Below are positions 1 through 64,000 of a stretch of DNA of 64,000 nt, one piece after another. The stretch's first letter is position 1; each line of letters opens with the position of its first letter. The notes beneath the pieces are model-generated. The model did not search any database and was not told the origin of the DNA. It saw nothing but the letters and a program-made list of their open reading frames with translations. Position numbers and translations under genes: made by a program. Source of the DNA: Tubulanus polymorphus (taxonomy: Eukaryota > Animalia > Nemertea); NCBI RefSeq assembly GCF_964204645.1, contig NC_134035.1, positions 1,984,001 through 2,048,000 of the forward strand, written 5' to 3'.

Positions 1-145
1 CAGAAATTTCAGGGTTTTTCCAAATACAGATATAAAACTTGTCTCTTGTTTTAATTATAATATGATCTCCTGTGTTTAATGTTTGCTACTGAATATGAAA
101 TAATGCAAGAAATTCATGAATTCTCTTCTTTTTTTATTGCGACAG

Positions 146-151
146 AATTCA

Positions 152-183
<32 letters not shown>

Positions 184-2963
184 AAAAACGACAGCACCAG
201 AAGTAAGTGAGAAGTTTTCTGTATCATGGAATTTCTAGTCGTGTTTATTTCTTTCTGACAGACGATGATTTGTTTGTGATTTTCATCGTATATTTCATAC
301 CGGGAACAAAGTCATGAAAATAATCCTGCTTTTAATGAAATAAATGCCCGTCACTTAGAATTATTTTATAATCAAGTTTTTTTTATATAATATTAGCGCA
401 CACAGTAAAATCTGGAAGCATTTGCTCACGGATATATGTGCATATATTTTATGTATCTCTTTTATTGATGTATTTATATTTACTGTATTTAATGTGTGAA
501 CGTGAAATAACAAAACTAAAATGAATTCTCTTTTTTTCTTTCATGTCATCAGCGTAAACAAACAGCAGCAAAGGCAGTAAGTATTAATTCTTCTGTTACC
601 TTGAAACAACCGATTCTTATGAGTTTTTCAACAGAATTATCATCAAAATTACAGAATTTAATCGGAGTTTGATTCCCTTCGTAACTTATCGTTTTTGACC
701 TGAATGTGAATGTTATTGTTCTTTTCTAACAGCCAGAAGTCCTGGAGGAAATTCCGCCGCCAGTAAGTTTAGATTTTATGATATCATTTTATATAAACCT
801 GTTTTGTTTAACCTGGTCCTCTGAAGCCGGTTAGACTGGTATTATGTTTAACCCGTGCTCAGTTAACTGAATTCACTTTTAATCAAGTTAACCCAGATTT
901 ATTAAAGTAAACATTGGTCTCCATAAAACTGGCGCTTAGATTCATTGATCATTTAATGAATGATTTTTATAGATATGAATGTTAATTCTCTTTTCTAGAT
1001 AACAGTAGAAGCGGAAATTCATTTTGTAAGTTTTCTATTAATCTCCTCGGTGGAATATGATATCTACCATTTTTGCTGAGAGTCATTGAAACTTCATAAC
1101 TCTTTAAGCAAGTTGTAACTGATTTCGTCTTCAGTTTGTGCGCGCGCTCACTTACACATACACTTATATTTGCGCATGTAGTTCATAATTATCATCAAAC
1201 TCGTAGTAACAACGATAATAGTAATGATGATAATTACAATTGTCATTTTTAAAGTGCAAATATCCCGATGAAAGGAATTATCAAACTGATTTATCACGTG
1301 GTGTTTTTGGTTTTCTCTCATTGTAACAAGTTTACTCTGATGAAATCTTTTTCCAGATATTAAACCTGTCTGGTATTCGTTTTAATAATGATCTCTGTTA
1401 AATGTGTGCTACTCAATATGAAATAACAACGCAATTAATTACTATTCTTTCATCGCGACAGTTTGCTGCTGCTGCAGCAGCAGCAGCAGCAGCAACGACA
1501 ACAGAAGTTTGAATTTTTCTGTTTCATGGACTCTATATCGTTTGAATCAAACTGTAAAACAAACGAATACAGAAATATCAAAGTTACAGAGATCAGAGTT
1601 TTAATGCAAGAAATTAATGAATTCTCTTTTCTTTTATTGCAACAGAACAGACAAACAGCGACGAATACAGTAAGTTTGAATTTTTCTGTTTAATGGACTT
1701 TATATTGTTTAAATAAAACCCTAAAACAAACGAATACTGAAATATCGAGGTTTTTCCGAATACAGATATAAAACTTGTCTTTTGTTTTAATTATAATATG
1801 ATCTCCTGTGTTTATTAATGTTTGCTACTGAATATGGAATAATGCAAGAAATTAATGAATTCTCTTTTCTTTTATTGCAACAGAACAGACAAACAGCGAC
1901 GAATACAGTAAGTTTGAATTTTTCTGTTTAATGGACTTTATATTGTTTAAATAAAACCCTAAAACAAACGAATACAGAAATTTCAGGGTTTTTCCAAATA
2001 CAGATATAAAACTTGTCTCTTGTTTTAATTATAATATGATCTCCTGTGTTTATTAATGTTTGCTACTGAATATGGAATAATGCAAGAAATTCATGAATTC
2101 TCTCTTTTTTTTATTGCGACAGAATTCGACGACGACAAGAACAACAGCACCAGAAGTAAGTGAGAAGTTTTCTGTATCATGGAATTTCTGTGGTGTTTAT
2201 TTCTTTCTGACAGACGATGATTTGTTTCTGATTTTCATCGTATATTTCATACCAGGAACAAAGTCATGAAAATAATCCTGCTTTCAATGAAATAAATTCC
2301 CGTCACTTAGAATTATTTTATATATCAAGTTTCTTTTATATAACATTAGCACACACAGTAAAATCTGGAAGCATTTGCTCACGGATATATGTGCATATAT
2401 TTTATGTATCTCTTATTGATGTATTTATATTTACTGTATTTAACGTGTGAACGTGAAATAACAAAACTAAAAGGAATTCTCTTTTTTTCTTTCATGTCAT
2501 CAGCGTAAACAAACAGCAGCAAAGGCAGTAAGTATTAATTCTTCTGTTACCTTGAAACTACCGATTCTTATGAGTTTTTCGTCAGAATTATCATCAAAGT
2601 TACAGAATTTAATCGGAGTTCGATTCCCTTTGTAACTTATCGTTTTTGACCTGAAAAAAGGCGGCTCTAAATCCAATTCGGTTACAGATATCAAACCTGT
2701 CTATTTTTGGTTTATTTGTATTGGTCATCAAATTCAATTCTTGGCGCACATTTTTATGCCCATAAACTGGTGCTGATTTTCATAAGCGCAACGATTGAAT
2801 AGATTCCGACTCGTTTTTTTCTTTCGCCTGGTAGATTTTCTGCAAAACAAGATGATGTTTTCCATGGTCGATTTACCAATTCCTAGGCTTTGTATTAATG
2901 AATTTTATTCTTTTACAGCATCACACTGGAACGAGGTCCACGTTGGCGTCCCCAGACATCGAA
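146..2963 (+). CDS. Micro-exon cluster 1 (10 exons): NSATTTTTTTTTTKTTAPE / RKQTAAKA / PEVLEEIPPP / ITVEAEIHF / FAAAAAAAAAATTTE / NRQTATNT x2 / NSTTTRTTAPE / RKQTAAKA / HHTGTRSTLASPDIE
   Basis: 24-57 nt phase-0 exons flanked by AG and GTAAGT. 1462-1506 has a weaker GTTTGA donor. Block 1-~704 is duplicated at ~1975-2655, and 1646-1669 is duplicated at 1884-1907. Confidence 0.75.
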
Positions 2964-5900
2964 GTAAGTTTAGATGTATCCGTTCTGTTGGCTGGTTATC
3001 AATTGTAATATGTTGAGACTTGAGATGAAAATGATTTGTATTGTGTTAGTACATGAGGTTAAAGCCTGTTTTTTGTTATGCCGTGTGCGGGGAAGGCAAA
3101 ACACAAAACGCCGAACATGTCGTGTCCGTTGAACATTTTATTGTTTGTGGGCAAAACGTGTTCTGAAAAGTGTGTTTTCTGTTTTGGCGAAACAAATGTT
3201 ATGCCGGTGCGGCGGGCTTAAGGCGAGTGAATAATTAGGGTATATGAGAAAAAAAGCGGGAATATAAATGAAGAACATTCGTAACTCTTTGCCTGCCACG
3301 CCTATTTTTCAGGCAATGCTGCGTTTTGCCAGGATTTCCGTGTTTTTCAGAGATTCATAAAACAAAAACAAGAAGAGATATCTTCTCGTCAAATTTGTTT
3401 TATATCTTTGATCTGGTCTTGCATTTTCATGTAAAATAAGCGGCATTTCTTCTAAGAGTGATAAAATCTGTAGCGATAACCAGTGCAGAGGGAGTATTTT
3501 GCAGAATATATGCTCGTTCATGCGTGTTCAGCCCCCATTTCAATAGATGATGTCACTCGCACACTGTATAGAACAACTGATGAGTTTGTTTAGTAGTAAA
3601 AGGCATTAAACTAACTGGTGTTGTGCGATGAATTCGCCATCTATCGTTAGAGTTAAGAACCAAGCCAACCGTATCGGTACGGTTTTGAGTTAAGAATCAA
3701 GCCAACCGTATCGGTACGGTTTTGAGTTAAGAATCAAGCAAACCGTATCGGTACGGTTTTGAGTTAAGAAACAAGCCAACCGTATCGGTACGGTTTTGAG
3801 TTAAGAAACAAGCCAACCATTTTGCCAGTACGGTTTTGGCAGGAATGTGATGGGAGATAACTAACATACGAGTACGTGTTTGGGTGGAAATGAGTTAAGG
3901 AGCCACGTCGGATCAACCCACCTCCCAGTATATATCATCCAAGGGCATAACTCTTTCAGCACTCACGGGTGATTTGATAAAAAAAAACACTCAGAGTGCC
4001 CATCATTGGTAACATAAAAGTAGGAAAATCGATAGAAACTTTCGAGCTCCATAGAGTGAAAACTGTAAGAGATGAGCTTAATGTTAATTGAAAGGTTTCT
4101 AGGGTATGACTGACCCTTAGAAAAGATTGGTAACAATTTTTTGAAAAATGATCTAATTTGCACGAATTATAGCTCTTTTTAAGAGCCTCAAAACGCTAAG
4201 CGTTGTTTAAGAGACCAGAGAAAAACATTCGACTAAGAAACTCTGTCGTCACAAGGGTTTGAACCTATAAACCTTGGATTGACGAGACCAGTGACCGGCG
4301 GCTTAGTCCACTTGGCCACTGCGCCTCTCCAATTAATTATAGCTCAGCGACCAGTTTATTTGCTAACTCCTTAAATTTCAGGTATAGGATAAACAACCCA
4401 AGGGCTTAACGACAATTTATTGAAATGTCGTTTTTGAGATGCTCTCACGATTCAATCTTTTGATGCAATTTTTTGGTAATTCGACTGTATTATTTAACGG
4501 GAGGGAGTGTTAATAGCGAAGCAAATATCGCAACTTTTTTGATGCCGTAAAAACCGGAATTACAACGATGTTCATATACATTCATACCTAAGCGTTATTT
4601 AAAACAGGTTCTCATAGGCGTCCCCAGGAATTTTCATACGGGGTTCGAATAAGCATCAATCCAGCATCCAAGCACAATGTCTGGTGTTTGGGGGGCCTCC
4701 CCCAAAAAACTTTTTTTTAAATTTGAGGCTTTAGAGACGTTTTCCAGGCTCTAAATGAATCACTTAGAGTTAAAGGACTTAAGTCAAATTGGCAAGAAAA
4801 ATCTTGAACATTGATTACATGTTAACTTGAGAAGTTAGCTATCTTGAAAAGGGTCCGCTACCCCTGCACCCCTCGGGGACGCCTATGGTTTTGTGTGAGT
4901 CAATGTGCGCTACGTCATCAACATTGGAGCATTTCAAAATAACAATTACAATTGTGAATGTTCGCTTATCCATTTTGTAATATAACGCTTGCCAGTGGTC
5001 CGGTATCACTCCCGAACTCGCTTCCACCAGCCCCCTGGCCTCATGAAGCGTGATTTCATTACTGGCGCTGTTGCGCGTGACGTCATATATCGATTTGCGA
5101 AATACTTCCTTGTTCGGTAAAACGTTCGCTGATTGGTCTATTTAACGGGAAAACCAACATAAGTCTACTGACGGTTTGTTACAAGCGCTGTGATTGGTAC
5201 GACCGGATTCTGGTCGGCTAGTAACGACTCCAACGACTCGTGAGGTCAGGGGGTTCGGGGAACAGCTTTAGCGTAGTGGGTTCGAATCCCTTGACAGGTG
5301 AAGATTTCAATATTGAAGCATTTCAAAATAACAATTACAATTGTGAATGTTCGCTTATCCATTTTGTAATATACAGTGTTGCCACTTCTCCAGATTTCTC
5401 CGGAATTCCGGATTTAAAAAAAATCCAATTTCATTTCCGGATTTTCGGGAGAAGTCAAATAACCACAAAAGAAAACATCGCGAAAAAAATAAAATCAATT
5501 CGGGATTCGACCCTAAACATCAAAACGTGACGGCTCCGTAGAGGGTTCGAAAAAGCCGTATTGTGCTGCCACGTAGTGGCAACAACCCCGCGCGCAGTAC
5601 ACGATTAAACCAAGATGACGCGACGATCGAAATCGACTGACGCTTCGTTTGTTTTTTGGCTCTGGTTTATATATGAGGTGTATTTGCCGGAGCCAATTGC
5701 TATTTGAAAAAAAGATCTATAGGCGGTAATGAAAGTGAGGCCTATAACGCGTATTGCGCCAGAACGCATCTCCTGGCGTTCTAATTTAAAAAATTTTTTT
5801 GGGGGAGGGCCCCAGACCCCCGACTTATTTTCCGGATTTTTAGCTTCACATAAGTGGCAACTCTGAATATAACATATTTCATTCTGTATGTTTTCTGTTC

Positions 5901-8900
5901 GATAAATTTTATATATGTCTTATTGGCAATAGACATTTGTGTACCGGTATTACCTCGTTGATATATCGGGGCTAGAGACTAGAGATTTTGCCGGTCAGTT
6001 CAATTCAATCATCGATATATTCAAATTCAACATATATTTATTGATCCTGCTAGTAGTCACACTGATTGACTACCCCGACTCATCGGACGGAACAGGAACA
6101 CGGAGAACTTGAAGAATAAAGATGTAACTGACATACGACAACACTGCTTTCGTAACTTTCATTCCTATGAAAGGAAAATACAGAATTCGACCCCGATTAA
6201 TTCATATATCGTCAATCGTTGACAAGCAATTCATGTGTCATTCAAGGTGTCAATAAACACCTCTTTCAGTTTTCCTCTAATTGATATTTATGGAGATGTA
6301 AAATTTTTCATTTATATTTCAGGAAATCGAAACAGTTTTCGAATTAAAGTTGGGGACGTCGCTCAGGGCCTCGTTCCAGAAGACGCTGACGCGAAAACAT
6401 CCGGTAATGTGAAAAAGATTGATTTCAAAGGAAGTGCAGCTTACCCTAGGGGGAGCCACTTTGATTACATAAATTAAACAGTCAAAGGGTGAAAATGCTC
6501 TATACATTTTGTATTCAATTCATTACTTTCACGTTAAAATGACTTTGGATATAACGACTTATCTAGCTATTTGTTAGTTTTATTATAAACCTGAGAATTC
6601 CGTCCAAAATAAAACATTTTAATAATTTCATATCGATTATAAACGAACAGATTACTGAAATTCATTGTTGTATATAACGAGCTTTCAGTGAATGACGTTT
6701 ATTTCTCATCACTTTCAAACTGCTACTGATTTAAAATGCTCATACAGTCTCTTTTGTTCTCTATTTACAGCAAGTGATCGTAGATACGCCGAGAGTTCAT
6801 GCCATTGTGGTAGTTCGTGGGCCGAAAGTAGCAGTTGACAACTGCTACGAGTACGCCCACGAACTACGCGACCGGCTCGTCGCGCAGGAGGTAAGAATAA
6901 TAGTGTTAATAATATCCATACTTGATTATGACAACTATAATATGAGAGTATATTAATGTTTCTTCGGTTGTGGGGGCCATCTAATCTTACTCAGTGTGTG
7001 CAGTCCCAGCATCATCCAGCCTGCAATCCTCGGTGCGATATAGGGCACACGTTAACCCCTATTGAAGGATGTCATCGGCGGCCATCTTGAATTTATTTTT
7101 AGCGCGACAAAGCCTGGACGAACTTTGGTTATCGCAGTTAGTCGACTATTTGTGAACTAAGTGCAACAGAATGTCAGTTATGACTATAGTCAGAAATGAT
7201 CGACTGTGGTATTGAGCACGGTCGCTGTAGTTCGGACTTCATGATTCCAAGATGGCTGGAATATGTTTCGACTGAGCTATCGCGCGTTCAGTGATTTCCA
7301 ACCATTGGTCGACTAGCTACGAAAAACCAAAGTTTGCCCTGTATTTCTCGATGGATTCCCGTGAAACTTCGCTTTAAGACGGCTAAGCTTAATTCTTTCG
7401 AAGTCAATAACAAATTAAGTAAACTCTGTCGTTTTTTACGAAGACTGCAACATTCTTTACCTGTCTTCCAGTTGTTGCCACTTTGCTAAGTTTTAGTTTC
7501 TCCTCATTTTAACAGCTCAGCTGATACCAAACAATCACACAATAATTTCTAGTTTATCGTCGCCGAAATTTCTATTGTTGATTACTCTCATCACTCTTGA
7601 AAATAGAAAAAGAATTTAATTGAATCGTTTTTATTTAATAGACTCTGAAAGAGAAGAGAAAAATGGAAGTAAGTAAATTCTTTCGAATAATTACAGGCGG
7701 ATTTAGGTCACACAGTTACTGAGTCTGTAATAACAAAACTAAATAAATTAATTCTCTTTTCTTTCCAGAGGGAAAGGAAAAAAAAAGCATTAGAAGTAAG
7801 TTTGAATTTGTCTGTTTAATGGACTTTATATCTTTTAAACCGTAAAGCAAACGAATACAGAAATATCAATTTCAAAGTTACATAAATATCAGAGTTTTTC
7901 CAAACATAGATAAAAAACTTGTTTTTTGTTTCTTTTGTTTTAATCAAGATATGATCTATGTTTAATGTTTGCAACTGAATACGAAATAACGCAAGAAATT
8001 CATGAATTCTCTTTTCTTTTATAGCAGACGAAAGCAGCAGCAGCAGCAGCAGCAAAAACAGCAGCAGCATTTGTAAGTTTGAAGTTTTCTGTATCATGGA
8101 CTTTTTTGTCCGTCTGTTCATCTCTCCATCTGTTCACTTGCGACATTTTCTATGATAGTGACGAGTTTCAAGGTCAACGGTTTTTGTATATTTTCACCAG
8201 GGGGCGTTGAATATCAAATAAGTCTGATTATCAAGCGTCCAAATCATTTTTCGCGTGGGATTGGCGACTGGACCACAAGTTCATTGATAATATTAACCAA
8301 CAGATATATGTAAACCAATGATCATCAAATAATATAACAATCGATTCTTAAAGAGCTTTTCATCAGAATTTTGTCAAAAGTTACAGAATTTAATCTGAGT
8401 TCGATTCCCTTCAAAATGATTTACCATGTGGCATGTTTGATTTTAACTTAATGTAAGAAATTTATGCTAATGACATCAAAATCATTTTTCAGATACAGAC
8501 ATCTATATAAACCTGTCCAGTTTTTATGTCTACTGTGTTTATTAACGTTTGCTGCTGAATATGAAATTTAAAACAAAACTGAATTTTCTTTCTTTTATTG
8601 CAGCAGAAACCAAAAACAACAGCTGCAGTAGCAGCGGCCGTTCCTGCACGAGTAAGTTTCTATTTTATAATTACGATTTTATGATTACGTTCATTTCTCT
8701 AACCGAGACCGAAACTTCTCGCACCTTACACTTTACATCCCTATTTCGTTATCTGGTATAAGCATTTCATAAGGCTGTGGTAAACCTCTTGGCCTATGGG
8801 CAATTATTTTTTGCGATTTTCATCGATTTCCAGACACAGATATTAAACCTGCCCAGTTTTTGTGTCTACTGTGTTTATTAACGTTTGCTGCTGAATATGA

Positions 8901-11900
8901 AATATAAAAAAAAAACTTACTGAATTTTCTTTCTTTTATTGCAGACGAAACCAACAGCGGCAGCAACAGCGGCAGCGGCCATTCCTGCACGAGTAAGTTT
9001 CAATTTTATAATTAAGTGTCATTCGTTTCCCGTGTATTCCCTCGTAGATGATCCTGTCTTAACATCAACTTTAATCCATTAGCACTCAGGAATTGCACTT
9101 AACTTAATGTAATATATTTATGCTAATGACATCAAAATCATTTTTCAGATACAGATATCTATATAAACCTGTCCAGTTTTTATGTCTACTGTGTTTATTA
9201 ACGTTTGCTGCTGAATATGAAATATAAAACAAAACTGAATTTTCTTTCTTTTATTGCAGCAGAAACCAACAACAACAGCGGCCATTCCTGCACGAGTAAG
9301 TTTCTATTTTATAATTACGATTTTATGATTACGTTCATTTCTCTAACCGAGACCGAAACTTCTCGCACCTTACACTTTACATCCCTATTTCGTTATCTGA
9401 TATAAGCATTTCATAAGGCTGTGGTAAACCTCTTGGCCTATGGGCAATTATTTTTTGTGATTTTCATCGATTTCCAGACAGATATTAAACCTGCCCAGTT
9501 TTTGTGTCTACTGTGTTTATTAACGTTTGCTGCTGAATATGAAATATAAAAACAAAAACTTACTGAATTTTCTTTCTTTTATTGCAGACGAAACCAACAG
9601 CGGCAGCGGCCATTCCTGCACGAGTAAGTTTCAATTTTATAATTAAGCGTCATTCGTTTCCCGTGTATTCCCTCGTAGATGATCCTGTCTTAACATCAAC
9701 TTTAATCCATTAGCACTCAGGAATTGCACTTAATTTAATGTAAGATATTTATGCTAATGACATCAAAATCATTTTTCAGATACAGATATCTATATAAACC
9801 TGTCCAGTTTTTATGTCTACTGTGTTTATTAACGTTTGCTGCTGTATATGAAATATAAAAAAAAAAACTTACTGAATTTTCTTTCTTTTATTGCAACAGA
9901 AACCAACAGCAGCAGCACCGAAGGAAGTAAGTCAGCATTTTTCTGTTGTATCATGGATTTTCTGTCGTGTTCATTTCTATCTGACAGCCAATGTATTTCA
10001 TACCGGGAACAAAGTCATAAAAATTCTCCTGTTCGTTTTATTAAATAACGATACAGAATCAAAACAATATCTATAACGAGGCATCCGTCGCTTAGAACTC
10101 ATTTATTACGTATATTGATACCTACGTGTGCTACTGAACATAAAATAACAAAACTAAAATAATTCTCTTTTTTTCTTTCATGGCATCAGTGCAAACAAAC
10201 AACAATAACAACAACGAAAGAAGTAAGTTTTGGCCATGTTTTTAGTTTTCGCTCATCACTGACATTACTGATATCTTTCCTCGCAGTCTTAAATCGGCTC
10301 CACTCAATTTCTCTCATGAAATGCTTTCCATGATCGAACTACACGTGATCATGAACTTGAAAATGAAAAATGATTAAATCTAAATGTTGCTCGTTTATTT
10401 TATAGGTCACCAGAAAGCGACGCCGATCCGTCGACGAGGTCAGTTTGAATTCTATCGAATCGTTCTCCCGTTATTACTTTCAATCTGTCTTTTCGTCCAT
10501 AGATAGGATCTCACAATCGCCAGTGGTATAGGCATTGTTCAGCAATTCAAGGGTGCTAATGTCCTAGAAAACCTGGCAATCTCATTGAATCAGAAAGATT
10601 GGGGAATTTGATAGATTTTTACCAAAATCCTGGTCCGTCGGTCGGTCCGTCGGTCGGTCCGTCGGTCGGTGATGTTCACGTCTCTGCACCCACAGCTTAT
10701 GGTTATTCATGAAGACTTGACCATTATTTCCTGTTTTAAGTCGTGTAGATTATTATCATTGTGGTTCAATATAGATTACGACTATCTGAAAGTTGAGATT
10801 TACTAAAGAAATGTGTATCAAAATTCTGAATGTTGATTTCAACTTTTTTTAAAATATTTTACAGCAACCCGTAAGCCCGCCTAAATGTCGGCGAGAGGAG
10901 GTAAGTTTCAATTTCATTAAATCATTTTCGATATCGATGTTAAATATTGATAACCTTAGCCCTGTTTCATAGACTGTATATCAATAATACCCTAGAGGTA
11001 TTTCTTCAACCTGAGCCCGATTTTGTAAACCGGATATCAATGTTACCCAGAGTTGCCAACCGTTCCTGATTTTCGGTATTTGTTACTCTTTTATGACAAG
11101 AAATACTGATTTGATTTGTTCGATGCATATGAGAAGTATGAAAGATCTAACTGAGGGTCTTACTGTTGATTACTGATTGATTTGAACATTTATTTTCATA
11201 TTACAATTTGTTACTGATAGCACTTTTCAGAGGTTGGCAGCCCTGTTGGTTGCCGATAGGTAAATCTTCAACATAGGTGACAACTTCATAATGAAAACCT
11301 TGGTAATGACTGAAAAATTTCGAAATGATCCCAGCTGGTATTATTTTTTCCCAACATCTATGAAACTTGGCTCTGGTGAACGCCTAGCCTCACTGGCAAG
11401 CAATTGTGATACTATCGTGACCATATGTCACTTGTGATCAGTAAGTGTCATTTACCAAAAACATACGTACATTTTATCGTAATAAATTTTTTGTATTCTT
11501 TTTTATAGGACATCAATTTATTCGACGACCTTTGGGTAAATATCCTTTTGATCGCCTACTCGTTCTCAGTGAATTTGGAGCCATCCCTTTCATTAGTGGG
11601 TGGCTCCATATATACTCGCTTTTAGGGTTAGCTAGAATTTTTCATGATATTTCATGTTATTTTGATTACTAGAATGATGATTTCCCAGAGCCGCCGCCGC
11701 CGGAGCCCGAGGCTCCTACCATTATCGTAAGTTGTAAAAGATAATTATTTTCGTAGTTCACCAGATTATTATAATCTGATATTGATTTTCCTGCTGAAAT
11801 ATCCATGTTCTAAGAGATCCCATAGCATATCTCCACCAAGGTCAAACTTGGCTAAAGCTACGACCAATTTTGCTCGTAGGCTAAAGGCACCTAGTTTTTG

Positions 11901-14900
11901 CTAGCTTATTTGTTGTTGGAAAACATAAACACTGGTAATTGTGACCGATCTGTTTGCAGCGCTGCAGCCGCTATACGGTATCATGGGTTCAATTCTAAAA
12001 TGTCATTACTTAGGGGCAGTTCCGTGGGGGGCTGGTGAATTTGGCTATATTCCTTAAAGATATTTTTTGCCTGACCGCTGCAGCTGCCGCAGTTTAGGGG
12101 TCCTAACCAATAAAAATTTTGAAATATGTTCTAATTTCCTTGTATCTGGGACATTCTGTTGGATCGAGTTACTTTAAAAAAAAAATGTTATTCTGACTAT
12201 ATTCCGGAATACAATGGAATCTAGTTTGGATCGGCTACTGATTAAGCTATATAGAGTAGTATCTTCGGTCCTAAATTAATCACAGCTGAAGCCAGTTATA
12301 TCTAAAGAGTGTTTGAAAGTAGTCGCACTCGGTCACAGTTTGTATCGATGCGAATATTCATCTTACCGAGTTCATATTATTCGTAAAATTGGCATTGATA
12401 ATAGCGTGAAGCAATGTTTTTAAGTGAAACTAAGAATGTTTAAAAGTTGCGGCTCGGTCACAGTTTTGTATCGATGTGAATATTCTTCAGACTGAGTTAG
12501 TAGAATATTGAAATCATGTCACGCAGCATCCATCGGTTCAATTATCCTCAAAATAGTCTCTAAATTGAGGGTCAACTAAGAATTTCGATCATGGAATCTT
12601 TCATCCGTGGTATAGTTATTCAAAACTTGATTTCAGAATTTTTTTTCTTTACATTTCTAGGAATCGGAAATCGCGCGTATTGTGCAAATTGACGTAAGTT
12701 TACAATAGACAATTTCAGTTACACATGTTGACACCCAGTGACTTTATAAATACCACCTGCCTGCCATCTACTGACAAAAACTTGAACTTTATTCCATAAT
12801 GTACACTATACCGTTGTGGTTCTCATAAATCCGATCATTAGTAACAACCTATAACGTAATAATAACTATTTTTGATGGTTCACCAGATGAGGCTTTTTCT
12901 TAAATAGCTTGGTTTACGGGAACCGCCTCCCGAAATTTGAAGAAAAGTCAAACAAAAGTAGAATTTTTTTTTTACTCCCATCTGTGGAACAAATTCAGTG
13001 GAAAACGAGCAAAAAAGTTTTTCACCTTCGCCGAATGAGAATCCCGGCTTGAATGATGAAAAAATTGAAAAACGCACGTTTATTCTTTTTTTGATCACAT
13101 TTGTGTGCAGAATTCGAACTTTCCAAGGATCATTGTTTTGGACATATGTATATTGCCCTATCGATCGTTCCCTCTTCCTTCAAAAACTGTGTTTATCGCG
13201 CTGAGCGAGTTCTTTTTTTTTAAATTTTCCGAAATGATATTTCAATAGTCTACCCTGTCAACCAAGCTATTAAAAAAATGCGAGATTTGAGATAATTTAT
13301 TCTGATTTTCATAAATGCTAAATTGAGCTCTTGTTTTTCTTTTTATGTAGAGAAATGAATTCCACACGTGCGTGAATGTGCCGGTAAATATTGTGAACAT
13401 TTCTATTGAATTTACAGTTGAACACAAACGACTGCAGATGAAATATGTCTGAATTTTTGTTGACGTCGTTAAACTAAAGTTGATTTTTTATTTTATAGAA
13501 GAGGAAGCTCGAGGTACCGGCATCGGTGAGTTTGAATTTCATCAAATCATTTTACAGTCCGTTCGTCTGTGTGCCTGTCTCTCCGTCTGTCCGCCTGTCT
13601 CTCCGTCTGTGTGCCTGTCTCTCCGTCTGTCCGCCTGTCTCTCCGTCTGTCCGCCTGCCGACGGGATCTTGTGAAAGTTTAAGCTTACGACAAGTATGAT
13701 TTGTGATTGCGACGAGAGTTTGTCGATGCGAAAAAAAGGCACAAGATTTTCGCGATGGTAGTACGTGCCTCTTGTGATTGTGGAGAGCTTGTTGAAGCCC
13801 TTTTTGCAAGTGGTGTTGTCGTTTTTGCACCCGCAGTTCATGGTTATTCATTTCCATTTTTTAGTTGTGTAGATTATCATTTTCGTGGCTCACCAAAGAT
13901 TATTAAGATAATCTGAAATTGAGATTTCCTTCAGAAATATGTTTGAAAATTCTGGATGTTGATTTCAACTTGTTTTTATTTTATAGGACCCCGTTAGCCC
14001 TAAACGGGCACGCGTCGGACCGGTTAAAGTAAGTTTGATTTGAGTCAAATCATTTTAAGTGAAGCTAATTTCAAATAAGTTTATTGATAATCTGGGCAGG
14101 GTTTTATAGACCATAGATCATTATCTCCTAGGGGTAAATCCTCAACCATGGCCCGATTTCATAGACCGGGTTTCAATATTGCCCCTAGCGGTAAATCCTC
14201 AACATAGGTGACAACCACCATTGTAACAATGATAAACTATGGTAAAAACTGACAAATTTTTAAATGTTTCCAGTTGTCCGAGCGTTCAAACCACTTTTCA
14301 AGTGATTTTCGCGTCTCTGCACCCACAGTTCATGGTTATTCATGAAGACTTGACCATTATTTCCTGTTTTAAGTCATGTAGATTATTATCATTGTGGTTC
14401 ACCAATGATTATGAGGATATTTTATTGTTTTCAAAATCTGCATCGGAAAAAGAATTAAAATAGTGTAGAATTCTTCTGCTTTGGATCTCGTGGCACCAAA
14501 AAATCGAAACCAAAAAAATAAAAATACCTAATTCTGGGGCGGCGGGACAGGGAGAGATCTAGAAATTGATGACAATCGGCTTGATGACCATCGCACGGAA
14601 CTAACTTAATATCATTGGCTGGAAAACTAGGATCCAGCATCGGTATCTCTTTACTAGATCATAACTTCAAACTGTGGAACTGGGTCCAGAACTGCGGAGC
14701 CAGGTTCTGTAACTGTGGGACTGGGTCCAGAACTGCGGAGCCAGGTTCTGTAACTGTGGGACTGGGTCCTGAACTGTGGAACCAAGTTTTATTATATTAA
14801 ATTGAAATGAATCATTTTCATGTTTTTATAACCAATGGAAATATCGTTTTTTTACTTTTTAGACTGAAACACCTGCGACGCCGCCGCCGCCGCCGCAAGC

Positions 14901-17900
14901 TGATGTAAGTTTGAACTATAAGTGAAAATAATTATAATGCATCAAATACACTGAATGTGTTGATCATTACTGACACGTCAATGAACAGGAAGACATACAG
15001 AATCCCTGAATCTCTCTGGTCCTACTGAGCTATTCACATGTAGAATCCCTGAATCTCTGGTCCTACCGAGCTATTCACATATAGAATCCCTGAATCTCTG
15101 GTCCTACCGAGCTATTCACATATAGAATCCCTGAATCTCTCTGGTCCTACCGAGCTATTCTGATACCGAATTCTCCAATCAGTAAGAAATCATTTAATGT
15201 TTCGATGATTTAATCAATGTTGATTGTTTTGTTTTTTCCAGAGAGACGAGATACCGCCGCTGAGGCGATCGCCGCGGCTGAGACGCCGAAGAGTAAGTTA
15301 TTAGAGCCCTTGCGCTGTCATATATTCAGGTGAAAACTACTCAAATTAGAGATATCAAATAGTCCGGTATTTTTAACCGTAATGATATGATCCAGTGCTC
15401 ACTATTAATACAATAAGAGATGCGCGAAAAAATATCGATGCTCTAATTTGACGACGACTTGTCGCACTTCTTGTTCACTTTCTGTCCCATTAGATTGTCT
15501 CACATACCTAAGCGGTGCCATCTGAAGGGATAGCTGGCGTGCCAGTTCCCTACTGTTCAAATTTCATTAAAGCGATGATGAAAGGATTATCCAATGGACC
15601 GGAACTGCTATACATAAACGCCGAATGTACTATAAAGAGAAATCAAGAAAAACTTTGAAATTGTGATTTCTTGGTTTGTTTGGAAACTTTGCGCTGCATT
15701 AGTTGAGCTCTTGAAATGCTCTTGTTTGCAGGCTCTCTTTCAGCTTTTGATTTCATATAGGGAATTGGCCCCATTATCTCTCTAATTACGATTCGTGTTA
15801 TCGAAACGCTAGTAAAAACTGCGTGAATTTTGACAAATTTTGTTGTTGTTTTCTTAAACCTTAACATCATGATTGTTATTATATTATAGGCAGAAAATGC
15901 AGCTGCCGCCCCCGCCGCCCCCGTCGATGCGACGGAAAATGGTAAGTCTACACATATTCATGATCCTATTTAGATATGTCCGTTTGTAGCCAGACATTTT
16001 TAGCAGAGCTGCCCAAACTGTTACTGATTTTCGGTATTTGTTACTATTTTATGACAAGAAATACTGAATTTGTCTCTGATTTGAACAGAAATATGAAAGA
16101 TGTTACTGAGCGCCTTACTGTTGATAACTGATGATTAATTTAGTTAACTGTAACTCACAACTGTGGAACTGGGTCCTGGATCCCGAGTTCAGAGTTAACT
16201 TTAACTCGTAACTGTAGAACTGGATCCTGAGTTCAGAGTTAAATCTAACTCATGTGTGGAACTGGATCCTGAGTTCAGAGTTAACTCTCGCAAATGTAGA
16301 ACTAGATTCTGAGTTCAGAGTTAACTCATTTGTGGAACTGGATCCAGCACGTTAAAATTCCCATAATCATGTCACTCCTGATGGAGTATGGCGGCAGTAT
16401 AACGGACTTTGACTGTATTGTCCACGTCGTAAAACTCCTATTGATCGTCCATGATTTAATGAAATACTAATAATTTTTCTCATTTATTTATTTTACAGTC
16501 ATCGAAGAGATAAGGCGGAATATCGCCGCGGATCCGCGGTACTTACTTAATTTTTTGACGCGATGTAAGTACAACTTTTTGCATTTATACTCTCTCTTTC
16601 CACTGATCACATCATTTTTCACATAATTCACACATAATTCCTGATTATTCCTGAAGATGACTATTAGGATATAGTCGAAACGTTGAAATAAACTACTATC
16701 TCGAAGTTTCATTTTCGGACTTTTTATTATCATTGTGGGATTCTCTCCTCATCGCGTCAACACGGATAAAGTGTTCTACCAATCGTGAACTTTCGCGTAT
16801 TGATAAAGCGATGAGTCGGCTACAGTTCAATCGGGAAGTGTCGACGAAATTGAAGCACGGTTATTGAGGAGTAACCACTAGCTGATCCTCGCTTGCCACA
16901 GTAACGCAGCCACTGCCTCATCAAGCCCCGGGTCTTATTGACGGTACATCCTAGAAATAATTGAAATCGAAAAACGAGATCATTGTTCCCCTTACAGAAT
17001 TCTGTATAACAAAAGCCTATTTATTTTCGTGCGGCGTCAACCATTTTCAGACACATCGTGAAATATCAGTAACTAATGATACACCGCGCCGTGGTGTAGA
17101 CGCACTGTAGTGCTATTCCCGTTATTCAACACACTTGGGTGGAATTTTTCAAAATTTTCAAATTATCTCCAGCACTATAGGGTATTGATCAGTCAGCACT
17201 GAAAGGGTTAATAAGATAAAAAACCAACTTTATTTACAAATTAAAAGAATTCTAAAATCGAGAATTTATTTATGGAAACAATCTAAAACATAAGAACACG
17301 ACGTTTCGATCTCACCCTAGAGATCATCGTCAGGTGTGAGATATTGACTAAAAACGGATTAATTATATATATAATTAGTAAGTAATTAGTGTTTGGCAAG
17401 GCATGAAGTAATATACTCCATATACCATATGTCGCTCATTGTTTTAAACACATACCGCATCAAATTTGGTTTAAATACGACCAGTGAAACCGCGCGGTCT
17501 GAATAAACCATCGTTTTTGCATCCATTTTACGCTGTTAATTGAAGCATTGCCAAAAAAGTCTTCTTGAACTGATTTGAATCAGAGAAAATAGACTGCATT
17601 TTATGAACTAGATCAATTTTAACAAGTTTCCATGCCTACCATTTAGAATTATTTTCAAATCATCATGAATCATGGTTTGCGGTTATGGCAGGGGTTCACC
17701 TGATGGTTAAGTGATGGTTCGCTGATGGTATAACACCTATTTATTTGTTCATGTGACTGAACAATACAATGATACAATGTTTAGTTACTTCTGTGCTGTA
17801 CTGTAGTAACCCTGTCCCGACAACCCCTAAACTCTCAACCAGCCCATCAATGTCACTCATCGAGACTGATATTGTATTCTTTCCGCATCCCACATTCTGC

Positions 17901-19341
17901 TGCATGATGATGTCACAAATTATTGGCAACCAATCACGCTTCAAGTGGAAAGTCAACCATTTTGTATTAATGAGATTACTAGCTACACTGGGTTCACTGT
18001 AAATCTACAAGGGCTGAGCCAGGATTTTTGGAAGGTTTACTGAAGGGCACATGAGCACTCGTGAAGGGATGAAAGGGGTCTTAAGTGTTTCTCTCCAGAA
18101 AATTTTGAAATTTTTTTGCCCGAGGCTATTCGATAGCCATCATCAGGGAATACTTGATATTTCTTTATAAAATGGAAAAAGAGAAATTCCTAAAATATCT
18201 TGAGGGCACCTCAAGATATTAAAGGCGGGGGACTGGATCCGCCCTTGATATATTAATTGTTTCTCCTGATTGTTAATGTATTTCTTTCTATTTTATATTT
18301 TACAGTGGAACCAATATTAATTGAGACGGTGGAGGATGGTCCGGAGGACGTGAAAGAGGCCATAGACCTCTTTCACTTGAACCTTGGTCCTGTCTTGGAT
18401 GACCAGCTGGCAGACCCCGTTCCAGCTGCTGCCTCCCCGGATAGGCGCCCTAGGCAGCGGACCCTCCGGCAGCCGCACCCTCTTGCACAGAGGTGGTCCC
18501 GTCGCGTGGACGGGCGGCTGTGGGAGGGGGAGTTACGGGAGGTAAGCATCATCTCAACATTAACTGTTTTTTTTATATTTCTCTCAGTTTTGATTTCGAA
18601 TGAATTTCTCTCACACGAACAGTTTTTATGAATCACTTATAATATCTTTTCTTTAATAATACTTTCATTTTCAGCGAGCCATCGTCATTTTTTTTTTTGC
18701 ATTATTTTCTAACCCTTTAGAATATTGTTTCCCAGATCGCGACGATTTATCTCTTTGTTTATATGTAATCAATTGTTTCATTATTTCAGCTCGGTTACTG
18801 ATCCGAAAATTTTCTGTAAAAAATCACTTTTCAACCGATCATTTAGTAAATGAATGTTTTCTTTTTTTTGCAGACGGGCACGCGCACCGCTCGGCATCGA
18901 AGACGACGCCGTCCGGCGGTTCGTCGCGGTGGTGTGGCGCCTCCCGAGGGGGAGCGACGCGGTGGCGGAGGGGAGGAGATCGACGTCGTGGTAGTTCCGG
19001 AGGTGGTGGAGGCGGTGCCGGTGCCGGAGCCGGTGCCGGAGCCGGAACCGGTGTTTGAACCGGTCCCGGAGCCGGAGCCGGAGCCGGAACCGGTAGAAGA
19101 GGAGATGGTCGTGGAGGTTGAGGAGGTAAGAGGGGTTCCTCCTGCCCCCGTGGAGCCGTTGGCCGCTGCCCCGGTTTCGGCGCTGGACAGAGTTCTGTCC
19201 AGCGACCGATGCCGCGCCGAAGTGCGGGTGGTGGCTCGCGGTTCCGTGGGACCGTGGGAGGAGCTTCTATCTTCGGATAGATCAAAGGCTCTTTTACATG
19301 ATTTAAAATCGGTCTTGTTTAGGCGTGGGTACAGGGAGTAG
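146..19341 (+). CDS. Multi-micro-exon gene (5'-truncated by the window), ~676 aa visible, predicted largely disordered, probably nuclear protein of unknown family
   Basis: 34 exons, each with a polypyrimidine tract+AG and a GT donor (mostly GTAAG): 146-202, 553-576, 733-762, 999-1025, 1462-1506, 1646-1669, 1884-1907, 2123-2155, 2504-2527, 2919-2963, 6323-6403, 6771-6890, 7642-7668, 7769-7795, 8025-8072, 8604-8651, 8945-8992, 9260-9295, 9588-9623, 9900-9926, 10190-10222, 10406-10438, 10865-10900, 11509-11535, 11673-11726, 12661-12693, 13499-13525, 13987-14028, 14863-14904, 15242-15292 (all phase 0, 3n long), then 15890-15941 (0/1), 16499-16564 (1/1), 18306-18541 (1/0), 18874-19341 (TAG). Joined length 2031 nt, one frame, no internal stop. 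Exons are generally GC-richer than the introns. Confidence 0.85.
3648..3838. repeat. 37-bp tandem minisatellite (GAGTTAAGAAxCAAGCCAACCGTATCGGTACGGTTTT) x~5
   Basis: Direct tandem copies visible in an intron. Confidence 0.9.
4240..4330 (-). mobile_element. tRNA-derived SINE head (degenerate)
   Basis: Minus strand A-box-like AGTGGCCAAGTGG and B-box-like GGTTCAAACCC; no convincing cloverleaf. Confidence 0.5.
4613..4887. mobile_element. MITE with TIR CATAGGCGTCCCC / GGGGACGCCTATG
   Basis: Perfect 13-bp terminal inverted repeats, no ORF. Confidence 0.75.
5374..5865. mobile_element. MITE (hAT-like CAG termini) with 6-bp TSD AATATA
   Basis: TIR CAGTGTTGCCACT / AGTGGCAACTCTG; AATATA at 5368-5373 and 5866-5871; an un-inserted copy of the flank at ~4931-4986 has a single AATATA. 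Confidence 0.85.
6323..6403 (+). CDS. Exon EIETVFELKLGTSLRASFQKTLTRKHP (first half of putative KH-like fold)
   Basis: tttatatttcAG acceptor, GTAATG donor, 81 nt, phase 0. Confidence 0.75.
6771..6890 (+). CDS. Exon QVIVDTPRVHAIVVVRGPKVAVDNCYEYAHELRDRLVAQE (second half of putative KH-like fold)
   Basis: ctctatttacAG acceptor, GAG|GTAAGA donor, 120 nt, phase 0; overlaps ORF 6774-6956. Confidence 0.85.
7642..10222 (+). CDS. Micro-exon cluster 2 (9 exons): TLKEKRKME / RERKKKALE / QTKAAAAAAAKTAAAF / QKPKTTAAVAAAVPAR / TKPTAAATAAAAIPAR / QKPTTTAAIPAR / TKPTAAAAIPAR / KPTAAAPKE / CKQTTITTTKE
   Basis: 27-48 nt phase-0 exons, all AG...GTAAG. A ~650-bp two-exon unit is tandemly repeated across ~8450-9900. 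Confidence 0.8.
10406..15941 (+). CDS. Micro-exon cluster 3 (10 exons): VTRKRRRSVDE / QPVSPPKCRREE / DINLFDDLW / NDDFPEPPPPEPEAPTII / ESEIARIVQID / KRKLEVPAS / DPVSPKRARVGPVK / TETPATPPPPPQAD / RDEIPPLRRSPRLRRRR / AENAAAAPAAPVDATEN
   Basis: 27-54 nt exons in AT-rich introns with canonical splice sites; nine phase 0, the last ends in phase 1. Confidence 0.8.
11048..11245. mobile_element. MITE with TIR CAGAGTTGCCAACC / GGTTGGCAGCCCTG; partial second copy at ~16004-16135
   Basis: Imperfect TIRs; internal CTGATTTTCGGTATTTGTTACT...ATGACAAGAAATACTGA shared with the 16 kb copy. Confidence 0.7.
13556..13658. repeat. 20-bp tandem repeat (CTCCGTCTGT[CC/GT]GCCTGTCT)
   Basis: ~5 copies; source of spurious ORFs 13480-13857. 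Confidence 0.9.
14998..15160. repeat. 39-41-bp tandem repeat (AGAATCCCTGAATCTCTGGTCCTACCGAGCTATTCACATAT) x4
   Basis: Direct copies; inverted copies at ~24760-24870. Confidence 0.9.
16499..16564 (+). CDS. Exon (V)IEEIRRNIAADPRYLLNFLTR
   Basis: ttattttacAG / GTAAGT, phase 1-1, compatible with both neighbours; inverted paralog at ~24341-24406 shows synonymous changes. Confidence 0.8.
18008..18247. mobile_element. MITE-like element with CAAGGGC...GCCCTTG termini
   Basis: Imperfect TIR CAAGGGCTGAGCCAG / CTGGATCCGCCCTTG; no clear TSD. Confidence 0.55.
18306..18541 (+). CDS. Penultimate exon (L)EPILIETVEDGPEDVKEAIDLFHLNLG...RWSRRVDGRLWEGELRE
   Basis: ttttacAG / GAG|GTAAGC, GC-rich, within ORF 18257-18631. 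Confidence 0.85.
18874..19341 (+). CDS. Terminal coding exon: Arg-rich, then Glu/Pro/Val-rich (PEPEP) tail, ending ...LKSVLFRRGYRE*
   Basis: ttttttgcAG acceptor, strongly GC-rich, ORF 18850-19341, TAG stop. Confidence 0.85.
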   Translation, partial: TGTRTARHRRRRRPAVRRGGVAPPEGERRGGGGEEIDVVVVPEVVEAVPVPEPVPEPEPVFEPVPEPEPEPEPVEEEMVVEVEEVRGVPPAPVEPLAAAPVSALDRVLSSDRCRAEVRVVARGSVGPWEELLSSDRSKALLHDLKSVLFRRGYRE

Positions 19342-19479
19342 ATGAATCGTAAATGATCCAGTAACGAGGTAGGCTTGTTTGTTCACTGCTTCACTGGGTC
19401 ATTTACGATTCAACTGCTTCCTGTATCCGGGTAATCAGCAGTTCAACGAAACAGTTTTTTTCATCGGTCATGGTAGTCA

Positions 19480-20505
19480 GTTAATCAGCAGTAGTAGTGT
19501 AGTCATTCAGTCAAGTTACGCAGTCATACTAGTCATTTTTTGGTTAGTAGTAGTCACTAATTTGTAGTCAGTGACTCGTAGTAGTCATTTTGTCATTAAT
19601 AGTAATAGTATTGGTGACTCTGTAGCAGTCACTCAATCACAGTAGTCATGATCAGTAGTAGTCAGTAAGTCTTTATAAGTCAGTTGTAGTAGTCATTTTT
19701 TGGTTAATAGAAGTCACTAATTTGTAGCCAGTGACTCGTGGTAGTCATTTTGTCATTAATAGTAATAGTATTGGTGACTCTGTAGCAGTCACTCAATCAC
19801 AGCAGTCATGATCAGTAGTAGTCAGTAAGTCTTTATAAGTCAGTTGTAGTAGTCATTTTTTGGTTAGTAGTAGTCACTAAGTTGTCAGTGACTCGTAGTA
19901 GTCATTTTGTCATTAATAGTAATAGTATTGGTGACTCTGTAGCAGTCACTCAATCACAGTAGTCATGATCAGTAGTAGTCAGTAAGTCTTTATAAGTCAG
20001 TTGTAGTAGTCATTTTTTGGTTAATAGAAGTCACTTATTTGTAGGCAGTGACTCGTAGTAGTCATTTTGTCATTAATAGTAATAGTATTGGTGACTCTGT
20101 AGCAGTCACTCAATCACAGCAGTCATGATCAGTAGTAGTCAGTAAGTCTTTATAAGTCAGTTGTAGTAGTCATTTTTTGGTTAGTAGTAGTCACTAATTT
20201 GTAGTCAGTGACTCGTAGTAGTCATTTTGACATTAATAGTAATAGTATTTGTGACTCTGTAGCAGTCACTCAATCACAACAGTCATGATCAGTAGTAGTC
20301 AGTAAGTCTTTATAAGTCAGTTGTAGTAGTCATTTTTTGGTTAATAGTAGTCACTAAGTTGTAGTCAGTGACTCGTAGCAGTCATTTTGTCATTAATAGT
20401 AATAGTATTTGTGACTCTGTAGCAGTCACTCAATCACAGCAGTCATGATCAGTTGTAGTCAGTAAGTCTTTGTCAGTCAGTGACTCGGTCGTAGTAGTCA
20501 GTTGA
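19480..20505. repeat. ~160-bp tandem repeat x~6 built from AGTAGTCA sub-motifs, just 3' of the stop codon
   Basis: Landmark AGTCATTTTTTGGTTA recurs at ~19531, 19691, 19851, 20008, 20168, 20328. Confidence 0.92.
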
Positions 20506-20869
20506 AAGTCGATCAGTCGATAAATTGATAATCAGCTCAATTGAGTTCAGATTATTCGAAAAACCGTCGATCGATATCTCGGCATTTTTTTAAACCGATT
20601 TTTTCTAAAACAATATTTTGCGTGTCAAACGTTTTTTCGACGTGTTCGCCTCGTCGATATTTTCTAATTTTCAACAATTTGAGTAAAAATTACTCTTTGC
20701 GAAAATTGCGGTCAATTTTCCAAGTGCAGATACTATAAGGTACAGGTGCAGATCCTTTTAGGTACAGGTGCAGATGCTCTCAGGTACAGGTGCAGATCCT
20801 TTTAGGTGCAGGTGCTGTTAGGTGCTTGGTACATATGTATTCAGGTACTAAGTATGCATATGACCAGTT

Positions 20870-21190
20870 GTACACATGGCTGGGTGTGCGCATGGCTGGA
20901 TGTACACATGGCTGGGTGTGCACATGACTAGGTGTGCACATGACTGGATGTACACATGACTAGGTATATACGTGGCTAGGTATTCTTGTGACTAGTCAGA
21001 CTCTGTATTCTGTTTTACTAGTTGCTATCATTGTTTCTATGGTTGGGCTACCTCTCGGAGTTACTAGTCATATCTCGATATGAATCGTACGGTGCTGGGT
21101 TTATGGCCGCAGATCCGGGCCTTCCGGAGATAAACTCGCACAAAACATACATCCCATTCTTCCACAGCTGGCAATGGCGTATTTCCGTCG
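20870..21190 (-). repeat. Left arm of a diverged inverted duplication (right arm ~23280-23650), including 16-18-bp CATG-rich tandem repeats
   Basis: Reverse complement CCGTACGATTCATATCGAGATATGACTAGTAACTCCGAGAGG...GAAACAATGATAGCAACTAGTAAAACA...TCTGACTAGTCAC aligns by eye with 23370-23480. Confidence 0.75.
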
Positions 21191-22789
21191 GAAGTGACGG
21201 AATAGGAGGTATAAAATCTCCCGAGGCTGTAGCACGAGGCATAAGACCTCCCGAGGCTGCAGTAGGAGGTCCTCCCGAGGTTGCAGGAGGGTGGTCATGT
21301 ACCCTCCTAGCGAGCGCAGGATGTGCACTAACCCCCCTGGCTCGCTGTGCCGAGATCTTGGCCCCCCTCTTCCTACCTTTTTTTTATAGTTTAGGTTTAG
21401 TGATAGTTTAGGCTTTATTATTACAATTTTAAGGAGTTCGGTTTTTTTTCTTTTTTTTTCTTATCTAACATAAGTCTTATATTTTTCTGTCTGTGGTAGA
21501 TTTTTCGGGATAATTTTCTTTTGAACGCATGCCTCGAGTTTGGTCTTGATATGATAGTGAAACGGTGCTGTCTAAATGAACTAGCTTTTATATCCATTTT
21601 ATGCTGTATTGAAAGATAGAAAAAGAATCTACTCTAGTTGAATAAGAGACAAGAGACTCCATTTTTTTCATTTCTAACAATGTGTTTCCAATTTTTTCAA
21701 GCCGACAAATTATAATTTTGATCATTTGGAAAATATTTCAGTATTTAGGCGTGAAAGGTGTAGGCTAATTTCTGAACTTAATTTATTTTTGATTTATTTA
21801 AAAAAAATTGAGTCTATTGTTCTCCCTATTAGACTTGTTGACAATTCTTCGATACAGTGTAAAATGGATTATAAGAAACAATGTTTTATTCACAGTACGC
21901 AGTTTCACTTGTCGTTTAAGCCCAAGTTGAGGCAAGTGTTCAAATGATTCAAGGAAATATCCGAAAAAATCGATCCCAGACAAAATATATTAGGTTAAAT
22001 TAGGTTTAACTTAGGCAAAATTCTAGGCAAAATTTTTTCTGCGTCGGGAACTACTGAGAATGTTTTGATATTTTAGAAAATTTTTGAAATAATCATTATT
22101 AAGATTGGTCTTCTTTTGTTTTTTCTCAGAAGAACGTAATTGAAAATTTGAAATAGATTTGGAGTTTGGATTTCATAACAATTCGTGATGTTTCGATCCT
22201 AGGCAAAGTTAAACAAAAACGTTTGGAAACTCGTTTAAGGAGTTGATACTTTTTTGTGAATCCATTAATTGAATGAAATATTCGAAATTAATTTCAACGT
22301 TTCAATTACGAAGCTTCTCTTAGTATGTGTGTGCGTGTGTGTGTGTGAATGTTGTATACAGTGAATGTTGGTTCTGTTTTTGCGAGAATGATTGTTAGTT
22401 CTTCACGCGTGTCGTCTGAACCCATTAAACCCTGGGATGGGGTGTAGGGACATGGTTGAGGATGGGTTCGGGTTGTGGGGGTGGTTGGTATTCCTATGTG
22501 GGCCCAGTTTCACGAAGATATTCAGTTTAGGATTGAGTTAGAACCAATCATTGTCAAATTATACTCCGTGAAACTGGGTTCGTTGCTCTTTAGACCATTC
22601 TTAAAAATCATATAGCAAAAATATTCAAAATTTGTCACAATATTTTCAGAAATTCCTGATTTTTTTCCAAACACTTTTTTAGGTATTTCGTTTTCTTAGA
22701 CTTTTTTTTGTAGGCCCTCCCCATTTATCTTGGCACGTAAATTCTTGGTATTTTCACTTAGTATAACTGGATATTGCATCCCTAGTTTT

Positions 22790-23200
22790 GGCTCCCTCTT
22801 TCCTCTACCCTCTACCCTGCTCCTCCTCTCTCTTCTTTTCCTCCTCCCTTCCACGTTTCTTGCCTCTCTCCTTTACCACCCTCTCCTTACCCTAACCCTC
22901 TTCCTCTCATCCTCTCCCATACCTGATCCTCCCTCCCTTTCCTCTTCACATCCTCTTCCCTACCCTGCCCTAATCTCTTCTCTCTATGCTCTGCCCTCCT
23001 CTTTCACTTCCTCTTGTCCTCCCTCCCTGCATCCCTCCCTCCCTCCCTCCCTGCATCCCTCCCTCATATCCTCTTCTCTTTATACTCTGCCCTCCTCCTT
23101 ACCTCTTTTCTATCTCCCTCTTACTCCCATTTCTGCTCCCCTCCCAAATTCTCCCATAGTCCTGCCCTATTCCCTCCCTGGTCTACCCACTCCCCTCTAA
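22790..23200. repeat. Polypyrimidine (C/T-rich) low-complexity tract
   Basis: Strongly C/T biased; ORFs 22730-23200 and 23014-23211 are compositional artefacts. Confidence 0.85.
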
Positions 23201-23741
23201 ATTGTTGCTGAGCTTTTACTCAGGTCCACGTTGCCGGTGCAGATATCAAGAATTTACGCCCAACACGCGCCGCGAGCACGCATTCAGCCAGCAATATGGG
23301 AAGATGTAAGAGGGTTTTCAAAAGCGGGTATTCTGGTTGGTCTGGATATGGTCATCTTCCTGGTTAGACCGCTACGATTCACGGGATATGTCCAGTAACT
23401 CCCCAGAGGTTTCTCCAACCCTCTGGAAACAATGATAACAACTATTAAAACACGAATGCAGTCTCTGACTAGTCACCTGAATACTTAGTCATGTGTGTAT
23501 CTAGTCATGTGTGTATCTAGTCATGTGTATGTCTAGTCATGTGTATGTCTAGTCATGTGTATGTCTAGGCATGTGTATGTCTAGGTTTGTGTATGTCTAG
23601 TTATGTGTATGTCTAGTTATGTGTATATTTAGTCACATGTATACTAAGTTATTCTTATAAAGGTACATTCTCAAATTATAGACACCAAATTATTTTTTCG
23701 ATTTTTGCTATGCATCCGTTTACGATGTGCGGATTATACCG

Positions 23742-24060
23742 TATGGTTCCCACAGAACAGGGAAATTGGGAAAAACTTGGGAATTTTGTAATAATAATTC
23801 CCGGTTTGGAAATATTTGGGAATTTGAAAAATTTTCCTTATATCAGGAAAATACTTGGGAAATTCATTATATTTCACATGTTGCATTTGCCAAGGGCAAC
23901 TTTCTTCAGCAATTTCCCTTGAAAATCACCTTTATCAACCAGTCACCGCTAAAATGTTGACTGTTGCATGACGATATGTGTTCATTGCCATTTGGGAAAA
24001 TTGAAAAATCACCCATGAAATACTTGGGAATTCTGAATTCATATAACTGAGGGAACCGTG
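23742..24060. mobile_element. MITE with 6-bp TSD ATACCG
   Basis: TIR TATGGTTCCCACA / TGAGGGAACCGTG; ATACCG at 23736-23741 and 24061-24066. Confidence 0.8.
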
Positions 24061-24269
24061 ATACCGGCATGAAAATGTTTTTTGCTTCTCACTCTCAAGT
24101 TTTGTCAGTATTTGAGATAATTTAGGATTTCTTTTGATACATAATCTTCTGATTATCGGTCGAACAGGAAAGTGTAATTGATAACGGATAGAGCGAGATA
24201 GTTTTACACCATTACAGCCAGTACTTTATTCAATATACGTTGAGGATATTTATCTCAACACGAGCGGGG

Positions 24270-26210
24270 GATGAAAAATGATGTGATCAGTGAAAACAGA
24301 AAGTAGAGAGTATAATATAAGTGCAAAAAGTTGTACTTACATCGCGTCAAAAAATTAACTAAATACCGCGGATCCACGGCGATATTCCGCCTAATCTCTT
24401 CAATGATTGTTAAATAAACAAATTGAGATGATGCTTACCTCCCGTAACTCCCCCTCCAACAGCCAAGGTTCAGATGAAAGAGATCGAAAAATAACCACAA
24501 CTAGAAATCATTGTGATCTTGAAAGTATTTTGATATTTCAAAGCTCTTAAAAATGGAGGCACTACTCTCAAAGTCGTTATCAGGTCTGGAATACCACTAA
24601 CTCAGTAAACAATTCAAACTTACTCTACGGCGTTGTAGCCGCGGCGACCGCCGTAACGGCATTTCGTCTCTCTGGAAAAACAAAACGATCAACATTGATT
24701 AAATCATCGAAACATTAAATGATTTCTTACTGTTTGGAGAATTCGGTATCAGAATAACTTGGTAGGACCGGAAAGGTTCAGGGATTCTATATGTGAATAG
24801 CTCGGTAGGACCGGAAAGGTTCAGGGATTCTTATATGTGAATAGCTCGGTAGGACCAGAGAGATTCAGGGATAATTCTTTTTCCGATGCAAATTTTGAAA
24901 ACAATAAAATATCCTCATAATCATTGGTGAACCACAATGATAATAATCTACATGACTTAAAACAGGAAATAATGGTCAAGTCTTCATGAATAACCATGAA
25001 CTGTGGGTGCAGAGACGCGAAAATCACTTGAAAAGTGGTTTGAACGCTCGGACAACTGGAAACATTTAAAAATTTGTCAGTTATTACCATAGTTTATCAT
25101 TGTTACAATGGTGGTTGTCACCTATGTTGAGGATTTACCGCTAGGGGCAACATTGAAACCCGGTCTATGAAATCGGGCCAAGGTTGAGGATTTACCCCTA
25201 GGAGAAAATGATGTGGTCTATAAAACCCTGCCCAGATTATCGAACTTAAAATGATTTGACGCAAATCAAACTTACTTTCACGGCACCAACGCGGGCCCTT
25301 TTCGGGCTGGCTCAGGTGCAGGTGCGGCGACAACTGCAGCAGAGCTGCATTTTCTTCCTATAATATAATAACAATCATGATGTTAAGATTTAATTGATTA
25401 AAATTGAATACGTCCTAAGATGTCACGGCGGCTGCAACATTTTCATTATCAGCTAATGAAGCGTGGGATCGCCATCTGGTGGCGTAACTGGTGGGATCGC
25501 CATCTGGTGGACTTTGAGAATCTAGTTAAACTTATCAATTTGATCACAATCGAAATGGATATTTTCGATCATTTAGTTATAGAATTAACTCGTTTTGATG
25601 TTTTAACTCTACTGAGTCAAATCTTAACTGGAACTGGACCGCTTGGTATGCGTGTATTCAATATGTACAACTGAAAATACGAACGTTTCAGCTCTTATTT
25701 AGAATTCTTGGTTCCGCCCGGGCAAGTGAGATTTGCCATTTTTACATAAGTATATATAAACCCATCCACCAAAAATGTCTGGCTACAAACGGACATATCT
25801 AAAATAGGATCATGAATATGTGTAGACTTACTATTTTCTGTGGCATCAGGGGCTACATTTTCTTCTCGACGATGTTGAGATTTAATTGATTAAAATCGAA
25901 TATGTCTTACCTTGAAATATCACGGCGGCTGCAACATTTTCGTTATTAGCTGATGAAGCGTAAAATTTCCATCTGGTGGCATAAATGGTGGGATCGCCAT
26001 CTGGTGGTTTCGGTGACGCGATCGCCACCTGGTTAGTACAATATCAAATCTCATTGATGTTGAGATGATGCTTACCTCCCGTAACTCCCCCTCCGACAGC
26101 CGCCCGTCCACACGACGGGACCACCTCTGCGCAGCAGGGTGCGGCTGCCAGAGGGTCCGCTGCCTAGGGCGCCTAACTGGGAAGGCAGCAGTTGGAGCGG
26201 GGTCTGCATT
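24270..26210 (-). pseudogene. Scrambled inverted partial paralog of the micro-exon gene's 3' exons and introns
   Basis: Minus-strand pieces: ~26076-26206 ~ 3' half of exon 18306; ~25832-25866 ~ exon 15890; 25276-25357 chimera of exons 15890 and 13987; ~24875-25275 ~ intron 14030-14455; 24624-24671 ~ exon 15242; ~24438-24463 ~ end of exon 18306; ~24341-24406 ~ exon 16499 with acceptor AG mutated to AA. Confidence 0.85.
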
Positions 26211-26904
26211 CGTTTATCTAGAGATCTGCATCAATTGGTGACATTGAGAATTCTTTCCTTCAGGTCGGCCAATTTTAAGTCTGCCGGCCTTTTCCTATTA
26301 TAACTTTGTTACCCGCACCCAAATTTTTATTAGGGAATAGAGAAGTGTATCTGGGCTCTTCCCGGTGACCATTGAGTCGTCTCGGCTGTGTTACAAATAG
26401 CTTAGTTTCTTCTGTCATTCAACGTGCAGAAGTTGCGAGCGCGATAATTAGTTAAAACAAAGCGTAAAGAGGAGGCAGCCATATTATAACGTAGGAAGAA
26501 AAAGTATAATTAGACTTCGATAATTTTGCAAAATGATTTATTTCATTAGAATTGAAATGGAGACGTTCATTACCAATTCGGAGCAAACTTAGATTAAAAT
26601 CTAGCAAAATTAGATTACGATTGAAATGGACGTTCATAACCATATTTCCAAATGGGTTTTACTTCCCAGAATTTAGCTGTGTCGTTATTAAGACTGTCGT
26701 TAAAACTATTGTTTTCTGTATGAATTCTGAGCCCTTTACTATTTCCTCCGTGAAGGGCGGACAACGTTATAGTTCGATTCAAATGCAGTAGAATCTTATG
26801 GTTTTTGTGTGGTGTCTATAATTTTAGAATGTGCGTATCTAACACTTACTTTTGTATCAATACCCGGTTAATGATGCATCGGTTATTATCATACGAATCT
26901 TTTT

Positions 26905-29900
26905 TCACTTTGGGATAAGTTGAATACCGCCCCAGTTTAGTAATACAAGAATCTTCTTTTTGAAGTAAGATAAACTGCACCTGTTGGAATCACTTTGGGG
27001 TAAGATTAAAGCTCTCAACCCCTGTTTAGCAATACATGAATCTGTACTTTGTGCTAATATAAGCTTTTCACTTTTGACCTATATAAACTGCACCTGTAAA
27101 AATATTTCCACTTTGGGGTAAGATAAGCTACCCCTGTTAGAATCTCGTCTCTTTAGGGTAAGATAAACTACCCCTGTTAGAATCTTTTTATTATTAGGGT
27201 TACTACCCCTGTTAGAATCTCTTTGGGGTACTACAGAATACCCCTGTTAGAATCTCCTTTCTCTTTGGGGTAAGATAAACTACCCATGTTTATTTTAGTA
27301 ATACAAGAATCTTTTTGGGTAAAAGATCAATATACTGCTCCTGTAAGAGTAAGAATCCCTTCTCTTTTGGGGTAAGATAAACGCTACAAACCTTGTTTAG
27401 TAATACATGAATCTTTTCTTTTTGGGGAAAGATAAACTGTTCATGTAAGAGTCTATTCTTACTTTGGGGTAAGATAAACTACCCCTGCAAGAAACTTTTT
27501 CCGTTGGGGTAAGATAAATGTAACCCCTGTAAAAATGTTTCACTTGGGGTAAGATAAGCTTGATGTATGTTAAGTACCCTTGAGGAGAGGTATGGCTAAC
27601 TAGATGAGTTCAAACCCCAAACAATCTTCTCTTTGGGGTAAGACATACTTCCCCTGTGAGAATCTTTGGGGTAAGATAAGCTACAACCCCTGTTTATTCA
27701 GTGAATCTTCTCTTTGGGGTAAGATAAGCTACCCTGTTTATTCAGTGAATCTTTTCTTTGGGGGTAAGATAAGCTACACCTGTAAGAATCTCTTTTCTCC
27801 TACGGGTAAGATAGATAATTAATAAATGAATAAATAAGCTTGGTGTATGTTATGTATAGCTATCCTTGAGGAGAGGGATGGCTTACTAGTTTGAGCTCAG
27901 TGAGTTAAAACCCCAATCTTCTTTTTGGGGCGAGATAAGCTTCCCCTGTAAGAATCTTATTACTTTGGGGTAGGTTAAGCTACAAACCCTGTTTAGTAAG
28001 GCATGAATCTGTACTTTGTGGTGATATATGCTTTTAACCTAGATAAACTAGTCCTGTAAAAGTGTTTATTTTTTACCTTTTGGGTAAGATAAACTACAAC
28101 CCTTGTTTATTAATACATGAATCTTTTCTTCTTTTTGGGGAAAGATAAACTGTTCATGTAAGAATCTATTTTTACTTTAGGGTAAGATAAGCTAACCTGT
28201 TTATTCAGTGAATCTTCTCTTTGGGGTAAGATAAGCTACCCCTGTAAGAATCGTATTATACTTTGGGGTAGGTTAAGCTACAAACCCTGTTTAGTAAGGC
28301 ATGAATCTGTAGTGGTGATATATGCTTTTCACTTTTGACCTAGATAAAATAGTCCTGTAAAAGTGTTTTTTTTTACCTTTTGGGTAAAATAAACTACAAC
28401 CCTTGTTTAGTTATACATGAATCTTTTCTTTTTGGGGAAAGTAAACTGTTCATGTAAGAATCTTTTCTTACTTTGGGGTAAGATAAACTACCCCTGCAAC
28501 AAACTTTTTCCGTTGGGATAAGATAAATGTAACCCCTGTAAAAATGTTTCACTTGGGGTAAGATAAGCTTGATGTATGTTAAGTACCCTTGAGGAGAGGT
28601 ATGGCTAACTAGATGAGTTCAAACCCCAAACAATCTTCTCTTTGGGGTAAGACATACTTCCCCTGTGAGAATCTTTGGGATAAGATAAGCTACAACCCCT
28701 GTTTATTCAGTGAATCTTCTCTTTGGGGTAAGATAAGCTACCCTGTTTATTCAGTGAATCTTTTCTTTGGGGGTAAGATAAGCTACACCTGTAAGAATCT
28801 CTTTTCTCCTACGGGTAAGATAGATAATTAATAAATGAATAAATAAGCTTGGTGTATGTTATGTATAGCTATCCTTGAGGAGAGGGATGGCTTACTAGTT
28901 TGAGCTCAGTGAGTTAAAACCCCAATCTTCTTTTTGGGGCGAGATAAGCTTCCCCTGTAAGAATCTTATTACTTTGGGGTAGGTTAAGCTACAAACCCTG
29001 TTTAGTAAGGCATGAATCTGTACTTTGTGGTGATATATGCTTTTAACCTAGATAAACTAGTCCTGTAAAAGTGTTTATTTTTTACCTTTTGGGTAAGATA
29101 AACTACAACCCTTGTTTATTAATACATGAATCTTTTCTTCTTTTTGGGGAAAGATAAACTGTTCATGTAAGAATCTATTTTTACTTTAGGGTAAGATAAG
29201 CTAACCTGTTTATTCAGTGAATCTTCTCTTTGGGGTAAGATAAGCTACCCCTGTAAGAATCGTATTATACTTTGGGGTAGGTTAAGCTACAAACCCTGTT
29301 TAGTAAGGCATGAATCTGTAGTGGTGATATATGCTTTTCACTTTTGACCTAGATAAAATAGTCCTGTAAAAGTGTTTTTTTACCTTTTGGGTAAAATAAA
29401 CTACAACCCTTGTTTAGTTATACATGAATCTTTTCTTTTTGGGGAAAGTAAACTGTTCATGTAAGAATCTTTTCTTACTTTGGGGTAAGATAAACTACCC
29501 CTGCAACAAACTTTTTCCGTTGGGATAAGATAAATGTAACCCCTGTAAAAATGTTTCACTTGGGGTAAGATAAGCTTGATGTATGTTAAGTACCCTTGAG
29601 GAGAGGTATGGCTAACTAGATGAGTTCAAACCCCAAACAATCTTCTCTTTGGGGTAAGACATACTTCCCCTGTGAGAATCTTTGGGGTAAGATAAGCTAC
29701 AACCCCTGTTTATTCAGTGAATCTTCTCTTTGGGGTAAGATAAGCTACCCTGTTTATTCAGTGAATCTTTTCTTTGGGGGTAAGATAAGCTACACCTGTA
29801 AGAATCTCTTTTCTCCTACGGGTAAGATAGATAATTAATAAATGAATAAATAAGCTTGGTGTATGTTATGTATAGCTATCCTTGAGGAGAGGGATGGCTT

Positions 29901-32400
29901 ACTAGTTTGAGCTCAGTGAGTTAAAACCCCAATCTTCTTTTTGGGGCGAGATAAGCTTCCCCTGTAAGAATCTTATTACTTTGGGGTAGGATAAGCTACA
30001 AACCCTGTTTAGTAAGGCATGAATCTGTACTTTGTGGTGATATATGCTTTTAACCTAGATAAACTAGTCCTGTAAAAGTGTTTATTTTTTACCTTTTGGG
30101 TAAGATAAACTACAACCCTTGTTTATTAATACATGAATCTTTTCTTCTTTTTGGGGAAAGATAAACTGTTCATGTAAGAATCTATTTTTACTTTAGGGTA
30201 AGATAAGCTAACCTGTTTATTCAGTGAATCTTCTCTTTGGGGTAAGATAAGCTACCCCTGTAAGAATCGTATTATACTTTGGGGTAGGTTAAGCTACAAA
30301 CCCTGTTTAGTAAGGCATGAATCTGTAGTGGTGATATATGCTTTTCACTTTTGACCTAGATAAAATAGTCCTGTAAAAGTGTTTTTTTTACCTTTTGGGT
30401 AAAATAAACTACAACCCTTGTTTAGTTATACATGAATCTTTTCTTTTTGGGGAAAGTAAACTGTTCATGTAAGAATCTTTTCTTACTTTGGGGTAAGATA
30501 AACTACCCCTGCAACAAACTTTTTCCGTTGGGATAAGATAAATGTAACCCCTGTAAAAATGTTTCACTTGGGGTAAGATAAGCTTGATGTATGTTAAGTA
30601 CCCTTGAGGAGAGGTATGGCTAACTAGATGAGTTCAAACCCCAAACAATCTTCTCTTTGGGGTAAGACATACTTCCCCTGTGAGAATCTTTGGGGTAAGA
30701 TAAGCTACCCTGTTTATTCAGTGAATCTTCTCTTTGGGGTAAGATAAACTACCCCTGTAAGAATCTGTTTATTTTGGGGGAAAACAAACTGCTCCTGTAA
30801 GAATCTCTTCTCTTTGGGGTAAGATAAGCTACCCCTGGAAAAATGTTTTCACTTCGGGGCAAGATAAACTGCTAAACTGCTCCTGTTAGAATCTCTTTGC
30901 CCTGTGGGGTAAGATAAACTACCCCTGTTAGAATCTCATTTCTCTCATAAGCAGCAACATTTCTTAGAAAAATATCTATCGTAAAAATACAAGACAAACT
31001 GCTCCTGTATCTTTTCTTCACTTTGGGGTAAGATGAGCTACCCCTGTAAGAATCATATCACTTTTGGGTAAACTACTCCTAGAATCTCATTTCTCCTACG
31101 GGTAAGATAAATATAACATTATTAATAAAAGAAAAACTTGTCAGAATCTTTTCTTCACTTTGAGGTAAGATAGGCTACAACCCCTGTAAAAATGTTTCAC
31201 TTGGGGTAAGATAAGCTCGGTGTATGTTATGTACCCTTGAGGAGAGGTAAGGCTTACTAGTTTGAGCTCAGTCTGTGAGTTCAAACCCCGATCTTCTTTT
31301 CGGGGTAAGATAAGCTACCCCTGTAAGAATCTGTTTACTTTGGGGTAAGATAAACTACCCCTGTAAGAATCTTTTACCTTTGGGGTAAGATAAATATAAC
31401 CCCTATTTATTTAGTAATACATGAATCTTCTCTTTGGGGTAAGATAAACTGCCCCTGTAAGAATCTGTTTACTTTGGGGTAAGATAAGCTACCCCTGTAA
31501 GAATCTCTTTTACCTTTGGAGTAAGATAAGCTACCGTGTAAGAATGTTTTACTTTGGGGTAAGATAAGCTATCCCTGTAAGAATCATTTTACTATGGGGT
31601 AAGATAAACTACCCCTGTAAGAATCTTTTACCTTTGGAGTAAGATAAGCTACCCCTGTAAGAATCTTTTACCTTTGGAGTAAGATAAGCTACCCCTGTAA
31701 GAATCTTTTACTTTGGGGTAAGATAAGCTACCCCTGTAAGAATCTCTTTTCTCTTTGGAGTAAGATAAGCTACCCCTGTAAGAATCTTTTACTTTGGGGT
31801 AAGATGAATATAACCCCTATTTATTTAGCAATACATGATCTTCTCTTTGGGGTAAGATAAACTACCCCTGTCAGAATCTTTTACTTTGGGGTAAGATAAA
31901 CTACCCCTGTGAGAATCTTTTACTTTGGGGTAAGATGAATATAACCCCTATTTAGTAATACATGAATCTTCACTTTGGGGTAAGATGAGCTACCCCTGTC
32001 AGAATCATTTCACTATGGGGTAAGATAAGCCACCCCTGTTAGAATCTCATTTTTCCTACGGGTAAGATAAATATAACATAAGAAATACAAGACAAGCTGC
32101 TCCTGTAAGAATCTTTTACTTTGGGGTAAAATAAGCTATCCCTGTAAGAATCTTTTACTTTGGGGTAAGATAAGCTATCCCTGTAAGAATCATTTTACTA
32201 TGGGGTAAGATAAACTACCCCTGTAAGAATCTCTTTTCTCTTTGGAGTAAGATAAGCTACCCCTGTAAGAATCTTTTACTTTGGGGTAAGATGAATATAA
32301 CCCCTATTTATTTAGTAATACATGGATCTTCTCTTTGGAGTAAGATAAGCTCCACAAGAATCATTTCTTCACTTTGGGGTAAGATAAACTATATCCCCTA
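26905..32400. repeat. Complex satellite of ~40-bp GGGGTAAGATAAGCTACCCCTGTAAGAATCT monomers with a ~1008-bp higher-order repeat (~3.3 copies)
   Basis: Landmark ATGAGTTCAAACCCCAAACAATC at 27604, 28613, 29620, 30628; more regular monomer array at ~31300-32400. Confidence 0.95.
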
Positions 32401-32635
32401 TATATAAAAATGCCGAGATATTCGTTTCATTAATTGGTAGTAATTGTTAATGAGTTTACAGTACGATGCAGTTATTCATGTTAAAAGTTCAGGCATTAGC
32501 CTTTCTCTATGTATGAAGTTGCACTCGCTTTCTGCATCTTATCCAGGAATATTTTCAATATTTTTGATGTAAGTATGTTTACAACATACTCACTACAACT
32601 AAACCAAGCTTTTATCTTGGATGTAAAACTAAGCG

Positions 32636-33177
32636 TGTTCGTTAGTTCAAAGAGTATGACTACTCATTCGTTAGTTCAAGTATACGACTACTCATTCGTT
32701 AGTTCAAGTATACGACTACTCATTCGTTAGTTCAAGTATACGACAACTCATTCGTTAGTTCAAGTATACGACTACTCATTCGTTAGTTCAAGTATACGAC
32801 TACTCATTCGTTAGTTCAAGTATACGACTACTCATTCGTTAGTTCAAGTATACGACTACTCATTCGTTAGTTCAAGTATACGACTACTCATTCGTTAGTT
32901 CAAGTATACGACTACTCATTCGTTAGTTCAAGTATACGACTACTCATTCGTTAGTTCAAGTATACGACTACTCATTCGTTAGTTCAAGTATACGACTACT
33001 CATTCGTTAGTTCAAGTATACGACTACTCATTCGTTAGTTCAAGTATACGACTACTCATTCGTTAGTTCAAGTATACGACTACTCATTCGTTAGTTCAAG
33101 TATACGACTACTCATTCGTTAGTTCAAGTATACGACTACTCATTCGTTAGTTCAAGTATACGACTACTCATTCGTTA
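32636..33177. repeat. 28-bp near-perfect tandem repeat (ACTACTCATTCGTTAGTTCAAGTATACG) x~19
   Basis: Direct tandem copies. Confidence 0.97.
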
Positions 33178-34429
33178 TTTCGTAGGTCAAATTAGTTGAC
33201 TACGTGTGTTTTGCTGCTGGTTACCCTTTTTTTGCCTTCGATCTATCTGAAGATACCTTCGCCTCTTCCATGCTCTCCTCTGTCCGTGCTTCACTGCTTC
33301 TGCGCTGTTCCACGGTTTATGCTGCGGCGCTGTGATCTGAGCCTCTGTCGACTGTATGCGTCTGCTTTTGCCAGTAAGTACCCTTTTATTTTTTTGGTGG
33401 GTCCCGGGATGTTTTTTATCGATTTTTTCTCCGCTGCGGTACATTGCCAAGTCACTTTTTTGAACTCGATAAATTGGCGTGAGCCTCGGGATAACGATGA
33501 TAATTATTATCATCCGAATATGTGTTGCAGTGTTGCGACACTTTAACTGTGGACCGTTGATGGTCTTTATATATATTATTACTGATCTTTATGTGGCTTG
33601 GCAATTAGATCTAGTTGGGGGCCCTTGGACTTCAATATGTTTTGGGGGGCCCCACCCACCCGTTATAACAATGTGATGATGAGGTCAACTATATATATTT
33701 TCATCTATTTCACAATGAAATAGATTGCTAAAGGTTTACGGTTTTCCTGAAACCATATTTCATTAGCAGTTTAACTGCCATCTTATGTAAAAAGTTTTAA
33801 AATCTGATCTAATGTTGAATGCAGAGTTTTGCTGTACTCTGATATTTTGCGATGAAATAGATTGCTGAAGGTTTACAGTTTTTACTGAAACCAGATTTCA
33901 TTGAGATTTTTTTCCCTTCGATCTATCTGAAGATACCTTCGCCGTTTTTTACTGAAACCAGATTTTATTACGCAGTATAACTGCCATCTTATGTAAATAG
34001 ATTCAATAATACAAACTGACTTAATGTTTAGATCAGTTGTAACTGAGGGCGTAACCTTGGTATTTTTACTGTACATGAAAACATTCCTGTGAAGAAATGT
34101 TTTACCCTGTTAACTTTTTAATATTGATATCGCGATAAACTTATTGATATCGCGATAAACTTGTTCCTCTCATATTATCACATTTTACCCGCCCAATATA
34201 GGATTCTTGTTTATTTGGTTCAGGGATATACCACGGGTTAGTTGAGGGATTTTTATGCCGCAGTGGAGCTTTATTGTAATCATAAATGGTTTTTGTTCGA
34301 TTATATTTCGTAAAAGGCTTTACCCGGACCATCCTTTTACTTGTCTCGATTCGTCGTCGTCGTCGAACCCGGATCCGCTACCATCGCGATATTCCGCTTA
34401 TGATCGTTTACGTTTTGATTAAAGTAGCG

Positions 34430-34620
34430 ATCGACTGGCTCTGCTATCATTTACCGTCAACGCGCGGTGGTCAACTGAACCTAATGTCAACTCACCGCGT
34501 GATAAACTGGCTCTGCTATCATTTACCGTCAACGCGCAGTGGTCAACTGAATCTACTGTCAACTCATCACGCGATCGACTGGCACTGCTATCATTTACCG
34601 TCAACACCCGGTGGTCATCT
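34430..34620. repeat. ~72-bp tandem repeat x3 (ACTGGCTCTGCTATCATTTACCGTCAAC...) preceding the 29-bp array; one copy again at ~42195
   Basis: Direct copies. Confidence 0.8.
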
Positions 34621-34699
34621 AACCCTGCGATCAACTCAGTACTGTCAACTCAAACTGCGGTCAACGCTACTCTCAGCTAAATGTCGACTCAATGGTCAG

Positions 34700-37600
34700 A
34701 TCTTATGTCAACTCTATCTTGGAGTCATTCAGTCTTATTACTCCACCAACATTCAACGGTCAACTGGGCAAACAACTCAAGCAAATCAGGTAATTATCTT
34801 TCTCATCACTTCTCACTTTAAAATTTGTAGTTTTGTGTAATATTTTGATGTGTTTGAAATCTGTATTTATATTTTGTTTTATCATTTCAGTTTCTCCAAT
34901 TTGCTGTTGTTACTATGAACCGGAAAACACTGCTTCGCAAAAACAACGTCGTACAGTGTGAACAAATCTGATAATCAAAATCCACTATATTGCTATCAGT
35001 TGCGTCTCGTGGACAGTATCGCTATCAGTTCCATCTCGTGGACGGTATCGCTATCAGTTGCGTCTCGTGGACGGTATCGCTATCAGTTGCATCTCGTGGA
35101 CGGTATCGCTATCAGTTGCGTCTCGTGGACGGTATCGCTATCAGTTGCGTCTCGTGGACGGTATCGCTATCAGTTGCGTCTCGTGGACGGTATCGCGTTC
35201 AGTTGCGTCTCGTGGACAGTATCGCTATCAGTTCCATCAACTGGACAAACAACTCAAGCAAATCAGGTAATTATCTTTCTCATCACTTCTCACTTTAAAA
35301 TTTGTAGTTTTGTGTAATATTTTGATGTGTTTGAAATCTGTATTTATATTTTGTTTTATCATTTCAGTTTCTCCAATTTGCTGTTGTTACTATGAACCGG
35401 AAAACACTGCTTCGCAAAAACAATGTCGTACAGTGTGAACAAATCTGATCAATCAAAATCCACTATATTGCTATCAGTTGCATCTCGTGGACAGTATCGC
35501 TATCAGTTGCATCTCGTGGACGGTATCGCTATCAGTTGCATCTCGTGGACGGTATCGCTATCAGTTGCATCTCGTGGACGGTATCGCTATCAGTTGCGTC
35601 TCGTGGACGGTATCGCTATCAGTTGCGTCTCGTGGACGGTATCGCTATCAGTTGCGTCTCGTGGACGGTATCGCTATCAGTTGCGTCTCGTGGACGGTAT
35701 CGCTATCAGTTGCGTCTCGTGGACGGTATCGCTATCAGTTGCGTCTCGTGGACGGTATCGCTATCAGTTGCGTCTCGTGGACGGTATCGCTATCAGTTGC
35801 GTCTCGTGGACGGTATCGCTATCAGTTGCGTCTCGTGGACGGTATCGCTATCAGTTGCGTCTCGTGGACGGTATCGCTATCAGTTGCGTCTCGTGGACGG
35901 TATCGCTATCAGTTGCGTCTCGTGGACGGTATCGCTATCAGTTGCGTCTCGTGGACGGTATCGCTATCAGTTGCGTCTCGTGGACGGTATCGCTATCAGT
36001 TGCGTCTCGTGGACGGTATCGCGTTCAGTTGCGTCTCGTGGACAGTATCGCTATCAGTTCCATCAACTGGACAAACAACTCAAGCAAATCAGGTAATTAT
36101 CTTTCTCATCACTTCTCACTTTAAAATTTGTAGTTTTGTGTAATATTTTGATGTGTTTGAAATCTGTATTTATATTTTGTTTTATCATTTCAGTTTCTCC
36201 AATTTGCTGTTGTTACTATGAACCGGAAAACACTGCTTCGCAAAAACAATGTCGTACAGTGTGAACAAATCTGATCAATCAAAATCCACTATATTGCTAT
36301 CAGTTGCATCTCGTGGACAGTATTGCTATCAGTTGCATCTCGTGGACGGTATCGCTATCAGTTGCGTCTCGTGGACAGTATCGCTATCAGTTCCATCAAC
36401 TGGACAAACAACTCAAGCAAATCAGGTAATTATCTTTCTCATCACTTCTCACTTTAAAATTTGTAGTTTTGTGTAATATTTTGATGTGTTTGAAATCTGT
36501 ATTTATATTTTGTTTTATCATTTCAGTTTCTCCAATTTGCTGTTGTTACTATGAACCGGAAAACACTGCTTCGCAAAAACAATGTCGTACAGTGTGAACA
36601 AATCTGATCAATCAAAATCCACTATATTGCTATCAGTTGCATCTCGTGGACAGTATCGCTATCAGTTGCATCTCGTGGACAGTATTGCTATCAGTTGCAT
36701 CTCGTGGACGGTATCGCTATCAGTTGCATCTCGTGGACGGTATCGCTATCAGTTGCGTCTCGTGGACGGTTTCGCTATCAGTTGCGTCTCGTGGACAGTA
36801 TCGCTATCAGTTGCGTCTCGTGGACGGTATCGCTATCAGTTGCGTCTCGTGGACGATCGCTATCAGTTGCGTCTCGTGGACGGTATCGCTATCAGTTGCG
36901 TCTCGTGGACGGTATCGCTATCAGTTGCGTCTCGTGGACGGTATCGCTATCAGTTGCGTCTCGTGGACGGTATCGCTATCTGTTGCGTCTCGTGGACGGT
37001 ATCGCTATCAGTTGCATCTCGTGGACGGTATCGCTATCAGTTGCATCTCGTGGACGGTATCGCTATCAGTTGCATCTCGTGGACGGTATCGCTATCAGTT
37101 GCGTCTCGTGGACGGTATCGCTATCAGTTGCGTCTCGTGGACAGTATCGCTATCAGTTGCGTCTCGTGGACGGTATCGCGTTCAGTTGCGTCTCGTGGAC
37201 AGTATCGCTATCAGTTCCATCAACTGGACAAACAACTCAAGCAAATCAGGTAATTATCTTTCTCATCACTTCTCACTTTAAAATTTGTAGTTTTGTGTAA
37301 TATTTTGATGTGTTTGAAATCTGTATTTATATTTTGTTTTATCATTTCAGTTTCTCCAATTTGCTGTTGTTACTATGAACCGGAAAACACTGCTTCGCAA
37401 AAACAATGTCGTACAGTGTGAACAAATCTGATCAATCAAAATCCACTATATTGCTATCAGTTGCATCTCGTGGACAGTATTGCTATCAGTTGCATCTCGT
37501 GGACGGTATCGCTATCAGTTGCGTCTCGTGGACAGTATCGCTATCAGTTCCATCAACTGGACAAACAACTCAAGCAAATCAGGTAATTATCTTTCTCATC

Positions 37601-40400
37601 ACTTCTCACTTTAAAATTTGTAGTTTTGTGTAATATTTTGATGTGTTTGAAATCTGTATTTATATTTTGTTTTATCATTTCAGTTTCTCCAATTTGCTGT
37701 TGTTACTATGAACCGGAAAACACTGCTTCGCAAAAACAATGTCGTACAGTGTGAACAAATCTGATCAATCAAAATCCACTATATTGCTATCAGTTGCATC
37801 TCGTGGACAGTATCGCTATCAGTTGCATCTCGTGGACAGTATTGCTATCAGTTGCATCTCGTGGACGGTATCGCTATCAGTTGCATCTCGTGGACGGTAT
37901 CGCTATCAGTTGCATCTCGTGGACGGTATCGCTATCAGTTGCATCTCGTGGACGGTATCGCTATCAGTTGTGTCTCGTGGACGGTATCGCATTCAGTTGC
38001 GTCTCGTGGACAGTATCGCTATCAGTTCCATCAACTGGACAAACAACTCAAGCAAATCAGGTAATTATCTTTCTCATCACTTCTCACTTTAAAATTTGTA
38101 GTTTTGTGTAATATTTTGATGTGTTTGAAATCTGTATTTATATTTTGTTTTATCATTTCAGTTTCTCCAATTTGCTGTTGTTACTATGAACCGGAAAACA
38201 CTGCTTCGCAAAAACAATGTCGTACAGTGTGAACAAATCTGATCAATCAAAATCCACTATATTGCTATCAGTTGCATCTCGTGGACAGTATTGCTATCAG
38301 TTGCATCTCGTGGACGGTATCGCTATCAGTTGCGTCTCGTGGACAGTATCGCTATCAGTTCCATCAACTGGACAAACAACTCAAGCAAATCAGGTAATTA
38401 TCTTTCTCATCACTTCTCACTTTAAAATTTGTAGTTTTGTGTAATATTTTGATGTGTTTGAAATCTGTATTTATATTTTGTTTTATCATTTCAGTTTCTC
38501 CAATTTGCTGTTGTTACTATGAACCGGAAAACACTGCTTCGCAAAAACAATGTCGTACAGTGTGAACAAATCTGATCAATCAAAATCCACTATATTGCTA
38601 TCAGTTGCATCTCGTGGACAGTATCGCTATCAGTTGCATCTCGTGGACAGTATTGCTATCAGTTGCATCTCGTGGACGGTATCGCTATCAGTTGCATCTC
38701 GTGGACGGTATCGCTATCAGTTGCATCTCGTGGACGGTATCGCTATCAGTTGCATCTCGTGGACGGTATCGCTATCAGTTGCGTCTCGTGGACGGTATCG
38801 CTATCAGTTGCGTCTCGTGGACGGTATCGCTATCAGTTGCGTCTCGTGGACGGTATCGCTATCAGTTGCGTCTCGTGGACGGTATCGCATTCAGTTGCGT
38901 CTCGTGGACAGTATCGCTATCAGTTCCATCAACTGGACAAACAACTCAAGCAAATCAGGTAATTATCTTTCTCATCACTTCTCACTTTAAAATTTGTAGT
39001 TTTGTGTAATATTTTGATGTGTTTGAAATCTGTATTTATATTTTGTTTTATCATTTCAGTTTCTCCAATTTGCTGTTGTTACTATGAACCGGAAAACACT
39101 GCTTCGCAAAAACAATGTCGTACAGTGTGAACAAATCTGATCAATCAAAATCCACTATATTGCTTTCAGTTGCATCTCGTGGACAGTATCGCTATCAGTT
39201 GCGTCTCGTGGACAGTATCGCTATCAGTTTCGTCTCGTGGACGGTATCGCTATCAGTTGCGTCTCGTGGACGGTATCGCTATCAGTTGCGTCTCGTGGAC
39301 AGTATCGCTATCAGTTGCGTCTCGTGGACGGTATCGCTATCAGTTGCGTCTCGTGGACAGTATGGCTATCAGTTGCGTCTCGTGGACAGTATCGCTATCA
39401 GTTGCGTCTCGTGGACGGTATCGCTATCAGTTGCGTCTCGTGGACAGTATGGCTATCAGTTGCGTCTCGTGGACAGTATCGCTATCAGTTGCGTCTCGTG
39501 GACGGTATCGCTATCAGTTGCGTCTCGTGGACGATCGCTATCAGTTGCGTCTCGTGGACGGTATCGCTATCAGTTGCGTCTCGTGGACGGTATCGCTATC
39601 AGTTGCGTCTCGTGGACAGTATCGCTATCAGTTGCGTCTCGTGGACGGTATCGCTATCAGTTGCGTCTCGTGGACGGTATCGCGTTCAGTTGCGTCTCGT
39701 GGACAGTATCACTATCAGTTCCATCAACTGGACAAACAACTCAAGCAAATCAGGTAATTATCTTTCTCATCACTTCTCACTTTAAAATTTGTAGTTTTGT
39801 GTAATATTTTGATGTGTTTGAAATCTGTATTTATATTTTGTTTTATCATTTCAGTTTCTCCAATTTGCTGTTGTTACTATGAACCGGAAAACACTGCTTC
39901 ACAAAAACAATGTCGTACAGTGTGAACAAATCTGATCAATCAAAATCCACTATATTGCTATCAGTTGCATCTCGTGGACAGTATTGCTATCAGTTGCATC
40001 TCGTGGACGGTATCGCTATCAGTTGCATCTCGTGGACGGTATCGCTATCAGTTGCGTCTCGTGGACGGTTTCGGTATCAGTTGCGTCTCGTGGACAGTAT
40101 CGCTATCAGTTGCGTCTCGTGGACGGTATCGCTATCAGTTGCGTCTCGTGGACGGTATCGCTATCAGTTCCATCAACTGGACAAACAACTCAAGCAAATC
40201 AGGTAAATATTTCTTTCTCATAATTCCTTGTATTCGAATTACTTTATAGATTTGTAACATTTTGATTGGATTGAAATCTATATTTATGTTTTGATTATTT
40301 TGTTGTTTTTCAGTTTCTACAATTTGCTGCTGTTATGATATGGGACGGTCGAAGCGCAAAGTCGATACTCAAGAGAAATTGATACTCAAAGAATTTTGGA
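34700..40400 (+). ncRNA. Putative spliced repeat-rich lncRNA
   Basis: Every unit has a CAG|GTAATT (last CAG|GTAAAT) donor and a T-rich tttcAG acceptor; the constant exon 5' flank has TGA in all three frames. No expression evidence. Confidence 0.45.
34790..40340 (+). repeat. Nested tandem array: 10 units of [101-bp GT-AG intron + ~145-bp constant flank + n x 29-bp GCTATCAGTTGCGTCTCGTGGACGGTATC]
   Basis: Putative exons 34891-35266, 35368-36092, 36194-36425, 36527-37249, 37351-37582, 37684-38060, 38162-38393, 38495-38958, 39060-39753, 39855-40202; n = 8, 20, 3, 20, 3, 8, 3, 11, 19, 7 (from lengths). Confidence 0.95.
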
Positions 40401-42194
40401 TATCAAATCTGTGAAATTGAGACCAAAATGATCAAATGTGCGTCTCAATCCTATGAAATTGAGATCAAATGTTCCATATTGAAATATCAAAATTGTCTAT
40501 CAAATCTTTGAAATCGAGACCAAATTGATCCATGATCCGTGAAACTATTATTTCCTTCAGAATTTAAATATGGAATCTCAGTTATTTGCCTAATTCAATT
40601 TTCTTGCCAACAGGATTTGAACCTGTAAATGGATAAATCATTCTGGATGATAATGATGTATTACTAAACGGCAGGACGCAGTTCTATCGGGTTCTGAGTT
40701 CAGATTTAACACAAAAAGTTAAATCATGCGTAAGCAATGTACTAATTACTAATTCTAGTTGATTGATTTGATGATTTGAGTCTTCGAACTCACGAAGCTG
40801 AACTTAACAAAGGAAACTTCTATGATTTCCAATGAATTGCCTTTTGAAAAACGACCAAATTATTTTGAGGCATTCATTATTCGGGAATTTTACCTGAATA
40901 GAATCCTATTTTTATTGAAATGAAAAGCTCAAGTGAAACACGTGAATAAGATCTCGTGTCTACGTTGGAAACACTTTGTGAAATTTTTCGAATTTCAGAA
41001 ATTGTCATCAGGAATCGAACCTGAAACTGCACAGATTATTATATCTGGTTTACTCTTACCAATGAGCCAGATGGTGAACTTTAAACAACGTTGAGCAACA
41101 GTCAAAATGCTCTCTAAATCTGGATAATTTCTTCATCATTTTTGATTAAATTGCCATTTTTTGACGTCAAATTACTTTCATTTTTAGCAAAAAAACGACT
41201 ACAGTATCAGTTAAGTCTTATTCATAGATTTTCATGATCTGGACCTGATATTGAACTTCTGAAATTTGGCATTCGTTTTTCTTACAGATATGGTCATCAA
41301 ATTATTGAAACTGAAAGGATTTTCCTGTTGGAATTTCTTTTTAGTTTCCATGTTTTGTATTCGATGCTGGTTTTGAACAAGTACAAAATTTTTAAGGAGA
41401 AATCTCTAACATTTCTCGGCTTACAGGGACTGAACCTGTCACTATAAAATTACCAAGTTTTGTGTGATATCAAAATCTGCTATTTTTGGTATCAAATACT
41501 TTCATTTTCAGCGAAAACTACAACAGTTATGAAGTTGTCTTATTCATAACTTCATAAACTGAACCTGATATCGAACTTCTCAACTTTGGAAAATTTGTTG
41601 GGAAGTTTTTGTGAAATTTATTGTCATCAAAGTAAAATCCTAAACGGAGTTTCTTATTCATGGAATCATGTATGTTTTAGTTTCCATGTTTTGCATTTGA
41701 TGCTCGGTTCAAAAGAACCCGAAGTGTTTAGAAATGATAAAATCTTTAACACTTTTCAGTTTAGTAGAAATAATGTGTATCTTCAGGGACCGAACCTGTA
41801 AACATTATTTCAAGTCTCATGTGACTTCATCAAAATCAATTATGAAAAATCTCGATGTGATACGATTATTTATTGTTCGACATTTCAGTCGACTCGAGTT
41901 CAAACAAGGGAAAAAAAACGTTTGTGTAATGAAAGAAAAAAAATCATGTAAGAAAAAAAATTATGTAAGAAAAAAAATATATTGTAAGAAAAAAATATAT
42001 ATTGTAAATCAACAACGACGATGACGACAACAACGGGAATGGCAACGATGGACAACAATAGTAACCATAGTAACAACTAATTGGCTCCGTTAACTCCTGA
42101 TACAACATCCACTCTATGACCACACGTTCAGTGGTCAACTTACTCAAAACCGGTAAGATCTGATGTCAGTGATCAACTCCTTGCTATCGATTGA

Positions 42195-42910
42195 TTCGCT
42201 CTGCTATCATTTACCGTCAACGCGCGGTGGTCATCTAACCCTGCGATCAACTCAGTACTGTCAACTCAAACTGCGGTCAACGCTACTCTCAGCTAAATGT
42301 CGACTCAATGGTCAGATCTAATGTCAACTCTATCTTGGAGTCATTCAGTCTTATTACTCCACCAACATTCAACGGTCAACTGGGCAAACAACTCAAGCAA
42401 ATCAGGTAATTATCTTTCTCATCACTTCTCACTTTAAAATTTGTAGTTTTGTGTAATATTTTGATGTGTTTGAAATCTGTATTTATATTTTGTTTTATCA
42501 TTTCAGTTTCTCCAATTTGCTGTTGTTACTATGAACCGGAAAACACTGCTTCGCAAAAACAACGTCGTACAGTGTGAACAAATCTGATCAATCAAAATCC
42601 ACTATATTGCTATCAGTTGCATCTCGTGGACAGTATCGCTATCAGTTGCGTCTCTTGGACGGTATCGCTATCAGTTGCGTCTCGTGGACGGTATCGCTAT
42701 CAGTTGCATCTCGTGGACGGTATCGCTATCAGTTCCATCAACTGGACAAACAACTCAAGCAAATCAGGTAAATATTACTTTCTCATAATTCCTTGTATTC
42801 GAATTACTTTATAGATTTGTAACATTTTGATCGGATTGAAATCTATATTTATATTTTGATTATTTTGTTGTTTTTCAGTTTCTACAATTTGCTGCTGTTA
42901 TGATATGAAC
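42195..42910 (+). repeat. Single-unit copy of the same intron/29-bp module (exon 42507-42767, n=4) with both unique flanks
   Basis: Matches ~34585-34790 upstream and the variant last intron 40203-40313 downstream. Confidence 0.9.
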
Positions 42911-45900
42911 TGTAAAGCAGGATGTGCCGAACAGAGTGAAAAATTGCATTCAGAAAAAAATGTACCAAACCTATGTGATTACAAAACATCAATCTTGCGA
43001 TGTAAAGTAACATGGAAACAATTCGATCTATCGAAACATCAGGTTTGCTGTTATCAGTCAAGAGACTATCTGATATAAATGCGTGAGAGTCACCTGCTAT
43101 GCTATCCAGTCTTACGGGACCGTCTCATACAATGCGATATCGAGTATGAAAGTTGAATGATACCCACAGCGAAAAGGCTTATATGATACAATACGTCATG
43201 TTCATCAGTAACAAAGAAACGAGACGAACTGAGTTGAGACACCAAGGATCAAGTAACCTGCTATCTGTCATGGATCCAGTAACCCGCTATCTGTCATAGG
43301 GCTGTCGTATATAGTCCAATACGTCACGATCGCGAGTAATAACGAAACAGGTCGAATCACAAACGTTCCAGTGCACAAATTACTCGCTAGCGTTCCTTCT
43401 CGCTTGCGATCTCGAGATATTTTCCAGAAAGAAAAATTTGGTTGAAAGTGTACGTTGTGTAATCGGGTAGTGGAAGGAGTTAAAGGAGCTGAATCGCCTC
43501 GTTCGTTCGTTCGTTACTACGTTTGGTTACTTCGCGTAATTAGACTCGTTTTAAAATTCGTAAACGCTTCATCGACGATGACGACAACTTCACCAACGAC
43601 GACTACAGGATTTTAGTGGTTGAAAAATATTTGTATTCGAAAAAAAAAAAACTTGGATTGATATTTTAGATGATTAGAAAATAAATTGTAGGAAACATAA
43701 AGAGAGATATGTTAAACATAAAACATATTTTGAGAAACCTAAAAGATTACATTATAGCTTGAATTATCGAAAAAATATATTATTGTAAGAAAAGAAAAAA
43801 TATATTATTGTAAGAAAAGAAAAAAAAATTTCTAAGAAAATAAGGCATAAATATCTTAGACAATTAGAAAAGAATATTGTGAAGAAGCAGTTGAATTAAC
43901 AGATTTGAATAATACAAACATAAATCGAATACCGGGTAGTTAACAGTTGAGTCAAGTTTAGAATAATTTAGTGCAGGTTTATATGTGATATTTGATAAGT
44001 CACTGAAATAGGATTTAGACAAACGTAGATGAATTACTGAACTGTTGATCTGTCAATAATTTGAGTTTAGAGATTGTTAGGATATTTGGTGAATAATTGA
44101 ATTGTAAATCAGTAAATTTTAGAAGTTAGAATATTTATTATGATGGACTGGACATAGAAAAATTAAGTATTGATTGATAAGTGAATAACTGAAAAAAAAC
44201 TGAATTGTCGAATTATGAATACGATTCTATTCAAGAGATTGATTTAAAGCGTTTCATGTTGTTTTAGTGTGGTTGAATATCTATCAAATAATCTTTAATG
44301 TTTGATCGAAGTTGATTGACTTTAATTCTTGAGTCGATCGGTGAAAAACTGCTGAAAAATGAAGAAACCTAGATAGAGTAATAGAAATTTTGAATAGACT
44401 ATAGAAATCTATGGTATAGATATTTCATTGAAAAGGAGATTATGAATTACTTGTGTGATGTTTGTGTTGGTCGAAAAATGTTTTGTAGCTGTAAGAAAAG
44501 AGTTGACAAAAATTCTGATAAACACAGTGATATACGATTAAAACTGTAAAATGAAGAAATAGAATAATCATTGAAAGAAATTTTGATACAGATTTTGATA
44601 AACTGTTTTGCGTGAAAATATAGGAAACATTTTCGTGAAACAAATAGATTTAGATACTGTGTTAAACAGTGTTAAACCATGAAGGAAGAAATCTAATGAT
44701 TTTGGAATATTCCTGTTTTTCCAGTGGTGTGGCATAAATAGATTTAAATGCGGAAGTACTATGATGATTTTTGTGATTATGAAACATTCCCGTTTTTCTT
44801 GTTGTAAGAATTTTCCTCAGTTAAGGTTTCAAGGTCAGGTTACGAAAGTCCGCATAGGAATATGGTTTAGGTTACAAGAATAAGATATAGAACAGTGAGG
44901 TGATTTTGTTGAAAAATGTTACTATTTTGTGAATTGCATTCCGTGCCACTAGATATTTTCATATATCTATATATATATATATATATATATGTGCTGATAT
45001 ATAATTACTCAGGTTGTTCAAGCGATAAAATAGAAGTATTTGATGTGGAAATATACGATGAATTTTGTGTGATTTTTCTTGTGGTACAGAAAGATCTTGA
45101 TAAACTGTTGTATAATGAATACAGTTATATTAAAACCGTAAAGGGAAAAATTTGATGATTCTGAAACATTCCTGTTTTTCTAGTGGCTTGATGTTGAAAT
45201 ATTATGATTGTGTTTTTGTGATTGTGAAACATTCCAGTTTTTCACAGTCCAGGTTTGTCTAGGTTACAAAGATAAAACTTATAAAAATCGTGAGGGTGAT
45301 TTTGTTGGAAGATTTTATCAGTATTTTGTGATTTGCACTGATACTGATGATGGTTACTCGGGTTATATATTCAATCTATTAAATAGAAACTAGCAGTGAT
45401 AATAAATAGCTACTTGCGATTTCATATGATCTCATTTTTATAATATGTTAAACAGGCAAAGTCTAATTAAGTCATGTAAACTTTGTATGTTTTCATTGAA
45501 GAGTTAGAGTGTATATAATTTTGAACACGATTACATATAAACATGTGTGTTCTAAAGATGTAGATAGAGATGTATTTATATGTTTAAATTTATTTGGAAA
45601 AACATGACCTTTTATGATTGTTTGATATTTGTTGTTTGTTCATTTGGATTTTTGTTCTCAAAACAGGATTTTATTTGTGAACAGCAGAAGGTGAAAAATG
45701 AATGAAAGAGGATAAAAGCCAATAGCTATGAATTTCTTTTTATTCATTGGTTTTATCTTGGAAAAGTGAAGAAAGAAGATGTAACTCCAGCACTTCGGGA
45801 TATAGACCCCAAGCACCTCCCTTCTCTATAGAGCTTATTCTGAATTTCCTCTCCCTTGTTGATCTATGGTGAACTGGTTGAAATGTTTAAAGTGAAAAAA

Positions 45901-48900
45901 AAATATAATGCTAAAACCATTTTGAACAGAAGAGTAGTTAAAACCAGATCGCCAAGATCATTCCATTACTCGCCTACCATTTACATGGTAAATGGGGAAA
46001 AATAATTTTGTTAATCGAGATAGAAATAAAAACATTTTGAAAACATTGGTGACATGAAAGTTATTGACAAAATATACAGATACTTTACTATACACTACTG
46101 GAGGGATCTTACATATACATGTATGACGATATCTAAACCATCTTGGATCAATTTTGCTGAGTGGAAATTTGAAGCTCTAAGTAATGTGTCTAAATTTGGA
46201 ATGTTTTCGCAAGTTTAGCAAGAATTGGTCACAATCAGAGAGACAATGTAATAAATCCCCAAAAATATAGGCCATTTTTGGAAATTCATTTCTGCGTAAA
46301 TGAAGGTTTGAAAGTCTAACGAAAGATTACAATTACGATTACGATTTTATTTACACTCCAACCATTTCCATGGTATATGGAGGAAAACTATTTCACATGT
46401 ATATACAAATATTTACATAACAACACTGAAGTGATTAAAATTTAGAGAATGAAAAAGTTTACAAAATATATACATTAACTATTTACAATACATCAAAGCC
46501 GGTTTTAGATAAGATAAGATGATAATGAGATGATCTAACCTCATATTCGTAATCAGCACCCCAAAAAACACGTCTGCACAAAATTTCATTAAAATTGGGC
46601 CAAAAAAATATTTTGACATTGTACCCCATTTTGGGGTGCATATTTTGGGCATGAAAACCCTTATTTGCCCATGCAGATGAATTCCGATTCAAAATCTGAT
46701 TTCGGATCCGGAATCTACACCTCAGAATACATATTCCTACCAAATTTCGAAGGAATCAGAGAAAAAAAAGTTTTCGCCGAAAAAAAACTCCTGGACTAAC
46801 TAACACCTTAGATTTTTGCCATTTTTGGCCAAAAAACCGAATCTCTTCGATTTGCTTGAAATTTTAGTCCTTTATATTTTCAGGGGTGCTGATTCCAAAT
46901 CTGCAATCAGATTTTGAATATCTTGAAAACTCTGGGATCCAAGGCCTTTTGAAAATTTAGGGGTCCCCCAAAAAATTCGAATTTCTCATTTTCTGGGCAG
47001 CGGATCCGAAAAATTCGTTCAGATTTGCGATCAGCACCCTTTAATACATGTCTGAACGGAATTTCATCAAAATCGGAGACAAAAAATATTTTACCCCTGA
47101 CACTCATTTTGGGGAGTAGCCTACCTTAGATTGCCATTTCTCTGATACAACGGTAACTAGACTTAACTCTAACTGTGTATAACTGATTGGTGGCATCAAA
47201 TTTATTAACTTTCATTTATATCTTTTAGGATGTTTGTCATCATTAGGATTGAATTATTGACTTTTTGAGTTTGATGAGCATCAGGATCAGATGAACTGGA
47301 TAGATATGTGTGGGCAGTGTTAGAACTCACCGGGAGGATAAACAAACAAACGAACAAATATTGGGAGAACTTGACTTCAAATTTACTCTTAAGCATTATT
47401 CTTTAATAGTTTCTGAGCATTATTTCTGGTTACAGTGTTAGTGGTAGTTGAATGCACTATTTTAGAGAATAAAATTAAATTTGCTTGAAGTTCTTCCTTT
47501 GGCATGTGAGCCTACCGCTTTACCGGATGCTAATACATTCCGCAGACAAAAGAGTTCTATCAAAAATGGTTTAAAATTCGTTTTAAAAAGATGATCCCCT
47601 TCGAAAAACCTTAAACGATAGTAGAATTAGTCATATACAATGGAATCGTATTAGATAATCAACGAAATTCGGCTAAGAAAAATATCTTTATTACTCGCAT
47701 GCCACAGTAAGATCGCAAGGCTGAGTTAGATATTTACCGTACAGTGCTGCCCCTATGAATAACGATAGCGGAATTTCTGCGAACTAAAATAGTAGCGCAT
47801 ATTTACCGCCGGAATTTAAATGTCCTTATTACGTACAATACCGACCAGTTTGTCGTCTAATTCTGATTTAATATGATACTATGAATACGTTCTGAATTTT
47901 GAATATTTTTTAGGTATCATATTTAATCATTTTTAGCTAAAATTTACTTACTTATCAATTAATATAGTATTTGTATACTGAATAAATTATTCATTTTCAT
48001 TTTTTAATGATAATTTATCATCAGAATTGACAAAATGTCCATACTTTTTCTTCGATAAAGTCGATTTGCGCGCAAATAAACAGGGAACATACAAACACCT
48101 ATCGCTCTCTCCCAGACCATACTAGAAATACCCCGATTCATCTTAACTCTTTTAAGGCTTATTCTTTTATAGAAAAATTGTTTGGTTCGAACGTTTCAGA
48201 GCAGTTTTCAGAGTTTGAGAATTTTCCTCGGAATCCGGCCCGCAAATCGGTAATTAGTTCGTCCACTCCTGCCGTTCGAAGACTCTGGCAAGCGAGTATT
48301 ATGTTAGTTCACATTTTCCACGCTATCGTTATACATAATGGCAGCACTAGACGGTCGAGATTGAATTGGTCGCGCTATTTTACTGTGGAGCGGGCTCAAT
48401 TCGATCGCTAATTCTTTATTTACAACAGTGAACTATTCCCTCTATTGATAAAGACTTTAAAGCCGCGACGATTCTTAATGTACGAATTTTGATATTGGTA
48501 AAAAAGATAAGAATTCATTCACGATGTTTCATTTTCATGTCCTCAGGTACACACACTTTAGGGGGTCGGGGACCTCACTCACTCCAGACCCACAGTGACT
48601 TTGCAGACACTTCGACAGTCAGTGACTAGTGAGGCCGGGACCTACTCAAATTTAGTCTGAATCAGTCAGTCGTTTTTACTACGGGTTCTGGGTTGTTTAG
48701 GGAACGACGGCTAGGTGCTAGACTAACAGGGACCTCACTCGGTGTCAAAAACCACTTTCTAGCCTACACGGGCCGCACTACCCTAGCCGCTTGCATTGCA
48801 CATGGTGCAGCAGGTGATAGTTTCACAAATCTTGATGAACTGTTCTTCAACTTCCTCCGGCACCACATCTTGTTCAGCAGGTTAAGACCAGCTGACTCGA

Positions 48901-49039
48901 CCATTTAGTTACACCAGCTTTCTCCCACTGCCACAGGCTGGGCTCTTGTGTAAAACGAGAATCTGTAAATCCAGTGTGACTGAAAACTGCTGAAAACTTT
49001 TGTTAAAGCCTTTACTATGTCACTGTTTTGCTCTCTTTT

Positions 49040-49312
49040 CACCCATCCTCCCTCAACCTCTCACCCGACCCTCCCTCAACCTCACAAACCACCCTCTTCA
49101 ACCTCTCACCCCATCCTCCCCAACCTCTCACCCCATCCTCCCTCAACCTCTCACCCCATCCTCCCCCAACCTCTCACCCAATCCTCCCCCAACCTCTCAT
49201 CCCATACTCCCTCAACCTCTCACCCCATCCTCCCCAACCTCTCACCCTATCCTCCCTCAACCTCTCACCCCATCCTCCCCAACCTCTCACCCCATCCTCC
49301 CGCAACCTCTCA
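49040..49312. repeat. C-rich 22-24-bp minisatellite (CAACCTCTCACCCCATCCTCCC[T]); also ~52020-52190 and ~56186-56455
   Basis: Direct copies; source of the PSSPTSHP ORFs. Confidence 0.93.
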
Positions 49313-49444
49313 GTCAGTCTTCCTGTTAATGTGATTTCAATTTTATATTTCAGGTTTTCCTCTGTCGGGCTGTGGTGTAGTACTCGACGTGGTGGACTTC
49401 AACTGAAATTTATCACAGTTTTACTTCTTCAGTCAACTTCTTCC

Positions 49445-49575
49445 GGACTACTAGTGAACTAACTGGACTACTAGTCAACTAACCGGACTATTAGTGAACT
49501 AACTGGACTATTTGTGAACTAACCAGACTATATGTGAACTAACTGGACTATTTAGTCAACTAACCGGACTATAAG
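49445..49575. repeat. 21-22-bp tandem repeat (GGACTAxTxGTxAACTAAC); also ~53208-53255 and ~56596-56725
   Basis: Direct copies inside the duplicated unit. Confidence 0.85.
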
Positions 49576-52226
49576 TGGAGTGATACTCATAAAAATACAG
49601 TGCGGAACTCTGTTTGTGGATTTGTGGAACTCGGTGGACTACCATTACTGCTAGACAAGGGCTAGTGAGTGTGTGAGTAGAATTTCTTATAAGTTTCCAA
49701 AACAATTATGAGAATATGTATTCATCAATTTTAATTTGTGAAAATAAATTATATTATGTTCATTTCTTGTATTTTGTTTGTTGAATTGCATAGAGTTTTG
49801 CATTTAAGATTTTGATTTTATTCGGGCAGTTCCTACAGACCGGTCATACCGGAATATAAGGAGTTTTAAAGGGAGAACTTTTCATATTTCGAGCAAGTGT
49901 CTGCTTCGCTTGCCCAATAACTGTAGACTCTCCTACAGTCGTTTCGTAAGCAAATTTTTAGAATCGACTGAATTCATGAATTTGCAAGTAAGACTTGCAA
50001 ATTCATGACCATGACCGAATGTTTTCATCTATTACTACATCATATTTTTCAGGTTGGAGGCGCAAGGCGTTGGAGGTGCATATATTTGAAACAATATATC
50101 TCGTCGCGCTCGACTAACTGGAGCCACGAGCCTTTTTCCTGTTTGGCGTAACAGTATTTCTCAGCCGACTGAGGGCTATCACCATTCACTTCTTACTCTT
50201 CACCATCAGAATACATTACCACATATTTCCTGAAGATGAAAATTTGGCCAAAATGACTGTCATGTCTGTTTTTAGGATGTTTGTCATCATTAGGAACTAT
50301 AGTACCGGTATTTATTGACATTTTTGTTTGTTGATCAGGACTACATCGAACTGGATGTTGGCAAGCGTTAGAACTCACCGAGAGGATAAACAAACAATCG
50401 AACACATATTGGGAGAACTTGACTTCAGTTATAGTGAACTTTACGAGGACTAAATATGTGACACTACCGATTTGCTTTTGAACTAAAAACAGGGCAACTG
50501 AAAAAAAACTGCGTGGCTTCTAGAACCTGTCGTTCTCTCCCAGACGAAACTAGGAATATCCCCGATTCAAATTTACTCTTAAGCCTAATTCTTTCATAGA
50601 AAGTTGTTCCTTTAATAGTTTCAGGGCATTTTTTCTGGTTACAGTGTTAGTGGTAGTTGAATGCACTATTTTAGAGAATAAAATTTAATATGCTCAGAAT
50701 TCTTCCTTTGGCATGTGAGCCTATCGCTTTACCGGATGCTAATACATTCCGCTGACAAAAGAGTTCTATCAAAAATGGTTTGAAATTCGTTTTAAAAGGA
50801 TGATCCCCTTCAAAAAACCTTAAACGATAGTAGAATTATTCGTATACAATGGAATCGTATTAAACATTGAACGAAATTCGGCTAAGAAAAATATCTTTAT
50901 TACTCGCATTCCACAGTAAGATAGCAAGGCCGAGTTAGATATCTACCGTACAGTGCTGCCCCTATGAATTACGGTAGCGGAATTTCTGTGAACTAAAATA
51001 GTAGCGCATATTTACCGCCGGAATTTAAATTTCCTTATTACGTACAATACGGACCAGTGTGGCGCCTAATTCTGATTGAATATGATACTATGAAAACGTT
51101 CTGAATTTTGTATGATATTTCCTAATTTTTTAGGTAACATATTTAATTCTTTTTAGCTAAAATTCACTTACCTATCAATTAATGTAGTATTTATATACAG
51201 AATAACTTATTCGTTTACATTTTTGAATGATAAAATTGACAAAATGTCCATATGTCCAAAATGTCAATATTCTTTCTTCGATATATTCTAATTACGCAGA
51301 AATAATCAGGGAACATACAAACACCTGTCGTTCTCTCCCAGACCATACTAGAAATACCCCGATTCAAATTTACTCTTTCAAGGCTTATTCTTTTATAGAA
51401 AAATTGTTTGGCCAGACGTTTCAGAGCAGTTTTCAGAGTTTGAGAAATTTCCTCGGAATCCGGCCCGCAAATCGGTAATTAGTTCGTCCATTACGGCCGT
51501 TCGAAGACTCTGGCAAGCGAGTATTATGTTAGTTCACGTTTTCCACGCTATCGTTATACATAGGGGCAGCACTAGACGGTCGAGATTGAATTGATCGCGC
51601 TATTTTACTGTGGAGCGGGCTCAATTCAATCGCTAATTCTTTATTTACAGTGAACTATTCTCTCAATTGATAAAGACTTTAAAGCCACGATGATTTTAAA
51701 TGTACGACTTTTGAATTGGGTGAAATGATAAGAATTCATCATATTTTATGTCCTCACGGGCTCAGGGCCCGGGACGCACAGCCACAGGGAGACCTCACTC
51801 CAATTGACTTCGCAAACACGTCACGACACACTAGTGAGGCCGGCCAGGCCCTGACTCGACCAGTTAGTTACAATGGCTTTCTCCCGGCCACAGGCTGGGC
51901 TCTTGTGAAAAACGAGAATCTGTTAAACCAGTGTGACCAGGGGACTGAAAACTGCTGAAAACCTTTGCTGAAGCCTTTAGGCTACTATGTCAGAGTAATT
52001 GTACTGTTTTGCTCCCCTTTTCACCCATCCTCCCTCAACCTCTCACCCCATCCTCCCTCAACCTCTCACCCCATCCTCCCTCAACCTCACCCAACCTCAT
52101 CATCCCATTGTCCCCAACCTCTCACCCCATCCTCCCTCAACCTCTCACCCCATCCTCCCCCAACCTCTCACCCCATCCTCCCCCAACTTCTCGCAGTCAG
52201 TCTCCCTGTTTATGTGATTTCAATTT

Positions 52227-53080
52227 AATCGTGACAATGTAAATAAAACCCGATCAAGACTGTATATATGTAAGTGTACAAACATGTATTCAATATTCAC
52301 GTGTCTGTGCCGCTTTCTTACTGACGGTCTATCAATACGCATAGCACTGTCCGTTTGATTGCGATACATTCACGGACCTAACTCACTGTATATTAGAAAC
52401 ACATAACTGCTCCCAGTGTAAAACTTATACTTTTAGGCAAATTCAGCACCAGATGTGAAGTACCAACTGCGCACCCCTTGACGGAGAAACCCATCCTAAT
52501 CGGAGCTGCACCGTCGATGTCATACAACTACACTTCGGATACCCCAGGGCCATACTCTCATCTGGAAAATTTGCGTTTGGAAATGTGCTTTCTTCCTATC
52601 TAGTCAACACGCGGGATCATCAACTTAGAGGACTTCTACATCAACATCTACCCGAGGAAAAAAACCACACTAAACTATCGGACTATTTACACGTAGAAAA
52701 CGACCAAAAAAATATAAAAATGGACAAAATGATCTTGTAATATAGCTATTTCCAGAATCTCATTGTATTAAATTAGGCAGCCAGAAAAATTCATCCCAAT
52801 CAGTCGCTTGCCGGTTCAGACTGAATGGAAGATTGTTTGGATGAACCGGAACCGAATTTCCAATTATGTACTTCGATTTTAAAATATTCTGTTTACTCGA
52901 CCGCCGATCACACATCTATATCTGTACTTCGATTTCCGATTTCAAAATCAAACCCCCTGTTTCGCTCCCGGCAGGTGTGGTGGGTCTGTAAGGGACACTC
53001 AATCGAAAAATCAAACAAAATTTACCAGCCAAATAAATAAATAATGGGGACAATCCCTATTTTAAGATAAAAAAAAAAAA
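52227..53080 (+). mobile_element. Retroposed insertion with A12 tail and 15-bp TSD ATGTGATTTCAATTT
   Basis: TSD at 52212-52226 and 53080-53094; poly(A) 53069-53080; empty sites in sister units (~49329, ~56475). Confidence 0.85.
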
Positions 53081-53539
53081 TGTGATTTCAATTTTATTTT
53101 TCAGGTTTTCCTCTGTCGGGCAGTGGTGTAAACTTCATCACGAATGCTGGACGTGGTGGACATCAACTGAAATTTATCACAGTTTTACTTCTTCAGTCAA
53201 CTTCTTCCGGACTACTAGTGAACTAACCCGACTATATGTGAACTAACCGGACCATTTAGTCCATTTAGGACCATTTAGATTGATACTCATAAAAAACAGT
53301 CAGTGGTGGATTCCAGGAGGTGTTGAACTCTGTATGTGGATTTGTGGGATTCGGTGGACTACCATTACTGCTAGACAAGGGCTGGTGAGTGTGAGTAGAA
53401 TTTCTTAAAAGTTTCCCAAACAATTATGAGAAAGCTGTTTATCTGTAAACACTGTTCACTGCATTTCATAAGAATTGTCAATGTGGTTATTTGAAGCAGC
53501 CTGTAATTGTGTTGCGGGAATTATAATTCAGGGTTTTTA

Positions 53540-54300
53540 GTAAGAGCATCAATTTCTACCTTAAAAATTAATTGAATATTTGACATCATTGAATAAAAAT
53601 CGTTTTTGGACCGAATTTCGCGGGCGAATTTCATCAAAATTTGTGACGAAATTAAGGGGGTCAAAACACAAAATCCTGAATATCTCATTTTAGGAGCCTC
53701 GGATCCTAAATCTAACCTCATATTTGTAACCAGCACCCTAAAAAACATGTCTGCACTAAATTTTATTAAAATTGGGCCAAAAAAATATTTTGACTTTGTA
53801 CTCCATTTTTGGGGTGCATATTTTGGGCATTAAAACCCTTATTTGCCCATGAAGATGAATTCCGATTCAAAATCTGATTGCGGATCCGGAATCTACACCT
53901 CAGAATACATATTCCTACCAAATTTCGAAGGAATCAGAGAAAAAAAAGTTTTCGCCGAAAAAAAAACTCCTGGACTAACACCTTAGATTTTTGCCATTTT
54001 TTGCCAAAAAATCGAAACTCTTCGATTTGCTTGAAATTTCAGTCATTTATATTGTCAGGGGTGCTGATTCCAAATCTGCAATCAGATTTTGAATATCTCG
54101 AAAACTCTGGGGTCAAAGGCCTTTTGAAAATTTAGGGATCCCCCAAAAAATTCGAATTTCTCATTTTCTGGGCCTCGGATCCTAAAAATTCGTTCAGATT
54201 TGTGATCAGCACCCCAGAATACAAGTCTAACCGGAATTTCATCAAAATCGGAGACAAAAAATATTTGACCCCTGACACTCATTTTGGGGAGTAGCCTACC
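53540..54300. mobile_element. Non-autonomous DNA-transposon-like repeat with internal TCAGCACCC / AATTTCATCAAAAT sub-repeats (also ~46520-47125 and ~56975-57725)
   Basis: Motifs repeated in both orientations, no transposase ORF; ends not resolved. Confidence 0.5.
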
Positions 54301-57300
54301 TTAGATTGCCATTTCTCTGATATACCGGTAACTAGACACTCTTACACTGTGTATAACTGTTCGGTGGCCTCAAATCTATTAAGTTTCATTTATATCTTTT
54401 AGGATGTTTCTCATCATTAGGATGGAATTATTGACTTTTTGAGTTTGATGATCAGGATCAGATGAACTGGATGAATATGTGTTGGCAGTGTTAGAACTCA
54501 CCGGGAGGATAAACAAACAAACGAACAAATATTGGGAGAACTTGACTTCAAATTTACTCTTCTTTAATAGTTTCCGAGCATTATTTCTGGTTACAGTGTT
54601 AGTGGTAGTTGAATGCACTATTTTAGAGAATAAAATTAAATTTGCTTGAAATTCTTCCTTTGGCATGTGAGCTTAGCGCTTTACTGGATGCTAATACATT
54701 CCGCAGACAAAAGAGTTCTATCACAAACGGTTTATAAATTCGTTTTAGAAAGAGAATCCCCTTCTAAAAACCTTAAACGATAGTCGAATTATTCATATAC
54801 AATGGAATCGTATTAGATAATCAACGAAATTCGGCTAAGAAAAATATCTGTATTACTCGCATGCCACAGTAAAATCGCAAGGCTGAGTTAGATATTTACC
54901 GTACAGTGCTGCCCCTATGAATAACGATAGCGGAATTTCTGCGAACTAAAATAGTAGCGCATATTTACCGCCGGAATTTAAATGTCCTTATTACGTACAA
55001 TACCGACCAGTTTGTTGTCTAATTCTGATTTAATATGATACTATGAATACGTTCTGAATTTTGTATGATATTTCCTTATTTTTAGGTAACATATTTAATT
55101 TTTTTTAGCTAAAATTCACTTACTTATCAATTGATATAGTATTTGTATACAGAATAAATTATTCATTTTCATTTTTTAATGATAATTTATCATCAGAATT
55201 GACAAAATGTTCATATTTTTTCTTCGATTATAGTCTATTTGCGCGCAAATAAACAGGGAACATACAAACACCTATCGCTCTCTCCCAGACCATACTAGAA
55301 ATACCCCGATTCATCTTAACTCTTTTAAGGCTCATTCTCTTATAGAAAAACTGTTTGGTTTGAACGTTTGAGAGCAGTTTTCAGAGTTTGAGAATTTTCC
55401 TCGGAATCCGGCCCGCAAATCGGTAATTAGTTCGTCCACTCCTGCCGTTCGAAGACTCTGGCAAGCGAGCATTATGTTAGTTCACATTTTCCACGCTATC
55501 GTTATACATAGCGGCAGCACTAGACGGTCGAGATTGAATTAATCGCGCAATTTTACTGTGGAGCGGGCTCAATTCAATCGCTAATTCTTTATTTACAGTG
55601 AACTATTCCCTCAATTGATAAAGACTTTAAAGCCGCGATGATTCTAAATGTACGAATTTTGATATTGGTAAAAAAGATAAAAATTCATACATGATATTTC
55701 ATTTTCATGTCCTCAGGTACACACACAGTTTAGGGGGACCTCACTCCAGTGACTTCGCAGACACTTCACGACAGTCAGTGGAGGCCGGGACCTACTCAAA
55801 TTTAGTCTGAATCAGTCAGTCGTTTTTACTACGGGTTCTGGGTTGTTTAGGGAACGACGGCTAGGTGCTAGACTAACAGGGACCTCACTCGGTGTCAAAA
55901 ACCACTTTCTAGCCTACACGGGCCGCACTACCCTAGCCGCTTGCATTGCACATGGTGCAGCAGGCGATAGTTTCACAAATCTTGATGAACTGTTCTTCAA
56001 CTTCCTCCGGCACCACATCTTGTTCAGCAGGTTAAGACCAGCTGACTCGACCAGTTAGTTACACCAGCTTTCTCCCACTGCCACAGGCTGGGCTCTTGTG
56101 TAAAACGTGAATCTGTTAATCCAGCGTGACTGAAAACTGCTGAAAACTTTTGCTTAAGCCTGAGTTATTGTGTTTGCTTCTCTTTTCACCCATCCTCCCC
56201 AACCTCTCACCCCACCCTCCCTCAACCTCTCACCCCATCCTCTCTCAACCTCTCACCCCATCCTCCCTCAACCTCTCACCCCATCCTCCCCAACCTCTCA
56301 TCCCATCCTCCCCCACCTCTCACCCCATCCTCCCCAACCTCTCATCCCATACTCCCTCAACCTCTCACCCCATCCTCCCCAACCTCTCATCCAATTGTCC
56401 CTCAACCTCTCACCACATCCTCCCCCAACCTCTCATCCCATCCTCCCTCAACTTCTCAGTTAGTCTCCCTGTTAATGTGATTTCAATTTTATATTTCAGG
56501 TTTTCTTCGGGCTGTTGTATAAACTTCATCATGAATACTGGACGTTGACTTCAACTGAAATTCATCACAGTTTTACTTCTTCAGTCAACTTCTTCCGGAC
56601 TACTAGTGAACTAACTGGACTACTAGTCAACTAACCGGACTATTAGTGAACTAACTGGACTATTTGTGAACTAACCAGACTATATGTGAACTAACTGGAC
56701 TATTTAGTCAACTAACCGGACTATAAGTGGATAAAAAAACAGTCAGTGGTGGACTCCAGGAGGTGTATGTGGATTTGTGGAACTCAGTGGACTACCATTA
56801 CTGCTAGACAAGGGCTAGTGAGTGTGTGAGTAGAATTTCTTATAAGTTTCCCAAACAATTATGAGAAAGCAGTTTATCTGTAAACACTGTTTTCTGCATT
56901 TCATAAGAATTTTCAATGTGGTTATTTGAGGCAGCCTGTAATTGTGTTGCAGGAATTATAATTCAGGGTTTTAGTAAGAGCATCAATTTCTACCTTAAAA
57001 ATTAATTGAATATTTGATCATTGAATAATATTCGATTTTGGGCCGAATTTCCCAGGCAAATTTCATCAAAATTTGTGACGAAATTAAGGGGGTCAAAACA
57101 CGAAATCCTGAATATCTCATTTTAGGTGCCTCGGATCCAAAATCTAACCCCATATTCGTAATCAGCACCCCAAAAAACATGTCTGCACTAAGTTTTATTA
57201 AAATTGGGCCAAAAAAATATTTTGACTTTGTACCCCATTTTTGGGGTGCATATTTTGGGCATTAAAACCCATATTTGCCCAAGAAGATGAATTCCGATTC

Positions 57301-58169
57301 ATAATCTGATTGCGGATCCGGAATCTACACCTTAGAATACATATTCCTACCAATTTTAGAAGGAATCAGAGAAAAAAAAGTTTTCGCCGAAAAAAAACTC
57401 CTGGACCTTAGATTTTTGCCATTTTTGGCCAAAAAACCGAATCTCTTCGATTTGCTTGAAATTTTAGTCCTTTATATTTTCAGGGGTGCTGATTCCAAAT
57501 CTGCAATCAGATTTTGAATATCTCGAAAACTCTGGGGTCCAAGGCCTTTTGAAAATATAGGGGGGTCCCCCAATAATTCGAATTTCTCATTTTCTGGGCC
57601 TCAGATCCGAAAAATTCTTTCAGATTTGTAATCAGCACCCAAGGATACATGTCTATACTGAATTTCATCAAAATCGGAGACAAAAAATATTTGACCCCTG
57701 ACACTCATTTTGGGGAGTAGCCTACCTGAGATTGCCATTTCTCTGATACACCGGTAACTAGACTTAACTCTTACACTGTGTATAACTGATTGGTTGCCTC
57801 AATTCTATAAAGTTTCATTTATATCTTTTAGGATGTTTGTCATCACTAGGATGGAATTATTGACGTTTGTGTTTGATGATCAGGACTACATCAGATGAAC
57901 TGGATAAAATATGTGTTGGCAGCATTAGAACTCACCGGGAGGATAAACAAACAAACGAACACATATTGAGAGAACTTGACTTCAGTTATAGTGAACTTTA
58001 TGTCCACGAGGACTAACTATGTGATGACTTTGCTGCTGATGGGATAAATATCTGTTTGAACTAAAAACTGTAAAACTAAAAGTACTGATGGCATCTAGAA
58101 TCTGCCGGATAGAAAACAACGAGGAACATAGAAGTTCAGGTGATATACAATCCCCTCTCTGTCTCTTTC

Positions 58170-58425
58170 TATCATCTCTCATACTCATCTCATTCTCATC
58201 CTCATCTCACTCTTTCTCATTCTCATCTCATACTCATCTCTCATACTCATCTCTCATACTCATCTCTCATACTCATCTCTCATACTCATCTCTCATCCTC
58301 ATCTCTCATCTCACTCTTTCATCCTCATCTCATACTCATCTCATTCTCATCCTCATTTCACTCTTTTTCTCATTCTCATCTCTCTCATCACTCATCTTAC
58401 TCATCCTCACTCTGGTCTCATTCAC
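58170..58425. repeat. CTCAT-rich low-complexity/microsatellite tract
   Basis: Repeated CTCATACTCATCT. Confidence 0.9.
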
Positions 58426-58541
58426 CATCTACCGGGTTGTGATAGGAACTAGTTCCTGTCTCGCCCGGTAGATGGCATTATTTTTTTAATAAAATTTGCT
58501 TAAGCAATGGATAAATATGAGTTCCCCTGCGGCCGTCATTA

Positions 58542-58606
58542 CGTCCCTATAGCGTAGTGGGTAGGGTGCTGGACTGCTAGACCAGTGGTTGGTGGTTCAA
58601 ATCCCG
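58542..58606 (+). mobile_element. tRNA-derived SINE head
   Basis: A-box-like TAGCGTAGTGG and B-box GGTTCAAATCC at tRNA-like spacing; acceptor stem does not close. Confidence 0.55.
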
Positions 58607-58964
58607 TATTTTTAAATAATATTTTATTGGTTGTTGATTAAATAAAATGTTGAATTTTGATTTTGTTCGTTTCAATAAAATGTTGAATTTTACTTTTGCA
58701 AACAAGCTGTAACAAATTCCTACTTTGAATGTGGAATAAATCCTTTGATTTGTACTTTGCGTTTGTCCTTTCCTTTTTGACTTTTCCTTGAACGTGAGAA
58801 GTTGTAAGAGAGTCCTTTCCGGGGCAAGTGGAAGTTGTGAGAGGGGAGAGTCCTTTCCGGGGCAAAGTGCCCGAGACAAAGAGATTTTATTAAAGAGAGC
58901 ATTTTATAAATGGACGTTTATTTATTTACGTTACTTTTTATAACATGCGGCAAAACGAAATAAT

Positions 58965-59330
58965 GAGTAGAGTCTGCGTCTCGAGGTTTGAGGATGATGC
59001 TGTAGTCGGAGTAGAGTCTGCGTCTCGAGGTTTGACGATGGTGCTGTAGTCGGAGTAGAGTCTGCGTCTCGAGGTTTGAAGATGGTTCTGTAGTCGGAGT
59101 AGAGTCTGCGTCTCGAGGTTTGAAGATTGTTTTGTAGTCTCTCGAGGTTTGAAGATGGTTCTGTAGTCGGAGTAGAGTCTGCGTCTCGAGGTTTGAGGAT
59201 GGTACTGTAGTCGGAGTAGAGTCTGCTTCGAGGTTTGAAGATGGTTCTGTAGTCGGAGTAGGGTCTGCGTCTCAAGGTTTGACGATGGTACTGTAGTCGG
59301 AGTAGAGTCTGCGTCTCGAGGTTTGAAGAT
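58965..59330. repeat. 44-bp tandem repeat (GTAGAGTCTGCGTCTCGAGGTTTGAAGATGGTTCTGTAGTCGGA) x~8
   Basis: Direct copies at 58967, 59011, 59055, 59099 and onward. Confidence 0.93.
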
Positions 59331-59488
59331 ATTGCCGTCACTCAAATATTGCCGGCTGAAAAACAAATCGGATAATCGTCAAGCTAATGAAGATGCAAAA
59401 TGTACGGATGGGTATAGTTTAATATAATTACCTTATCTTAATGTAAAGATACCGAAACAGCAAAATGTGAGTTGATGCGGTTTCCAAT

Positions 59489-59700
<212 letters not shown>

Positions 59701-60949
59701 CTAGTTCAGGACGTTGCGACAAACGAATTGTGTGTACATGTAGTAGTTGTCAGTAGTAGCGAACTGGTTTCGGTTTAACCCTAAAAAGACACAATATTCA
59801 TAATGTATGAATGTGCGCGAAATAGAACATCGGAAATCAGCGACAACAGCAACTCGTCTTCATCAGCAAATTAGCCGTCATCTGTTTGTAGTGGAAATCC
59901 GACATCAACAGCAGCAGCAACACCAGTAAAAGCAGCAGCAGTATCGGGATCTCCTCCGCAATCGTCAGCACCAACAGCCGCCAGTCTCATCTTGCGTTCT
60001 CAATCGCTAGGCGTCACAAATTCCTTCACGTTCCAGTCTCTCCTTACATCATCAGCCGCTTATTAGTTGGTTCTTCGCTTGAAGCCACACTTTCTTCACG
60101 CCTTGTTTCAGAGCTCTTATAGGTTGACCTTCATCACTGGACATCAGTTCTCGGACTGGCATCGGGCGGCTCGAACCGCGCTTCTAATACCTACGTCAAC
60201 CAATCAGCGACGGTGCATCATCGATGCGACCGGATTGGATCAATCAGAAAGCTCGATCGCGCATTCCTGTGACAGACCCGAGTCCGTGACGCTAATCCGC
60301 AAGAACCATTCAATTCGTGCCAAACATTTTCAATGGGGCCTACAGGTCATCGAGTTTAATTCGACTATTCATAGAGGCACACATTGTTAAAGATAGAAAT
60401 ATCGAATGCGACGATTTTAGGCTGAAATTGTATGCTGAAATTTTATCTAATGGTTTAGATAAACTCCAACAAACTTTAGTGTAGATTTCCCTTCTATTTA
60501 AGTCTGGTTTTGAACTGTAATACCGGCTCAATTTTACTTTTTCGAGTTTTGCTTTAGGATATTGAAGTTTGCTTAAGGGTTTGTGCAGTCACGCGGCACT
60601 ATTGTGTAGTAGAGCGTATGGCATTTCTCCAGTGAGTTATTCTCTATTAGATAGAGTCGTTTTGAATCCGAATTTATACACAAGTTCACCAGACATCGCC
60701 GCGTACACATCTTCTTTAATTGAAATCTGGTGATGTTAAAGAATTATCTCAAAGTTTTATCATCAGTTGAGAAAGAACTGTGATTGATCACCGCGCGCTG
60801 CTTGCACCGAATAGTCGCTTGGATTTCTTCAGTTCGAGGAAATAAAAAAGTTTCCCAAACCCTCACCACTAAACTTAAAATAACAAACTAATATTGTAAA
60901 AAAGTCGAAGCCCCTGGTGAAATTACTCCGCTGCCGGGACCGGTATTGT

Positions 60950-61182
60950 GGGATAAATAAATAATTCAGCCAGAAACGACTGAATTAAACATAATTTACC
61001 CCACACCAGTTATTTTGTAGGACTCACGCATTAGCAACCTCATTCCAGGGAGGACAGTACTCTCGACTCGCCCGCTTACCGGAGATCACTTGCCACATCC
61101 TGACCCGCCTCCTCCGAGACTCGAACCTGGGCCACAGCGGTGACACGCTAGTCGCCGACCGACTAAGCCATCCGGTCCGCCC
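60950..61182 (-). mobile_element. tRNA-derived SINE
   Basis: Minus strand GGGCGGACCGGATGGCTTAGTCGG (A box) ... GGTTCGAGTCTC (B box), then a non-tRNA body; 3' end approximate. Confidence 0.65.
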
Positions 61183-62166
61183 GATTGTGACAGGAAAACA
61201 TTCGAACATATTCCACGGCCATTCACATTCGGACAAAAGACCATGACGTCACAATGGTCAACGCCGTGACGATGTCGACTCAGACTGAAATCGCCCGTTT
61301 CTGACCAAACTTGCAGCTCCAGAGTCTATATCTTGAATCTCTACAAATATATACTGATCGTTGCAGCATATTAGGCCTAGATACGACGGGTGGTTTTTGA
61401 ATTTGAGAGTTCTAAATAGCGTATTTCCGTTTCAAAAATCCAATATCCTAAATCCCACAAAACTCTACGTGCGTCTCGTATGACAGCCGATCTGACTCAT
61501 GTACAGAATATATAAAGACTAATCACGTCCCGGTCACGGCCATGGTTCCAGTTAAGTCGTGCGCGACACATTTTGTTCAAATACGTATGCAACTTGCGCC
61601 TCTTAACCCTTAAAAAACTTCGATTATAGTTAAGGAATGATTATTTTACTTTTAATATCACTATCATCAACGGCCAAAACCATTCCTTGGCCATTCATTG
61701 TCGAACGAAAGTTGGGCTCGGCTGATAATGGTTTTCACCCCACATACCCAAACTAACTTTTGAAATAATCAAACCTTTAGAAAGAGGGGTATCCCGGTAC
61801 AGGTATGCCAGTACATCCGAGCCGAATATAGAAGGAAATCCCCCACCTGTTTGGTACTCTTTCTCCAGGCGAAAAAGTCCAGAAAATCCCTTGTTTTAAC
61901 ATCAATCTGTCTCTCAGGACCAATGGATTTGGGGTCCCTCTTCATTACAATTATGGTCTGATGCCTGACTGGATAAATGGATGACTGGTGACCGAATGAC
62001 CGAGTGACTGATTGATGAGATATTCTTAACAATACAATCTAGGAAATGCAGAAATCACAGAGGACCCTTAAGGCGGGGATCTGAGACATAGACTTCTGGA
62101 CCCCGTCAATAACTGTGCAAAATGAATGAAGCGTATTCGAAGGAGAAAAGGTGGCACCAGACTGAA

Positions 62167-62800
62167 TCATACGTATTTATAACTTCCAAATTAGATTACT
62201 GTAATAGTCTTCTCTACGGTCTTCCGAATTGTTATATTTCTCGCCTACAAATGCTTCAAAATTCTGCCGCACGCCTAGTCACTCTAACTAAGAAGCACGA
62301 GCATATCACTCCTATACTGTATGAACTACATTGGCTCCCTGTTCAATCGCGCATTGAATACAAAATTCTCCTGTTAACTTTTAAAATTTTGCATGACCAA
62401 GCTCCAGCCTATCTTTCGTCTGTTTTAACCACTCTTACACCTTCCAGACACACGCGCTCGACCGTGGCAACTAAATTATTTGAACCGAGATACCGCCAAG
62501 AATTTTATGGCTCTCGAGCTTTTGCGGTGGTAGCCCCCCGCCTTTGGAATGCTTTGCCACAGTCGATGCGCGATTTATCTTCCCTTAATAGTTTTACCTC
62601 GCAATTGAAAACGCACCTATTTAATCAGCACTACAAATGATTTTACTTGAAGCAACCGTTTGAAATTAAATATCTATTTTATTGGGTAATATTTTATATA
62701 TCTGTCAATTGTCTTATGTTTTTGTCAATTTGTAAAGTCTGTTGAGATATTTTATGTAACGGACTGTAAATAAATATTATTATTATTATTATTATTATTA
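62167..62800 (+). mobile_element. 5'-truncated CR1/L2-group LINE: ORF2 C-terminus, 3' UTR and (ATT)n tail
   Basis: [17 protein letters not shown]...[12 protein letters not shown]...[28 protein letters not shown]...APRLWNALP...LKTHLF is the characteristic post-RT region of L2/CR1-group elements; (ATT)n at ~62774-62800. Confidence 0.92.
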
Positions 62801-63529
62801 CTTATTCAGTAATCCAATACGCACTAAGCCTCAGAAATGGTGATCGATGGTGGTTTTAATTCCGGGAAGCAGTATTTTCCTATGGGGGCAGGAGAAATTC
62901 TCCGCTTTATTCTCCGGAGTAAATGGATAGATGATTGATATCGTAGCCAGGCCTGTAACGTGGCCGGTTTTATAGGCAGTTTGCTTTCCCTATAAAGTTT
63001 CCTTAAAATGTGGACTTTTAAGTGGACCTTTTTGAAAAGGCGCTCGAAGGTAAAAACGGAGCCTAGTGACAACGGCATTATGTGTTCGCAATGCAAGGCT
63101 CCCTACGGAGTCCAACGCTAGTCCTAGGTATCTGTAGCACTATAAGATCGGGTAGGACATACGACAAGCCTAGGATTTTATTCATTTCCAGCAAATTCAT
63201 TTTTCAGAGCGAACTGTTTTGGGATTTCCGGCGGTATGTCGTAAACCACCTGAACTATACCCCCCCCCCCCCACTCCGCTGCAGGCCCGGTTGTTCGGAA
63301 GTTACTACTCCCCAGTCACTACACAGATTATAAGCTAGAGATAAAATGTTAATACCAGTCTATGAGTGTCACTGGTCAGTATATAGCCGCAGTGTATAGA
63401 TTTTAAAAAAGAGCAAAAAACAACCCTCTAAATTTGGGAAACTTTAATATTTATTCAATTCCTCGAACTGAAGAAATCCGAGCGACTATTCGGTGCAAGC
63501 AGCGTGGGATAACCTCACGTCGATCTTAA

Positions 63530-64000
63530 TCAGCATTTCAACAACTGAACGAACTTTTCTCTAAATTGCTTGTTCACAATTATATAAATAATAAGATTTA
63601 TACAAGAATTGATGATCGATGTAACCAGATAGAATGTTAATACGTTTAAACCGCGCCCGAGGACGTAGCGTCCACCGATTTTACCGAGCAAACCTGGAAA
63701 TTCTAAAATCGTGAAAATGATACTCATTGTAAGCACCATTTTCGTGGCTTTTGCCATGCCCTTTTGCGGTTTCGGATCGCTAGTTGTGGCGGTCAGATCT
63801 TGCCTACGCGCCGTTTTAACGTGTTATACAATTAGAAGAGCTATATTCGCTACGAAAACTAATAGATTCGGTATGAAAATACGGAAGATCGGGTCGATGT
63901 ATCGGTTCATTAGTAGAAAGACACTGTCACGCGCAAATGATGCTTTGTAATGAGGACCGAGCTTCGATGTGGGCTGATAGATTACACGCATCGTGATCGG
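63530..64000 (-). pseudogene. 3' part (ECL2, TM5-TM7, helix 8) of a rhodopsin-class GPCR, peptide-receptor/chemoreceptor-like, with an in-frame TAA
   Basis: Frame reads ...YIDPIFRIFIPNLLVFVANIALLIV*HVKTARRQ...KATKMVLTMSIIFTILEFP...INSCINLIIYIIVNKQFREKF; TM7 NSCINxxIY and helix-8 FR motifs; stop at 63824-63826. Confidence 0.8.

Follow-up and report, generated by a model that had tools for sequence, protein, structure and literature searches.

Whether a protein-coding gene made of tiny in-frame exons lies hidden on the plus strand is the question raised by a 64,000-nucleotide stretch of the Tubulanus polymorphus genome (henceforth the window). A sequence-only reading of positions 146–19341 had joined 30 phase-0 exons and four terminal ones into a single frame of ~676 aa. 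Our analysis indicates that this region is most likely the greater part of a real, intact animal protein-coding gene of about 40 tiny in-frame exons. We consider it likely that the explanation as a whole is an intact micro-exon gene with a disordered, probably nuclear and chromatin-associated product, which belongs to a multi-copy family and is spliced mostly constitutively.

Extent and statistical support of the gene model

Along the plus strand of 146–19341, micro-exons whose splice sites lie close to the consensus follow one another densely. Every one of them is phase 0 and a multiple of three nucleotides (3n) in length, and they splice to four terminal exons to give a single open frame that closes at a TAG (19339–19341). 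In the window the model comprises 31 exons and 626 codons, i.e. 27 phase-0 3n exons (26 of 24–57 nt and one of 120 nt) and terminal exons of 52, 66, 236 and 468 nt with compatible phases (Table 1). Thus 27 of the 30 phase-0 exons proposed earlier, and all four terminal ones, were recovered, while three were not reproduced; a looser scan for these gave one weak candidate, 13351–13383.

Position 146 is not the gene start. Eleven further exons, the ATG exon among them, extend up to 3.25 kb to the left of the window, and the full gene has 42 exons and 743 codons over ~22.6 kb, from the ATG at G000:C11:1980748 to the TAG at window position 19341. Along it, 38 phase-0 3n exons follow one another in an unbroken series, 37 of the 42 exons measure 57 nt or less and introns have a median length of 337 nt. 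The upstream DNA had been pointed out by the sequence-only reading as the place to look for a start codon and a signal peptide; an ATG was found there ~3.25 kb left of the window, directly behind an acceptor and with A at −3 and G at +4, and the start of the protein (MAPKRKQI) is not signal-like. Because the ATG exon has an acceptor, at least one additional 5′ exon exists. An alternative 3′ end at an in-frame donor (19125) was rejected, since the tail past 19125 evolves as coding sequence. Neither Rfam nor a tRNA scan found anything in the window. Three of the four sequencing runs found are genomic, and the joints that their reads show in 13400–19399 are repeat artefacts without AG/GT logic.

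A strict detector (at least 14 of 20 pyrimidines, YAG, an exon of 15–130 nt and a GTAAGT donor) gave 23 matches on the plus strand of 1–19400, 22 of them 3n and 20 open in frame 0, against none on the opposite strand of the same interval and three on both strands of the other 44.6 kb. In a PWM scan the gene strand had 37 open 3n pairs and its opposite none, with 0–1 found elsewhere. Frame 0 is open in 38 of 38 phase-0 exons, the other two frames in 27 and 29, and the 16 mutually unrelated, non-microsatellite exons are all 3n, for which the chance is ~2e-8. Tandem repeats with accidental splice-like motifs were rejected as a source of the pattern, given that unrelated unique exons have the same architecture and that the frame is constrained. 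The hidden gene proposed at 146–19341 is therefore upheld by splice and frame statistics against controls and by its ATG and TAG, and its coherence by the intact copies and dN/dS below 1 described further on.

Table 1. Coding exons of the gene model within the window (positions are those of the window).
Position	Strand	Length (nt)	Encoded peptide or module	Remarks
146..202	+	57	NS(T)nAPE, Thr-run linker	on (ACG)n triplet repeat; shared splice-cassette flanks
553..576	+	24	RKQTAAKA	
733..762	+	30	PEVLEEIPPP, acidic-hydrophobic motif	3x in gene
999..1025	+	27	ITVEAEIHF	
1462..1506	+	45	F(A)nTTTE	weak GTTTGA donor; skipping candidate
1646..1669	+	24	NRQTATNT	in 238-bp tandem unit
1884..1907	+	24	NRQTATNT	tandem duplicate
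2123..2155	+	33	NSTTTRTTAPE	
2504..2527	+	24	RKQTAAKA	
2919..2963	+	45	HHTGTRSTLASPDIE	
6771..6890	+	120	40 aa, sole hydrophobic fold-like piece	GC-rich island; donor GTAAGA; 95–100% protein identity across 11 copies
7642..7668	+	27	TLKEKRKME, basic cluster	invariant in 4 copies
7769..7795	+	27	RERKKKALE, basic cluster	
8028..8072	+	45	Ala/Lys linker	tandem NAGNAG acceptor 8025/8028
8607..8651	+	45	KP..VPAR linker	NAGNAG acceptor 8604/8607
8945..8992	+	48	TKP..IPAR linker	
9263..9295	+	33	KP..IPAR linker	NAGNAG acceptor 9260/9263
9588..9623	+	36	TKP..IPAR linker	
9900..9926	+	27	KPTAAAPKE	
10190..10222	+	33	CKQTTITTTKE	
10865..10900	+	36	QPVSPPKCRREE	variable among copies
11673..11726	+	54	NDDFPEPPPPEPEAPTII	invariant in all copies
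12661..12693	+	33	ESEIARIVQID	invariant
13502..13525	+	24	RKLEVPAS	GTGAGT donor; NAGNAG acceptor 13499/13502
13987..14028	+	42	DPVSPKRARVGPVK	NLS-like, S-P-x-K/R site
14863..14904	+	42	TETPATPPPPPQAD	
15242..15292	+	51	RDEIPPLRRSPRLRRRR, RRSxRL core of HMGN/Dsup motif	invariant in all copies
15890..15941	+	52		phase 0 to phase 1
16499..16564	+	66	IEEIRRNIAADPRYLLNFLTR	phase 1 to phase 1
18306..18541	+	236	78 full codons, family-signature exon	conserved end RWSRRVDGRLWEGEL, predicted beta-hairpin
18874..19341	+	468	in order: Arg-rich stretch, Pro/Glu repeats, strongly constrained 71-aa tail	terminal coding exon; TAG 19339–19341

Modules of the predicted protein and the RRSPRL motif

That one exon corresponds to about one peptide module was part of the original proposal, and exons indeed match Thr/Ala linkers, basic patches (e.g. 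KEKRK, RERKKK, SPKRARV, RRSPRLRRRR) and acidic-hydrophobic motifs (e.g. PEVLEEIPPP and NDDFPEPPPPEPEAPTII) roughly one to one. We read the disordered protein as beads on a string, one per micro-exon, each of them a Thr/Ala-rich linker on a triplet repeat or a short linear motif. The linker exons have intron flanks in common, and a 238-bp exon-plus-intron unit is repeated in tandem. Roughly half of the exons, namely the linkers, probably arose from one splice cassette, tandemly duplicated along with its intron flanks, after which triplet slippage would alter linker length in steps of 3.

The protein looks disordered, with 73% disorder-promoting residues, 3% F/W/Y/C (cysteine 0.5%) and a GRAVY of −0.54; AlphaFold predictions for the two largest exons were of low confidence (pLDDT 59 and 64). 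Its N-terminus continues from MAPKRKQI into acidic residues, and over its charged first 60 residues the 19-residue hydropathy peaks at 1.23, which is not signal-peptide-like. Five basic regions (nine overlapping hits) are present, as is one poly-Ala segment with a Kyte-Doolittle value of 1.9. The nuclear, non-secreted look ascribed to the product agrees with this start and with the several basic clusters. Since there is no signal-like start, and there are NLS-like clusters and an invariant RRSPRL exon, we infer a nuclear, chromatin-associated disordered protein.

RRSPRL occurs once in the protein, in exon 15242–15292, which reads IPPLRRSPRLRRRR. The RRS.RL pattern appeared in 16 of 20,000 composition-matched shuffles; it is retained in every close copy and its inverted relic, and is absent from three distant family members examined. 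HMGN proteins and the tardigrade protein Dsup, both nuclear and disordered, attach to the acidic patch of the nucleosome via R-R-S-x-R-L, in the form RRSARLSA in HMGN and PPRRSSRLT in Dsup, with the second-to-last Arg as anchor, an interaction that AlphaFold 3 models poorly (PMC12487698). The protein described here carries the same core pattern and, like Dsup, is lineage-restricted and Ala/Thr-rich, although x is Pro instead of Ala (HMGN) or Ser (Dsup), and RRRR follows the Leu instead of the S/T-A of HMGN/Dsup. Vertebrate HMGN proteins have ~100 aa, with a nucleosome-binding domain plus a C-terminal regulatory domain; our protein is unlike HMGN in size and composition and has no apparent overall homology to HMGN or Dsup. 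Nucleosome binding through RRSPRL is predicted from the motif.

Copies, selection and alternative explanations

The gene sits in a tandem segmental duplication of ~80 kb (unit ~79–82 kb), in which a block of at least 40 kb is duplicated at 93–99% identity. There are at least nine copies, with 3′ ends 92–100% identical, and the TAG is retained in all nine 3′ ends examined, that of the window included. The ATG exon and the context of the stop are the same in five copies. Motif exons are identical among copies and Thr/Ala linker exons differ in length and number; modular diversity is demonstrably made between copies at the DNA level, by cassette number and triplet-run length. One stop was flagged in the repeated linker block, where orthology mapping is unreliable (AA/GT splice-site flag). 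In addition, more than 40 distant loci, arrayed near contig ends, match at ~50% identity and have open frames, a common C-terminal signature and NS-T(n) exons. Because these ~50%-identity members still have open frames, the family appears to be old and maintained.

Homology searches used single exons as queries, so that homology needing the full length could escape them. Exon by exon, Pfam gave nothing except Pro/Glu-repeat noise, and the last exon retrieved only low-complexity bacterial linkers from protein sets. For the 78-aa exon, an exhaustive HMMER search through 1.84 billion representatives produced two matches, both translated tandem repeats; a protein atlas gave no usable match and a PDB sequence search was empty. 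With such single-exon queries, no relation of the larger exons to MEGs (micro-exon genes) or to the flatworm lineage was detected, nor any family protein in the public protein sets searched. A retroelement ORF, examined as a guide to the taxon, matched fish, echinoderms, corals and hagfish equally. The family has so far been found in the Tubulanus polymorphus genome alone and appears undescribed.

The copies are young, and their intactness could reflect too little time for decay. Even so, we think it very unlikely that the locus is a recent duplicate, silent or in decay, i.e. a segmental-duplication relic that is not expressed as this protein. Nonsynonymous changes are significantly depleted, with dN/dS of 0.28, 0.20 and 0.34 (p = 3e-4, 6e-4 and 0.03) in comparisons that share one reference copy and hence are not independent, whereas the raw substitution rate would fit a silent duplicate, being equal in exons to that of introns or above it (i.e. 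no extra exon conservation). Close copies hardly differ in the C-terminal tail, the 92% copy has five synonymous changes there against one nonsynonymous, and in most copies the tail has fewer changes than the adjoining non-coding DNA. Exon-by-exon mapping of five copies (that of the window and four others) turned up no real frameshift or stop, and the 26 differences in exon length counted among four copies are 3n without exception, although triplet repeats give 3n indels without any selection; the 3n length of 16 of 16 unrelated non-repeat exons and the open frames of the ~50%-identity members nevertheless go against a silent relic. It would also agree with the failure of a single, doubtful RNA run to give a contig over 13400–19399, with the lack of a canonical poly(A) signal within 2.5 kb of the stop and with the fact that single-exon queries found no homolog outside the genome.

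Granted an intact gene, the next question is how it would be spliced and where its product would go. Skipping any subset of the 38 symmetric exons would keep the frame, and exons match modules, both of which favour combinatorial splicing, i.e. cells skipping arbitrary exon subsets to make many isoforms per locus, as in schistosome MEGs, whose central exons undergo alternative splicing (10.1101/2023.06.21.545858). The three weak GTTTGA donors, one at exon 1462–1506 and two upstream of the window, are likely variable splice points, as are the four NAGNAG acceptors, and these sites would yield some variation. We nevertheless judge combinatorial splicing rather unlikely, as 35 of 41 donors are full-consensus GTAAGT, polypyrimidine tracts are strong and introns are short, a combination that usually means efficient constitutive splicing. 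With such introns and donors, the tiny exons would be recognised via intron definition, and therefore constitutive inclusion is probable for most of them, the mode to which the sequence mainly points. Besides, tandem exon duplication and triplet slippage explain phase symmetry well enough, and diversity is already present in the DNA, between copies. As to the product, a repetitive protein that is secreted or extracellular, in the manner of elastin, mucins or MEG products, with a signal peptide on an undetected upstream exon, is extremely unlikely. In such a protein the Thr-runs would be O-glycosylated or the Ala/Lys exons cross-linked, and the Ala/Lys exons do recall elastin cross-link modules and the Thr-run exons mucin modules; the poly-Ala segment and the acceptor on the ATG exon, with the further 5′ exon that it implies, could be read in the same way. 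However, the ATG has a strong context directly behind that acceptor, and distant members also begin MPKA... with a different acceptor offset (3 nt against 4 nt), because of which the bases upstream of the ATG are not in a conserved coding frame. The charged, weakly hydropathic first 60 residues, the five basic regions with the RRSxRL motif and the scarcity of cysteine also speak against secretion.

Relation to other micro-exon and symmetric-exon systems

The coding sequences of schistosome MEGs consist mostly of very short symmetric 3n exons between longer terminal exons, and these genes are multi-copy, lineage-restricted, spread by duplication and overlooked by automatic annotation (10.1101/2023.06.21.545858). 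The resemblance to MEGs suggested by the sequence-only reading holds at the level of architecture, with a coding sequence of mostly symmetric micro-exons (3–81 nt in MEGs) in a multi-copy, lineage-restricted family, but does not extend to family membership. MEG proteins are secreted, with an N-terminal signal peptide and at most ~190 aa, while here 743 codons lack a signal-like start and encode NLS-like clusters; MEG genes have 10–20 exons and introns of up to 5 kb, compared with 42 exons and much shorter introns. Alternative splicing, established for MEGs, is for the gene described here a frame-safe possibility.

Aphid bicycle genes also form large lineage-specific families with many single-phase micro-exons, too divergent for homology search, and one member, megacycle, reaches more than 100 micro-exons and ~2000 aa (PMC9168663). 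The likeness lies in the many micro-exons all of one phase, although this phase is almost always 2 in bicycle internal exons and 0 here. Bicycle proteins are secreted salivary effectors with a signal peptide and paired CYC motifs, unlike the cysteine-poor product without a signal-like start predicted here. To our knowledge, uniform-phase micro-exon genes are rare, and in the cases studied well, the MEGs of schistosomes and the bicycle genes of aphids, the products are without exception secreted proteins of host interaction. Had the architecture arisen independently a third time, here with a nuclear-looking disordered product, it would prove to be a general route to modular disordered proteins and not a parasite speciality. 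Gene finders that rely on ORFs will overlook such genes.

Elastin, collagen and titin PEVK are examples of genes built of symmetric exons by tandem duplication. More generally, genes of mostly disordered proteins tend to arise as phase-symmetric exons via internal tandem duplication (PMC3632108). Phase symmetry, predicted disorder and internal tandem exon duplication are all found here, with the exon as module. While the family appears undescribed, as the sequence-only reading had supposed, its design is an extreme case of this known principle, with 38 consecutive phase-0 exons, many of them on triplet microsatellites, in a gene amplified as ~80-kb units.

A more far-reaching idea, which we consider unlikely, is a large orphan family of disordered chromatin proteins whose micro-exons are interchangeable linkers or motifs that bind nucleosomes or partners, with protein composition tuned both by exon skipping within a gene and by rapid turnover of cassettes and triplet-run length among arrayed copies. 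The copies, dozens of them in tandem arrays close to chromosome ends, would use an acidic-patch anchor of the HMGN/Dsup type. If true, such a family would parallel, in the nucleus, the secreted MEG and bicycle systems. Independently of this idea, if the RRSxRL exon binds the acidic patch, the family described here would join the "untapped realm" of HMGN/Dsup-like chromatin binders proposed earlier (PMC12487698). The locus also displays the birth process with unusual clarity, in that a cassette around a triplet repeat was tandemly duplicated and genes were then amplified as ~80-kb units.

Gene model and exon architecture

The window maps to G000:C11:1984001-2048000 in an assembly of 268 Mb and 77 contigs; its DNA is AT-rich and eukaryotic (~37% GC), and scans of it for tRNAs and Rfam families gave zero matches. 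From 146 to 19341 on the + strand, short GC-rich segments are flanked by strong polypyrimidine-YAG acceptors and GTAAGT donors. The last four exons and the stop codon lie where the sequence-only reading had placed them (see table). The exon cassette carries on leftward beyond the window into L009 (the DNA to its left on the same contig), and the search for a start codon that this reading had proposed there yielded an ATG exon with A at -3 and G at +4. The full model comprises 42 exons (37 of them no longer than 57 nt) and a CDS of 2,232 nt, or 743 codons, whose sole stop is terminal; 38 consecutive exons form a phase-0 run, GTAAGT is the donor in 35 of 41 cases, and introns have a median length of 337 nt. 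The in-window portion amounts to 31 exons and 626 codons of the 34 exons and 676 amino acids originally proposed; three exons were not reproduced, a looser scan for them giving one weak candidate (13351-13383).

Features of the gene and of its inverted partial copy (window positions unless marked L009)
Feature	Position	Strand	Phase	Remarks
ATG exon	L009:6744-6771			AAAT-ATG-GCT-CCA-AAA-CGA-AAG-CAG-ATA, then gtaagt; encodes MAPKRKQI
Exon	15890-15941	+	0>1	
Exon	16499-16564	+	1>1	
Exon	18306-18541	+	1>0	
Terminal exon	18874-19341	+	0>stop	TAG 19339-19341
Inverted partial gene copy	24270-26210	minus		5-7 kb downstream of gene
42-nt fragment	24423-24464	minus		within inverted partial copy
Relic exon with splice sites	24624-24671	minus		within inverted partial copy; encodes RDEMPLRRSPRLQRRR
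45-aa piece of signature exon	26076-26210	minus		within inverted partial copy

A strict detector found 23 units on the + strand of 1-19400 (22 of 23 with lengths divisible by three, 20 of 23 open in frame 0), against none on the opposite strand and three on both strands of the other 44.6 kb. Similarly, in a PWM scan the gene strand yielded 37 open 3n pairs and the opposite one 0. Given that many exons are duplicates or lie on triplet repeats, where 3n length is automatic, the chance test was restricted to 16 mutually unrelated exons without a microsatellite basis. All 16 are 3n (P ~2e-8), and frame 0 is open in 38/38 exons, compared with 27 and 29 in the other two frames, so that the in-frame run stands as non-random, as had been claimed.

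Gene copies, exon cassettes and the wider family

The gene's 3' kilobase is present eight times at 98-100% identity, counting the copy in the window, and once more at 92%. The duplicated block spans at least -10 kb to +30 kb, introns included (93-99% identity). The stretch at 58.6-64 kb of the window repeats DNA located 15.5-20 kb upstream of the gene; with the next gene copy 81.7 kb downstream, this makes a tandemly repeated unit of ~80 kb. The inverted relic is present beside every gene copy and thus belongs to this unit. Adjoining the 92%-identical copy on contig C8, L014 (G000:C8:13952466-13956831) has a cluster of fragments, in tandem, from the two terminal exons; some contain stops, and the cluster looks as if the 3' end had been re-duplicated locally in pieces. 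Inserted repeats fill the largest intron (2964-6770, 3.8 kb), among them a tandem repeat of 37 bp x4.6 at 3650-3818 and elements with inverted ends; the C8 copy lacks parts of this intron or has them rearranged.

A cassette of six exons (PEVLEEIPPP, ITVEAEIHF, F(A)nTTTE, NRQTATNT, NS(T)nAPE, RKQTAAKA), repeated ~3 times, makes up the gene's 5' third, and in this region a 238-bp exon-plus-intron unit still repeats at 96% identity. Some 20 linker exons (the Thr/Ala-rich type), from -2005 to 10222, have recognisably homologous intron flanks, "...gaattctcttttcttttattgcaacag" upstream and "gtaagtttgaatttttctgt..." downstream; the flanks of the motif exons, which carry short linear motifs from 10865 onward, are unrelated. 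Among paralogous copies linker exons vary in number (e.g. two to six of the KP..PAR type) and in length, only by steps of 3, and the motif exons NDDFPEPPPPEPEAPTII, ESEIARIVQID and RDEIPPLRRSPRLRRRR are the same in every copy.

A six-frame genome search with the 78-aa signature exon (18306-18541) recovered more than 40 further loci with open frames at ~50% identity, all within ~3 Mb of contig ends and arranged in regular arrays, spaced ~33 kb on C6 and ~45 kb on C3, with C8 also represented. The three distant loci examined have in common a C-terminal signature (invariant P..P.AA.P...P.Q....QP.P.A.R.S.RV.GR), an MPKA-type start and NS-T(n) micro-exons, but fewer micro-exons.

Selection and the 3' end

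The raw substitution rate of exons is not below that of introns when copies are compared, so a simple signal of conservation is missing. The substitution pattern between copies is of the coding-sequence type. Among four copies, all 26 differences in exon length are 3n and frameshifts are absent, and dN/dS (Nei-Gojobori) is 0.28, 0.20 and 0.34 (p = 3e-4, 6e-4 and 0.03, respectively, indicative only because the comparisons use one common reference and the copies are related). Synonymous divergence from the C8 copy (0.059) is about twice that of aligned introns (0.026), which may be due to alignment bias or gene conversion; GC content is 56% in exons and 35% in introns, with CpG observed/expected ~1.1 in both.

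Past an internal GT at 19125, the 213-nt tail has 0-1 changes per close copy (5-7 per 400 nt adjacent downstream in most), the 92% copy has 5 synonymous versus 1 nonsynonymous change in it, and the TAG is retained in nine of nine 3' ends, counting that of the window. On this evidence the 3' end is settled as in the read-through model chosen in the sequence-only reading. No AATAAA or ATTAAA occurs in the 2.5 kb around the stop. A 160-bp tandem repeat (19530-20481; 6 copies, 95% identity) begins 190 nt past the stop codon, each unit having a donor-like cagtaagtct.

Protein, known systems and splicing

Homology searches, run exon by exon, found no homologs beyond this genome; the joined protein was used for frame and composition statistics. 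It is rich in A (18%), P (12%), T (11%), E (10.5%) and R (9%), with 73% disorder-promoting residues, 3% F/W/Y/C, GRAVY -0.54, pI 7.7, five basic regions and no hydrophobic leader. AlphaFold models the two largest exons with low confidence, the exceptions being a C-terminal helix and, at the family-signature end, a beta-hairpin. RRSPRL is encoded in the invariant exon 15242-15292; exactly these arginines bind the acidic patch of the nucleosome in cryo-EM structures of HMGN (RRSARLSA) and tardigrade Dsup (PPRRSSRLT) (PMC12487698). The RRSxRL pattern arose in 16 of 20,000 composition-matched shuffles, is retained in every close copy and their inverted relics, and is missing from the three distant members. 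From such sequence features, RRSPRL included, we infer a protein that is probably nuclear and chromatin-binding. The +1 frame of exon 11673-11726, which encodes NDDFPEPPPPEPEAPTII, also reads ...RRRRSPRL..., out of frame, probably as a by-product of CCG/CGC-rich codons shared with exon 15242-15292.

The likeness to schistosome micro-exon genes proposed earlier holds for architecture (10.1101/2023.06.21.545858), but not for their defining signal peptide and secretion or for protein size. The architecture is also paralleled by aphid bicycle/megacycle genes (PMC9168663), whose signal peptide and secretion, phase-2 exons and CYC motifs are not matched. The gene fits an extreme case of disordered proteins built from symmetric, tandemly duplicated exons (PMC3632108). 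With such an architecture any exon could be skipped without breaking the frame. As donors are consensus and introns short, most exons are expected to be included constitutively, through intron definition; three GTTTGA donors and four NAGNAG acceptors would be the likeliest sites of variation.

Outside the gene, 34286-39804 (+ strand) holds several long short-repeat arrays open in all three frames (translation e.g. SVASRGRYRYQLRLVDGIAISCVSWTVSL repeated). A 172-aa ORF at 62122-62640 (+ strand) matches the C-terminal region of a reverse transcriptase from a retroelement; its relatives, 50-63% identical, number in the thousands and come from fish, echinoderms, corals and hagfish.
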